A DNA stretch of 64,000 bases, taken from NCBI GenBank assembly GCA_964016885.1, contig OZ024742.1, forward strand, positions 147,808,001 through 147,872,000, read 5' to 3'. Position 1 is the first letter of the stretch. Each line of letters starts with the position of its first letter. Shown here one piece after another: positions 1 through 64,000 of the stretch. A model generated the notes under the pieces. That model saw only the letters and a program-made list of their open reading frames with translations, ran no database searches and was not told where the DNA came from. This stretch comes from Eledone cirrhosa. Lineage: Eukaryota. A program made the translations under genes and the position numbers.

Positions 1-197
1 GGACCTCTCCGAACTCTCACGTCCGCAGGTGGTCGGCCTTCGCCGATGGAACCGTGACTGGCTTGCTATCTCCAGTGACCTAGCCTGGGACTGTCGTACA
101 TGGGCTGCAATGGTTCGGGATGCCGTCAGGACAAGGGAAGAAGCTGGCTCAACCCGTCCAGAGTGAATGTCGACACAAGTACAAGTACAAGTAAGTA
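1..197 (+). mobile_element. 3' end of an RTE-type LINE with (CAAGTA)n tail
   Basis: Reads ...RRWNRDWLAISSDLAWDCRTWAAMVRDAV...; ends in CAAGTACAAGTACAAGTAAGTA tandem tail; truncated by window edge. Confidence 0.65.
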
Positions 198-438
198 CTC
201 CTAATTTTCAAGGTTCATTTATTCCAAGCAAACACAGGGTTTTCATTAAGTGGCTGTATGAACATGCTCTGGATTCAGATGGTTCAAGATGTTTGGTGTC
301 TTGTAAAAGCTGTAATTAAAGTTTCCGATGTGTTCTTAAGTTGACAAAATAACAGACATGAGAAAAAGAATAATTTGTTTAGAATGGGACATCTTGTCAT
401 TCACTCATACTGTTCATAATACTTGGAATCAAAATAAT

Positions 439-653
439 TGTTTCTACTTTAGGAAAAGGCCAGCAATTTGAAGGAGAGGGGAAAGTAGATTAAATCTACC
501 CCAGTGCATTACTGGTACTTTATTTTATTGACCCTGTAAGGACGAAAGGCAAAACTAACCTCGGTCGGATTTGAACTCAGAACGTAAAGGACCGTAACTC
601 TATGCTGAAAAGCATGGTGTCCAATGCTCTACTGATACTGCCAATCCACTGCC
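439..653 (-). mobile_element. tRNA-derived SINE with Meta-type central domain
   Basis: Reverse complement contains GAGTTCAAATCC B-box and GCCTTTCGTCCTTACAGGGTCAATAAAATAAAGTACCAG; 17-bp target-site duplication CTTGGAATCAAAATAAT at 422-438 and 654-670. Confidence 0.8.
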
Positions 654-3602
654 CTTGGAATCAAAATAATACTAACATTCCTTGCTGCCCACTTTAGTTT
701 TGATTTTCAGTTAAAGCTTCAGTTTCTCTCTTCTGAAAATGATAATATTCTTCTCTTTGAAGCTTCTTGTTGCAAAAGATTGGGAAAGTAGAGAGGAAAC
801 TGAGCTAATTAACTCTTTTGCCATCATGTGGGTGAATGAAAACATGAAAAATGTTACTGGGATATACTTTTTTTAAATGAATCAAAACTTTATTCTAACA
901 AAAAGAAAAAAAAATAGGTGCGAGTTTACTTTTTTACATAAATTTAAAAGCATTGGAATGAATACATGGATGAAAACCTTACTCTTTTAATCACAAAAAA
1001 ATATACTTTTCCGACTACTCCTCTTTGCCCCAAGAGTGAACTGGTCAAGAAGAAAATTCTGGGTAGTGGTCACATGACTGAATCCAAGTCTTAAAACAGT
1101 AAAAAAAAGGAACTTTTCATGTGATATTAGGATCACCAAACGTTTCATATATATTCTACAGTACTAAATAATGATACAAAATAAACCAGAATCAGCAATG
1201 ATTCTAAATCTGTTCAAAAATGCAAGTTTTTGATCTCAGCCACATGGGGCAATAAAAACATCTGTAAAGTGATTGGTGAAATGAAAGGCATCCGGTCATA
1301 GAAAACATGCCAAACAAAGGGTCAGGAGAACTCTTTTGCTAATCTGCCTAGCCTAGTGTTGGTGATTTACATGATAAATGTACACAGTACACTTTATAAA
1401 GTGATAAGGAGGGCATGCAGCTGTATAACACTTGTCAAACAAAGGGCTGGGAGGACTCTTCCGTTATATTAAAAACATGACAACCCCACATTGTGCTTGT
1501 GTTGAGATAAAATGCACTTGGTAGTGCATGGGATCATATGTAAGTGAGAAGCAGGCTCCCAATCCACCATGGGGTTAATACCTCCACTTTGAGTACTAAT
1601 CCAGTCTGCTGATGACCAGTCCAATCCCTGCTTGCAAGGAACATGTATGATGATGTATGTGTGTGTATATATGTATATATATATGTATGTGTGTACACCT
1701 ATCCTTTGCTATGAGAAAATCCAAACAATCTTTCATCATTTTAAACAATTCATCTGTGTTAGTCCATTACCTTAGCAATCAGTTCAACATAACATCAACC
1801 AGCAACTGGCTCACTGGCAAGAGAGTAAAAGCAAAGAGGACAGATATAGGATGTTACTAGAAATCTCTAATTGGCTCTCTACACAGTAGCAACCTGTGGG
1901 CAATTCCGCTGTATGTATCCTCCAATGGTAATAAAGAAAGTATTTCTAAACATAGAACTGCTTTTTCCAATCTAGCGTGAGGTCGAGAAAAGAAACCCTA
2001 AATATTGCTTGCTTATATCTCAAACTCGGTAACCTGCTGCAGCTGTCTGGTTATCTAGTAATGCAGTTCCAGGAATAGAAACAAGAAACTTAATCTCAGA
2101 TCTTGGGATGTGCTCACACTCCAAGACAGTGACTCTGTACCAGAATGCAAAATGGCACTCATCTCACTTGCATTGCATAATTATAACATTGACATCGCTG
2201 CAACAATACTTGTTGTCCATTATAGTTGAGGTGTATTTCTGTTACTGACACTGTGATGCGTTTGTGGTCAAGACACAGGGTAGGGTCTGGCATCTGAAAT
2301 GTAGTGATTTGGAAAACTTTGATTGTATGAGATTATCAAATGCAATCCATAGACAAAACTCGTTCTAGTGCTCCTTGAAATTTAAAAAACAAAAAATAAG
2401 GGGTTAACTTAAATGAGATTAGTTGATCAAAATTTTTGGACAATACAGACTGGAGCTGATCTGGTCTTTAAAGTAACAGATATGTTTCAGTCTTATTAGA
2501 CCTTTACAGCAAAGCATATTCTGATCAATATATAGAAATAGAGGACATGTAGTGATGCTGATTATGAATATCAATAATATGGCAGAGGGGTGTTCTACAT
2601 ACTAAGCAAAAATACGATAGTGTCTCACATATAATATAATGATTTGAAAAAACTTCGATCAACTGAAAATATCTAAATAATTAGTAGTTAAAAACTCTCA
2701 TTGGCGGTGTTTAACCCTTTTGATACCAACCCACTCCCTCAACCCAGCTTTGGTTTTAAAATACAAAACTCTTTGTTTTAAAGTGTTTATATTTACCACC
2801 ATTTTATGTAACAATATTTGTTAAGTTATGATCCAAACACCAGCTTAAGAAAGAGGAGATTAGTTATATAATAAAATACTTGATTATTTTCAAAATTATT
2901 TGAAAATAATAGGCAGTTAAAATCTAAAACAGCAATGTGTTCTGTTCCTATACAAGACAGTAGAATTTGGGTTGAGGAAAATTTGGCTGCTATTTCTAGC
3001 AGGTTGATCTTACTGCTAAGGAGATTGATTTTTTTTTTTAAGGATTGGCAGGAATGTCTATAGATTAATGAAACATGTCCTCTGAATATTTGTTAAAATA
3101 TATTTGTCACTTGTAAGTGTTTTTTAGGAGTGGATTTAAATAGTAAAGGATTGCTATAAATACGCTCAACATCATTCTTATAATTACTATTGTTATTTTA
3201 TGTCCTCTACAGGCTTGTTTGGATAGTTTTTTTTTGGCCTGAATCAATTTATATTCAGAGTTATTGCCCTCTTAGACAGCCCAGAGGTCCATGTCTTCCT
3301 TGTATGTGACATTTTTGGGATCATTTCTATGGCTAGATGCCTTTCCTAACTTCAACCCCTTTACAATGTGTACTGGGTGTAGTGACTGTGACATCAACTC
3401 TGTAAAATTAAATGTAACACAATCGTAAATAAACAGATAAATTGTGATTTAAAAAAATATTACTTGATGAAATATTTGTGTAATAAGCATAGATTCTATC
3501 TCAATGTAGCTTGAAGTTGACCAATGCCTTGTGAGAAAATTTAGTAGCTGGAAACTGTGTGGAAGCCCTGCATGTAAATATACATACACACATCTCTCCC
3601 AC

Positions 3603-3672
<70 letters not shown>

Positions 3673-3753
3673 ACGAAGGAAATGTGGTAAGGAACCAGGT
3701 GGACCATAACGCACCAAAGTACTCAATACTTAGGGTAGTAGAGTGGGTAATAG

Positions 3754-3872
3754 GAACAAGTAAGACCCCGACGGCTGAGCTCAAGCCGTTTCGACGGCTA
3801 ATTCTGTACTCAATTAGTACAGAATTAGGCGTCAAAACGGCTTGAGCTCAGCCGTCGGGGTCTTACTTGTTC
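3754..3872. repeat. Near-perfect 119-bp fold-back palindrome inside a (TC)n/(TA)n tract
   Basis: Arms GAACAAGTAAGACCCCGACGGCTGAGCTCAAGCCGTTT...CTAATTCTGTACT and AGTACAGAATTAG...AAACGGCTTGAGCTCAGCCGTCGGGGTCTTACTTGTTC; 5-nt loop CAATT; two mismatches. Confidence 0.9.
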
Positions 3873-4350
<478 letters not shown>

Positions 4351-4512
4351 AAAAAAAAATGAAATGAAATGAATATATATATATATATATATATATGCAA
4401 AAGTTCTATTTAAATTGTTGGGATACAACAAGTAAATATTTTTATAACTGATATAAAGCACTCGACAAGTATTTGGAGTAGATATACGATATTAACAAAT
4501 GCCTCTTGTATA

Positions 4513-6256
4513 ATGCATGAACTAGACATTGAAAATAAAACACAACCCTTCATGCCAAGGAAACCTAAGATTAATATGAAGGATCATAAAAGAAACTTTG
4601 AAAATGATTTACCAGTCAGATTAATTGCACCATCTAAATCTGACCTGGGCAGACTTAGCAAAAATATTCTAGACAGAATAATACAACAAATTAAGAATTT
4701 ACCTAATTTATCTTACTTAAAATTATGGAAAGGGACTAGTGAGGTTATCGATTGGTTTAAAGAAATTAAATATAACTATAATAATAAGTTTATTCAGTTG
4801 GATATTGCTAACTACTACTCATCTATCACTCAAAATCTACTGAATAAGGCACTAACTTACGCATTTAAACATACAGACCTAACTAGCAATGAAATGCACA
4901 TTATATTATCGGCACGGAAAACATTAATAGAATTTAATAACCAACTCTGGACTAGGGCAGATAGAAATAATAATTTCGACATAACTATGGGATCTTCAGA
5001 CTCAGCTCAGGTAACGGACCTTGTGGGCCTATTTATAATTAATTCTCTACATAGAAAAATACCAGGTGTAACCGGAGGCTTATATCGTGACGACATGCTT
5101 TTACTTATAGAAAATAATAGCTGTGAACTAAATAGAAAAAGAAAACAAATTATACAATTTTTTAATTACCTTAATCTAAAAGTAGAAATAGAGAATAACC
5201 ATAAAATAGTCAATTTTCTAGATGCAACACTAAATCTCAACACATGTCTTCATTATCGATTTCACAAACTAAATGAGAACTTAAATTATGTCAATTTTAA
5301 CTCTAATCACCCCAGATCCGTTAAAAATACTATAGTGAACTCTGTTCAAGAACGAATTTCAAGAATTTCATCTAATAAGAATATATTTGATGAAAAAGCG
5401 CATTATTACAACGAAGCGTTAGGTAGAGCTGGGTATAGAAATAAAATTAAATACATCGATAATAATAATAATAAATAAACTAACCAAAATAATAACAACT
5501 TTAATTATGGTAACAATTTTAACAACTATAATAGAAAACATTACAATAATTCCGAAAGCCGAAAAAGAAATAGAACTAGGAATATATTATGGTTCGCTCC
5601 TCCTTTCTCACTAAATATTAAAACCCCTATTGCTAAACTATTCTTTAAAGCTCTTGACAAAGGCTTCCCTAGAACACATAGATATTACTCAATTTTTAAT
5701 AGACATACTATAAAATTAACTTACTCTTCCACCAAAAATTTAGCGCAAAATATTAATAGAATTAATAATAGAAATTTAAAACCTAACCAAAATACCAATA
5801 ATAACCCAAGTAATATTCAATCGAATAATTGTAACTAGAAATAAATCCAACTGTCCGTTAAATAACAACTGCTTAGCTAAAAATGTAGTTTATAATTGTA
5901 ATGTTAAAACTAATTTAAATTCATTTAATTATGTCGGTTCTACCTCTACAGAATTTAAATCCCGCTTCAATAATCATAAAAATTCTTTTACAGATCCAAA
6001 CAAAAAATCTTCAACTTCGCTATCTAGCCTATTATGGGACCTAAAACGAGATAATGTTGAATATTCGCTGATTTGGAATATTATTTCAAAAGCTACTCCT
6101 TTTAATTCCTCTTCAGAAAATTGTGATCTTTGTATAGAGGAAATATTCTTTATATTAAAGACCAAAAATTCCCTTAATTTAAGGAATAATTTATTCAGTT
6201 GCTGCAGACATAGATTGAACTCAACGTTTAAATATAAATATAAATTTAAAATGTAG
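4513..6256 (+). pseudogene. PLE reverse transcriptase + GIY-YIG endonuclease (disrupted)
   Basis: Motifs RLIAPSKSDLG, QLDIANYYSSI, MGSSDSAQ, LYRDD; in-frame TAA at 5476-5478; 2-nt frameshift at ~5836 in CN(C)RNKSNCPLNNNC; then VVY...YVGST...FKSRFNNH and CDLC..EE; stop TAG at 6254-6256. Confidence 0.85.
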
Positions 6257-6403
6257 TATAATTAATTAAGTAATTTGGTTAATATATGAAACCTGTCGAT
6301 AAATCATTAGATTCCTTCACCTTTTTCATTTTCTTTGGTTAAATACTCAAGTATAAATTTTCTTCCTAAATATAAATATAAATATAATAAACTACTCTAG
6401 AAA

Positions 6404-6790
6404 TGTTTATCCTTTCAATATCTTAAATAAAATATACTTAAGATAAATTTCTATACTAAATATATTAAACATATTATTTTAGCTTAAAATATTCTATAAT
6501 ATTTTAAAATATTTTAATATTTTGATATCTGTAGAATCCTTGTTTTTTAAGTTATATTGATATAATATTTTATTTATTTTTTATTAGGTTTGTTTTTATT
6601 CTGATAGCTTCTCATAATTTTCAAAAGTTTATCCTTTCAATATCTTGATTAAAATATACGTAAGATAAATTTCTATACTAAATCTATTAAACATATTATT
6701 TTAACTTAAGATATTCTATAATATTTTAAAATATTTTAATATTTTGAAATTTGTAGAATTCGTTTGTCTTTTAAGTTATATTGATATAAT
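6404..6790 (+). repeat. ~165-bp direct duplication in PLE1 3' UTR
   Basis: GTTTATCCTTTCAATATCTT...AAGTTATATTGATATAAT at ~6404-6567 and ~6627-6790. Confidence 0.8.
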
Positions 6791-7798
6791 TATATTTCCA
6801 AAATATAATCCTTTTGTATTTTATATACTCAATTGTACTATGTAATATATTGATGTACTTATCTCTATACGACTATGTATCTATATATGTGTATTGACAT
6901 ACATATACATGTGTTATATGCTTTTTTGTGATTATATGTCTGTCTGTATATATGCATGAGTGACGTGTGTCTACCAATTGGGTGAAGATGCACACACATA
7001 TTTATATATGTATAGCTAGGAATTGTGTGTGTACATGTACATGCTTACCCATGCAGTTTTGATTGCAGATATGCATAATTTTAACAGCCATAAATGCATG
7101 AAAGTTAATCCTATATATTTATATATATATACTAACATTTTTTATTTAATAACACAAGGAATGTATAGCAGTAATAAAAAAAATCACTTATGCTTTGTAT
7201 GTATATATTATATGCGGGAGTAGATATAATGTGTATTTTCTGAATGTGTGTGTATATATATATTTATGTATCTTTGCCTATATGTACGTGCTATACGATA
7301 GGTAATTTCTCTAGCAATATATATATTTTGTGATGTTTAAATTCCAATTTTTAATATATTGATCTCAATTTTTAAACTAAATATCTAATCATAATTAAAC
7401 AATGATTAATTTCTCATATTATATACATATATTCCATTCATGAATATTAATATTTCTAATTTTATTTATTCATTTCATCTCAATTGTTAACTCAACTTAA
7501 TATGACATGACTTAAGGTTTTCGTTCTCTCCCCCTCTCTCTATCTCTATATTTCTCTCTCTTGAGTTTTTTCTCTCTGTCTGGTGGTTTGATATCTCTCT
7601 GTTGTTTTCCTGTTTTCTTTTTTTCTTTTTTCTTTCCTCTTTTTCTTTATTTATCTCTCCCTTTCTTTTCTCCACGTTTCTCTCTCTCTCTCCGTCTTTT
7701 TACTTATCCTTAACACTACGATTTACTAAAATAAACAAACCACTATCCTGATGTCTTCCAAAAGTAACGGTCGCATTTTGAAAGGGTACGTCAATGTT

Positions 7799-7905
7799 TA
7801 TTTATAAAACTGGTATATATTGTATTTTGTCTGATGAAGGCATACCATAATTTAACTTGGTATCTTTGAAATATGTATAATGAAATAAATATGGTTTTAT
7901 AAATA
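7799..7905 (+). ncRNA. Minimal type I hammerhead ribozyme (PLE1 pLTR)
   Basis: Helix I TATTTTGT/ATGAAATA, extended by TATTTATAAAAC/GTTTTATAAATA; CTGATGA at 7831-7837; helix II AGGCATACCA/TGGTATCTTT; GAAA at 7868-7871; T-ATGT-A minimal helix III, then TA (AUA cleavage triplet). Confidence 0.75.
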
Positions 7906-8067
7906 TAGTTTCCATTTGTTAATATCGTATATATATATATATATATCTCATTATCATCACTTGCTTTTTAAGTACAGTATCTTCACATGTGTTTATGTAA
8001 ATTGTAAACAAATATCACCACTTTCAATGTCAAATGGAAAGTGACAGAGACAAACACAAAGGCACAC

Positions 8068-8120
<53 letters not shown>

Positions 8121-8123
<3 letters not shown>

Positions 8124-10207
8124 TCATCATCATCATCATCATCGTTTAACATCCATCTTCCACGTTAGCATGGGTTTGGACGGGAATTTTCCCACTTGAG
8201 GCAAGATTGGTTTTCTACGGCTGGATGCCCTTCCTAACACCAACCACGTTTACAGTGTGGACTGGGAGGTTTTTAGCGTGTTACCTACACGGCCAGATTA
8301 CAGCATGGACTGTGTGTTTCTTTTTGTCGTGACCCCTACACGACCTCATTTGTTTTGGACTGGATGTTGTGGTACCAACATAACTTTACATTGAAAGGGG
8401 TGGTGTTGATGGAGTGGGGGTAGTGGGACGGGGGTGTATTTTTGTTAGAGGTGCCTACTGACTGTAGTAGGTTTCACTTTGTACTTAGGCAAGGTGGGTC
8501 TTCTGTATTACTGTGTAGCGCCAAAGATCTCGGTCCAGTGACATTGTCTTGGAGAGGTGTAAGTGTGTGAGGTCGGAATTTATCAGGTCGTCCCAGGTTT
8601 TTCTGGGTCTGCCTACTCCGTGGCTACCGTCTATTTTTATTGCCCTGCACTTTTATATATAGCTGTCGTCTTTCATGCGCATCACGTGACCGTACCAACG
8701 TAGTCTTCTCTCGAGTAAACAACATCTGATCCCTCTTATTTCTAATTTTTCCCTTAGTTCGTTTATGCTTTGCCGTTCACGTATATTACTATTACACATC
8801 CAGCGGAGCATGCAAGTTTCGTTCCTCTCCAGTCTGCGTATATCCTCTGCACACAATGCCCATGTCTCACTGCCATGTAACATTGCTGTTCGTCTGCAGG
8901 CATCATACAGCCTGCCTTTCATTTTTAGAGAGAACCCTTTAGTGGCTAATAGTGGTATAAGCTCTCAGAACTTTTTCCATCCAGTTCTGACTCTAGCTAC
9001 TGTACTTTCAGAGCACCCTCCACCACTGCTGATTTTGTCACCCAAGTAACGGAAGGTGTCCACTATTTCTATAGAACCATCTGTGCAATGGAATGAGCTA
9101 GTATTCAGTGGGCACTTGCTCCTACTTATTGCACCAGAGCACCGGCCACATATAAAATCTATATTCTTAGTTAGCTTACCTGTGATCCCACTACATCTTT
9201 TATGCACCCATACTTTGCATTTGGGACATAAAATGGAGTTTCTGCCTACTCCTTTCCTACACACTGAGCATGGCCATTTCCCGGATGGGACCGGTGCCCT
9301 ATTTTTCTTCCTACAAACTAGAACTTTAGTCTTAGACAGGTTAATTTTAAGGCCTTTTGATTCTAGGCCATGCTTCCATGTTTGGAATTTCTTCTCTAGT
9401 TCAGTCATTGATTCAGCTATGAGCATTAGATCATCTGCGTATAGGAGTTCCCATGGGCAGCCGGTCTTGAACTCCTCTGTTATAGCCTGAAGGGCAATAA
9501 TAAATAGTAGGGGGCTAAGAACGGAGCCCTGATGAACACCAACTTTTACACTAAACTCTTCACTATATTCGTTGTTAATTCTAACCTTGCTGACTGTTTC
9601 TTTATACATGGCTTGTATAGCTCTCACAAGCCATTCGTCAACACCTAGTTTTCTAAGAGCCCACCAGATAATGGAACGGGGGACTCTGTCAAAGGCTTTC
9701 TCCAAGTCGACAAAAGCTAAGTATAGGGGTTTACTTTTAGCTAGGTACTTCTCCTGTAGTTGTCGTACAATGAAAAGAACGTCTGTGGTACTTTTACCTG
9801 ACACAAACCCGAACTGCATTTCATCTAGATCAATTCGCTCTCTGATTAGTTGCACTATTACTTTTTCTGTGACCTTCATGACCTGGTTGATTAATTTAAT
9901 GCTCTATAGTTACCCCTATCTAGAGCATCTCCTTTACCCTTGTAGTAGTTAATGATGATGCTGCTACGCCAGTCCTTCGGAACAACCACATTCTGTATGA
10001 CTTAGTTTACTATCCGGGTGACCATAGTGTGTCCCACCATTCCAGAAGCTTTCAGCATTTCAGCAACTATTTCTGAAGGCCCAGCCATCTTACCCGTCTT
10101 CATATCTTTGATTGCCTTACTTATTATACTACCTTCGACTAACACTGCTGGTCCCTCTATTGGATCGATGTGGGGCAGACTGTCTTTCTCCCATTTATTC
10201 TCCTCAT
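8121..10207 (-). mobile_element. 5'-truncated RTE LINE (RT + PHD-like finger), same subfamily as 56917-59680
   Basis: ORFs 10002-10253, 8965-9879 and 8653-8922 (AFVDLEKAFD, HQGSVLSP, YADD) nearly identical to the 56906-59299 proteins; 3' UTR ends in (GAT)n tail at 8121. Confidence 0.92.
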
Positions 10208-10208
10208 C

Positions 10209-10239
<31 letters not shown>

Positions 10240-10706
10240 TTGTTTAAAAGCAAGTGTTATTGTGTCTAAAAAAAATCTTATCCCACTCATGCCAGCATGT
10301 AATAAAGAAACAGACACAAAGCTGATGATAACAATGATATGGACATTTTCTTGTAAAATGGTAGTGCTGGTGTCACAATAAAATACACTCAGTATACACT
10401 TTAATGGAGCAGTGATGGTGTCTTGATAAAATACAACCTGTACATTTAGTAAAGTGATTGGCATTAAGAAGGTCATCCAGCCATAGAAACCATAGCAAAA
10501 ATGGAATGTATGAGCAAGGCATGGTTCACTGACCTTTCTTATCTTGAATTTGGATGACCTGTTGAACCCTTTCCTGCATGAAAAACAAATGTAAAACAAT
10601 GATGATGGTGTTGTTGATTATAATGATAATGATTCTTTATATTTTTTATTTATTGTAGATTTTTCAGTCAGTAATGTAAACTCCAAAACTATTTCAATGG
10701 TGAATC

Positions 10707-10815
10707 ATGGCTGCCTCACAATCTGGCAAGGAATTCTGTAAGCTGCCACCAGGAACAAAACCATTAGATCATCAGGTAGCAGGACATGTTAGGAATCAAG
10801 TAAACAATGTGTTTA
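10707..10815 (+). CDS. IPMK: Inositol polyphosphate multikinase, coding exon 1
   Basis: MAASQ...PLDHQVAGH (conserved IPK N-terminal QVAGH motif); donor A|GTAAGT, phase 1; likely acceptor TTGTAG ending at 10658 implies an upstream UTR exon. Confidence 0.85.
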
Positions 10816-11129
10816 GTAAGTTTATTATTTTTATTTTCTGCAGTCATTTTGATGCCAAACTGCCTGAAACCATCCCTGGGTCTATGATATGAAACTTTAT
10901 TTTTGTAATTTTTTTGCAAGATTCTCGCAAGATTTCCTCAAATCAAATTCTATTGTCTTGTATAAGAACGGAACACATTTGTTGAAACATTGTTTTACTT
11001 TGGGAGTGTCATGCTGCTAATGAAAACTTGGAGTAAAGTTGTAGTCAAGACAGAGGAAACAGAGAAGGCAAAAAGTCATTGATAAGGTCACAGACTGTGA
11101 TGAAAGGGCTTTGATAATTAAGTAATTAT

Positions 11130-11310
11130 TGGATTGGTTAATAAACCAACTGATGGATGGATTAATTACCTAACATGCCTTCCAGGGGTTCCTATTTGAA
11201 GCAACTATCTCTAAATGATCCAGCTGAATCCCCAAATAAGACCAACTAAGCTTATGGATGTCATCCAAACATCTTGCTCATGGCTTTGCCCATAACATCT
11301 GTCCAGCGGT
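11130..11310 (-). mobile_element. Degenerate RTE LINE C-terminal fragment
   Basis: Minus-strand reading ARCLDDIHKLSWSYLGIQLDHLEIVASNRNPW resembles RTE C-termini. Confidence 0.45.
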
Positions 11311-12441
<1,131 letters not shown>

Positions 12442-12659
12442 AGATAAATCTACCAAGAGTTTACGGTAGTGTCCAATCCGTATGAAGAACTCAATGTATT
12501 CCGGATATCATGGAAAGAAGAGATGTAATGAAAATCCAATTTCGGTGAAAGATAAACGGTATACAGAGTCAAGATAAAATATTAAACAAATAATGAACAA
12601 ACAATTCCTTATATTAAACAAAAAAAGTTCACTATTTAACGATCGTTTCTAGGGTATAT

Positions 12660-14624
12660 ATGTGCTATAATTGGTATGCATATTTAACAGATCTATGTAC
12701 AAAATTATACAAAATTATACAAATTATCAAGATTAAATATATTAGACCAACTAAGCTTATTAGACTTATATGTCCCTCCAAATCAGATATTGGAATAATT
12801 AGCAAAAAAATTTTAGATAGAGTCATCCCACAAATAAGAAAATACGTTATTTTACCACTCTGGGAAAACACCTCCCAGGTAATTAATTGGTTTAAAAATA
12901 TTAGGTGTAAATCTTCTGCTTCTTTCCTACAGTTTGATATAGATAACTATTATTCTTCTATATCACCCATACTCCTGAACAAAGCATTAATATTTGCTAA
13001 AAATAGATCTAATTTAACTTCGGATGACATTAACATTATTACACATGCTAGACAAACACTTATTGAATTTCAGAATGAATACTGGACCAGAAACACTTAT
13101 AGTAATCTTTTTGATATTACTATGGGTTCAAGCGATTCTGCCCAAATTACTGATCTTGTGGGCCTCTTTCTCCTTTTCAACATAAATGCCTCTTTTCCCC
13201 ACCTCAAAGGTGGTTTATATCGTGATGACTGTCTTCTTCTTTCTAACAACCTTAGCCTTTCAGAAATCGAAAAAAACAAAAAGCATATTAGAACTTTCCT
13301 TAAGGACTATTATAATCTTAATATTACTTTTGAAAAAACAAGTAAAGTAGTAAATTTCCTAGATATAACTTTAGATTTAGCTACGGGTATATACCAACCT
13401 TACCATAAACCTAACCAAAACTTACATTACATACACTCACAATCTAATCACCCTAAATCTATCCTTAAAAACCTTGCATATAATATATCACTTAGAATTT
13501 CTAACCTTTCTTCTAACCAAGATGTATTTGATAAAAATGCGACCTTTTATAATGAAGCTCTAGATAGAAGTGGCCACAAAAATAGATTAGAGTATATAAC
13601 TTCTACTAAAAATACTGAAAACATACAGCATAATATTACCAACAAACACCAAATGAAAGGTACACACCTAAATGCCACCCACAGTATACCCCAAAATACT
13701 AAATCTTCTAATATAAAGTATAGTAACCCTCAAAAAACTACTCATCATAAGACTATAATAAATATTAATAATAAAACTCCTAATAAAAAAGATAAAACAC
13801 CTAAATCTACAAATATAACTAAATATAGTTGTGGTGAGATCATTAACATTATTCCTCCTAGTAAAAATCATGATACAACATATAAAAATAATAAAAATAA
13901 TAAACAACATAGAAACCGTAATAGACGAGTTACTTGGTATAATGCTCCTTTTAATTTACAAGTTAAGGATAATATTGCTAAAAAATTTTTTTATATCCTT
14001 GAGAAAAACTTCCCGCCAAACCACAAATACCATCAAATCTTAAATAGGTCTACAGTTAAATTCTCATATTCTACAACAAATAACATAAAACAAAATATAA
14101 GTGCATATAATGCATATAAATGTAAGAAAACTATAAGTATACCACCAGTACATCAAATTAACAATAATATCTCCTCAAATACAGAATTAACGAAAGGATG
14201 TAACTGTAGAAACAAAACAAACTGCCCATTAAAAGGGAATTGTCTTGTTAACAACATAGTCTATAAATGTAATGTTAAAACTAAAGATTCTATTTGTTCA
14301 TATATAGGAGCTACCTCTAACAATTTTAAGACAAGGTATAATACCCACAAACATAGCTTTAAAAATGCCGCACTGGCTAATACAACATCTCTAGCAGAAA
14401 AAATCAATAGTTATAAAAATAAAAATATAAAATATGATTTGACCTGGAGTGTGCTCAAAAGAGCCACCCCTTATCAAAATAATAGAAAGGAATGTAGATT
14501 ATGTTCCCAAGAACTATTTGAAATAATGAAGTCTAGGGATATCTTATTAAATAAAAGACAGGAATTAATTATATCGTGTAATCATAAACTAAAAAAAACA
14601 TTTAAATATTATAAACCTAATTAA
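12660..14624 (+). CDS. PLE RT + GIY-YIG endonuclease (uninterrupted but 5'-truncated; first ~33 codons come from the inverted pLTR and junction filler)
   Basis: RLICPSKSDIG, QFDIDNYYSSI, MGSSDSAQ, LYRDD, linker CNCRNKTNCPLKGNC, IVY...YIGAT...FKTRYNTH, CRLCSQE, SCNH. Confidence 0.9.
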   Translation: MCYNWYAYLTDLCTKLYKIIQIIKIKYIRPTKLIRLICPSKSDIGIISKKILDRVIPQIRKYVILPLWENTSQVINWFKNIRCKSSASFLQFDIDNYYSSISPILLNKALIFAKNRSNLTSDDINIITHARQTLIEFQNEYWTRNTYSNLFDITMGSSDSAQITDLVGLFLLFNINASFPHLKGGLYRDDCLLLSNNLSLSEIEKNKKHIRTFLKDYYNLNITFEKTSKVVNFLDITLDLATGIYQPYHKPNQNLHYIHSQSNHPKSILKNLAYNISLRISNLSSNQDVFDKNATFYNEALDRSGHKNRLEYITSTKNTENIQHNITNKHQMKGTHLNATHSIPQNTKSSNIKYSNPQKTTHHKTIININNKTPNKKDKTPKSTNITKYSCGEIINIIPPSKNHDTTYKNNKNNKQHRNRNRRVTWYNAPFNLQVKDNIAKKFFYILEKNFPPNHKYHQILNRSTVKFSYSTTNNIKQNISAYNAYKCKKTISIPPVHQINNNISSNTELTKGCNCRNKTNCPLKGNCLVNNIVYKCNVKTKDSICSYIGATSNNFKTRYNTHKHSFKNAALANTTSLAEKINSYKNKNIKYDLTWSVLKRATPYQNNRKECRLCSQELFEIMKSRDILLNKRQELIISCNHKLKKTFKYYKPN

Positions 14625-15849
14625 TAACATTATTCTAGAATTTAATTTAATTTAAATGTTAGTTAACCTATAAATTTAATTTAATTAATATTTTATTACA
14701 GATGAGAAAATATTATGTAATCATTAATTTTGAAAAACCTTTAAATATTACTAATATATATTCAGTAATTTAATTTATAGATTAATTTTAACTTATTTTA
14801 ACCTTTTATTATAATTTTTTAATTTAGTTTAACCTTTTATTATAAAATTTTTTTTTTTTTTTTTATTATAATTCTTTTACAGATAAAATATAACAAAATA
14901 ATATCATGTATCCTATGACGGAGAAAGAATTTTTAGTATTATTGACCTAATTAATATACATTTTGGAAATATATTTATTATTTGGTTTTAGCTTTAATCA
15001 ACCTAAAACTTTAATTTTAATTTTAATTTGCTTAAAATTAGTATCCTTGTACAGACGAATTGCAGAATTTCATGTAATCATAGAATGGGAGGTGTTTTTG
15101 GATATATACCTAGTTAATATATTCTGTGCAAATTTTTTGGAAAAGATATGTATATCTATATGTATATGTATATGTGTGTATTGTATGTGTATCTGTATGT
15201 ATATTTATGTGACTATATATGTATGTATGTGTGTATATATATGTATATATATATATATATATATGTGTATGTATATGTATATGTATGTGTATGTGTATGT
15301 ATATGTATGTGTATGCGTATTAATTTTGATTTTTATTTGCATATAATTATATTATGCTATTGATGAAATACAATATCTGCTTTATGTATTGTATACCTAA
15401 TTAACATATACTAATTAACATATACTATTGAAATAAATATATAATTTTTAACTTAGTTAACATATAATTTATATGCTACTACCGATGTAATACTTTATTT
15501 TATTTTAATTTTATTTGGGTTTCTTTTCCCTATTATTAACTTTAATTTAGTTATAATGTAATTAATAATCTACTACTGTTTGACTTCATAATTCTGCTTC
15601 AAATATTATAAACCTAACTAATTTACACCTTGGAAATCAATATGTTGACTATCTTTGGTTTAGTTGACATATGATTAATGGTATACTTTTTTATTTTGTG
15701 ATGCATAGATTTCGTATTTCCTAGCATTGAAAATATGTAAGAACATACATTGAATTAAGATATGGAAAATATTATAGGTTTCTTGAAACATATATTTACT
15801 TTGATCCCCTTCTCCAAACCCCCCCCTTTCCCCCATACTATTATCATCT

Positions 15850-16451
15850 GTTTTTGTAAGTGTATATGTATGAATATATGGGTAGATGGGTGTCTATATA
15901 GTTTTTTTGGTATTTATTTCTAGATATAAAAATACATATATGAGCATGTAAATATGAATGTAAGATTGAGTGTGTATATATGATTGTACATACATATGTA
16001 TGTATATGTATGTATATATATGTATTATATATGTACGTGTATGTGAATGTGTGGTATATATATGTGTAGGTATATGTATATATGTGTGTGTATGTGTATG
16101 CTTGTATATAGGAATATATATGTGTGTATATATGTGTATATATGTATATGCGTGTTTGCATGTATGTGTATATGGGTTCTGTATATATTTGTATGTCTCT
16201 CTATTTATATGTTTATCTTCGTATCTATGTGATATATGTGTGTGTGTGTGCATGTATGCATATGTATGTGTTTGTGTGTGTTTGTATGCGTGTGTGTATA
16301 TATATGTATGTATTTGCACACACTCACATACACATATATATATATATATATATATATATGTGAGTGTGTATGTGTGTCTGTATGTGTGTGCGTGTGTATA
16401 TATGTGTGTATATATATATATATGTGTATGTATGTGTATGTGTGTGTATAT

Positions 16452-16495
<44 letters not shown>

Positions 16496-16634
16496 ATATA
16501 GGTGTCTATGTGTGAATATATGTCTTTATTCGTATGTGTGTATTTATATATGTTTATATTTAGGTGTATGTATGTATGTGTATGTATGTATGTATATGTA
16601 TGTGTATGTATGTATATGTGTATATGTGTGTATA

Positions 16635-16665
<31 letters not shown>

Positions 16666-16761
16666 TATTCTTTATTATTATTGTAATATAACTTATGTGT
16701 ATATGTGTATAAGTGAGGTTGTGTATGTATATATACTATGTGTATATATAAGGGTAATGAA

Positions 16762-16792
<31 letters not shown>

Positions 16793-16884
16793 CATGTCTG
16801 TATTTTATGTGTGTGTGTATATATGTGTATGTGTATGTGTGTATATATGTATGTATATATGCATATATGTGTACGTGTGTGTAT

Positions 16885-16931
<47 letters not shown>

Positions 16932-17042
16932 TGGATGTTTGTATGTGTTTTCATGGTGGTATGAGTGTGGGATATATATGTTTATGTATAAGTATATGTA
17001 TGTGTATGTATATATATATGAGTCTATGTGTGTGTGTGTATA

Positions 17043-17087
<45 letters not shown>

Positions 17088-17280
17088 ATGTGTGTATGTG
17101 TTGCGCGTGTGTGTGTCCGTAATTTTATCTTTTTATATGTGTATGTGTATGTTCGTGTAAATGTATGTGTGTGTATGACAGTATAGGTATGTGTGTATGT
17201 ATGTATGTGTAGATATCTCTATGTGCGCGTACATGTATGTATGTGTATGTATATCTGTATGCGTATGTACATTATATTAT
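15850..17280. repeat. Compound (TA)/(TG)/(TATG) microsatellite within PLE2 3' UTR
   Basis: Direct reading; source of the spurious Y/I/C/V/M-rich ORFs. Confidence 0.9.
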
Positions 17281-17857
17281 ATGTAATATATTTTATTGTT
17301 TTTATTTTTTTATTTTTCATAATTTATAGATACATTTATATTAGGCTGTCTGGTCTGACAACCTAATACTGACCCCTCCCCCCCCCCTCCCACCTAATTT
17401 CTGTATCTTGATCTTGAAATGGGTGTACCAGTGTGTTTATGTGAGTGACTTAATTTCTATTTGCTTATGATTTTATATCCACATATATAAATGTGAGTGG
17501 GGGGTGTGTGTGTGTTTGTGTGTTCGTGGTTATGTGTATATTTATATATATACGCACATGTATGTGTGATTATACTGATATGTGTGAGTATGAAAAAAAT
17601 ATATTTATATGCTTGACTACATAAGTATCATTGCGTATCTTATCAGCGCATTAAGCTTACAGAGATATTAACCTTGAAATTTTTTATTTGCATCCATCTT
17701 TTTAGTATGCACATACATATTATACACACATTATTGTAAAATGTGTGTAGGGTTTTACATGTATATACACACACCAAACTGCTTTTTAACCCTTTGTGTT
17801 TTCATTGGTCAATTTTGAACTGATATTTTGAATTGTTGTTATTATCAATAAATATAC

Positions 17858-18012
17858 TTCATTATTTCTGAAGACGGCGTATATATGAGTTAGGTATGTA
17901 TATTTAATCTTGATAATTTGTATAATTTTGTATAATTTTGTACATAGATCTGTTAAATATGCATACCAATTATAGCACATATATACCCTAGAAACGATCG
18001 TTAAATAGTGAA
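17858..18012 (+). ncRNA. Type I hammerhead ribozyme with 116-nt helix II (PLE2 pLTR)
   Basis: Helix I TTCATTATTT (17858-17867)/AAATAGTGAA (18003-18012); CTGAAGA at 17868-17874; nested pairing GTATATATG/CATATATAC and GGTATGTATATTTAA/TTAAATATGCATACC; GAAA at 17991-17994; palindromic AACGATCGTT helix III; GUU site. Confidence 0.75.
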
Positions 18013-18057
18013 CTTTTTTTGTTTAATATAAGGAATTGTTTGTTCATTATTTGTTTA

Positions 18058-18116
<59 letters not shown>

Positions 18117-18119
<3 letters not shown>

Positions 18120-18283
18120 CACTTCTATGGAACCTTCCTGTGACTTAAAGAAGTTTATGTCACTGCCACTCTTCCCTTTGATTACTCCTGTGCATCTTCT
18201 ACTTACAAAGTAATCCCTTCCTGTTAGTCTATACGTTATTCTACTACATCTCTTGTATACCCAAGATTTACATTGTGTGCACC
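18117..18283 (-). mobile_element. Internal RTE fragment (PHD-like finger region)
   Basis: WCTQCKSWVYKRCSRITYRL...GSIEVV, homologous to the RTE ORFs in this window. Confidence 0.7.
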
Positions 18284-18486
18284 ATATAAATATATGTATA
18301 TATATATATAAATAAATGTATATCATCATCATCATCATCGTTTAACGTCTATCTTCCATGCTAGCATGGGTTTAGATGGGCCATATATATGCCACATTTA
18401 TATATATATATGTATATATATATATATAAATGTGTGTGTGTATATATATAATGTGCACTTTATTTTATGTCTTGCTGCCCTTGTAG

Positions 18487-18675
18487 GTTTCCTTCAGATG
18501 TCGGACGGGAAGACTTTACTGAAACACATACAGCCTCCACCTCGTGGCGATCGTGAATTAAAGTTTTACCAGAATATGTTTGAGGATAAAGCAGAATCAG
18601 ATCCTGTTCTGAAACGTCTAAAGGGCTTCTTGCCAGTTTTCTATGGTATATGCAGATTTGATATGTGCCCTGATG
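18487..18675 (+). CDS. IPMK: IPMK coding exon 2
   Basis: Acceptor CTTGTAG; (S)FLQMSDGKTLLKHIQPPPRGDRELKFY...FLPVFYG; donor G|GTAAC; phase 1-1. Confidence 0.9.
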
Positions 18676-19025
18676 GTAACCCATTTATTTCTATTTTTTC
18701 CTATTCTTTTCTTATTTCTTATTTTGCAACCAAGTGTTTGTGGATTCAGTCCTGCTCTGCAGCACTTTGGACAATTGGCTCTTACTATAGCATTGGATTG
18801 ACCAATGCCTTGTGAGTAGAATTTAGTAGATGGAATCTACAGAGGCCTATTGTATATGTATATGTGTGTGTATGGTTTCACATTTGTGTCTGTGTTATTG
18901 TCCTATACCATAGCAGGTCATCAAAAAAGAGAAATTAATAAAATAACTATTGGATTTAATAAGATTCACTAAATCATGGTAGTGCTCCAGCATGGCTGCT
19001 GTCTAATTCCAGTCGGGATTTTACT

Positions 19026-19061
<36 letters not shown>

Positions 19062-20045
19062 ATTTTATATTTTATATTTTACATTTTATATTCGTTATCA
19101 TTTACCTAAAATATACTGGCTCATTAATATATCTCTATATACATAATCGTTATTTAAATATTTCTAACAATAAGTATTTCATAAGCTTTACATACCGAAA
19201 ATGTTGACATTTTTATAGGTAATCTTCGTTAAAGTTTACATTTAGGAAAATATTCAACAGTGTAAATTTTCCTTTCGCTGGCCAGGTAAATCCTTTAAAT
19301 TTTATCCTCATAAAATTCAGAAGTTTAGAAATGTTAACACACTTATAGAATTTATAAAATTAATAAATATAAATAACCAGCAACTTTAAAAAAACCCCTA
19401 AAATCTTGATTCTTCACCCATAAAATAACATAAATTAAATATTTTGAAACTTAACCGTTTAGCTTTTGGGAAAAAATCTCTTTCTGCATATATTACTCCC
19501 CTTTATATTTCCCTCTCTTTAAATCCTCTTTCAACGGCCCTCATGGACAGTTATAATTCAGGAGATGTTTTTCATAGATAACCATAACTTGTAGCATTTT
19601 ACTGTTGTACCTCCGAAATATGTATAATAAAATTTAATTGATCAAAAGAACATCTATTTAATTAATATTTGAATTTTAATATTAATAACTCTGGAAAATT
19701 ATTTTTTGTAGAGTGCTTCCAATCTACTGTAAAACTCATTCTTTGATATACTCATTGAATCTTGTTTAACTCTTTAATATATATATAGAGAGAGAGGGAG
19801 AGAGAAAAAACTACTCACAGTCCATGCTGTAATGTGGTCATGTAGGTAACACGGTAAAAAGTTCCCAGTCCCACACTGTAAATGTGGTTGGTGTTAGGAA
19901 AGGCATCCAGCCATAGAAAGCCTGCCAGATAGTCCTATATGAGCGAGACACGGTCACCCGACCAACCTTGCCTCAAGTGGCACAACTCCCGTCTAACCCA
20001 TGCTAGCGTGGAAGATGGACGTTAAACGATGATGATGATATATAT

Positions 20046-20100
<55 letters not shown>

Positions 20101-20109
20101 AATAAATAA

Positions 20110-20342
20110 AATTAGAATTTTATTTCTCGCCCCAGCACAGCTGATACATAAATGTAAGTATGCATATGTACATACATGTATATATATACATATATACACA
20201 CACACATATATAAATATACATATGTATGTATGGGTTATATTGAACATTAATAATAATATTTAATTCGTTTGTGTGTATATATATGTGTGTACATATACAT
20301 TTATGTATCAGCTGTGCTAGGTCGAGAAATAAAATTCTAATT
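20110..20342. mobile_element. MITE-like element with ~47-bp inverted termini
   Basis: AATTAGAATTTTATTTCTCGCCCCAGCACAGCTGATACATAAATGTA and TACATTTATGTATCAGCTGTGCTAGGTCGAGAAATAAAATTCTAATT. Confidence 0.65.
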
Positions 20343-20639
20343 ATATTTTTAGTTTTCAGCAAGGCCAACTGTAAACTGCTCAGTATGCAAATGAGGCTAC
20401 TCAGCCAATGTTTACTTAAGAAAATACTATATATTTTCAACCATTCAACAGATTGGCAGAGGTATACACTCCTGATATATATATATATGTATGTATGTAT
20501 ATATGTATAAGTGGGAGTAGCGGTGCATGTATGTAGGGTGGAGATCGGAGAGGTAAGTCTAGGGTGAGGTATTTAGCTAATGAAGGTTGGAGTGTAAAGA
20601 TCTACGGGTGTATGGAAGTGGTGTATGGTGCATACTAGA

Positions 20640-21050
20640 GACCACTAGGTGTTGCTTCATCCCATGCACATAGGAAGGCATGTCTTCTGCAGTACTGTAT
20701 GGAAGGAGGAGGGAAGACCACTAGATGCTGCTTCATCCCATGCGCATGGGAAGGTGGTTGTTCTGTATTACTGCATAACGCCAGAGATCTTAATCGTATG
20801 TCATCGCCTTTAAGAGGTGCAATTGTGTGAGGTCAGCTTATATCACCTCATCTCAAGCTTCCCTAAGTCTTTTCTTCCATAGTTTCCATCAGCTTTGAGT
20901 GCCCTGCACCTTTTTCTACAGCTGTCATCGTTCATACACATCACATGCCCATTCCACCGCAATATCCTCTTCTGCACACTGTATCTAATCCCTATTATGC
21001 CCAGTTTCTGCTTCCCGAACAACAGTCATCTCAGACAATCGCGCACGCAC
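20640..21050 (-). mobile_element. Degenerate RTE 3' fragment
   Basis: Homologous to the RRLRWYGHVMRMKDDS region and downstream UTR of the RTE copies. Confidence 0.7.
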
Positions 21051-21896
21051 ACACATGATTACCACAATGCAATCACATAAAAAACATTGAATATGATGTG
21101 ACAGAATTATCTCCCTTAGTTTGTTAAAGTTATCTGTATACTTTCCATTCTGAGTTCCAATCCCGCCGAGGTTAACTTTGCCTTTCATCCTTACGGGGTT
21201 GATAAAATAAAGTACCAGTAATACACTGGGTAATTGCTGGCCTTGTGCCAAAAGTAGAAACAATTATTTTTTTAAATATTTTAGGCACAGGTCAGAGCTC
21301 CAACTAATTTGCAACTCTGATTGTGGCGCAATGTCTACTGAGGCTCATGTGTCTCGTTACCATATTATATATTATAGTTACCATATTACCAAAGCACCAT
21401 CCCCTCCACCCTCCCACTGGAAAGTGATCGTGTAGGTGTCACTACAAAAAGCATCCGGCCTACACTGTAAAGTGGATGTGTAGGCAACATGATAAAAAGT
21501 ACACAGTACTCACTGTAAATGAGGTTGGCATTAGGAAGGACATCCAGCTGTAGAAACCAAGCCAGAATCAGTTCTGTATGAGCAAGACATGGTCACCTGA
21601 TCTGGCATTGTCCACAACAGGACAACTCGTCTAACCCATCTAGTGTGGAAGAATGGATGTAAAACGGTGATGATGATAATGATATATATATATTTTAAGT
21701 GAAGAGAACCAAGGTTTTAAAATCAAATCCATATTTAATATCTACGATAGTTTCTATACAGGTGATAAGACTGCATGTGTATGTAAATAACAAATCAATC
21801 AGTTATAATTAATTAACGATTATTCACAATGAAATATTCCATTATAATCAATTACACACACATCATCATCATCTTCATTTAACGTCCATTTTCCAC

Positions 21897-23420
21897 ATAT
21901 ATAATAGAGGTATATATGAAGATTTTAAGCAGTTATTATGACACAGCTATCTTAGTGGCCATGTGAGAACGTCAGACATGTGTTTCTGGATTTTTATCTG
22001 ACATCGGTGATGTTTACCCTAATTAATTAATAATAATGAAATATTGTGTACAGTGCTCAGGTGCACTACAACTCATCAAAAAGTGTATGTATAGTACATA
22101 GGGTAATGTACAAACATCAGGAAAATGAACAGTGCATGAGTCATGATACACACGTGTGCATGTGTATGGAAGGGGTACATCAGGTGTAGTTTTGGCGAAT
22201 TTCGGGAAGCATGAGGGTTTTAAAGGATGCAGTGTCTCGGCAGCTAACAACTGACACAGGCAGTTTGTTCCATGCTTCAGCAACTCTGAGCGTGGAAAAA
22301 TGTTTCCGAAAGTCATGGGAGCTGTGCTGTTTTCTGATTTTGTAGGCATGTCCACGTGTGTTAGACACATGGAGATCAAAAAGGTGCTCAGGGTTGTTGT
22401 TGGCGAGATGGTTAATAACTTTGTGGGTGTTTACCAAGTCCATTGCCAGACGTCGGAGCTTCAATGAATCTATGCCCAGGGAAGCAAGGTGTTCAGAGTA
22501 TGGTAGGTGTCTGATGGAGGGTATGCGCTTGGTTGCACGTCTCTGAACAGTTTCCAGGCGATCAATGTTCTGAGCAAGATAGGGGTTCCAGACTGATGAT
22601 GCGAATTCTAAGTGTGGTCGTACCATAGCTGTATACAGCTTCAAATAGATAGCTGGAGAGTGGCTAACAAAGGTCTTGCTGAGTGATACCAAGACACCCT
22701 CGGCCTTCTTGACAATCTTAGAGACATGCTTTGTCCAACGCAAATCGCTGCTGACAGTAATGCCCAGGTCACGTTCACAAGAGGACTTCTTGATATCAGT
22801 GTTGTGGAGGCAGTATGTGAACGCTGGATTTTTCCTCCCAAAATGCATGGTGGTACACTTGTCCACAGCCAGCTTCAGTTGCCAGTCTGTGATCCATTGC
22901 TGCATTGTGTCCAGGTCTGATTGTAGGAAAGAGTTGTAGATTTCAGGATCAGTCCTTTTGATTTCAAGGTACAGCTTGATGTCATCTGCATATTTCAGTA
23001 CCGTGGCATTCTTTAAGTTGGCATCTATGTCATTAATATATGCCACAAACAAAAGGGGACCAAGAACAGATCCCTGTGGTACACCAGATGACATCTCATA
23101 TGGTGAAGAATGCTGTCCTAGAACCTATGAAGAATGCTGTCCTAGAACCGGTGAAGAATGCTGTCCTAGATTCTCGTCAGTCATTAGATGTTTCATATGC
23201 AAAAAAGTATATAAGCTATCTGCCTATTCTTGTTTCAATACCAAGTGAGTAAATGTCACCGATAGCAGATAAAAATCCAGAAACACATATCTGTTGTTCT
23301 CACACAGCTACTGAGATAGCTGTGACATGATCACAACTTAAAACCTTCATAGTGTGACTTTTGTATGTTTATTATACATAAACATATCGTATATACCTTT
23401 TTATACACCTCTATTATGAA
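21897..23420. repeat. Diverged inverted repeat pair flanking the CR1 insertion
   Basis: 21897-22019 reverse-complements ~23247-23350 plus ~23400-23417 (e.g. GTGTTTCTGGATTTTTATCTG / CAGATAAAAATCCAGAAACAC). Confidence 0.8.
22022..23171 (-). mobile_element. 5'-truncated CR1-clade LINE
   Basis: ORF 22180-23094: SGVPQGSVLGPLLF, YADD, ERDLGI, VRPHLEFASSVWNP, TRGH...RVAEAWNKLP; (ATT)n 3' tail at ~22022-22037. Confidence 0.9.
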
Positions 23421-23471
23421 CGACACTATATTAGTGCTACTGAAATATATATATATATATATATATATACA

Positions 23472-24134
23472 CTAGCCGAATTACCCGCGCCTTGCTGCGT
23501 TTCACACATTTGTTTTTTTGTAAGAAAATGATGATTGATTTTAAATAAGTGATATAATTTATGGAAAAAAACTCTGCATTTCAATATTAATCAATGTAAA
23601 ATGTAATGCATGAAAAATTGGAAAACATTATTTTTTGTAATATATCAAATCAAAATTACATTATTAAATCTTATTCTTATTTTGTTTCTTGTAAATAATT
23701 TTTTTCAAAATATTAATTCAAAACTTTTGTGAATAGGCATCATATCTTGTCATTTACCTATGGTTTAAATTTCATATAAATCGAAGTGAAAAAATTTTCA
23801 GCGGGGGTTTGTGCCTCCGGGGAACCCTAAAAGGGGGTTTAACCCCCATTAGGGTGTCTTAATATTATTGAAATTTGCTGAAATGTTGTGAATAGGCATC
23901 ATATCTTGTCATTTACCTATGGTTTAAATTTCATATAAATTTCATATAAATCAGCGGGAGTTTGAGCCCCCGGGGAACCCTTTGATTAAAATGAAATATA
24001 CATAAGAAATCAAATGGGTATGAGCTCCATACACCTGTCAAGTTTCATCAAGATCGGTTTGGTAGTTTTTGAGGTTTAGGTTCACAAACACACACACACA
24101 CAAACAGACAGAAATTGCCATTTATGTATATAGA
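23472..24134 (-). mobile_element. Non-autonomous Helitron
   Basis: Minus strand starts A|TCTATATACATAAATGG followed by (TG)n; ends CGCAGCAAGGCGCG hairpin ...TTCGGCTAG|T; A|T target with no TSD; internal ~100-bp duplication at ~23726-23830 and ~23886-23985. Confidence 0.8.
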
Positions 24135-24974
24135 TATATACACATGTATAGGGGCATGAGGACTAGAGGTGTTTTCAGGTCCTCAGCAAAAAGTTCTTTC
24201 TACTTTACATTGTCTCTATTCGATTGCCAACCACTTTACAGAGTGTATGGTGTATATTTTATTGTGTCACTTGCATTAGAGATGTTGTTTTCCCACCATG
24301 TGACAAAATAATCCTCTATATATTGTATCCATTCTTTCAAGTTCCAATGAATATAATTTGTTAAGTTTCAACAAGTCTCTCAAATTTTTGTTTACTTCCT
24401 GTTGGAAGTACTTCAAAAGCAAAAGATCGAATAAGAGAACTTTGTATAGAGATTCATAGAGTAGAAGAGGGAAGGAAAGACAGCAAGTTAGAGTGAGGGA
24501 GAGGCAGAGCAAGGAAAAGAGGTCGAGAGCAATAATGGAAGAGAGCAATAAAATAAAACCAGAAGTAAGATTGAAAGAAAATGTGTGTAGACATGTGCAT
24601 GCTTGCATGCGTATTGGATATTTATGAATTAAAAAGTTCAAATTGTAAAAATGTGTTGGAAATATTTTCAAGGGAATGCATAAATAACACCAATGATGAT
24701 ATAGTAAATATGGAAAACTGTGTTTCATTGTAAAATAATCACTTCAAATATTTTAGCACTTTTTGTAGAATTTGGAGTTGGTGAAAATTGGCAAAATATT
24801 GACCTTGGATATAAGTTGATCCCCCCTCCCCCTCTTTTTTCCATCGATTTTTTTGTCACATATTTCTCAGCTTATATTTGAGTTTATACTGTAAATCAAA
24901 TGGATCAGTCATTAAACCTATACATATATTTGTTTTCAACTATATCAATGTTTACTGCTACTGATTTATTCCAG

Positions 24975-25144
24975 AACTGTACCTTCACCTAGAGGATATG
25001 ACAGTAGGATTTGAGAAGCCTTGCATTGCTGATATAAAAATTGGACCCCAGACATATGATCCTGATGCTTCTGCTGATAAAATTCAATATGAGAAATCTA
25101 AAAGTTACTTTTCAACATCAGTTGGTTTTAAAATAGGATTTCGG
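24975..25144 (+). CDS. IPMK: IPMK coding exon 3
   Basis: Acceptor TTCCAG; (E)LYLHLEDMTVGFEKPCIADIKIGPQTYDP contains the PxxxDxKxG inositol-binding motif; donor CGG|GTGAGG; phase 1-0. Confidence 0.95.
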
Positions 25145-26349
25145 GTGAGGAATATTTTTTTTTTCTCACTGTTTAATCAGGGTCTCTAAGACTGGTGGCA
25201 GGGAGATATCCACAAACTGGAGACTTAGTCTCAATGCTTGCATGCTTGCAACAGAATGGACTCTGCTAAAGGCACCAAATTGCCAGGTGGTTGTGTTAAA
25301 CTGAGCAGCAGACTACTTTGGCAAATTGGTTTAACTCTTCATGACCATGCTGGCATGGGATAGGTGAGACTTTTGGAGGAAGTATTTTATGGCTGGATGT
25401 TCTTTCTGATTCCAACTCTTTTAGTTGCCTTTTATGACACACAGGGATATGGTGTATCTGTTCGACACTGTATCCTTGCATGTCTATGTATTTCTATCAA
25501 TTTAGAAAATAGTCATGAATTTGGAGGGGTTTAGTAAAATAGATAGCATTTTTGTCATAAGTTGTAAAATAAATTTAAAAGTTCTTGCATAGATGGATGG
25601 TTTTAAACCTTTCGTCACCATATTTTTAATGATTTTGAAAATAATCAAGAATTTAGAGGGATTTAGTAATGTAACTAAATGTCTCAAAATCAAGCTGATG
25701 TTGGGAACATAAATTAACAAATTTATGATGGAAGGTTTTTAGATAAATATAAGATATGCAGTTGAAGTAGAATCAGGGACAGTTTCAGGAAGTCTGATAT
25801 CAAAAGGTTTAATTTAAGTAGGAACATTTTGAAATGAGGTGTGTATCCCAGTTTTTAGAATAAGTATACTGTATCCTTGTGTGTCATAAAATGTGACTAA
25901 AAGGGTTGGCATATCCAGTTGAAAAGCATAGTCTCAAACCATTCCATCCGACCACTATTCGCATGGAAAAGTGGACATAAAAACGATGATGATGATGATG
26001 TGTATTATAAAACCAGAGGTGGTCCCAAAAGCGTTAAATTAATGTAATAGTAGTCAGTATGATGTTTTCTATAAAGTACTTGATTCATAACCTTGAAATC
26101 ATTTCTTTACATCTATAAACATTGAATATGTCCAGTCTTCTAGTCATATTCAGAATGTCCAGTTTTCTGAAGTTAGAATAGTAATAGCAGTAATAAATAA
26201 AACTGTCCCAATCAGAAATTTAGTAAATTTAAATAATTAAAAAAATTCTGAATGTTCACTTTGAAACCACATGGTTTCAGGTTGGGTATCATCTATTACA
26301 GCCTTGAGCTGAGTAAATTTAATTGATAGAAATTAGAATGAGGCTCGTT

Positions 26350-26970
26350 GTCATTATCATCATCATTGTTTAACATCAATTTTTCCATGCTAGCATGGGT
26401 TAGACAAGTTTTCCCAATGTGAGACAGGCCACATCAGATGACTGCGTCTTGCTCATACAGAACTGATTCTGGCTTGGTTTCTATGGCTTAAATGCCCTTC
26501 CTAATGCCAACTACATTTACAGTGTGTAGTGGGTGCTTTTGTTGTGACACCTACACGACTACTTTACAGTGTGGGCTGGATGCTTTTTGTTGTGACACCT
26601 ACACAACTATTTTACAGTGTGGATTGAGGAATGGGGATTGGAGAGGTAGATCTAGGGTAGGACACTCATCTGGTGATGGGTGGAGTGTTGGGACATGAGT
26701 GAAGGGTGGAGTGTTAGGACGTGGGAGGTGTATTGAGAGGGAAGCTAAGGGAAAGTGGTGCATACTAGATGTATGTTTCAGCCTGTGCTCATGAGAAGGC
26801 AGATCTTCTGTATTACTGCATAACACCATGGATCTCGGTCCTGTGTCATCGCCTTTGAGAGGTGCAGTTGTGCAAGGTCAGTGTTTATCACCGCATCCCA
26901 AGTCTTTCTACTCCGTAGCGTCCATCAACTTTGAGTAGCTTCACTTTTTTATACATCTGTTATCCTTCTA
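26350..26970 (-). mobile_element. RTE 3' end / Ceph-SINE-like fragment
   Basis: (CAT)n tail, CCATGCTAGCATGGGTTAGAC, followed by degenerate RT C-terminus. Confidence 0.65.
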
Positions 26971-27559
26971 ATACTATACTCTGTTTCTAACTCTTTAAAA
27001 TTTACACACATATACACAATATATTTCCCTTCTCATGTCATGTTGCTACAATACGAAGTTTGCTTTCCAGTCACAAGTTCCTGGGTTCCAAATGTACATT
27101 TGTCCATGTAAAATTTCTCCAAAATTGCTCACACATTTAATTAATCCTTTAAGTCATTTTGTACATACATGCTGAACATTTATGTAATTATATAGAAATT
27201 TTTAGAAATAAATTATTAAAATAGCATACGTATCTTTAATCATTTTTATGTATCAGTAATTAACATAAACTGTCTTTGTTGTCCCCTTTTTCCAGTCTTT
27301 AATGGTTCTATCCACAATGCTGCTCCCCTTGGTCTGACTGGTGCTTTCCTCTAGTCACAATACTCTCCTCCTCCATCATCATTATCATCATTTAACGTCC
27401 ATCTTCCATGCTAGCATGGGTTAGACAGGTTTGTCCCATTTAGAGGCAAGTTAGGTTGAGTGACTGTGTCTTGCTTATAGAGGACTATTTCTGGTTTTCT
27501 ATGGCTGGATGCCTTTCCTAATGCCAACCACATTTACAGTGTGGGCTGGGTGCTTTTTG

Positions 27560-27914
27560 TCGTGACAGTGTGGGATATTTTCTTGTATTTCTTGTGCTTA
27601 TTCTGATGTCACTAATAACTAACTTATCACATTTTCTAACAAGTAAAATGTTAATCTGGCTTATGTGTTCACTTGACCGGTAGGTGATAAGGTGACTGTC
27701 TGTTTTCTTGAAGTTAGTGTTGCAGATAGTTCATCACAAAATATAGGAGTTTGCTCCCTCTTCATTTCTTGAGCCATAACCATAGCCACCGCGTACTCCA
27801 CTGTAGCCATCCTGGTACTACACAACATATTCATAGAAGTTGCCATCTAGAATGATGAAGTCTCAGTAACTAAGGTTGTCTACAGTTCCTCATACGTTCA
27901 ACACTTTTGCCATC
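27560..27914 (-). mobile_element. Degenerate RTE AP-endonuclease fragment
   Basis: Alternative frame reads DGYSGVRGGYGYGSRNEEG...CNTNFKKTDSHLITYRS, matching ORF 53946. Confidence 0.7.
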
Positions 27915-27928
27915 ATTATTGACAGAAC

Positions 27929-28100
27929 AGTATTGGGAGAGGGTCGGACGTCATGCTTTGACGTATAGAGTTACGGCCCTTGCCATTCTGAGTTCAAATC
28001 CCGCCGAGGTTAACTTTGCCTTTCATCCTTACGGGGTCGATAAAATAAAGTACCAGTAATGCACTGGGTAATTGCTGGCCTTGTGCCTAACGTAGAAACA
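27929..28100 (+). mobile_element. Meta-type SINE
   Basis: GAGTTCAAATCCC, GCCTTTCATCCTTACGGGGTCGATAAAATAAAGTACCAG; TSD ATTATYGACAGAAC at 27915-27928 and 28101-28114. Confidence 0.8.
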
Positions 28101-28534
28101 ATTATCGACAGAACTGGTCCACCAGTATATGGAACTGTTATGGTTAGGGTTAGGCCTGTTGGCCATGCTGTACCTTGCTCATAGCAGGACCGTGTCTTGG
28201 CTGGGTGGATGTCCTTCCTAAACCTCAACCACATTTATAGTGTGGGACTGGGTGGTCCCATTATGAGGCAAGGCTGGCCTGTTTGCTGCATCATACCTTG
28301 CTCATAACAGAGCTAATTTCGGCTGTTTTTTCTTTTTACAGCTGGATGCCCTTTCTAACACCAATCACATTTACAGTGGGAATTGAATGGTACTCTTATG
28401 GGACAAGTCTGACCAGTTGGCCGCGCCATACCTTGCTCATAGCGGGACCTTGTTTTGGTTGGGTTTTTACAGCTGCTGGATGCCCTTTCTCAGCACAAAC
28501 CACGCTTACAGTGTGGACTGGACTAGGTTGAAGG

Positions 28535-29055
28535 CTCAAGTCTTCTGTCATACATTGTAGCACCAGAAGTCTTGGTCTTGTAACATCTCCCTCGAGAGAT
28601 TCAGCAGTGCCAGGTCAGCCTTTATCATTTCATCCCATGTCTTCCCTGGTCCTCCTCTTCGGAGGCACCCTGCACCTTTTTATACAGCTGTCATCCTTCA
28701 TGTGCATTATATGTCCATATTATTGCAGTCTTCTCTCCTGCACACAGCATTTGATCCCTCTTATGCCCAGTTCCATTCTCAGTTCATTTACACTTTGCTG
28801 TTCATGCACACTACTATTTCCTATCTATCGAAGTATGCAAGCTTCATTTCTTTCTAATCTTTGTAGATCCTCAGTGCACAGTGCTTGGGTTTCACATGTA
28901 ACATTGCTGTTCACATGCAGGCATACTTCCTTTTATATTGAGGGAGAAACCATTTGTAGATAGCAGCTCCCTGAACTTTTTCCATCTTGTTCTTACTCAG
29001 GAAATTGTTCTTTCTGAGCTCCCACCTCCACTGTTGATTTGGTTTCCCGGTAGCA
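28535..29055 (-). mobile_element. Degenerate RTE C-terminal fragment
   Basis: Similar to the WKKFRELL...ERNEASMLR...QERRL region. Confidence 0.7.
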
Positions 29056-29463
29056 ACATGTGTATTTACAGGAGATATAAATATACAAACACATGTGGCA
29101 TATTATTATAGTTGATAATAGTTTTAAAAGTCAGAATTTTGGTAGAATCCATAGTAACTTCAGTATTATTTTATTTAGATTTCTGATATTAAGGTGGTCA
29201 GTTTAATAGGGTCATTAGAGTGTTGGAAATTTATATCAGTTCTTCCTGCTCCAAGTTAAAATCCCAACCCTGCCAAGGTTTATTTTGGATTTTGACATTT
29301 CTGTCCTAACTGTCATCCTGGGAAGGTTGAAAAGTTTTCTGTATCTCTACATCACTGCAGGGGCACATAAAACTCTTTGTGAAAGCATGGCACATACTAC
29401 CATGTCATACCCGATTGTGAATGATTTTCATAGCTTTTATTCCTGGTATAAATTCTCTTACAG

Positions 29464-29548
29464 GTATACCATCCTTCTACAGATACCTTTAATTTCGCTT
29501 CTAGTAAAAAGCATCTACAACTAGATGAGTTTCAAATGTTGGAGAAAG
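29464..29548 (+). CDS. IPMK: IPMK coding exon 4 (not represented in ORF track)
   Basis: Acceptor TCTCTTACAG; VYHPSTDTFNFASSKKHLQLDEFQMLEK+G; donor AAG|GTTTGT; 85 nt, phase 0-1, exactly bridging exons 3 and 5; parallels the vertebrate VYH... exon. Confidence 0.85.
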
Positions 29549-29929
29549 GTTTGTTTGTTTTGCTTTTCTTTAATTTACAGACTTGATACTTTTTAGTTGC
29601 AACCATATGGTTTCAGATTCTATCCCACTGTGCAGCCTCTTGGTCATGTATCGTTTATTATAGTCTTGGACCGAATAATGCCTAGTGAGTGAGTTTGAAA
29701 GGAAGCTTGTGTGTATATATATGACTGCTTTCCATGCTGGCATGAGTTAGGTTGTCACAATCTGAGTTGCTTTGTAACACTTCTAGTGTTATATATGTAC
29801 ACACAGGCATTTCATTATCATTTAACAGACATTTAAACAATGATGTGTGCGCACATATGCATATTTCTTTACCACATATCAGTGATATTTGTTTATGTCC
29901 TGCAGCGTAACAAAGATGAGCAGTATATA

Positions 29930-30215
29930 CTATACTTAAAGTTGTAACGATGAAAGAATGGTATTTAACTAATGTATTGGTACGCGATGGGGCCCACCCA
30001 CAGCCCTGGCGGACAATAGAGAAAGCGTTTCCCTGGAGGATGGCAAGGGAGACGCACTGGAAAAGCCACTCCAACTCACATCTGCGGCTGGCCAGCTCAG
30101 CGCCTATGGTGGTGAGTAAGGAGGTAGCTCTGGGGCCCGAGGACACTAGAAGTTTCCACTGCCAGGGGAACAACCACAAACCTGTCGGAGAGTGAGTATA
30201 GGCTGACATCAGAAA
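29930..30215 (-). mobile_element. 3' fragment of a CRE-like (restriction-like endonuclease) non-LTR retrotransposon
   Basis: GPRATSLLTTIG...LEWLFQCVSLAILQGNAFSI resembles the LFQRISLAIQRGNA C-terminus of CRE-clade elements; GC-rich island. Confidence 0.6.
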
Positions 30216-30374
30216 GAGGATCTGATTGTTGAAAAACTGCCTCAAAAAGACAAACTCATGCCAGAAAAAAACGATAATGAATGATGCTATTGTTTTATTT
30301 TACCATTGTTTAACCATGCTAAATTTTTTTTCCTTTTTATTTTGAATATGCACTTTATTTTCTCTTCTGTCTAG

Positions 30375-30784
30375 GTATTGGGGAATATTTTAACTTGTTT
30401 GAAAGCTTACGCAAAGATGCTGTTTTTGCAGTCTTGCTTGAGCTCATCGATATTAAAAACTGGTTTGAACAACAAAGAAAATTTGCATTTTATGCCTCTT
30501 CGTTATTGTGCATTTATGAAGGACGTCAACCTTGCAAGCAACATCGAGCAGCAGTGTCTAGAATATCTCCATCAAATTGTAATATTGTGAACACAAACAA
30601 CAGTGATTGCTGTGCAACAAGTATTGAAGATATTTTGCGTAGTTCCAATGTAAGAGATACTTGTGTTAAAGTGAAGATGATTGATTTTGGTCATGTGTAT
30701 ACAACATCTGAACAAGACAAGAATTATTTATTTGGCTTGGATAGTCTAATTAAATATTTAAAAAAATTACTTACAGAGTTTTAA
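30375..30784 (+). CDS. IPMK: IPMK last coding exon
   Basis: Acceptor TTCTGTCTAG; LRKDAV...WFEQQRKFAFYASSLLCIYEG...VKMIDFGH...YLFGLDSL, stop TAA. Exons sum to 109+189+170+85+410 = 963 nt = 320 aa. Confidence 0.95.
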
Positions 30785-33700
30785 AATTGTAATTACTGAA
30801 ATATTACAAAATAGAGCTGACTAACAGAAGTAACAGATGGGTTACTGTTTAAGCTAATGACAGCTTTGTTACTGCTTACTGCTCTTTTATATTGTATAAT
30901 TTTTAACACTGCCAGACTTTCTATATTGACTACAGAAAAAACCTTACATGATAAATTAAGGCCTAGTGGATAGGGTGTTGGACTCACAATCATAAAGTCA
31001 TGGGTTTGATTCTTGGGTTGAGTGACACATTGTGTTCTTGGGCAAAAAACCCAATTTCATGACAAGCCTGGCACACCTGAAAAACCTCAGGAAGTCAATT
31101 AAACCTACATAGGTGTAAGTTGTAACAACAAAATAGCTGGTTAACTTGGACAATTGACACTACATTATCCTTTGTTCATCTCACCATTGAGAATAGGTAC
31201 AAGGATATCAGGGAAGGTCAGTTGTGATAGACTGGAATCATATTGAGTGTTTATCTGCTTCATGCCATGAAGCTGAAGCTATCAGGGACCATTCATTGCT
31301 TTGGAGACTTTTACAGTATATTATTTTTATCAAAGCACATAGCTTTGCCAAGACAATTATTTCTTTCAAATGCTAAATATTCATTTAAAAAAAAAAAGAA
31401 AATGGCTGTGAAATTTGTTACTAGCCTGTCTGGATTTCTATAGCAACACTAGTGTAATAATAACTGGTTGTTGCTGTTGAAATGCTTTCCCACTCCTTTA
31501 CCATTTCCTGTTAATATTTTTCTTTATTTATAACACAATGCCAAATACTATGAAGAGCAGAATTGGTACAGTGTTAGAAAAATACCTCATGGCATTTAGT
31601 TATGGTTCATATTCTGAGTTTAAATCCCACTGGGGTCAATAAAATAGGTGTGCAGCCTAATATGGTGGTGTTTGCTCCAGCAAACTAGATGGTAGTTAAC
31701 CCTGCAATGGACTGGTGTCCTGTCCAGGTCTTGTACTTTCAGTTAATTAAACTGACATGAACCTCCAGGCTTTAGACAGACCAAGTAGAATAAGCATCAC
31801 TAAAGTGCTAGGATTAATCAAAGTGACTTTACCTGTGGCCTTGTGCCTATCCAATATCATTATGAAAACTTAAATCTTTACAACCATAACATTCACTTTG
31901 AATATTTATATAAAGTTTAATCTGTTCAAGTACTATCCAAACATAACCATCTGTACAAGGAGAATTTGCAAACCTTTTTTTCTTTTTTAAATTTGAAATG
32001 TTTAACAAGGAGGTTATCTTGGTATGGGTGGTGAACTGACAGGGCCTCAATTCACATTTGCCTTTCGTCCTTTCAGGGTTGATGAATAAAAATACCAGTC
32101 TAGGGCAGTGGACTGGTTGCTTTGTCATATATGATCTAGTTCAGTGCATCTTGGGTTCAAATATCTCCTGCCAGATAGAATCAGCAATGGCAGCATTGCT
32201 TCCTTGATCCAACCAGACAACTGCCTTTATTACTTTATATATTTATACTTGAAAAAATACTTATGTAAATAAAACCATAATTTTTTTTCATATTTAACGA
32301 AATCATGAAATGAAAGAAAATATCGATTTTTTTTTTAATACAAATTAAGTTTTATTAAAAAAAAAACCAACTAAAAAAAAAAAAATAAAAAAAAAAAGTT
32401 GGAAAAAGAACAATTTGTAATTTTAAAAAATCAAACTGAATTATGATCCTTCACCATTATATCTAGTCTTTCAAGTGATTACTGCTTGTCTTAAGAGAAG
32501 ATTTAAGCTGTATTTAATGAACAAATATCTTCCAGAAAAACTTTTTTTTTTTTTTTTTTCAGTGCAATAAAATATTTTACTTTCTTTACCTGTTAACTGA
32601 GTTATTTTGTAAAACAAAATTGTGGCAAATTTATTGGATGGACAGACTCCATGGACAACACTACTCCTTACTGGCTTAGAATTTTTTATAGGGTGTATGG
32701 TGTAAGATGTTTTCTACAGCAAGCCAATATTATTATTATTTAAAATGTATAATCAATGGTAAATGTGACAAATTAATGGAGTCGTTATAGTATTAGAGAA
32801 AATGGCTTGTGGTATTTTGCCCCAGCTCTCTGCATTTAAAAACTATGGTCAACTTTATGAAAGCCAAAATAAAATACTAGTCCAATGTAGGAGTGTTAGA
32901 TGAGATATCTTGTCATTTGTTGAGTTCAAATCCTGCCGCTATAACCTATTGGGCGGTAGACTTAATTCGTTGTCTGGCTTAGCACTACCATCTGCAGATT
33001 CACAATGTTGCATTGGGACAGGTGCCAGGTTTGAGGATAATTTCTTCCTTCCTACTAGTCTTGGTGGCCCTGCTAAGTGCCACGAGTATTGGCCCTCATA
33101 ACTAAGTAAAAAATGTATTTCATCCCATGTTATAAAGATGCTATAACTATTCTTTATTCTTGTGTCATTGTTGTCTACTTAGAGTCCTTAGAAACATCTG
33201 AATAAATGCTATCATCACTGTTTAATGTCTGTCTATTTTTCATGCTTGCATGAGTTGATGGGACTAACCAGGTCAGGGGACCATGTCTTGCTCATGTGGA
33301 TGTTTCTCCTTTGCAAATGATCACACATTTTGCCCACTTGTCAATACTACAATACAAGAGATCAAACCAGCATTACATTCTCCATCTATAGAACCCCAAT
33401 AACATGGAATTGTTCAAAATGGTCTTATCTCTATCAAAAGCATTGACAGGTTTATAAAATGTAGATATATTTAATCAGTGTGGTGATTTTCTATGAAGCT
33501 ATTTAACCCTTTTGTTTCCATATTTCTAATGAAATGCACTATATTTTAATTAATGTAGAATTTGGAGGGATTTGTTAAAATTATTTCATTATCAAGATGG
33601 TGTTTGTAATGTAATGTAACAAAAAAGTCATTATCAAACTGTTGGAAAGTTTTAATTCAAATAGGAACTTTTAGAGTGGGAGGCATTGTTTCATAAACCC

Positions 33701-34571
33701 AGAAGTGGTTTTAGCTAGATGCCTTTCCTGACATCAACCCTTATCTTTTGTTGCTTTTAAAAATAAAGTACAGATTTTTGCATGTCTAATTACTGAGCAG
33801 TGGGATTTCTATTTACATGGAAATGCAAAAAAATATAACTGTTTGCGATGTCAAATGCAAAGAGACATATGCGTGTGTGTGTATGTATTTATATCTCTAT
33901 ATTTACAGTTTCCATATACTAACTTCACTCTCAAGACACGGGTCTGCTGAAGGCTAAGCAGTGGGAAATAACACAAGACCATATGGTTGCACAGCAAATT
34001 TCTTAAGCACACAACCATGCCCATACCTCTTAAACTGATCTATAATAATTATTTAAAAAAATATATAAATTAATTTTTTTGTACTCAATATCTTAAGAGT
34101 AGGCTATCCTGAAATATGTTCAAATACAGACAAGAAAAGAATAGCCATGTAATTTTAAAAATAAAAGATTTTATGGTTAGTGCAAGTTGAAAATGTGTGT
34201 TGATTGCAGAGAACAGGAAACAAATTCCAGGTGGTTATAAAAATTACAAAACCAGATGCAATATACAGCACTTTAATAAAAAAAAAAGTAATAAGCCTGC
34301 TTTGGTCATGACTGATCATGGGTTTGCATCTGGAAAATCTTCTAAAGCCTGGGCATGTTTTGTGGAAAACTAGCAGTCACCTCTCTCCATGTCACAAATG
34401 TTGCTCAAGAGGAAGGTAAAAGCCAATTGAGTTTGATTACTACTGTTGCCACAACTCATTTTTTCCATCTGAGTAAACTAAAGTGTCATGTCATGCTCAA
34501 GGACACAATATACTCCCCCTGTCGAGGAATCACGACCTTAAAATTGTTGAGTTCAACTAAGTAACGTTCTC

Positions 34572-34602
<31 letters not shown>

Positions 34603-35646
34603 CATTAGAAAAATAAGAGTGAATTTCTACATTTATTTTAGGGAGGGATTTGATATTTTCATTTGAAAGGTTATTTATTATTGTTGTTTTTTAAAAGATG
34701 TTTGGCTGATAGGTTAGTTCAACAAATTTGTCTCTTAACCAGATAAAAGTTTTTGCAGTCCCTTTGAATCATTTGCCTCAGGTAGCAAAGTCAAACATCT
34801 TGAACATCATAGCAATCCATTGAAAGAGTTATATTCCCAGAGAGTTTTGGGTTCAAATAGTTGAACAGGCCAATACAAAATAAAGATGGACTTCATTGTT
34901 TGTAGTTCAATGAATGATTTAGTAGACAAGTTATTAAAAAAGACGCACCAGTGGAGAAAATATTAATTGGAGAATTCAGAAGTTTAATGATATGAGTTTT
35001 CAGTTTAAATGTAAAAAAAAAACAAAAAAAAACACAAAAAAAAACACCTTGAATTCGATGATGAGTGTTGTTTGGTTAATGGAATAGCCTGCTTTTATAT
35101 ACCCTTAATGACTCAGGGGAATCAGCATGGCACTGTGTGATGAGGGTAGCTTTTTGAATTACAAAGTACAGTTCATCTAACCTAAATTTACTCACAAGGC
35201 ATGGGTTGACAATAGGCTATGGCAAAATACACCAAATCCAGAATCTTGTGACTGAAGGAAACTTCTTAAATCATCCAGCCATGCTGTATCTGCTTTGTGC
35301 AAAAGTGTGCTATTAGATATAAATTCTGCCAACAAGATGATAGTGAATTATAAAGGAATTAGTGCTAATACCATTAATAGCATGGTCATTGTGTTATATT
35401 TAATAATTTAGGTTTCAAAATCAAATTGGCATTTGATAAAGGTGATAACTCAGTTACAGTTGCAAAGCACTTTAAAAAAAAAAAAAAATTTTTTAATGTG
35501 GAAAAATTCTGTAATATGTCATGATCTATCCAAGCCAAATGTTGATACTGAATTGAATGAAATGAAAATGTAATTGAAAAATCTGAACAGATCAAAACAA
35601 ATTCTTTTCAGTGAGGAAGTAATCCATGTCAATTATATGATATAGG

Positions 35647-35775
35647 GTGTCTGACCACATATATATTAAGTCTGACCAAGTATATATTGAGTCTGACCTC
35701 ATATATAGTGAATCTGACCTAGATGTTTAATATATTATGGATCTGACCTAACTCTTTAATATATAGTGGGTCTGA
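35647..35775. repeat. Degenerate ~20-bp tandem repeat (RTCTGACC core)
   Basis: About six copies of GTCTGACC/ATCTGACC separated by AT-rich spacers. Confidence 0.55.
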
Positions 35776-36153
35776 TTTCCTAACAAATGTGTAATGTATA
35801 CAAACAACTCAGCAGTTTATCCACCTTATTTACTGTTCCTAGTTGAATTTTGATTTTAATTCACATAAGGCAGAAATTTAAGAAGTTACATCTTAATGGA
35901 TTATTAATACCTTGTGAATATTTTACCTTCATCACAGACATTTCTCTTTTGACAGGAATTTGCAATCAATTACAGCTGCATCTTTTTTTTTTTTTAAATG
36001 AAGTTGAAAAAATTTCACAACCAGTTTTTCATTGCTTAGCACATATGTCTAACAATACATTGCTTTGCTTGAGTCACCAATGGATGTATGTGTGTATGGT
36101 AAATGCAGTAGGCATTGCTTTGTGATAGCCACAGGAAGACAAATTAGTAGGTA

Positions 36154-36220
36154 TTATAGTTCAGAAACAGGTTTGATATCAGATAGATAATTGTTTATCA
36201 CAGTCCGTGCCTTTACATAC
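36154..36220 (-). CDS. RASSF2: RASSF2/4-like last coding exon (SARAH C-terminus)
   Basis: Acceptor TTTTCAATAG; (K)YVKARTVINNYLSDIKPVSEL*; phase 2 matches the preceding exon. Confidence 0.75.
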
Positions 36221-36873
36221 CTATTGAAAATAAATAAAATGTAAATTAAATATTACATTATGAAAATTGAAATGGTTAGATAATTACTTGTTCATAGTGA
36301 CAACAATTTTTCTTTTAAAAAATTTGACCATCAACCTCCAGGTGGGTTAAGCGCCTTACATGATCCCACACTCTTACTGAGTATATTTTATCATGGCACA
36401 TAATTCTGTTGGCTCTGAGTCTGCCTGACTGGCAAACAGATTACATTCCTAGTTAGTTAGTTTATAATGAGTAATTAGTCACATAAATAGCATCCAAATT
36501 TAAAAAGGCATATTTTCAACACTACAAGTGTTTCAAGGTCATTTACTCTCTTAAAGCAAGGGTTAACTTCAGTCTCCATACTTATCATTGAGGCAATGCT
36601 TTACAACCAGATGCCCTTCCTGCCACCAACCTTTTTAGTTGCCTCTTATGATATACAGAAATACAATGCACCTATTCTAAATCAGATACACACAGTAGTA
36701 AAATTTCTCCAGCAATATGCTTTTGCAATAGAAAACATTCTAGTGATACTAGGGTAGATAAATGCCTTATTTTTTTCATGCTAGCAAAAACAATTGCATA
36801 TAAATCATCTTTTGGTAGTTAATTTATCATTAAAAGTAATAATTCAAAGGTTTACATATAGTGAAATACTTAC

Positions 36874-36971
36874 TTATCCTTGATTTTTTCTACATCTTTT
36901 TCTTCATCATCTAAAAATTTCTGTAATAAGCCTTTTAATACAGCCTCGGGTAATGCTATTAATTGCTCTAC
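36874..36971 (-). CDS. RASSF2: RASSF2/4-like exon (SARAH domain)
   Basis: VEQLIALPEAVLKGLLQKFLDDEEKDVEKIKDK, comparable to the RASSF2 [26 protein letters not shown] exon; donor AA|GTAAGT; 98 nt, phase 0-2. Confidence 0.85.
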
Positions 36972-38659
36972 CTTAAGAGATGAAAACAAGATATGGTTAA
37001 TATAAAAAAAAAAAACAACAAATCATTTCTTCAGTTTCAAATTAAGAGCAACATAAAAGAATGTTAACATTTAGACCTTTTCATACCAACCTGCTTGAAA
37101 CCATCCCTGGTTCTATGACAATAAAAATGTGTTTGAAAGTGTTCAAGTTTGAATATAAACCTTTCAATATTTTTTCTAAGAACATTTTCTTAAACTATGG
37201 ACTAAACACCAACTTAATAGTGAGAATGTTTGCGAATGTTTTGATAGTTCTAAATATAAGAGGAAATTGAATACTGTGGTGATAGCTACATCTATGTAAC
37301 TGCAGTAATAGAATGTTCAGCAATAAGTGTTCACTATGTGAATCTCAATTGAAAAGGTAAAAATATATTTGAAGGTAACTGATAAGTTTACAAAGAAATT
37401 GAACAAATTTGAAAATTTGATATTTGTGAAAATAGCCAGATGTCACAATAAAAGCAAATAAATTTAAAGACAGTTTGTCAAACAAGATAATTTTTTTTTA
37501 ACTATGCTATCATGAGTTCGATTCCTGGTCCTGGAGAGAGGTGACTGGCATATTACTGCCTTTTATTTTATCAATCATAAAGGTAGATTGGCAGAATTGG
37601 AAGAGTGCCAAACAAGCTTCGAGTTCAAGTCACTCCATGGTCATATTTGCCTATTATTCTACAATAAAATGAAGCACTAGTCAACTATACCACTCCTCAG
37701 AAATCTCTGGCCTTATTTCAATGTTAGAAAGCATATCTTTTATCAATCCTGGAGTAAGGAAAAATAAAGTGAAATTTGTAAAATTTGAACTGAGAACAGG
37801 AGTACTGAACTAGCAGCTATATAACAGCCATTGAAGTATCAACTCAGCCATCTCTAAAGTATATAGAAACAACATTAAATACTACAATTCCTTTAATATG
37901 GAACTCATTCTTGTCTAATTACAAGAATAATGACTACAAAAACATAACCTGCTGGCCCAGTGTTCCAATCCCAATGATATTTGACTATATCCTACCAGAG
38001 TTCTTTGATAAGGCATTGCCATAATTTTTTGTCAAGTTGGAACATTTATTATTATTGGTTTAATTACTATTTTACTGGTTTTAGTTATTAGACTACAACC
38101 CTAGTATTTATTCTATCAATCTCTAGTTGTTGAACTTCTAAATTACAAGATACAAACAAAGGGTAAATACCCAGACACAGATACACACACATATATGATG
38201 GGCTTCCATGAGTTTGTCCAAATTTCATTCACAAGGTATTGGTCAACCCAAATAAGTAGAAGACACTTGCTCAAGGCACTGCACAGTAGGACTGAGTCTA
38301 AAACCTTGTGCTTCTGAAGTGAACTTCTTAACCAAACGGTCATGTATGTCCCAATATGTGCACGCATAAAAAGGGGGCCAGAGTTTAATGGTTCAGACAA
38401 ACTATTGATTTCTTGCTTTAAGACAGCATTTTAATCTAAAACAACTCAAATTTAAATGTTATAGAAATCAACAAAAGTTGTACATTAGTTGTCTTCAGTT
38501 TGAGAGAGAGATGAGAAATAGAAAGAAAAAGAGAGTCATGCAAAATCAGTAAATCTTTCACATGCTTTTATAATTTATTAGATTGATTATATATATATAT
38601 ATATATAAAGGATTATGTAATTAGAGTCAACAATTTCTAACAAACGTGATTAGTTAGAA

Positions 38660-38990
38660 CTATTCCAATCCAACCCTTTTCCTGTCTGTTGGAGGAACCT
38701 CTCGCTGGTTGACCTTGACCACTTCTGTTTAGTTTTGGCCATGTCAGGGGTATAGCCATACTCACCATGCTTGGCTAATTAAGGGTTGGTGGAACTATTT
38801 AACCCATAGTTGAGGTGGATGGCCATTGACTGAGGAGTTTATCCACCCTTTTAACAGCTCGTTTTCCATGCTGCTGGGGTTCCACTCACCCTCATCCCCA
38901 GAGCAGGGCCTGGTAGGAGAGCTAGTTTAATCGCCAACCACTGGACCACAAAGTAGGTTGTACTAGGCAGAAGCCGGACCTGACATTCAG
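38660..38990 (-). mobile_element. Probable LINE 5'-UTR-like fragment (GC-richer island)
   Basis: Composition shift only; no ORF. Confidence 0.3.
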
Positions 38991-41657
38991 TAGTTAATAA
39001 TTAGCTGAAGTCTTTAAAAAGTTTATTGATAGTAGTTAGTGAAAATTAAAAATAAGAATTTTTAGATTTTAAAAACATTAAGATTAGCTTTAGATAGCTA
39101 TCTGTCGCACAAAAAGAAAAAAAAAAAAATATATAAACAGGTAGCTATTAAAAAAGCCATTTATTAGAAGCATTTATTCAGAACATGAAGTCAAAACAAG
39201 AATGTCACATACAACTTCTAGCAGCTGGAAGGGGAGAGAAGGATGTGAAGTTTATTAACTGTGTTACACTATTAAATTAAACGGTAGACTTTAGAAAACT
39301 TTATTTCAATAAAATAGGATGAATATATATAACATATTCATAAGACATTCTTGTTTTGACAGATCACAACCAGAAGAGATTAAAAAGCTTATTTTTATTT
39401 GCTGTTATGTCTAAGCCAGAGCATGAAAAAATGACCAGACAGCAGCAAGCAGCTGTTTTCCTTAGAGTGGCTCAAAGAACAATTACAGAGGAGGAAAGAT
39501 ATATCAGTTGGTTAGAAAAGGAAATGAAGAAATTAATATTGTTAAAATAGTATATAAGTTATTAACCACTCTAATGGAAACAAACTTTGATAGCAATGCT
39601 GTGGTGTAGAAAAATATTCTAATGCTACATAGTAGTAAGAACTGAAACCAGGATTAGAGCATTGCAGAATAAAATTGCTCAGTTTACTAACGATATTGAT
39701 TTCAAAAGATCCTTTAGTTACAGCTTCCACAGTACGCTGGGCCTAATGAACAAAAAAAAAAAGAAAAGAAAAAAAAAAAAAAAAAAAAAAAGGACAACAT
39801 TTAACAAAACTCTTTTTACTCAAATGGCATTATTTATGTAGCACAGTTTTCAGAATGGGGGATTCTCCAACACATTGTCTTAATCTGTGGCTGGTGAGAG
39901 GAAACAAAAAACAGGAATCCTAAATATTCTAATTTTTAGAAATTAGATAAGTTGGGAGTTCATAATAAATATATCATATCAAGAATTTATGAGAAAATAT
40001 ACAGTTAATATATTATGTTATAACTCTGTTGTTTTACTTCCATTTCTCTTATGCTTGTATTGGAGTGTAGATTGATCACTTGTTTTGAGTTGCTAGATTG
40101 GCTCCCTGCATGTAGCCTTGACTACATCATTTTCTTGGGCATTTTCCCTTTTAAGGTTACATATTCTTGAAAATTATTGGAGCAGATGATTTTAACATTA
40201 AACTCTTAATAATACAATCGGTGTAGTACTTATTTTCTGCTGTCCAGTGGTTAAGAATCTCATTATTACAATTAAGTATACAATATATTGCAATGGAAAG
40301 AACTAGTTTAATAATAAAATTATTGGAATTTTAATGAAAACTGCTATAGTTCTATACTTCTCTCAATTGGTAAATCAAAGAATCACAGTTCAATAGTGTT
40401 ATGAACCTAGTATCAGCTATTAGCTTATTTTATATCATATTTTTTGTACAATAGCATTGATTGTTACAGGTAACCACCGAGACAATCAGTGGTTCACTGC
40501 ATTTATGATAATCAGAGCAGCAAATCAAGCCTTTGTAACTTAGACAAAACAAAAACAAGGTTCAAAAACTCAGGTTTATAAGTTTTCTCACCTGTCTTAT
40601 ATCTTTGGCAATATATATATATATATCAGTGTGTGTCATAAGAAGCAACTAAAAGCATTGGTGTCAGTCACAAAGGGTATTCAGTATTGCCTCATGTTCC
40701 GTTTAACCCATGACACAATGGAAACGTCAACATAAAAAATGAAGATATATATATAATCATTGTTTTTCTATCTGCTTTTCCATGCAGGAATAGATTGGAT
40801 GAGACTGAGGTAGTTTTCTATGGTTAAATATCTTTTCTGATTCCAACTTGTACTTGTTTTAAAACATGGTATATAGTCCACTGATATTCATCTTGTTGAA
40901 ATGCTGAGCTGTGGGACATTGGCTACCTAAGAAGTTTTATGGCAAAGACAAGCACACACACACCCATTAGACTTCCATAGTTTCTGTTTACAAAATTTCA
41001 CTTATAAGGTATTGGTCAATTCAACGCTATAGTAGAATGCACAATGGGACTGAACCTGGAACCATGTTAATCACACAGCCATGCAATATAAAGCCAGTTC
41101 TTTATAGAATACTTTTATAATCTTCTCAATAATTGGAAGTGGATCACATGAATTTTATTGTATATTTGTTTGAACATGACCAGGATTATATGTAGATTGT
41201 AGACTAACCAGAAGAAAACCACTGCTTAACTTGAAACTTCTAGTCAGCAGAATATATAGATGAAGGAGTCTGTATAAGGTTAACCCTTTACATTACTCTA
41301 TATTTCCTATTGAATTTTTGTGGTAAAGGCTTTATCTTATATAATCATGTCACATAATACTGAAGCTACAAGATTTTGATGTTATTTATTTTGAAAACAA
41401 TACCTAAACATCTATATGAGCGACTAGTTATGGCCGGTTTAAATGCTAAAGGGTTAAGGTAAGAGTGATACAACAATACCTAGAGTAGTAACACATTTGA
41501 AATCTGGTGAATTATATATTGTATATTCTTTTATTTGTTTCAGTCATTAAGCTGCATCATGCCAGGGCAACGTCTTCAAGGGATTTAGTTGATTATATCG
41601 AACCTAGTACTTACTTAAAAAAAACAAAAAACACACACAAAAGTATTCTGTACTTAC

Positions 41658-41827
41658 TTCAGTTGGTAAATAACAGGTCTTCTCTTCTATTGGTTCAACT
41701 TCTTCAGGAACAACTATTGAGCTTACATAATCTTTCTCCCGTATGAAGATTTTGGCATTAGTTTCGTCAGCACCTAGTCTTAGACGGACTTCTAAAGGGA
41801 TCTCATCAATTCTAATTTCCCTTTCAC
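41658..41827 (-). CDS. RASSF2: RASSF2/4-like exon (RA domain end)
   Basis: (G)EREIRIDEIPLEVRLRLGADETNAKIFIREKD...YLPTE; donor GAA|GTAAGT; phase 1-0. Confidence 0.88.
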
Positions 41828-42490
41828 CTATGTAAAAAAAAAAAAAAATATATATATATATAAATTTACTTAAAATGATATTCAGACTAGTGTATTCACT
41901 TTGATTGATATAGTAACAATGTTTCAGCCATGGTACCCTCTGGCTATCTTTAGTCGAGGAGGAGCAGCACAAAGCTTGTCTCTCTGCTTTTTTGGCTCTA
42001 CCCTATAATTCACCACCACATCATTTTTTGTCTTGATGTCGCAGACCTAGTTCGTGGTGTTCAGTAGGTTGTCTCAGAAATTTTCATTCCCTCTACGTTA
42101 CAGTTTTCCTGTTCTTACTGTCGTATGCATCAAGTAAGATTTCTCAGAATTTGTTGTCAGCTGAGGTTTTTTTAGAGACTAACAAATCCGGAAAAGGACA
42201 TGGATGCTAAGTTTGTCAGGTATATCCGATTTGGCATCTGGTCAAAATGCTTGCCACAGAATTGACTCCCCAAAAGGCACCCAAAGGAGCTAGTGAAATT
42301 TGAATCCAGAATTAAGTCATCTCACCTATACACTAACCCACTGTTCTTGACCTTGCAGGATTTGAACTTAGAGCAAAGAGAGCTAGTACAAATACTGCAA
42401 TTATTCAATATTCTAACAACTGTGCCAATTTGATGTCTAAATGTAATTATATGTATAAGACAAATTTTGGTATTAACTAACTGCACTCAC

Positions 42491-42542
42491 CTTCAGCTTC
42501 TGTGACAACATATAGAGAAAATTCATCAGCATCATTCTCAAC
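42491..42542 (-). CDS. RASSF2: RASSF2/4-like exon (RA domain)
   Basis: VENDADEFSLYVVTEAE+G, comparable to IENSAEEFALYVVHTSG; AG acceptor and GTGAGT donor; 52 nt. Confidence 0.9.
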
Positions 42543-43167
42543 CTATAAAAGACATTATAATAGTAATAATAGGAAATAGAAGCTACCAGATCATTAGAAT
42601 ATCAAATATAGTTCCCAATAGAGAAAAATTTTGGTTGTAATATAGCTCCTCTTAGAGATAAATATAGCTTGTAATATAGTTCTTAGAGATAAATATAAAA
42701 GAAGAACTATATTAGCTACCCTAATAATAATTTATATAAATAACTAATATAGTCAGTTGGTTGGGATAGTTAATATTGCTCTAGATCACTTAATACCATT
42801 ATATGAGCCAAAGAGGGAGCCTCTACATGGTCACTCAACCAGCTAAAAACAGTAGCCATAACTCCATCAAACCACTCTCTACTGTCTTAAAAAAAGGTAA
42901 GATATATTGGGTAATGTAGCTTTTCATATAACAAAAGATGGGATGGTCATGACTAGAATGCTTTTGACTACAGGTTAGCACAATCAGAGCTTATCTGTGA
43001 GCTAAACAACAAATATTAAAACCAAAGAAATTATAATTTTCCTATCAACCATTGTAATCAGTAAAATGAAGGTAAAGCACAGAGTTTCGTAAAGGTATTA
43101 GTTGAGGGGTAGAAGGAGAGAATCATAGGCAGTTTCTTTCATTTAAAATATGGTAATAAAAGGGTTA

Positions 43168-43560
43168 ATCATCATCATTATCGTCATCTTCCACGCTAGC
43201 ATGGGTTAGACGGGAGTTGTCCTAATTGGGAGCAAGGTTGGTTGGGTGATTGGGTCTTGCTCGTATAATACTATCTGGCAGGTTTTCTACGGCAGGATGC
43301 CGTTCCTAACACCAACCACATTTACAGTGTGGACTGGGAATTTTTTACTGTGTTACCTACACGGCTACATTACAGCGTGGACTGTGTTTTTTTGTTGTGA
43401 CACCTACACGATCTCGATCTCATTATTTCATTAATTTGGACTGGATGTTGTGATACCAACTTTACAGAGAAAGAGTGGTGTTGGTGGTAGTGGGAGGATA
43501 GATTAGGGGTAGTGGGTTGGGGGTGTATATTTGGTTAAGCGTTGCCTACTGACTGCATAA
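43168..43560 (-). mobile_element. RTE 3' UTR fragment
   Basis: Homologous to 59310-59680 in reverse orientation. Confidence 0.75.
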
Positions 43561-44702
43561 ATATTTCTACATATATACTAAATGTAAATAGCATTAGCTA
43601 GAATATAAACTGTAATTTAACTGTTAAAATAAGAGGCGATGGAGCCTACAAAAAAAAATTTAGGTTTGTGTCAAATGCAGAACTTTAGAAATGAATTAGT
43701 ATTTTTATGTGGCTGCCAATTCATTCACTTTGTTTAAAAGATCAGTCTTAGCTGTCTTTCAAAGTAATCAGCTTAGCTTAGTTTACTTTGTCTTTCTAAT
43801 TCTCCACACCTGTCACTATCACTTAAGATGTTCAGGTGTTTAATTTAAAATCAACAAGCTTAGTTTGACAAGTTTCACTGGAACATAGCCCACTCTGAAT
43901 TAGAAATCAGACCCAGCTTATTCTCAAAGTAGCAGACCTAACTCAGCACCAAATTGTACCTGGTTCTATTATTCAAAACCGTTTGTTTTAAATTGTTTAT
44001 ACTTCATCTATAAATGATTTTAGGTAAAAAGCTTTATTAGAGCACCAGCTGAATAATGAGGTTAGTTCATCATCCAGTTTAACACTGCGACATAACATCA
44101 TAGGTCTTTTAGGAGAGTTTACTCTTGCAAGTATTTAGCATGTCTCTGGTTTGAAGATTAACTCTTTCCCTTTCTTTCACTACACTACAATGTTCATACC
44201 CTTGAACAAATGAAATAATTTGAGTTTGCAGTTTAGCAAGCTGACAAACCAAAAATGAGTACAATATCTAAACTATAATAAAGTAAGAAGCGCAGGACTG
44301 CGTACGGTTTATAATTTTTTTTATCCCATTAGTAAAATAAGTTGGATTACTTTGAATAAATAATGAATAAATATTACATAATTTATCTACTAAATTTCGT
44401 GGCTGTTGATTAAATATATTTTGTTTATTTAAAGATTCACTTCTTTAAAATTTCTGAAATGTCAACACTTCCAGTTGACCATCGCTTAAATAAATATACT
44501 AATTTTCCCCCAATGCAGTTTATATATAATATCGTCTTTTTTAATGCATCATTAATTACGTTACTGATTAAATAAGACAGTGTAACGCAGTCTTCGTTTA
44601 ATTTCTATGTATTATATATATTGTCAATTACGATTTTATTTGATGTATCATATCTACATGTATATATACTTGCGTATAATATCAATATACACACTACACA
44701 TT

Positions 44703-44740
44703 CTAGCAGAAAACCACCCGAAGGGTGGTTTTTCTGCTAG
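44703..44740. repeat. 38-bp hairpin ending in CTAG (Helitron-terminus-like)
   Basis: CTAGCAGAAAACCACCC-GAA-GGGTGGTTTTTCTGCTAG followed by T. Confidence 0.7.
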
Positions 44741-44808
44741 TGTACCTAAAGATACAGCAACGGTCTATTAGTTCTTGAGAGAGAGAAGTATATATTATTG
44801 AGACAAAC

Positions 44809-44910
44809 CTTGAATTTTTCGAGCAATGTTTTTATAACGAGCGGAACAGTCATTGTGCTGTTTACCGTAACACTAGTACAACTGCCGATCACTGGGGTGA
44901 AAACACGAGT
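44809..44910 (-). CDS. RASSF2: RASSF2/4-like exon (RA domain start)
   Basis: TRVFTPVIGSCTSVTVNSTMTVPLVIKTLLEKFK, comparable to [34 protein letters not shown]; 102 nt, phase 0-0. Confidence 0.92.
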
Positions 44911-45044
44911 CTAGAGAAAGGAAGAAAAAAACAAAAACAAAAAAAAACGCACAATTACTGTAGTGTGGAGTTTGTGCTCATGTGTCAGAAATAATAATAA
45001 TAATAATAATAAAAACTGACTGAAACCAACAATGGATACAAATA

Positions 45045-45120
45045 CAGGGTGTCCCTAAAAATGTATACATACTTCAACATCACTGGTAATAGTGTGTATA
45101 CATTTTTTGGGGACACCCTG
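45045..45120. mobile_element. 76-bp Tc1/mariner-type MITE
   Basis: TA|CAGGGTGTCCCTAAAAATGTATACA...TGTATACATTTTTTGGGGACACCCTG|TA; TA target duplication. Confidence 0.85.
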
Positions 45121-46222
45121 TATATATAAATTATATATATATATATATTAGCAATGCTGAGATACAACATATAATTATTGCAGATAAAACATTAACAATT
45201 TTTAAAAAGCTATAAAATATAACAAAAAGATTTATGGAACAGTATTGCTGAGTTTCAGTCGTCATACTTATCAATTAGTCACATCAATTTCTTTATTTAT
45301 TTATAGCTCACACTTAAACAGGTTTGTATAACTAGCTTCCCATGAGGTTGCATCTCATTGGAGGTTTCTTGGGTGTTTTATGATAACCCCTCCTTCCAGT
45401 CCTACCACGAAAAACAAGAAGAACACAACTTTTCCATCGATCAATGAATTGAACCCACAACATTCATGATCAAGAGGCCAACAGCCTTGCTTCGCGTGTT
45501 CACACTAACTACTTTCTATAAATGGAAGAGACTATGTAGCCGGTTCAGGTAAAATAGACTCCCAGGCTATTTAGCCGATAGAGTGTCAGGCACCATGTAT
45601 TGCAGCCCAAGTTAAGACAATTTGAAATCTTTTCTATCATCAATTGTTAAAATAAAAGTTAAATCATTTAGACGTCATCTTATAATTCTGCTTGTGTTTT
45701 ATCCATTCGTAACGTATGTTACGCTTTAGTTACACACACATCTGAGTTCCATGGCATAAAATGTTTAGCAGAAAGTCAAATATTTTCGAAATTAAGAATT
45801 TTAGCAGTAAGTCACGACCTGTGGTCTAAAACACTATTGTTTAGTGGTAAAATAAGCTTCCGGGAACCCGGTTAGAGTAGCGACCCTTTAGCGTTTACCG
45901 GTAAAATAAGCTTAAAAAGCATGTTTGTCTATTTTGCCGGGATCGACTTTATAAATTATCTACTTTATGAACAAATACATTTTATAATTCGAAATTATCT
46001 AAAGCTTTCATGGTACCAGTGTCGTGTGTTTGTCAAAATTGTAGTTAATCTCATTTAATAGTGTATTAGTGAACAGCTTACAGTAGTCAATGAAACACTA
46101 TGACTATGGCCGTCTTGCAGACGCTATCGCTAACTAGAGAATGTCTTATCCTGTTAAAAACTTTAAAAAAAATGAAAATTAAGTGGAAGGGAGAAGTGCC
46201 TGTGGAATGCTCAGACACTTAC

Positions 46223-46243
46223 ATCAAAATAAAAGACGGACAT
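46223..46243 (-). CDS. Candidate alternative first coding exon of the RASSF gene (MSVFYFD)
   Basis: ATG TCC GTC TTT TAT TTT GAT|GTAAGT consensus donor in phase 0, in a CpG-rich patch upstream of the 44910 acceptor. Confidence 0.45.
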
Positions 46244-46980
46244 ATTTAAATCACACGTCACGCGGGGCGCTGGAGTTTCTAATAGTTTTTGAACCAAGTC
46301 AACACACGTAGCGAGCCTACGACGTTGGAATAACAAAGCACTTTTGTGGGCAAGGCAAGTTGCCAACGATGATGACAACTTCGTTGTCGGAGATCTAGCT
46401 TCCCCAAACGTCTCGAGCGCTAAAGACAGGAAAACTTTGTCGATAATTCCTGGTGTTTAAGATTTTTTTTTATCTCATACGGCTATGAATGTAGTGCCCG
46501 TTAAATTTACCGCGGCATCGTGAGCTGTTTTGAACATGGACACAGCGTAGCATCAGTAAACAAAACAAAGCAAAAAGTAAATGTTCACACCAGTTTGTAT
46601 AGAAATCAACAGAACAAGAAGTGAAGTGAAATAACCCAGCGAGGAATTGAACCTGCATTACAAACTTGAATTGCTGGCAGTCTATCAACACTTTACAAAG
46701 AAAAAAAATAGTGAATAAATGAATAATAAGCATTTTATGGCCGTCTCCCCAGCTAAATCAAGAGTTAGTGTTGCATCATGGGATCCTTCATGAAGCTATT
46801 TCACGGCCGACCTTCTCTGGTACCAGCGCTTTTAGTTTCTTCTTGCGACACGATACAGTACCTATAGTACATAAATATCAACAATATTTGTTTCAAATCA
46901 AGCTTTCTGTGGAATTTGACTGAAAAATATATACATAAAAAGAATTTAAAACAACATTTCTAAAAGAAAAAGAATCTCAC

Positions 46981-47163
46981 ATCATAATTGTAAATATGTC
47001 CGTTTATAGAAGCTCGTTTCCACTTGCTTGGTCGGTCAGCTCTGTATGCAACTGTGTTGGATTTGCGAATATTTCGACGTCGAACAACACCATCTAAATT
47101 GGGTACAATCAAACTATCATCCATGCCATATTTTGGGAGAGTTGGTTGTAGAGATTGTACTGC
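46981..47163 (-). CDS. RASSF2: RASSF2/4-like exon
   Basis: AVQSLQ...RRRNIRKSNT...KRASINGHIYNYD (SINGH.YN is the RASSF2/4/6 signature); acceptor CTTGCAG, donor GTGAGA; 183 nt, phase 0-0. Confidence 0.92.
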
Positions 47164-48083
47164 CTGCAAGAAGAAACAAATCGAAATTTTACAAAATAGT
47201 TTTTTACTTTTTAAATCGAACCGTAGATTTTATTAAAAGTGTCAATATGACGTTTGTGGTGATTGGCGTGCACACACAGCCAATGGGCTTCATTATAGTT
47301 TCCACCTACCAAATCCACTCGCAAAGGCATTAGTCGAAGACACTTGCCCAGAGTGCCAACGAGTGGTACAGAACCGACGGTGCTTCTCCAGAACAATCTC
47401 ACCCAAATGATAAATTAATGTAAATACAATCGGAACTAATTTATTCCAAATTAGAGTTATGGTTAGGATTAATTCAATTCTGTAATTGACACAAGATTGA
47501 CAGTCATACAAACAATCCCCAATTTGGAATTAGTTCAGATCAACTTTCACCTTAATTTGAATAAGTTCAGATTATATTATTGTCTTATTTATATTAATAT
47601 ATAATGGTGGGGTGGGACTATTCTGGAGAAGCGCTCAACCGACCGTAGAACAACAAAAATTGATGCTTCCACCTTTCTTCATGATTCTGACCAACCAGAG
47701 CTGATCTTAGACTAAACAATAACTACAGCAACAGAAAAAAAAATAACAAAAGGAATAACGAAATGTTTTTTTTATGTATATATATATGTATATATATATT
47801 TGTTATTTACGAAAAGTGAGTCAAAAGTTAGACGGCTGTTTTCCACCAATTCGCTGTACATTATTCTTTTTACTCTACAGTAATAGTCACAGTAATAAAT
47901 AGTGGATGCAGGGTTTTGATAATGGTGATCACAACAATGATAATTTGAGCAAGGATTGCTAGGGCAATTATGCTATACTGGTGTCATGTGGATATCAGGC
48001 TCTAGTGGTAGGATTCTGTCCGTAATTTTCGTTTTGCTGGAACTGTTTGAAAGTAGCGGAGCATTCAGACGGCAGTGGCAGTT

Positions 48084-48503
48084 TCACATTGCTAAGTGTG
48101 CTAGCATAGCAGCCATCTTCGTCTGTTCCGTCGCTAGCACAGCTTGCTCGGTCGCACATACGGCCTGTTTAGCAGCTGCACTTTTTTGGTGTTGGCCTGC
48201 ACAAGGCAAGCAACCACATTGGGTGTGGCAGTGACTGTGATGGTGCGGAGCAACATGACAGCAATGACCGTGGCAGTGACCGTGGCAGTGACCGTGGCAG
48301 TGTCCGTGACAGTGACCGTGTCCATGACAGTGACCGTGTCCATGACAGTGACCGTGTCCATGACAGTGACCGTGGCAGTGACCGTGTCCGTGGCAGTGAC
48401 CGTGTCCGTGGCAGTGACCGTGACAGTGTCCGTGGCAGTGTCCGTGGCAATGACCATGGGTGTGCATAATAATGGAATCCGTTATAGAATCACAACAGCT
48501 CAT
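48084..48503 (-). CDS. 139-aa His/Gly/Cys-repeat protein (putative metal-binding), intronic to the RASSF gene
   Basis: AAACATGA start; 68-residue HGHC/HGHGHC tract whose nucleotide variation is confined to synonymous third positions (CAC/CAT, GGA/GGT, TGC/TGT); non-repetitive Cys/His-rich flanks. Confidence 0.6.
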   Translation of the reverse strand: MSCCDSITDSIIMHTHGHCHGHCHGHCHGHCHGHGHCHGHGHCHGHCHGHGHCHGHGHCHGHGHCHGHCHGHCHGHCHGHCCHVAPHHHSHCHTQCGCLPCAGQHQKSAAAKQAVCATEQAVLATEQTKMAAMLAHLAM

Positions 48504-48743
48504 GTTTCTGCTAAATCATACAAAAATTTCAAAATAGATATTGTATTTTATCCTGCGAATTGACACAATTGCGTTTGTGTAAACCAGACTTTATTTTAAC
48601 AATCTCCTTTCAGACTGCTAAAGCCTCACCAAAGTCTCAACAAACAGCCTTATCTAGTAGCTTCAAGTTGTTAAATGAAAAGCGGATAACGCTTGATGCG
48701 TTTCCACTAGATATTAAATTTTCAAAAATTACGAGGCAGACCA

Positions 48744-48757
48744 TTATGACGTCATAA
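48744..48757. promoter_or_regulatory. Full palindromic CRE/ATF site
   Basis: TTATGACGTCATAA (core TGACGTCA at 48747-48754), ~240 bp upstream of the 48503 ATG. Confidence 0.4.
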
Positions 48758-49372
48758 AACGGACAACAATATACTTTGACCGTTGTAGAGAGATGAAACT
48801 GTTGTTCTCTCTCACGAAATTAGAATTGTTTGAAAGAAGAAAAAAAGGTTAACTTGAGATAGATATAACTATCGTTTTTCAATTAGAAGACTCCGTTGTG
48901 AAAATTATGAATAAAAATTGAACCCATAGCAAAATCTAGTAATTAATTCGCATATTTTCCATACTTTGACCCCTCCCCCTCCATTTTGTGAGTATGTCTA
49001 GTATATACTGTCGGAAATATGTCCTGGCTTTTAAACCCCACCATACCTTCGTCAATGGATGATAACAATTAAATTACTTTTGTACAGAATCTAGGAAGAG
49101 TCTTATTTTAAATATAGGGTCGTAGTTTTGATCGCTACGCACAGGTGTACTATTCGAGTTTCGTATGTGAAAGAAGTGGCAATTTTAGATCATCTGTACT
49201 CCAGCAGTTAGTGACTACAAGCAGCTCCCTAATGTCAATTTTAATGTTTAGGGAAGGGTATGCCTAGTTTTCCTGTAGGTATCCAAGAAACCATAAGCGA
49301 TTTTCTTTTACACTCTGCGTAATGATGTTTCCACAATTATTAATACCCGGAACATTTCAACTGGAAAATAAT

Positions 49373-49556
49373 TGTATCTACTTTTGGCACAAGGCCAGCA
49401 ATTATCCCAGTGTATTACTGGTACTTTATTTTATCGACCTCGTAAGGATGAAAGGCAAAGTTAACCTCGGCGGGGTTTGAACTCATAATGGCAAGGGCCG
49501 TAACTCTATACGTCAAAGCATGGCGCCCGACCCTCTACCGATACTGCCAATCCACC
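49373..49556 (-). mobile_element. Meta-type SINE
   Basis: Reverse-complement homolog of 27929-28100; TSD GGAAAATAAT at 49363-49372 and 49557-49566. Confidence 0.8.
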
Positions 49557-49616
49557 GGAAAATAATGATAATCAACAGTTTCTGTATTACCAGAAAAACT
49601 GATTAGGTCTTGTCTA

Positions 49617-49657
<41 letters not shown>

Positions 49658-51762
49658 AAACTTTCAAGAGAAATTTAAAATATTCACTTCATTCCTCTTG
49701 TGGGAAAATATAACTTTCATTATCAATATCAGTTATATTATTGGAGTCATTGCTATCGCTATTCGTAATTAAGGTATCTAATGTAAAATCCACTACTTAG
49801 TTTTGCCACCTGTTTACGCCTGCCTTTACTGCTTCTTTCATAAATTCTTCAAATCTAGTCGCTACCCGTGAATGTGAAGCTGGTATCCATTTTTAACATT
49901 TTTTTTTTTTATTACGACGTAGAAAAAATATCAAAAAATTCAGGTATAACAAATTTAACGTTAAAAAATGTCGCCCGTATTGGTAACGAAATGGATAGAT
50001 AGCAACGCTGAGTGACATCTGAACGATAGTAATTCCAAATTCACAATTGATATTTAAAATATGAATCAAATATCAAACAATAATTGAAAATTGTTGGCTA
50101 TTACTGAGAAGCTAAATTGATTTAGAAAAAAATTTAGCTAATTATTTATAATCTATATGATATATTGAATGTAAAGGAAATGAGTGTGATGGAGTTTATC
50201 TAATAGTTATGTAATAACAACAGTGTATGTAAATGGTGACACAATCATGCTGCGAAAGTTTATGAAGAAAAGAAAGAAAAAAAGACCCCAAAGAGCTGAT
50301 TCTCAGAGACCAAGGCCATAATCCTCCCCTTGCAATCCCAGGTTTCTTCACTTTGAATTTCCATCAAGTGATTTTTCACACAAGTCCTATATTAATATGC
50401 ATGCATGGTCCCGTAACTACCGAGGGAGTCGTATAGGGGTGTATTGAGATACGGGCATTTAAAAATCTGGTGGAGCCCATGTCTCCAGGTATTCATATGC
50501 AGCAGGTTTCTTCCTGAGAAGGATAGAGAGTGAGAGAAAGGAAGTGAGAAAGATATATCGAGGAAGAATCTACTCCAATACTTGACTGGTACTTTTTTTT
50601 ATCGACCTCGAATGAATGAAAGGCAAAGTTGACCTCAGCTAGCTTTGAACTCAGAGATTCGGAAAGAATACGGCAAGTCAGTCTATCTGACGTTCTAACA
50701 ACTCTGTCAATTCGTCGTCCTTATAACATTAACGAGCCAAACCTTAATAATTGTATAGTCCTATCCAATACAGGATTTTCTTTTTCGGATGAGAGGGGGC
50801 GGGCTGTTAAATTCGTGATAATGAATTGCTAGTCTTATTGATAGAAATTAAAATCAACATGTTTAAGTGATATATTTTAATATAAGTAGGTTTTCAGGTT
50901 AGTAACACTAATACAGAAAGTCGGAACAAATACAATAAAAAACCTATTAAAAAGGGTTGAGTCAATGAGTGAATCCCTATGTAGTCACTCCACCTGCTAG
51001 AAATAACAGTCAAGTTTCCTAAAAAAAAAAAATCACTACTTGCTTAAAAAAAAAAAAGATAGGATGTTTACGGCCGAAATATCTACTCCACATGGGACTA
51101 AACTACATCTATTGATATTTATTTTGTCAAAATGATTAACTTTTAATATCCTATACATCATGAAACCACATTAGCTATACATTCTCGAAATTACTGCATC
51201 AATGGCATGGCCTCAGTCAGTCGGCTGGAACACGTAATACGAAAAATTAGAATCTTTCGTTTATTTCAATTTTTCACAATATGACCAATAAATATACTAT
51301 AAACATTTGAATCATCAAACTCTAAATCATTAGTTAAGAGCTAAATCCCGATGTAAATACCTTTAGAAAGACAAATATGATACAGTATCATATTACACTA
51401 TAAAATAACATACGGTATACTATTCATTCTTCTTAATAATTACTCATTGTTTTTACAAGTTCAGAGGAGGTTTAATATGACAGAAAATGTCTGGAGTCTT
51501 GCATACTTGCTAAAAGGATTGAAATAATATTAGTAGTTATCTTTACCTCACTACATAAGTAGTTCTAACTAGATTATGGACCCCCATTAAAGTAAACTTT
51601 AGATCAACGTTGCCCAAGCTAATGTATACTTTGTTTAAAAGGACGCAGAGTGAATCAAACGTGATGTGAACTATCACTAAGAGTGCACATAAAATGTGAA
51701 GAATAATGACCGTGATAAAAGGTGACTGGACAACTAGGTAGGTGGCTACAGTACTAAAGTAC

Positions 51763-51897
51763 CTCATACTCAAAGTCACAGGTAATAGATTTAACACGTA
51801 AACCTAGTAGTATTGAGTCAGACTTGGAATCAGAAAAATCATTATCATCATAATCTTCATCATCATCATCATAAATGTCATCAAACAAATCAAACAG
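51763..51897 (-). CDS. Candidate acidic cassette exon of the RASSF gene
   Basis: Strong acceptor CCTTTTCTTTTCAG; LFDLFDDIYDDDDEDYDDNDFSDSKSDSILLGLRVKSITCDFEYE; donor GAG|GTACTT; 135 nt, phase 0-0. Confidence 0.45.
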
Positions 51898-51924
51898 CTG
51901 AAAAGAAAAGGAGCAACATGGAAA

Positions 51925-52465
51925 TATAGGTGGTTTTACAGAAGGTAGCACGGTAATATAGATAGGTTTACAGGGGGTAGCATGGTAATATTTATAGGTT
52001 TACAGGGAGTGATATGGTAATATAAACAAGTTTATTGGTAATATAAACAAGTACAGGGAGGTTTACAGGATGTAACATGATAATATAGAGAGGTTTATAG
52101 GGTAAAACATGACTGTAGATAGGTTTACAGGGTGTAACATTGAAATATAGAGGTTTATAGAGTGCAGCATTGTAATATTGAGGTTCATAGGGTGTAACTT
52201 GGTTATATAGTTATGTTACATGCTATAAAACCTCTATCAACATCATCATCATCGTTTAACGTCTCTCTTCCATGCTAGCATGGGTTTAGATGGGAATTGT
52301 CCCACTTGAGGCAAGATTGGTCATCTCGCTCATATAGGACTGCGTCAGGTTTTCTACGGCTGGATGCCCTTCCTAACACCAACCACTATATTACTGTTAT
52401 TCCCTGTAACGGCAATATAGAACTTTACAGAGTATAACATGGTACTATAGAAGTTTACAGGGAAA
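51925..52465. repeat. ~30-bp minisatellite interrupted by an RTE-tail insertion (~52238-52388)
   Basis: Repeating ATATAGRNAGGTTTACAGGG..TAACATGGTA units. Confidence 0.7.
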
Positions 52466-52924
52466 ATTATAAGCTAGTTTACATGAAAATATAGCTACAT
52501 TCAGGTGAGTGAAACTTCTCCAATCATACTAACCGAACAAGGTGATCAACCTTGACAATGTCCCTGTAGAGTGCAGGAAAGTATGTAAGGGAGATAAGAT
52601 CTTAGTCCATCTGAGAGATCAGTGGCTCAAATTAAGCACTGATTTGGTCTGTGACAGCCCATCTAACACTTGCTTGCAAGAAAAACAGATGTTAAATGAT
52701 ATTGATGATAGTGGCATGATAAAATGCACTCAGACTATACAGTAAAGTGATCCATGAAAGGAATGTCTGTTATCCAGTTTTAACGGGAAGAGGAAATCTG
52801 ATTATATTGACCCCAGTACTTGACTGGTGCTAATTTTATCAACCTTGGAAGGTTATAACTAGATGCCAAAAAGGCCTTAGTCCAATGCTCTAATCATTGT
52901 GACAGTTCACCACCATAATAATAA

Positions 52925-53085
52925 TAATGGTTTCTGATTTAGGCGCAAGACCAACAATTTTGGAGGAGAGGAAAGTCATTAAATCAACCCCAGTGCATTA
53001 CTGGTACTTTATTTTATCAACTCAATAAGGATGAAAGGCAAAGCTAACAACCTTGATGGGATTTGAACTCAGAATGTAAAGGGAT
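52925..53085 (-). mobile_element. Meta-type SINE
   Basis: CCCAGTGCATTACTGGTACTTTATTTTATC...GGATGAAAGGCAAAG...TTTGAACTC. Confidence 0.7.
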
Positions 53086-53741
53086 ACATTCAGGCTTTAG
53101 GTAGAGGGGCCTGTAGGAAAAATATATTGCAGTCGCCATTTCATGCAATAAATAAAAATTGGCAATGTACCTGTGTTGGGATGGGCACACAAAGATTGGA
53201 ACCTGGGAATATCACAACACATACCAGTAAGGAACAGGAACTAATGGAGGAGGCTAGATGCTACCAGCTGGATATAGTTAGGGTTTCTCAACAAAGTTCC
53301 ATCGCTTTGGGTCTGTAAATTTGGATGGAGGTTGGAAACTTCACTATTCAGGTGTGGTGCCAGAAATGACTGCACAGGCGGGAGTGAGGATATTCACAAG
53401 CCCCCAGCTGTCAGAATGTGTTATGAACTGGATACCATTAAGAGGGAAGATTTGTCTCTTGAAGCTTAGAATAAAAGATAGGTCTCTGTGAGTGGTGCAA
53501 GTTTATGCACCAAACAAGGAATCCAAATACAGATCCTTCCTTGGTGAAGTCACTACAGCATTAGATGTAGTTCAAACTGAGTCATATATACTAATGGGAG
53601 ACTTCAAAGTACATGTTGACATTGACCACTGGAAAGGAGTGATTGGAAGGAACAATACAAATGGAGAGGCTTTATTAGACTCCTGTTCAATGGACTCTAT
53701 TGTGAACACCTTATTGCAGCACAGAGACATCCATAAATAGA

Positions 53742-56700
53742 CTAGGAAATTCTGGAGAGTCTGAAAAAAAAAATCTGGACACTGAGTGACAATGCCAAAG
53801 ATAAAGACAAATTCACCTCATGCTGCCGAACGAAAAAGCAAGGACTCCTCCTCTTTGTTTCGGCCGCGGATGGCCAACATAACCCCAACCCCAGCCCCAC
53901 CGTTCCCACCCACCAAATGCAATCCAAAACTTCAGAGTTGGTACCATGAATGTAGGCACCTTAAAAGGTCGCTCTAACGAGGTTGTAGAAATGCTTGAAC
54001 GTAAGGAGGTTGATGGTTGCTGTATCCAAGAGACCAGGTGGAGGGGTGGGTCTGCTAGATTCATTGTGGGTAAAAAACGATGCTATAAGCTTTTCTGGGT
54101 GGGAAATGACAATGGGCTGGGTGAGGTAGGAATCATGTTAGCAGAAAAATGGGTAGATAAGATAATTAACGTAAATAGAGTGAACGACAGAATAATTAAA
54201 ATAAGACTTGTCCTAAATAGAACTACTGTGACAGTAATATCTGCGTACGCACCCCAATCTGGACTGCCTGGCGTTATAAAAGACAGATTCTATGAGACAT
54301 TGATGCTCACGACCTCCCAAATAACCGACAGTGACTACATAATTATTGCTGGCGACCTAAATGGTCACGTTGGACAACATTGTGACGGCTATGACGGAAT
54401 CCATGGAGGCTATGGGTTTGGTACTAGAAATGAGGAAGGCGCCAGAATCCTGGAATTCTGTGACGCAAATAACCTAACTGTCTGTAACACTAACTTCAAA
54501 AAACGAGACAATCACTTGATCGCCTATAGATCAGGGGAACACGCCAGTCAGATAGATTATATCCTTACCAGAAGACGTGATAGAGTCATCATCATCATCA
54601 TCACCGTTTTACGTCCGTTCTTCCACGCTAGCATGGGTTAGACGGGTTGTCCTGTTGTGGGCAGTGTCTGGTCGGCTGACCATGCCTTGCTCATACAGGA
54701 ACTGATCTGGCTTGATTTCTACAGCTGGATGCCCTTCCTAACACCAACCTCATTTACAGTGAGTGCTGGGTGCTTTTTCGTGGCGCCTACACGTCCACTT
54801 TACAGTGTGGGCTGGGTGCTTTTTTGCCGTGGCACCTCCACGGCCACCTTGCGGTGGGGAGGGGGGGGGGCATATTGTTTATATGCTTCAGCATGTACCC
54901 ATGGGAGGTCGGGTACCCTGTATTACTGCGTGACGCCAGAAGTCACGGTCGTGTGTCATTGACTTTGAGAGGTGTAGTTGGGTAAGGTCGGCTTTTATCA
55001 CCTCATCCCAAGTCATCTTGGGTCTCCCCACTCCGCGGTTTCCATCAACTTCTAGTGCTCTGCACCTTTTTATGCAGCTGTCATCCTTCATACGCATCAC
55101 ATGTCCATACCAGCGTAACCGCCTCTCCTGCACGCAGCATTTGATTCCTCTTATGCTCAGTCTCTCTCTCAATTCCTTTATGCTTTGTTGTTCACGTATA
55201 TTACTGTTACACATCCATCGGAGCATGCAGGCTTCGTTTCTCTCTAATCTACGTAAGCGCCCAGGTCTCACTACCATGCAACATCGCTGTTCGGATACAC
55301 GCATCATACAGTCTGCCTTTCATTCTGAGGGAGAAGCCTTTTGCAGCTAGCAGTGGTAGTAGTTCCCTAAACTTCTTCCATCCCGTTCTTACCCTAGTTA
55401 TTGTACTTTCTGAGCACCCACCTCCGTTGCTAATTCGGTCACCTAGGTAGCAGAAGCTGTCTACTGTTTCTACAGGGCCCTCCCAGAGATTGGTGGTACT
55501 TGTTTCCTGTGGCTGTTTGCTTGCTGTTTCAGCACAGCTGCTGCATGTGAATCCTACATTCTTAATTAAGCTTCCTGAGATCCCGCTACATCTCTTGTGT
55601 ACCCATTGTTTGCATTTGGGGCAGAGAATGGAGTTCCTACCTACACCTTTCCTACATACTGAGCAAGGCCATTTCCCTGAGGGGATCTGGGTTCTGTTTT
55701 CTCGTCTACTTACAAGGACCTTAGTCTTTGTCATGTTGACTTTGAGGCCCTTTCTCTCTAGTCCCTGCTTCCAGGTTTGGAATTTATTCTCTAGTTCTAC
55801 CATAGATTCAGCTATGAGTGCGAGGTCATCAGCATACAGGAGTTCCCATGGGCATCCGGTCTTAAACTCTTCCGTTATTGCCTGCAGGACTATGATGAAC
55901 AGGAGAGGGCTAAGAACAGAGCCCTGGTGGACCCCAACCTGTACGCTAAATTCCTCGCTATACTCATTGCCAATCCTAACTTTGCTGACTGCTCCCCTAT
56001 ACATGGCTTGTACCGCTTTCACAAGCCATTCATCTACTCCTAGTTTTCTAAGAGCCCACCAGATTACTGCACGTGGAACTCTGTCAAAGGCTTTCTCAAG
56101 GTCAACAAATGCCAAGTAGAGTGGCTTACTTTTAGCTAGGTACTTTTCCTGTAATTGCCTCACAAGGAAGAGGGCATCAGTGGTGCCTTTCCCTGGTACA
56201 AACCCAAATTGCATCTCGTCTATATTCACCCGGTCCCTAATCAGCTGTGCTATAACTCTTTCTGTTACTTTCATGACCTGGTCCATCAACTTTATACCTC
56301 TATAGTTTCCTCTATCTAGTGCATCGCCTTTACCTTTGTAGCAGTTGACAATGATGCTACTGCACCAATCTTTTGGTATGGCCCCCTCTAGTATTACCTG
56401 GTTAACGATACGTGTGGTTATAGTGTGACCTACAGACCCAGATGCCTTCAGCATCTCGGCAGCTATACCCGATGGACCGGTTGCCTTCCCTATCTTCATA
56501 TCTCTGATTGCCTTACTTACTACGCTGCCGCTGACTTGTACTGCTGGTCCCTCTATAGGGTCTACGTGGGGTAGGGTCTCTTCTTCCCATGCATTCTCCT
56601 CATTTAGTAATCTATCATAATGACTCTTCCATGCATCTTTCTTCTCAGCACTTGTGAGGGCAAGCTCACCTTTATCATTCCGGATACACTTCTCTCCAAT

Positions 56701-59680
56701 GACATCACAACTATCTCTGACACACTGCCTCGCAATCTTGAATACCTCCTGTTTCTGGTCCTCACGTTGTAAAACATGCTTGAATTTTCTATCCTCTGCT
56801 TCCCTCCTAGCTAAGGATACTTGTCGCCTAGCTTCCCTCTTGGTCTCTATGTAATGTACCCTGCTCCCCCCGTTCTTCCATTCTTTCCATGCCTGTCTCT
56901 TAGCCTTGACTGCTTCAGTGTCTGTCGTAAACACTAAATCCCTCCCCCATGAAGAATGCACCTCCCAACATATACTCATAGTCAGTGACCTCGTAGTCAG
57001 GACAAGACGTACTCGACAACAGAGGAGGACTATCCTCAGGAGAAAAATATGGAAGCTAAAGGACCCCACAGCCAGTAATAAATTTAAAAGCATATTACTT
57101 GATGCTTTTGACAGTAAGGAAGAGCAATTAGAGTCGTACAATATAGAGGAACAGTGGGAATTCCTGAAAGCTAACTTGCTGAAGGCGGCAGATGACGTCT
57201 GTGGCTGGAGCAGACCTATAGGCAGGAGGAGAGTAACGTGGTGGTGGAACAGTAAGGTGGAGGAGTCAATTAAGGCCAAAAAGCAGGCTTGGAAAGTATG
57301 GCGAGATGGAGGAAGTAGAGAAGACTATCAAGTGGCCAGGAGGGAAGCTAGGAGACAAGTGTACTTCGCAAGAAGGGAAGCAGAGGAAAGAAAGTTCAAG
57401 CATGTTCTACAACGCGAGGACCAAAAACGTGAGGTGTTCAGGATTGCTAGGCAATGTGTCAAGGAAAACAGTGATATTGTCGGGGAGAAGTGTGTCCTAA
57501 ATGATGATGGTGTACTTGCCATCACTGACGCTGATAAGAAGGTAGCCTGGAAGTGTCACTACGAAAGGCTACTAAATGAGGAGAATAAATGGGAGAAAGA
57601 CAGTCTCCCCAACATCGATCCAATAGAGGGACCAGCAGTGCTAGTTGAAGGTAGTATAATAAGAAAGGCAATCAAAGATATGAAGGCGGGTAAGGCGGCT
57701 GGGCCTTCGGAAATACTTGCTGAAATGCTGAAAGCATCTGGAACGGTGGGACACACTATGGTCACCCGGATAGTAAACCAAGTCATACAGAATGGGGTCG
57801 TTCCGAAGGACTGGCGTAGCAGCATCATCATTAACTGCTACAAGGGTAAAGGAGATGCCCTAGATAGGGGTAACTATAGAGGTGTTAAATTAATCGACCA
57901 GGTCATGAAGGTCACTGAAAAAGTAATAGCGCAACTAATCAGAGAGCGAATTGATCTAGATGAAATGCAGTTCGGGTTTGTGTCAGGTAAAAGTACCACA
58001 TACGCTCTTTTCATTGTACGACAACTACAGGAGAAGTACCTAACTAAAAGTAAACCCCTATACTTAGCTTTTGTTGACTTGGAGAAAGCCTTTGACAGAG
58101 TCCCCTGTTCCATTATCTGATGGGCTCTTAGAAAACTAGGTGTTGATGAATGGCTTGCGAGAGCTATACAAGCCATGTATAAAGAAACAGTCAGCAAGGT
58201 TAGAATTAACAACGAATATAGTGAAGAGTTTAGCGTAAAGGTTGGTGTTCATCAGGGCTCCGTCCTTAGTCCCCTCCTATTTATTATTGCCCTTCAGGCT
58301 ATAACAGAGGAGTTCAAGACCGGCTGCCCATGGGAACTCCTATACGCAGATGATCTAATGCTCATAGCTGAATCAATGGCCGAACTAGAGAAGAAATTCC
58401 AAATATGGAAGCATGGCCTAGAATCAAAAGGCCTTAAAATTAACTTGTCTAAGACTAAAGTTCTAGTTTGTAGGAAGGAAAATAGGGCACCAGTCCCATC
58501 TGGGAAATGGCCATGCTCAGTGTGTAGGAAAGGAGTAGGCAGAAACTCCATTTTATGTCCCAAATGCAAAGTATGGGTGCATAAAAGATGTAGTGGGATC
58601 ACAGGTAAGCTAACTAAGAATATAGATTTTATATGTGGCCGGTGCTCTGGTGCAATAAGTAGCAGCAAGTGCCCACAGAATACTAGCTCATTCCATTGCA
58701 CAGATGGTTCTATAGAAATAGTGGACACCTTCCGTTACCTGGGTGACAAAATCAGCAGTGGTGGCGGCTGCTCCGAAAGTACAGAAGCTAGAGTCAGAAC
58801 TGGATGGAAAAAGTTCAGAGAGCTTATACCACTATTGGCCGCTAAAGGGTTCTCACTAAAAATGGAAGGCAGGCTGTATGATGCCTGCATACGAACAGCA
58901 ATATTGCATGGCAGTGAGACCTGGGCATTGTATGCAGAGGATATACGCAGACTGGAGAGGAACGAAGCATGCATGCTCTGCTGGATGTGTAATAGTAATA
59001 TACGTGAACGGCAAAGCATAAATGAACTAAGGGAGAAATTAGGAATAAGAGGGATCAGATGTTGTTTACTCGAGAGAAGACTACGTTGGTACGGTCACGT
59101 GATGCGCATGAAAGATGACAGTTGTATAAAAAAGTGCAGGGCGATAAAAATAGATGGTAGCCACGGAGTAGGCAGACCCAGAAAAACCTGGGACGACTTG
59201 CTAAATTCCGACCTCACACACTTACTCCTCTCCAAGACAATGTCACTGGACCGAGATCTTTGGCGATACACAGTAATACAGAAGACTCGCCTTGCCTAAG
59301 TACAAAGCGAAACCTACTACAGTCAGTAGGCACCTCTAACAAAAATACACCCCGGCCCCACTACCCCCACCCCATCCACACCACCCCTTCCAATGTAAAG
59401 TTATGTTGGTACCACAGCATCCAGTCCGAAACAAATGAGGGTGTGTAGGTGTCACGACAAAAAAACACACAGTCCATGCTGTAATGTGGCCGTGTAGGTA
59501 ACACGGTAAAAACCTCCCAGTCCACGCTGTAAACGTGGTTGGTGTTAGGAAGGGCATCCAGCCGTAGAAAACCCGCCAGACAGTCCTATACGAGCAAGAC
59601 AACCAATCTTGCCTCAAGTGGGAAAATTCCCGTCCAAATCCATGCTAGCGTGGAAGATGGACGTTAAACGATGATGATGA
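53742..59680 (+). mobile_element. Near full-length RTE LINE (APE + RT + PHD-like finger), interrupted at 54586/56917
   Basis: APE ORF from 53946 (NVGTL, IQETRW, SAYAPQ, GDLNGHVG, QIDYIL) rejoins 56920-59299 in frame; single TGA at 58118-58120 where sister copies have TGG; 3' UTR with (GAT)n tail. Confidence 0.92.
54587..56916 (-). mobile_element. 5'-truncated RTE LINE of a sister subfamily inserted antisense
   Basis: RT ORF (AFVDLEKAFD, HQGSVLSP, YADD, C4HC3 finger); (GAT)n tail at 54587; AGT duplicated at 54584-54586 and 56917-56919. Confidence 0.92.
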
Positions 59681-61389
59681 TACATGGTATAAGGTGAATC
59701 AGGGACAGAGATCAATAACTGATTTTGTTATTGTCTCTGATCTCTTCAATTCCGTGCTGGATGTTCGTGTTACGAGAGGGGCTGAGCTGTCAAGTGATCA
59801 CCATCTAGTTATTTGCAACTTGAGACTACCTAAAGCCAAAGAAGTCCACAAAACTGACACATCCAACTTGACCTACAGGATGAAGTGGGAAGCGTTAGTG
59901 TATAAGGAAGTCAGGACCAGGTATGCAGATATTATTGCATCCAAGTTCGGAGAACTCCCTGAGCAAACTGAAGACATTGAAATGGAGTGGAGATTATTCA
60001 GCCCATCAGTTTCTGCTTCAGCTGTTAAATGCTGTGGGTGAAAGAAGCTTGGTGTGGTGCCGAATGGTAGGAAGACTCCTTGGTTCAATCCAGAGGTCAA
60101 AGATGCCATCTAAGCAAAGGAGGCCAACAAAGGTTGGTTTGGAAATAAATCCTCCTCCTCGCATTTGTGATACAAGCAGGCATGAAGAATCACAGCTGAG
60201 ACTAAAGACATCCAAAGTTAAGACATGGGAGAACTTTGGGGTTAAGCTGGAACCCGACTTTAGATCAGCAAATAAAGTGTTCAGGCATACCATCTACCGA
60301 CTTTGTAATAAGAAGTCCTTCTCCACACCTGTGTCTGGAGTTCTCCTCTCTTCAGAGAGATGCATCATTATGAGGTGGAGAGAATACTTCGCTGATCTCT
60401 TAAACTCGATCACAACAGCATCTTCTAATGTACACGAGGTGCATCTGGGAGAGATGACTCTCAGAGGCCGAGGTCACAAGAGCAATTAAAGAACTCAAAT
60501 GTGGGGAGGATGAAATTTGGCCTGAGATGTTAAAAGCCTTAAATAGAACAGGTATTCTCTGGCTGATACCTGTGTGCTGGGTGGAAAGGCACCTGAGCAA
60601 TGGTATTCGGGAGTGATAATCCCAATTTTCAAAATATATTCTTTCATGTTTCTATTTAAAAGAATCTATAAAAAGAAATAGGCCAACCTTTTTTCTGAGG
60701 AATAATACAGTAAAATAAAAAAAGAAAGCCCATGCATTTCACTAAAATGTCAAGTGTAGGTAGGTTAGTACAAATCATTAATTTTCCACTGACCTGGAAG
60801 AGTTTATTTTATAATACAATTACATTTATTTCTATGTTGACCTTTTATGGTAGGAGTCTTTTCAAGTAAATTGAACGTTTAGACTCACATGAAAATGACA
60901 AATACCTTTCTACATGGGGTAAAGCTATATTTCTCTTATGCTATGCAGCAATCCCCTTACCTTGCTGTGACAGCAACCTAACAATACTAACATCACTATT
61001 CATAAATGAAACATTACATGCCAACATGCATATCATATTTTCTCTTCATATAGCTAACCCTACTATAAAAAGGTTTTTAAAAAAATACATCTTTATTACT
61101 AAATCTATTTATTACATTGCCAACCATATCATTTCTTTTGTCTTTTAACTCTTTCATTACCTAACTTCTAATGAAAGACACTACTTATGATTTTCAATCA
61201 AATTATTTAGAAAATAATTGTGAATTTGAAGTGATTTAGTAAAATAACTTTGACACTTAAGCTGGTGTTTGGAGTATAACTTAATAAGTTCTTACATAAA
61301 ATTATGGCAGATGGGTTTTAGATAAATAGAGTGTTTAGCAATCAAACAGAGACAATATAGGGTTTAAGTGGACTCTTTTGTCTGGCCAA

Positions 61390-61690
61390 GCATATGACAA
61401 TAGCTCAAGCGCTGGTGCCACAATAAAATGTACCCAGTACACCCTGTAAAGTATATTGGTGCTATGATAAAATACACCCAGTCCACTCTGTAAAGTGATG
61501 GTGCTGGTGTCACATAAAACACACCTAGTAAATACAGTAAGGTGGTTGGCATTAGAAGGGAATCCAGCCATAGAAACCATGCCAAATATAGTACATTTGG
61601 GCAAGATAGAAGTTGCTCAGGCCCATTTTTTCTCAGAACAACCCATTAAACCATTTTAGTATGGAAAGCAAATGTAAAATGATGATATAC
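61390..61690 (+). mobile_element. Ceph-type SINE body with RTE-like tail
   Basis: Tandem GGTGCCAC..AAAA..ACCCAGTACAC.CTGTAAAGT units, then GGTTGGCATTAGAAGGGAATCCAGC and ATGGAAAGCAAATGTAAAATGATGAT. Confidence 0.6.
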
Positions 61691-61734
61691 ATTAAGAATG
61701 TAATGTTTTAACTTTTCTTTCTATTTGTTAGGTT

Positions 61735-61766
<32 letters not shown>

Positions 61767-62533
61767 GGGTAGAGAGCATCATGTCTGTGGTTATTTAAAA
61801 AAAATATCAAGAAACAAGCTTAGTTTTCTGATATGATAGCTAATCTTATGTTATTTCTGTTTGAATTCTTACAATAAAGAGATAGTTTCTAACAAACAAA
61901 CAAAGCTCCATCATTGGAAAAGAGTTACATGTTATTGTTATATTTATAGATTGTATTTGAAAAATGCCCGTTAACTGGTCACTTCCTTTTTGGTATTACA
62001 ACAAAGGCATTTAGTAACAGAGTCAAGTGCATCTATAATTATAGGTACACATGTAAATTTATAATCCAGAAAAAGAAGAGTAAATTTCAAAGCAATTACA
62101 CACACACACACACGTGTGTGTGTGTTTCCCCTGCTATACACACACACACACATGCATATATAACAGTTGATCAACAAGATCGCAGACCTCATTTGCTTAA
62201 TGAGTGGGGTGGAGCTCGTCAAATCGGACCGAGGAAACAATGTTTCCATTGGTCTTTCCAATTGCTAATACTATCTACCGGTTACAAACCCAGGCAGAAG
62301 GAGCAACATGAAATAAAGTGTCATGCTCAAGGACACAACATGGCATCCAATCTGGAAATTGAACTCACAACCTCATGATCCTTCACAATATATATATAAA
62401 ATGAAATAAGACAGTAAAAGCAGGACAGATATTGCTATGTAATAAAACATTTTTTTACACATTTAAAAAGGAGACAAACCTATAAAATTAATACACAGAC
62501 ACACAAATTGTAAAAGGCATATGACAATCCTAC

Positions 62534-62707
62534 CTGTGGCTCTTCAGGAGCAACATTAAGGCCATTACCAGTTGCAGTAGCATAATAGCTGTGTCTCCAC
62601 GATGCAATTGGTGGTACAGGTACATCATCACAATGTTTTAGCTGTATAGGTATAGTAACTTGCCAATATATTCGTAGAGGACCTTCCAAAATGTCTACAC
62701 CATTTAC
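62534..62707 (-). CDS. RASSF2: RASSF2/4-like N-terminal-region exon
   Basis: Acceptor TTCCAG; VNGVDILEGPLRIYWQVTIPIQLKHCDD, comparable to RASSF2/4 IEGLLNI.WGLRRPIRLQMQDD; donor CAG|GTAGGA; 174 nt, phase 0-0; earlier exons lie beyond the window. Confidence 0.8.
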
Positions 62708-62999
62708 CTGGAATAATTACAAAAAAAGTTTTTTTTACTTGAATATGGGCTCTTAACTACTGATGGAGTCATAGGGCATTTAAACCTGGCAAAGACCATC
62801 TCTTTCTACTTCTGAACACAGCTGTGTGCATGTGTGCGTGAGAGAGAATACTAACCCCAATACTAGATACGTGCTTGGTACTTGATTCAGTGACCTTGAA
62901 AGGATGAAAGATAAAGTTTATCTCAGCGAGATTTGAACTCAAAGCACAGAGAACTGGAATGAATACCACAAAACATTCTATCTGTTGTTCAGTTTGTAA

Positions 63000-63535
63000 A
63001 CATGAGAAGTTTACTTATGACAGTGCATAAATATTTTTAAATTACAGAAATATAGAAACAATTATCTGTATGTTCCTTCCTCAATAAAAATATATCCTTT
63101 GAAATGAACAGTGACTGTATGACGCCTGTGTGTGATGTTGCATGGTAATGAAACATTAGTGACTGCAGAAGACATGACTGGAGAGAAATGAAGCAGCCAT
63201 GCTTTTTTGGATTTGCAATGTAAAAGTGAGAGAAAGGCAGAGCTTGGATGAACTGAGGGAGAAGCTGGGTTTAAGAGTAATCCGAGGTGGTGTGCAGAAG
63301 AGAAGACTGCATTGGTATGGACATGTGATGTGCATGGATGATGATTGATGGGTGAAGAAGTGCCAGGAAATGGCAGTGGAATGAAGCCACAGTAGAGGTT
63401 GTGTGAGCTACCTCAAATCGTTGAGATTCACAAAGGAGATGACAAAGAAACATGGCGAGTAGAGAGATGCTGTGTTGAGAAGAACTCGTCCAACCCATGC
63501 AAGCATGGAAAAACGGATGTAATGATGATGATTGT
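63000..63535 (+). mobile_element. Degenerate RTE 3' fragment
   Basis: YDACV...LERNE...ELREKLG...RLHWYGHV; tail CCCATGCAAGCATGGAAAAACGGATGTAATGATGATG. Confidence 0.75.
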
Positions 63536-64000
63536 ATTGTAGTGAGACATGAACACTGAATATAGATGATGTAAGAAGGCAGGAAAAAAATGAAGTGAGC
63601 ATGCTTTGCTGGAAGTGTAAATATTAAAGTGTGTGAATTTTGAGGCAGAGAGGAGTTGAAAGAAAAACAAGACAAAGTTCTTATCCAACTGACCAAGAGA
63701 ATAGAACTCTTCATACCAACTAACTCAAAACCATCTTTGGTTCTATGAAACAAAACCACCCATTTCAAGGGATTCCCTTTTAAGTTGAAACCTTCTAACA
63801 TTTGAATTCCTTTTTAAGTTGAAACATTCTAACTTATGTTACAATACCATCTTTATGAAATAATTAATAATTAAAATAAATCCCTCCAAATTCTTCATTA
63901 ATTCAAATAGGGTGTATTTCATAACGTTAAACCTTAAATATAAATAATAGAATGCTCCTCTAACTCAATGACATCATACAATCAGTTAAACATGAACATT

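Follow-up and report, generated by a model that had tools for sequence, protein, structure and literature searches.

Small His/Cys-rich proteins are known from Helicobacter pylori, in which Hpn and Hpn-like serve as metal-storage proteins. Like these proteins, the product predicted from an open reading frame (ORF) on the minus strand of the window (the whole 64,000-nucleotide stretch of Eledone cirrhosa DNA analyzed here) is short, presumably cytosolic and dominated by His, with interspersed Cys and Gly in low-complexity repeats. It may also share their working principle, in which imidazole and thiolate groups would bind Ni, Zn or Cu multivalently. Unlike Hpn, with which we found no sequence relationship, the Eledone ORF belongs to an animal gene, has a regular HGHC period and combines it with a conserved MSCCDS(V/I)TDSIIMHTH head and an Ala/Gln-rich linker. 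Metallothioneins are likewise small, Cys-rich, present in multiple copies and often lineage-specific, and a metal-buffering role is predicted for the Eledone family as well. In contrast to metallothioneins, however, the ORF contains more His (30%) than Cys (16%), and none of the seven family members has a Pfam metallothionein match.

Two further systems are relevant to the arrangement of the locus. Extensive A-to-I editing occurs in coleoid cephalopods, and, as in coleoid stop-codon recoding, in-frame UAG and UGA codons here precede sequence that was most likely once coding. The locus differs from such cases in that no local duplex surrounds the stops and frame-breaking indels lie downstream of them. 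It is also comparable to same-orientation nested intronic genes, since the unit that carries the ORF lies wholly within an intron of its host, on the host strand, and has a putative promoter and poly(A) signal of its own. Based on the comparisons described below, the His-rich ORF, one copy of a dispersed family, is probably an independent nested gene, and the frame that stays open past its TGA is probably a decayed C-terminal tail that now lies in the 3' UTR. The features of the locus are listed in Table 1.

Table 1. Features of the His/Cys-rich unit, its paralogs and the host gene (positions in the window).
Feature	Position	Strand	Remarks
Constitutive upstream exon of the host gene	62531..62710	-	ends ...EEPQ/GTAGGA, phase 0; orthologue annotations join this donor to 47163
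Alternative cassette exon of the host gene	51763..51897	-	45 codons, intact, acidic (LFDLFDDIYDDDDEDYDDNDF...DFEYE); AG and GT flanks
Conserved upstream flank, inferred promoter and 5' UTR	48504..48865	-	67-81% nucleotide identity to 7 other loci
His/Cys-rich ORF	48084..48503	-	139 codons and TGA; MSCCDSITDSIIMHTH, then (HGHC)n, then Ala/Gln-rich linker ending MLAHLAM-stop
Tandem array of 12/18-nt units encoding the HGHC repeats	48261..48459	-	
Post-stop stretch, decayed C-terminal tail relic, likely 3' UTR	47870..48083	-	homology to L009 and L010
Best-conserved block of the 3' region, inferred 3' UTR end with poly(A) signal	47800..47873	-	ends TTTTC/GTAAATAAC
TA microsatellite (47773-47803), T/GT-rich stretch and further conserved flank	47641..47799	-	paralog homology ends at about 47641
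Internal exon of the LIM+RA RASSF-type host gene	46981..47163	-	AVQSLQPTLPKYGMDDS...INGHIYNYD; 3' end approximate; 92-95% identity to octopod proteins
Fuller paralogs			L007 on C5, L009 on C9, L010 on C1, L011 on C28, L012 on C4, L013 on C12
Family fragments			L002, L008, L014

Rereading of the minus strand bore out the landmarks given in the preliminary description. The ORF starts with an ATG at 48503, its coding part runs to 48087, and the TGA at 48086-48084 closes it. The same frame continues through 36 open codons to a TAG at 47975-47973 and then through 54 open codons to TTC/GTAAAT at 47811/47810, where a splice donor leading to the exon at 47163 had been proposed. The phases reported for this donor and for the acceptor (...cttgcag/GCA) also hold, both being phase 0. 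The 139-aa product consists of 30.2% His, 15.8% Cys and 15.1% Gly. Within the tandem array all six frames are open, and therefore neither the openness nor the length of the ORF is informative there. For the stretch that follows the TGA, one stop or fewer per 91 codons was obtained in 563 of 20,000 mononucleotide shuffles, and the remaining two frames contain 6 and 7 stops; the openness of this frame exceeds chance. Contigs from three DNA runs, which may be the source of the assembly itself, differ from the window in 0 letters over 47811-48336; thus, the two stops are not obvious assembly errors. A weak two-copy match (70% identity over 27 nt) was seen between 48056-48082, just after the TGA (NCHCRLNAP), and 48245-48271 within the ORF (GHCCHVAP), the ORF copy lying 189 nt (63 codons) upstream.

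The host is a LIM- and RA-containing gene of the RASSF type. The 61-aa peptide of the exon at 47163 matches 26 proteins, ten of which were compared: eight named isoforms (P0004-P0011, from Octopus sinensis, O. vulgaris, O. bimaculoides and Argonauta hians) and two unnamed proteins. In all ten the corresponding exon is internal, at approximately residues 400-470 of 562-689. In the eight named isoforms it is preceded by ...YYATPTGNGLNVDAEEPQ (...EEPQ) or, in one isoform, by the cassette ending ...FEYE. This cassette exon is the extra segment of O. sinensis isoform X2 (P0004), which alone among the compared isoforms contains it. The O. bimaculoides protein P0011 has one LIM and one RA domain according to Pfam. 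With tblastn we placed host exons at 62710-62531, 51855-51760, 44910, 42542, 41828, 39742, 36971 and 36231-36157; seven host exons follow downstream of 47163, and the stop lies near 36157. The exons at 62531 and 51763 both pair with 47163, and thus the ORF lies inside an intron and cannot encode the N-terminus of the canonical protein. It is nested in the RASSF intron at 51762-47164 or 62530-47164, depending on the use of the cassette, and on the host's strand.

Outside the RASSF locus the unit recurs elsewhere in the genome. It extends from about 48865 to about 47641 and comprises an upstream flank of approximately 350 nt, the ORF together with its post-stop region, the supposed donor and approximately 170 nt past the donor. 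When three parts of the unit were searched against the 3.0-Gb genome, 5, 9 and 6 places were found, and together these define at least 7 fuller copies (including the one in the window) and at least 3 fragments, on 8 contigs. The last of these searches, seeded with the 3' block, recovered zero loci beyond those already known. The copies share 67-81% nucleotide identity with the window unit, and none of the others adjoins a RASSF exon. The depth of the DNA runs is flat across 45.9-49.4 kb, at about 6-29, which indicates that the unit is not a high-copy repeat. A transposon origin was considered and rejected: the ends of the unit carry neither terminal inverted repeats nor long direct repeats, and its depth is that of single-copy sequence. 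A high-copy element (49364-49557 in the window) is found no more than about 1 kb upstream of the unit, and likewise upstream of L007, L009, L012 and L014, with 83-95% identity in the main matches. Its recurrence could be coincidental, the repeat being very abundant, or could mean that these loci have a flank in common.

The ATG is retained in all seven fuller copies, as is an N-terminal peptide that follows the pattern MSCCD(S/C)(V/I)TDS(I/L)I(M/L)H(T/I)H. Immediately after the ATG, gap lengths are multiples of three; gaps in the upstream flank are of many lengths. Pooled pN/pS, calculated from small samples and non-independent pairs, is 0.22 for 13 N-terminal codons and 0.58, indicating weak constraint, for 25 linker codons. 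The C-terminal parts vary. L011 ends three residues before the window copy (...MLAHMC-stop), L007 and L013 run from ...MLSHL into a long (PCxPCx)n, and L012 has a frameshift ahead of the linker. Three forms of the C-terminal module can be distinguished across the family: a short form, a Pro-Cys repeat and a CCDHH tail. We also observed that the ORF closes 0-3 codons past the conserved MLAH in the window (LAM-stop, 48084-48095), in L011 (MC-stop) and in the fragment L002 (stop at once), with differing codons in each. This pattern of ends just past the linker suggests repeated independent truncation.

Comparison with the paralogs identifies the most likely origin of the open frame past the stops, which would be a relic of the family's own coding tail, disabled by two stops and by changes of frame. 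Two of the six paralogs have continuous ORFs that enter the homologous sequence: L009 (149 aa), ending ...CHGCCDHHHHCSPTATITVMKK before its stop, and L010 (150 aa), ending ...LPDPNIQLTPMYHSCGCNPCPNCHGCCEHHIQNSDATMTKKE before its stop. The homologous read-through tails are ...PMYHSCGCNPCPNCHGCCEHH...TKKE-stop in L010 and ...CHGCCDHHHH...VMKK-stop in L009. The window sequence ...LPLEPDIHMTPV, its stop and then HNCPSNPCSNYHCCDHHYQNPASTI... is homologous to the L010 ending, with 136 of 189 positions identical in the pairwise alignment. In this alignment the window TAG falls opposite a TAC (Tyr) codon of L010. At the same position of the homologous frame, L011 has TTC, L012 TGT and L007 TGA, although these assignments depend on the alignment. 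The unbroken passage of the L009 and L010 ORFs into the homologous tail, together with the pairing of TAG with TAC, argues that the open frame is a coding relic.

The relic is unevenly preserved. From about 48010 to 47900 the alignment with L010 contains one 3-nt gap, and the last 38 codons or so stay in one frame. From 48083 to about 48010 the window row is broken by gaps of 13, 2 and 11 nt, and L010 by one of 2 nt. The ending typical of the family (TITVE-stop) is present in the window in another frame, with its stop at 47872-47870, having been shifted by one extra base and a 12-nt duplication. In the other four paralogs (L007, L011, L012 and L013) the frame is interrupted by 6-9 stops. Beside this, we noted that in L007, L011 and L013 the terminal ...T(I)T.TKK motif stands in the frame of the ATG despite 7, 6 and 9 intervening stops, respectively. 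The chance that the TKK tail falls in the ATG frame in all three is about 1 in 27 if the copies are independent. These in-frame tails could hint at something beyond plain decay.

Within the 3' region, conservation is highest in a block at 47873-47800, where the mean share of the six paralogs that agree with the window at a column is 0.66-0.75. In the two intact copies (L009 and L010) the stop codon precedes this block, whose last letters are TTTTCGTAAATAA(A/C), and AATAAA occurs at exactly this place in three of the seven copies (L009, L012 and L013); the window and L010 have AATAAC. Beyond the block, each copy has a TA microsatellite and a T/GT-rich stretch, the latter conserved. RNAalifold found no consensus structure for the conserved 3' block. 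By comparison of these copies, the GTAAAT position is likely to be the poly(A) signal of the family, and the T/GT-rich stretch its downstream element. A poly(A) signal at this position would imply an independent nested gene that ends near 47790, the outcome that the preliminary description had itself named as speaking against its proposals.

The upstream flank contains candidate promoter elements. A CRE-like palindrome, TGACGTCA, is present at 48754-48747 (as ATGACGTCAT), approximately 245 nt ahead of the ATG, and a TATA-like element, TTAAAATAAAG, lies around 48595, approximately 90 nt ahead of the ATG. We take both names from the match of these motifs to consensus sequences. The CRE-like motif is intact in four of the eight aligned copies and carries a single-base change in the remaining four, three of which are CpG-to-TpG/CpA changes. 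We infer from these elements that the unit has a promoter of its own. A transcript initiated there would be nested within the RASSF gene and would end at its own poly(A) site near 47790, overlapping the GTAAAT. From it, the window copy may still produce a 139-aa cytosolic protein, for which binding of Zn, Cu or Ni through His/Cys pairs is predicted on the basis of composition.

Three models had been offered in the preliminary description, and all of them assumed that the frame leads into an N-terminal or first exon of the RASSF gene. This premise fails, as the exon at 47163 is internal in each of the ten proteins. The model that had been preferred is an alternative first exon: the nested promoter would produce a transcript spliced from 47811 to 47163, the His ORF would act as a uORF, and a LIM-less RA isoform would start from the ATG at 47861. 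We consider this very improbable. The unit does lie on the host's strand and apparently carries a promoter-like flank, and there is a GT at 47810 with phase 0 on both sides of the junction. However, by a crude count over seven consensus positions the donor matches MAG/GTRAGT at three of seven, a score exceeded by 9 of the 55 GT sites in the interval 48083-47171. Phase 0 is shared by 28 of these sites, and the phase match between 47811 and 47163, although true, is weak evidence. The peptide that would begin the isoform (MYSELVENS) starts none of the ten orthologue sequences, and the ATG at 47861 is kept in only three of the seven copies. The block with this ATG and the GT is conserved at six loci without a RASSF exon, and since the 47163 exon has one locus only in the genome, those six copies of the donor block cannot feed it. 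The GT also overlaps the position at which paralogs have AATAAA. The model of a fusion gated by editing or readthrough, joining the His/Cys-rich frame to the RASSF domains, has no support either: no SECIS element and no stable local fold were detected, and indels that are not multiples of three follow the TGA. Recoding confined to the nested gene, by A-to-I editing, readthrough or Sec insertion at the TGA and TAG with no RASSF fusion, is in our estimation extremely unlikely. It would draw on the editing for which coleoids are known, on the homology of the tail to coding sequence of L009 and L010, on a post-stop frame open beyond chance, and on tails that several interrupted paralogs retain in frame with the ATG. 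Against it, no SECIS was among the 6 matches that Rfam models gave in 30000-50000 (both strands, E<=1), and the 300 nt surrounding the stops have a local folding energy of -46.4 kcal/mol, less stable than that of shuffled sequence (mean -52.2, z = +1.40). The gaps relative to L010 between 48083 and about 48010 would make the readthrough product non-homologous there, the extra base near the end puts the terminal motif of the family out of frame, and 6-9 stops in the interrupted paralogs are too many to recode. The third model, an N-terminal exon once continuous and now decayed, was right in part: a once-continuous, now decayed frame agrees with the open frames of L009 and L010, but what has decayed is most likely the C-terminal end of a separate His/Cys-rich gene and not the N-terminus of a RASSF protein.

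A nested gene with a decayed tail, which we favor over the foregoing, would be compatible with a short conserved intron in its 3' UTR that runs from the GTAAAT at 47810 to TTGTTTAG at about 47713. Four of the seven copies keep GTAAATAA, and a pyrimidine-rich tract with TTTAG is common to the window, L007, L010 and L011. The same features nevertheless suit a poly(A) signal followed by a U/GU-rich downstream element, and AATAAA is present in three copies; we regard the intron as quite improbable. A different challenge to the nested gene is that the unit was copied as DNA only: the duplicate in the window, possibly along with most of the family, would be dead, silent and in decay, with neither the ORF nor the tail expressed. 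The birth-and-death pattern of the family (a frameshifted L012 and the fragments L002, L008 and L014), the CRE-like motif altered in half of the aligned copies, the uninformative ORF length in an array that is open in six frames, and the lack of a homologue among 1.84 billion representative proteins all agree with a dead duplicate. The conserved ATG, the gaps in threes after it and the N-terminal pN/pS do not, nor does the conservation of the upstream and 3' blocks, which equals or exceeds that of much of the unit. We therefore consider a dead duplicate unlikely and retain the nested gene as the probable reading.

Relatives of the predicted protein were sought by several methods. A word-based homologue search returned just 3 low-complexity matches, with no convincing relative among 5.8 billion and 1.84 billion proteins overall. 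A profile built from the seven members gave 54 matches among the 1.84 billion representatives (best E = 1.7e-7); the 10 of the 54 that were inspected are all HT, HG or HS low-complexity stretches. No Pfam family scored above the cut-off for any of the seven members. No relative was found in the annotated proteomes, which implies either that octopod annotations omit the gene or that low-complexity filters hide the family. In the PDB, the His-rich cytosolic loop of ZnT7 (8j7t) gave a weak, composition-driven match to ORF residues 15-68 (E = 0.013); unlike ZnT7, the ORF includes no transporter domain, and the likeness is one of low complexity only. The best PDB match was 6su9 (named pyridoxal kinase; E = 3.8e-9), to the same repeat region of the query, and it is presumably compositional. 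One unnamed protein of 285 aa (P0039) contains ...VCCKDSITD... followed by a His-rich stretch, which echoes the CCDSITDS of the family N-terminus and its His repeats. The upstream part of P0039 resembles, we assume, the C-terminal domain of a cation-diffusion (zinc) transporter, and the likeness to the family is probably a coincidence. A literature search of titles and abstract openings found no such His/Cys-rich family in cephalopods. Judged by these sequence and literature searches, the latter at the level of titles and abstract openings, the family apparently represents previously undescribed, octopod-restricted small proteins rich in His and Cys.

A metal-related function would fit the composition, and we tentatively entertain a broader picture that is possible but doubtful. 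In it, an octopod-restricted orphan (HGHC)n family would be a histidine-based counterpart of metallothioneins, with CRE-bearing promoters and birth-and-death turnover of its C-terminal modules, and one member would be expressed inside the RASSF intron. We also searched for TGCRCNC, which we take to be the consensus of the metal response element (MRE); it is absent from the upstream flank, and its only occurrences are at 48466 (in the ORF) and 47272 (downstream of the unit) on this strand and at 47275 on the reverse strand.

Several other features of the window were observed. Word depth in the three DNA runs reaches 10^4 to 10^6 (unique sequence being about 10) at 54000-60000, 49337-50003, 52005-53338 and 44001-45334, which marks these segments as high-copy repeats. 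The 54-60 kb block has a GC content of 0.45-0.47 and is richer in GC than the rest of the window. A palindrome at 45038-45127, inside one of the high-copy repeats, has weak Rfam matches resembling microRNA precursors (best 34.9 bits against a gathering threshold of 75, E = 0.012), and it is most likely not a microRNA gene.

These results remove a tempting candidate for an editing- or readthrough-gated fusion in cephalopods, and they illustrate that paralogues from the same genome can settle such a recoding case without RNA. They also correct the model of the host gene: the 47163 exon belongs to the interior of a protein of about 630 residues, near residue 400, and the gene has an alternative cassette exon at 51897-51763. 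For the biology of octopods, a lineage-restricted family of His/Cys-rich proteins may be relevant to metal handling.

Follow-up and report, generated by a model that had tools for sequence, protein, structure and literature searches.

A His/Cys-rich retrogene with a CRE-like upstream palindrome, truncated from a Cys-Pro repeat family, in the octopod Eledone cirrhosa

Introduction

The sperm proteins SMCP and ODF1 carry C-X-P repeats and bind zinc, and to our knowledge neither contains a histidine tract; ODF1 (ODF1/HSPB10) is also a small heat-shock protein. Metallothioneins, by comparison, consist of about 30% cysteine. The Cys/Pro-rich SMCP is described as forming the disulfide-linked sperm mitochondrial capsule (PMC9956255, PMC8700991), and Odf1 and Smcp are described as CREM-dependent, the CRE consensus bound by CREM being TGACGTCA (PMC10454534). 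The Mst(3)CGP genes are testis-specific, contain CGP repeats and give axoneme defects upon deletion (PMC10645079), and their products are presented as spermatocyte-transcribed components of the sperm tail (PMC10645079, PMC3469439). Furthermore, a survey of mammalian retrocopies indicates that inheritance of the parental promoter occurs but is rare, at ~3% of expressed copies (PMC4772013).

The locus described here, a small gene for a His/Cys-rich protein of the cephalopod Eledone cirrhosa, is a retrogene by test and lies outside the Mst(3)CGP, ODF1 and metallothionein families by the features tested. No paper on this HGHC family or on coarse fibres of cephalopod sperm was found in the open-access literature searched.

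The open reading frame and its repeat tract

The window, that is, the whole 64,000-nucleotide stretch analysed, contains at 48503-48084 on the minus strand an ORF of 139 amino acids with 42 His, 22 Cys and 21 Gly, which was re-derived as an earlier note on this DNA had described it. The protein consists of 46% His+Cys, with Cys at 16%, and has no aromatic residue. The ATG and an N-terminal stretch of 15 residues conserved in the family comparison (48459..48503, minus strand) are followed by the tract, residues 16-81 (48261..48458, minus strand), which is predicted to be disordered without metal and comprises 14 units, nine HGHC and five HGHGHC. The earlier description of a tract made purely of these units is thus accurate, with the length corrected from 68 to 66 residues. 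The tract represents a homogenised form of the His/Gly/Cys region common to the sister copies. Across its 33 di-codons, positions 1, 2, 4 and 5 are invariant and variation occurs at third codon positions alone (CAC/CAT, GGA/GGT, TGC/TGT), as the earlier note had observed. Synonymy in all four variant classes has a chance probability of 0.0008-0.004, which rises to 0.005-0.023 when six frames are allowed for, so that this pattern is modest evidence when taken alone.

Both the Cys/His-rich motifs of the flanks and the 7-residue repeat at the C-terminus match the earlier description, and the latter belongs to a heptad run conserved in five copies. A hydrophobic N-terminal stretch was sought in the protein and none was found, with at most 5 hydrophobic residues in 15, in agreement with the view that it has no signal peptide. 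The ORF is covered at flank depth by overlapping short-read contigs with zero variants; these derive from the same sample, so they are not independent support, and no single one spans the whole repeat. The ORF is judged real and protein-coding.

The tract is also a 6/12/18-nt tandem repeat across which five of the six frames are open, as would be expected if the ORF were open only by chance within a fragment of a transposon or dispersed satellite. The earlier note had named such an origin as what would overturn its reading. However, only 10 loci were found and they match a spliced four-exon gene, the shared segment has no reverse transcriptase (RT) or transposase ORF, and dN/dS is far below 1 (see below), which makes this explanation scarcely credible.

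Parent gene and RNA-mediated origin

The presumed source of the window copy is a split gene, C4a, with four exons at G000:C4 375745731-6025, 375796949-8568, 375805684-5718 and 375809219 onward, pieces of which were located at L028:1997-3570, L033:1732-2026 and L034:4684-4718 and 8219-8360 (G000:C4 375.75-375.81 Mb). Its introns of 50,923, 7,115 and 3,500 nt all have GT-AG borders, and the first, 51-kb intron sits in the 5′ untranslated region. The 35-nt microexon was found by a search with the linkers of intronless copies, and the exon 3 donor and exon 4 acceptor are bridged by same-sample short-read contigs. When spliced, the parent encodes 583 amino acids (37% Pro, 31% Cys), consisting of the N-terminus, the His/Cys region, an Ala/Gln helix, ~380 residues of Cys-Pro repeats and a Cys/His C-terminus.

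In the window copy, all three parental introns are precisely absent. Junction 1 (48555..48571, minus strand), where the 50,923-nt intron is missing, has ~14 extra nt that are common to the intronless copies, and junctions 2 and 3 were placed by parent comparison at 48037/48036 and 48016/48015 on the same strand. With 12 nt required on each side, junctions 1, 2 and 3 are contiguous in 7/7, 6/7 and 7/7 intronless copies, respectively, the alignments of C9 and C4b being weaker. That these copies run straight across the spliced junctions shows an RNA-mediated origin. Moreover, the window copy lies on a different contig from the parent, with homology confined to 48846-47690. The copied 5′ region (48504..48889, minus strand) corresponds to parent exon 1 and the start of exon 2, parent homology beginning at 48846 and that of C1 and C9 at ~48889 and 48865, respectively; the copied 3′ region (47640..47879, minus strand) is common to parent exon 4 and the sister copies. 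A poly(A) tail and a target-site duplication were sought at the copy and none was found, the one 9-mer match falling within shared 3′ sequence, and the copies are old (dS ~0.9). We conclude that the window gene is almost certainly a processed retrocopy of the four-exon parent.

The identity of the donor is stated with more caution because C4a lacks 14-24 nt that every one of the seven intronless copies has at junction 1, and the flanks these copies have in common with one another are somewhat longer. A middle exon supplying these nucleotides was sought in parent intron 1 and was not found. It is therefore possible that the true donor gave rise to C4a or was a sister to it, or else that a retrocopy served as template for some of the copies.

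Two further observations concern the parent locus. Over parent exons 3-4 (L034:4677-5008 and 7559-8599) the short-read depth is 2-4 per contig (bins 3-6.5), whereas the same runs give 13-14 for the window copy; this difference could reflect heterozygosity, bias or a hemizygous region, depth being a poor measure. In addition, a GC-rich minisatellite of ~25 nt lies just within parent intron 2 (L028:3650-4600).

A dispersed family of copies

Searches of the organism's own genome covered 3.0 Gb in 1796 contigs. The protein search gave 92 matches, and among the best 10 loci plus one further match there were five relatives besides the window ORF; DNA searches placed the 5′ part at nine places, the 3′ part at eight matches and the helix at six. 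The family thereby comprises at least 10 loci: the window copy (on C3), C12, C5, C28, C9, C1, C4b, the split copy C4a, and relics on C2 and C4. At least seven are intact intronless copies on seven contigs, besides the two relics, and the sisters of the window copy lie on six other contigs or at distant places. The family loci have in common the N-terminus, the His/Gly/Cys region, ~260-340 nt before the ATG and the 3′ segment. Beyond these, C12 and C5 retain the helix with a CxP/CGP tail, C28 retains the helix alone, C9 retains a CGP tail and the C-terminus and is devoid of the helix, C1 retains only the C-terminus, and C4b has a frameshift ahead of the helix. The tails contain 10 CGP in C5, 7 CGP in C9, 26 CxP in C12, and 156 CxP including 46 CCP in the parent, and the window protein has no CGP and one CxP. 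The earlier picture of a lone microprotein is accordingly replaced: the discovery of the parent gene and the family shifts the reading from a stand-alone metallothionein-like microprotein to a truncated member of a family built from a His/Cys region, a helix and Cys-Pro repeats.

One relic, 5′-truncated, at L007:1500-1655 (G000:C2), ends at the deletion point of the window copy, which suggests that the window-type gene was itself re-copied. The other (L032:2424-2525 and ~4190-4230, G000:C4 71.48 Mb) has lost the ATG, and its remainder is broken by insertions that include RT-like fragments. The tree of eight copies is star-like with 0/5 branches supported, so the order of copying cannot be read from it. 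As a separate observation, open frames of great length (up to 3809 aa) are clustered at G000:C3:222.05-222.06 Mb and C28:56.46 Mb, with weak scores against the His/Cys repeat.

The tandem Cys/Pro tails, whose repeat length varies between copies, resemble those of keratin-associated and cornified-envelope proteins, and they are, together with the lack of a signal peptide, consistent with a functional retrogene for a cross-linked intracellular structural protein of a somatic tissue, such as skin, sucker, beak-forming or lens cells. Somatic structural genes of the keratin-associated type usually expand in tandem clusters, however, whereas the family copies are dispersed, and repeated heritable retroposition with a star-like burst demands abundant germline mRNA. 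We regard a somatic structural role as unlikely.

Truncation and purifying selection

The window copy lost the Cys-Pro tail, and its N-terminus, His/Cys tract and helix stayed in frame. At the deletion point (48084..48093, minus strand) the Cys-Pro tract of the parent is gone and the shifted frame gives a stop codon (48086-48084). Beyond it lies a decayed remnant of the parental C-terminal coding sequence, identified by parent comparison (47880..48083, minus strand), with 10 indels in 208 nt, nine of them frame-breaking, plus stops. The kept ORF, by contrast, has an intact frame over 417 nt: its indels measure 3 and 27 nt, apart from a compensating 2+2 pair that may be an alignment artefact, and there is no net frame-breaking change. 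Likewise, the homologous ATG opens an ORF of 139-242 aa in 7/7 full intronless copies.

The dN/dS ratio between window copy and parent is 0.16 (p=4e-5), taken over the 41 of 73 non-repeat codons that align and biased low because codon blocks were picked for alignability; it ranges from 0.05 to 0.30 in 10/10 pairs among five copies. For the branch leading to the window copy, values of 0.13 (pN) and 0.37 (pS) were obtained (p=0.006). The decayed remnant still has a dN/dS of 0.42, indicating that part of the selection signal is older than the truncation. In simulations, neutral survival of the ORF was 0.215 with substitutions only, and 0.022 to 0/5000 at indel rates of 0.01-0.043. Taken together, purifying selection, past or present, has very probably acted on the kept coding part, and the protein-level selection proposed from the repeat in the earlier note holds in the ORF frame, which is preserved beside the decayed former coding sequence.

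Whether conservation is historical bears on a further explanation, namely that a once-functional retrogene is now silent or decaying. It would fit the truncation by a frameshifting deletion, the existence of two family relics and the scarcity of informative recent changes, of which there are three on the window branch since the split from the C2 relic. That relic shares the deletion point and 12 changes with the window copy, and the unpolarised dN/dS between the two is 1.06. When changes in the helix since the split are polarised, however, the window copy has two replacements and the relic nine (p=0.03). This difference, the 417-nt frame intact next to a remnant with nine frame-breaking indels and stops, the perfect upstream palindrome described below and the absence of variants in the short-read contigs all argue against present silence, which we consider quite unlikely.

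The host RA-domain gene

A minus-strand host gene (36874..62707), identified by its exons and a Pfam RA match, contains the ORF in one of its internal introns, between coding exons at ~51.9 kb and 47.16 kb. The host exons lie at 62707-62534, 51897-~51763, 47163-46981, 44910-44809, ~42540-42490, 41826-41658 and 36967-36874, and the RA domain was matched at 44910-44809 (E 5.9e-5; one of five exons tested). The earlier note had named the host RASSF2/4; a minus-strand gene with an RA exon is indeed present, and we presume the name, as well as a SARAH-like exon at 36967-36874, from familiar motifs. Two coding exons of the host, at 62.7 and 51.9 kb, are upstream of the ORF and, in silico, are spliced in frame across it. 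Because the ORF is 3′ of host coding exons, the suggestion that it is a true uORF of the host fails. Coupling to a Hippo-pathway adaptor gene is likewise not supported, given the internal-intron position, the arrival as a retrocopy and the dispersal of the sister copies.

Recruitment by the host could take another form, in which the promoter of the copy and a donor at 48161 would yield a chimeric His/Cys-RA isoform, or a uORF or poison exon. Host and ORF are on the same strand, and a phase-0 donor-like hexamer (48156..48161, minus strand), created by substitutions on the window branch, would join the host RA exons in frame in silico. Such a candidate is nevertheless expected by chance, at 0.16 hexamers per 420 nt and 0.94 for looser donor patterns; its exonic side is weak, protein-level constraint persists 3′ of it, and the true uORF variant is ruled out by position, so host recruitment is highly improbable. 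The AG just before the ORF ATG was considered as a special host acceptor and rejected, being inherited from inside parent exon 2.

The remainder of the window holds several other features. The host exon at 51897-51760 (minus strand) includes a run rich in Asp, and its in-frame donor options number at least five, paired with tandem acceptors at 47163 and 47159. A short frame at 18459-18680 on the plus strand resembles an inositol polyphosphate kinase exon by its motif and would belong to a second gene. Two plus-strand ORFs with RT plus GIY-YIG-like motifs, at 4414-6253 and 12618-14621, the second a 668-aa open frame, are ones we take to resemble Penelope-type elements. LINE-type RT/endonuclease copies occur at 8656-10256 (minus), 53067-60486 (both strands) and 22183-23124 (minus), and the large intron of the host contains two nested LINE-type copies in head-to-head arrangement, with frames of 691 aa and 421+392 aa.

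The copied 5′ region and its CRE-like palindrome

The 5′ region shows a p-distance of 0.17-0.30 across 28 pairs, compared with synonymous values of 0.49-0.71, which amounts to roughly twofold higher conservation, a figure that the gapped alignment inflates. Its best-conserved 18-nt window (mean 0.96) is a CRE-like palindrome at 48742..48759 (minus strand), centred on TGACGTCA 255 nt (~260) ahead of the ATG. The palindrome is kept in 8/8 full copies (seven intronless and the parent) and is perfect in the window copy; the exact 18-mer occurs three times genome-wide, each time in the HGHC retrocopy family. A perfect TGACGTCA is retained in only 4/8 copies, the other four having an altered core, and the CpG of the palindrome is kept in 5/8, no better than six other CpGs (4-7/8). 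Contiguous homology starts at or slightly before the palindrome in four copies. If a CREB/CREM-type factor binds this site, each copy would bring its own promoter and need nothing from a host gene. The retrogenes of Carelli et al. 2016 are likewise processed copies whose putative promoter comes from the 5′ region of the parent; they make up ~3% there, whereas here 7/7 intact copies keep the element, each with a different subset of protein modules (PMC4772013).

The upstream sequence also bears on the possibility that the retrogene encodes a somatic metallothionein/Hpn-like metal buffer, for instance in the digestive gland or a copper-handling tissue. The 46% His+Cys content without aromatic residues, the missing signal peptide, the predicted disorder of the tract without metal and the purifying selection on the ORF are compatible with such a buffer, and metallothionein genes also give processed copies. 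On the other hand, no metal-response element was detected in the one-kb upstream regions of 8/8 copies, for which ~3 would be expected from the window background. Cys is only 16%, no metallothionein was matched by Pfam in seven family proteins, and the long Cys-Pro tails and helix of the parent and sisters are unlike metallothioneins. A metal buffer is fairly unlikely on this evidence.

Predicted structure and searches for relatives

An AlphaFold2 model from a four-sequence alignment shows one confident helix at residues 102-138 (48090..48200, minus strand), with block means of 82-94 starting at residue 111; confidence is low in the rest of the model. Gln-started heptads make up this helix in all five helix-bearing copies, and the hydrophobic period of the window helix is not clearly that of a coiled coil. 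The HGHC tract is predicted to be unstructured without metal, and metal binding, which the earlier note proposed, is plausible from a composition that includes 42 His and 22 Cys.

Word-index protein searches, which covered limited lengths only, gave no candidate for window residues 85-139, three matches of 8000 scored for alignment A1, all His-rich low complexity, and no real relative among three for C12 residues 95-146. HMMER against 1.84 billion representatives yielded 19 matches at E<=0.001, none below 1e-10, and the N-terminal or helix motif was seen in none of the 15 examined among these 19. Exact look-up retrieved 0/7 family proteins, ESM Atlas gave no usable match for two proteins, and Pfam gave nothing above the cut-off for seven, with one sub-threshold match. 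Only three His-rich chance matches were obtained from the PDB by sequence, none from Foldseek with a low-confidence model, and one chance match from Rfam, while 0 of 108, 472 and 599 pattern matches were confirmed in viral, prokaryote and metagenome contigs, respectively. The family thus appears to lack a homologue in the protein, family and structure libraries searched, although absence there is not proof of novelty. Annotation probably misses such genes, whose proteins are absent from the collections searched.

Comparison with known systems and proposed role

The family resembles Drosophila Mst(3)CGP (Mst84Da-d, Mst87F) as a small Cys-rich multigene family with CGP repeats in sisters C5 and C9. 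It differs in the added His/Gly/Cys tract and heptad helix and in dispersal by retroposition, and the repetitive Cys-Gly-Pro of that group does not occur in the window protein (0 CGP); the likeness is one of low-complexity composition. SMCP and ODF1 offer a parallel in their Cys/Pro-rich tails (the parent here has 31% Cys, 37% Pro and 46 CCP), again compositional, with no sequence match. Unlike ODF1, the seven family proteins have no small heat-shock (alpha-crystallin) domain by Pfam, and the model shows one helix only. Metallothioneins and Helicobacter Hpn are similarly small, His/Cys-dense, free of aromatics and of a signal peptide, and probably unstructured without metal. The family departs from them in having no Pfam match (0 metallothionein matches in seven proteins), no MRE, lower Cys (16%), a conserved helix and a 583-aa Cys-Pro ancestor. 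The CREM-dependent expression of Smcp and Odf1 parallels the CRE-like site found here (PMC10454534, PMC9956255, PMC8700991).

The reading that we tentatively favour, while holding it to be somewhat short of an even chance, is that the retrogene carries its own promoter, acts in the male germline and encodes a structural sperm protein of Zn/thiol-binding type, with expression, tissue and metal binding all inferred. A sperm role is favoured because heritable retrocopies require germline mRNA, because the sisters carry CGP/CCP tails like those of Mst(3)CGP and SMCP, and because the CRE fits. The likeness is weakened, since such low-complexity Cys/Pro composition is also common to keratin-associated and cornified-envelope proteins. 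A family mRNA was copied back into the genome with three introns removed and inserted into an intron of the RA-domain host, a gene unrelated to it. A CREB/CREM-type factor would bind the palindrome that lies 255 nt ahead of the ATG, and the copied 5′ region with its CRE likely drives transcription in male germ cells. The HGHC tract might then take up several Zn ions, shielding thiols during spermiogenesis before disulfide cross-linking, and, by prediction, the heptad helix would anchor the short protein on the long ones of parent type, either in accessory fibres of the flagellum or in the mitochondrial sheath. By analogy, the window protein may work like Mst(3)CGP or ODF1 proteins.

A broader proposal, possible but in our estimate doubtful, is that of a lineage-restricted family of sperm structural proteins spreading by retroposition with its own CRE promoter, the module subset differing per copy among a Zn-binding HGHC tract, an assembly helix, a Cys-Pro tail and a Cys/His C-terminus. 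The family would then be the third case, alongside flies and mammals, in which CGP/CCP sperm fibres under CRE control and protected by Zn were invented independently, and the window copy would be a tail-less Zn carrier capping fibres. If the sperm role is true, the family would provide candidate building blocks for the accessory fibres that, as we understand their anatomy, belong to cephalopod sperm, and would reveal convergence on CGP/CCP repeats and CRE control across three distant phyla. Moreover, one parent, seven live copies that differ in their module losses and two dead ones constitute a natural experiment on gene birth within a single genome.
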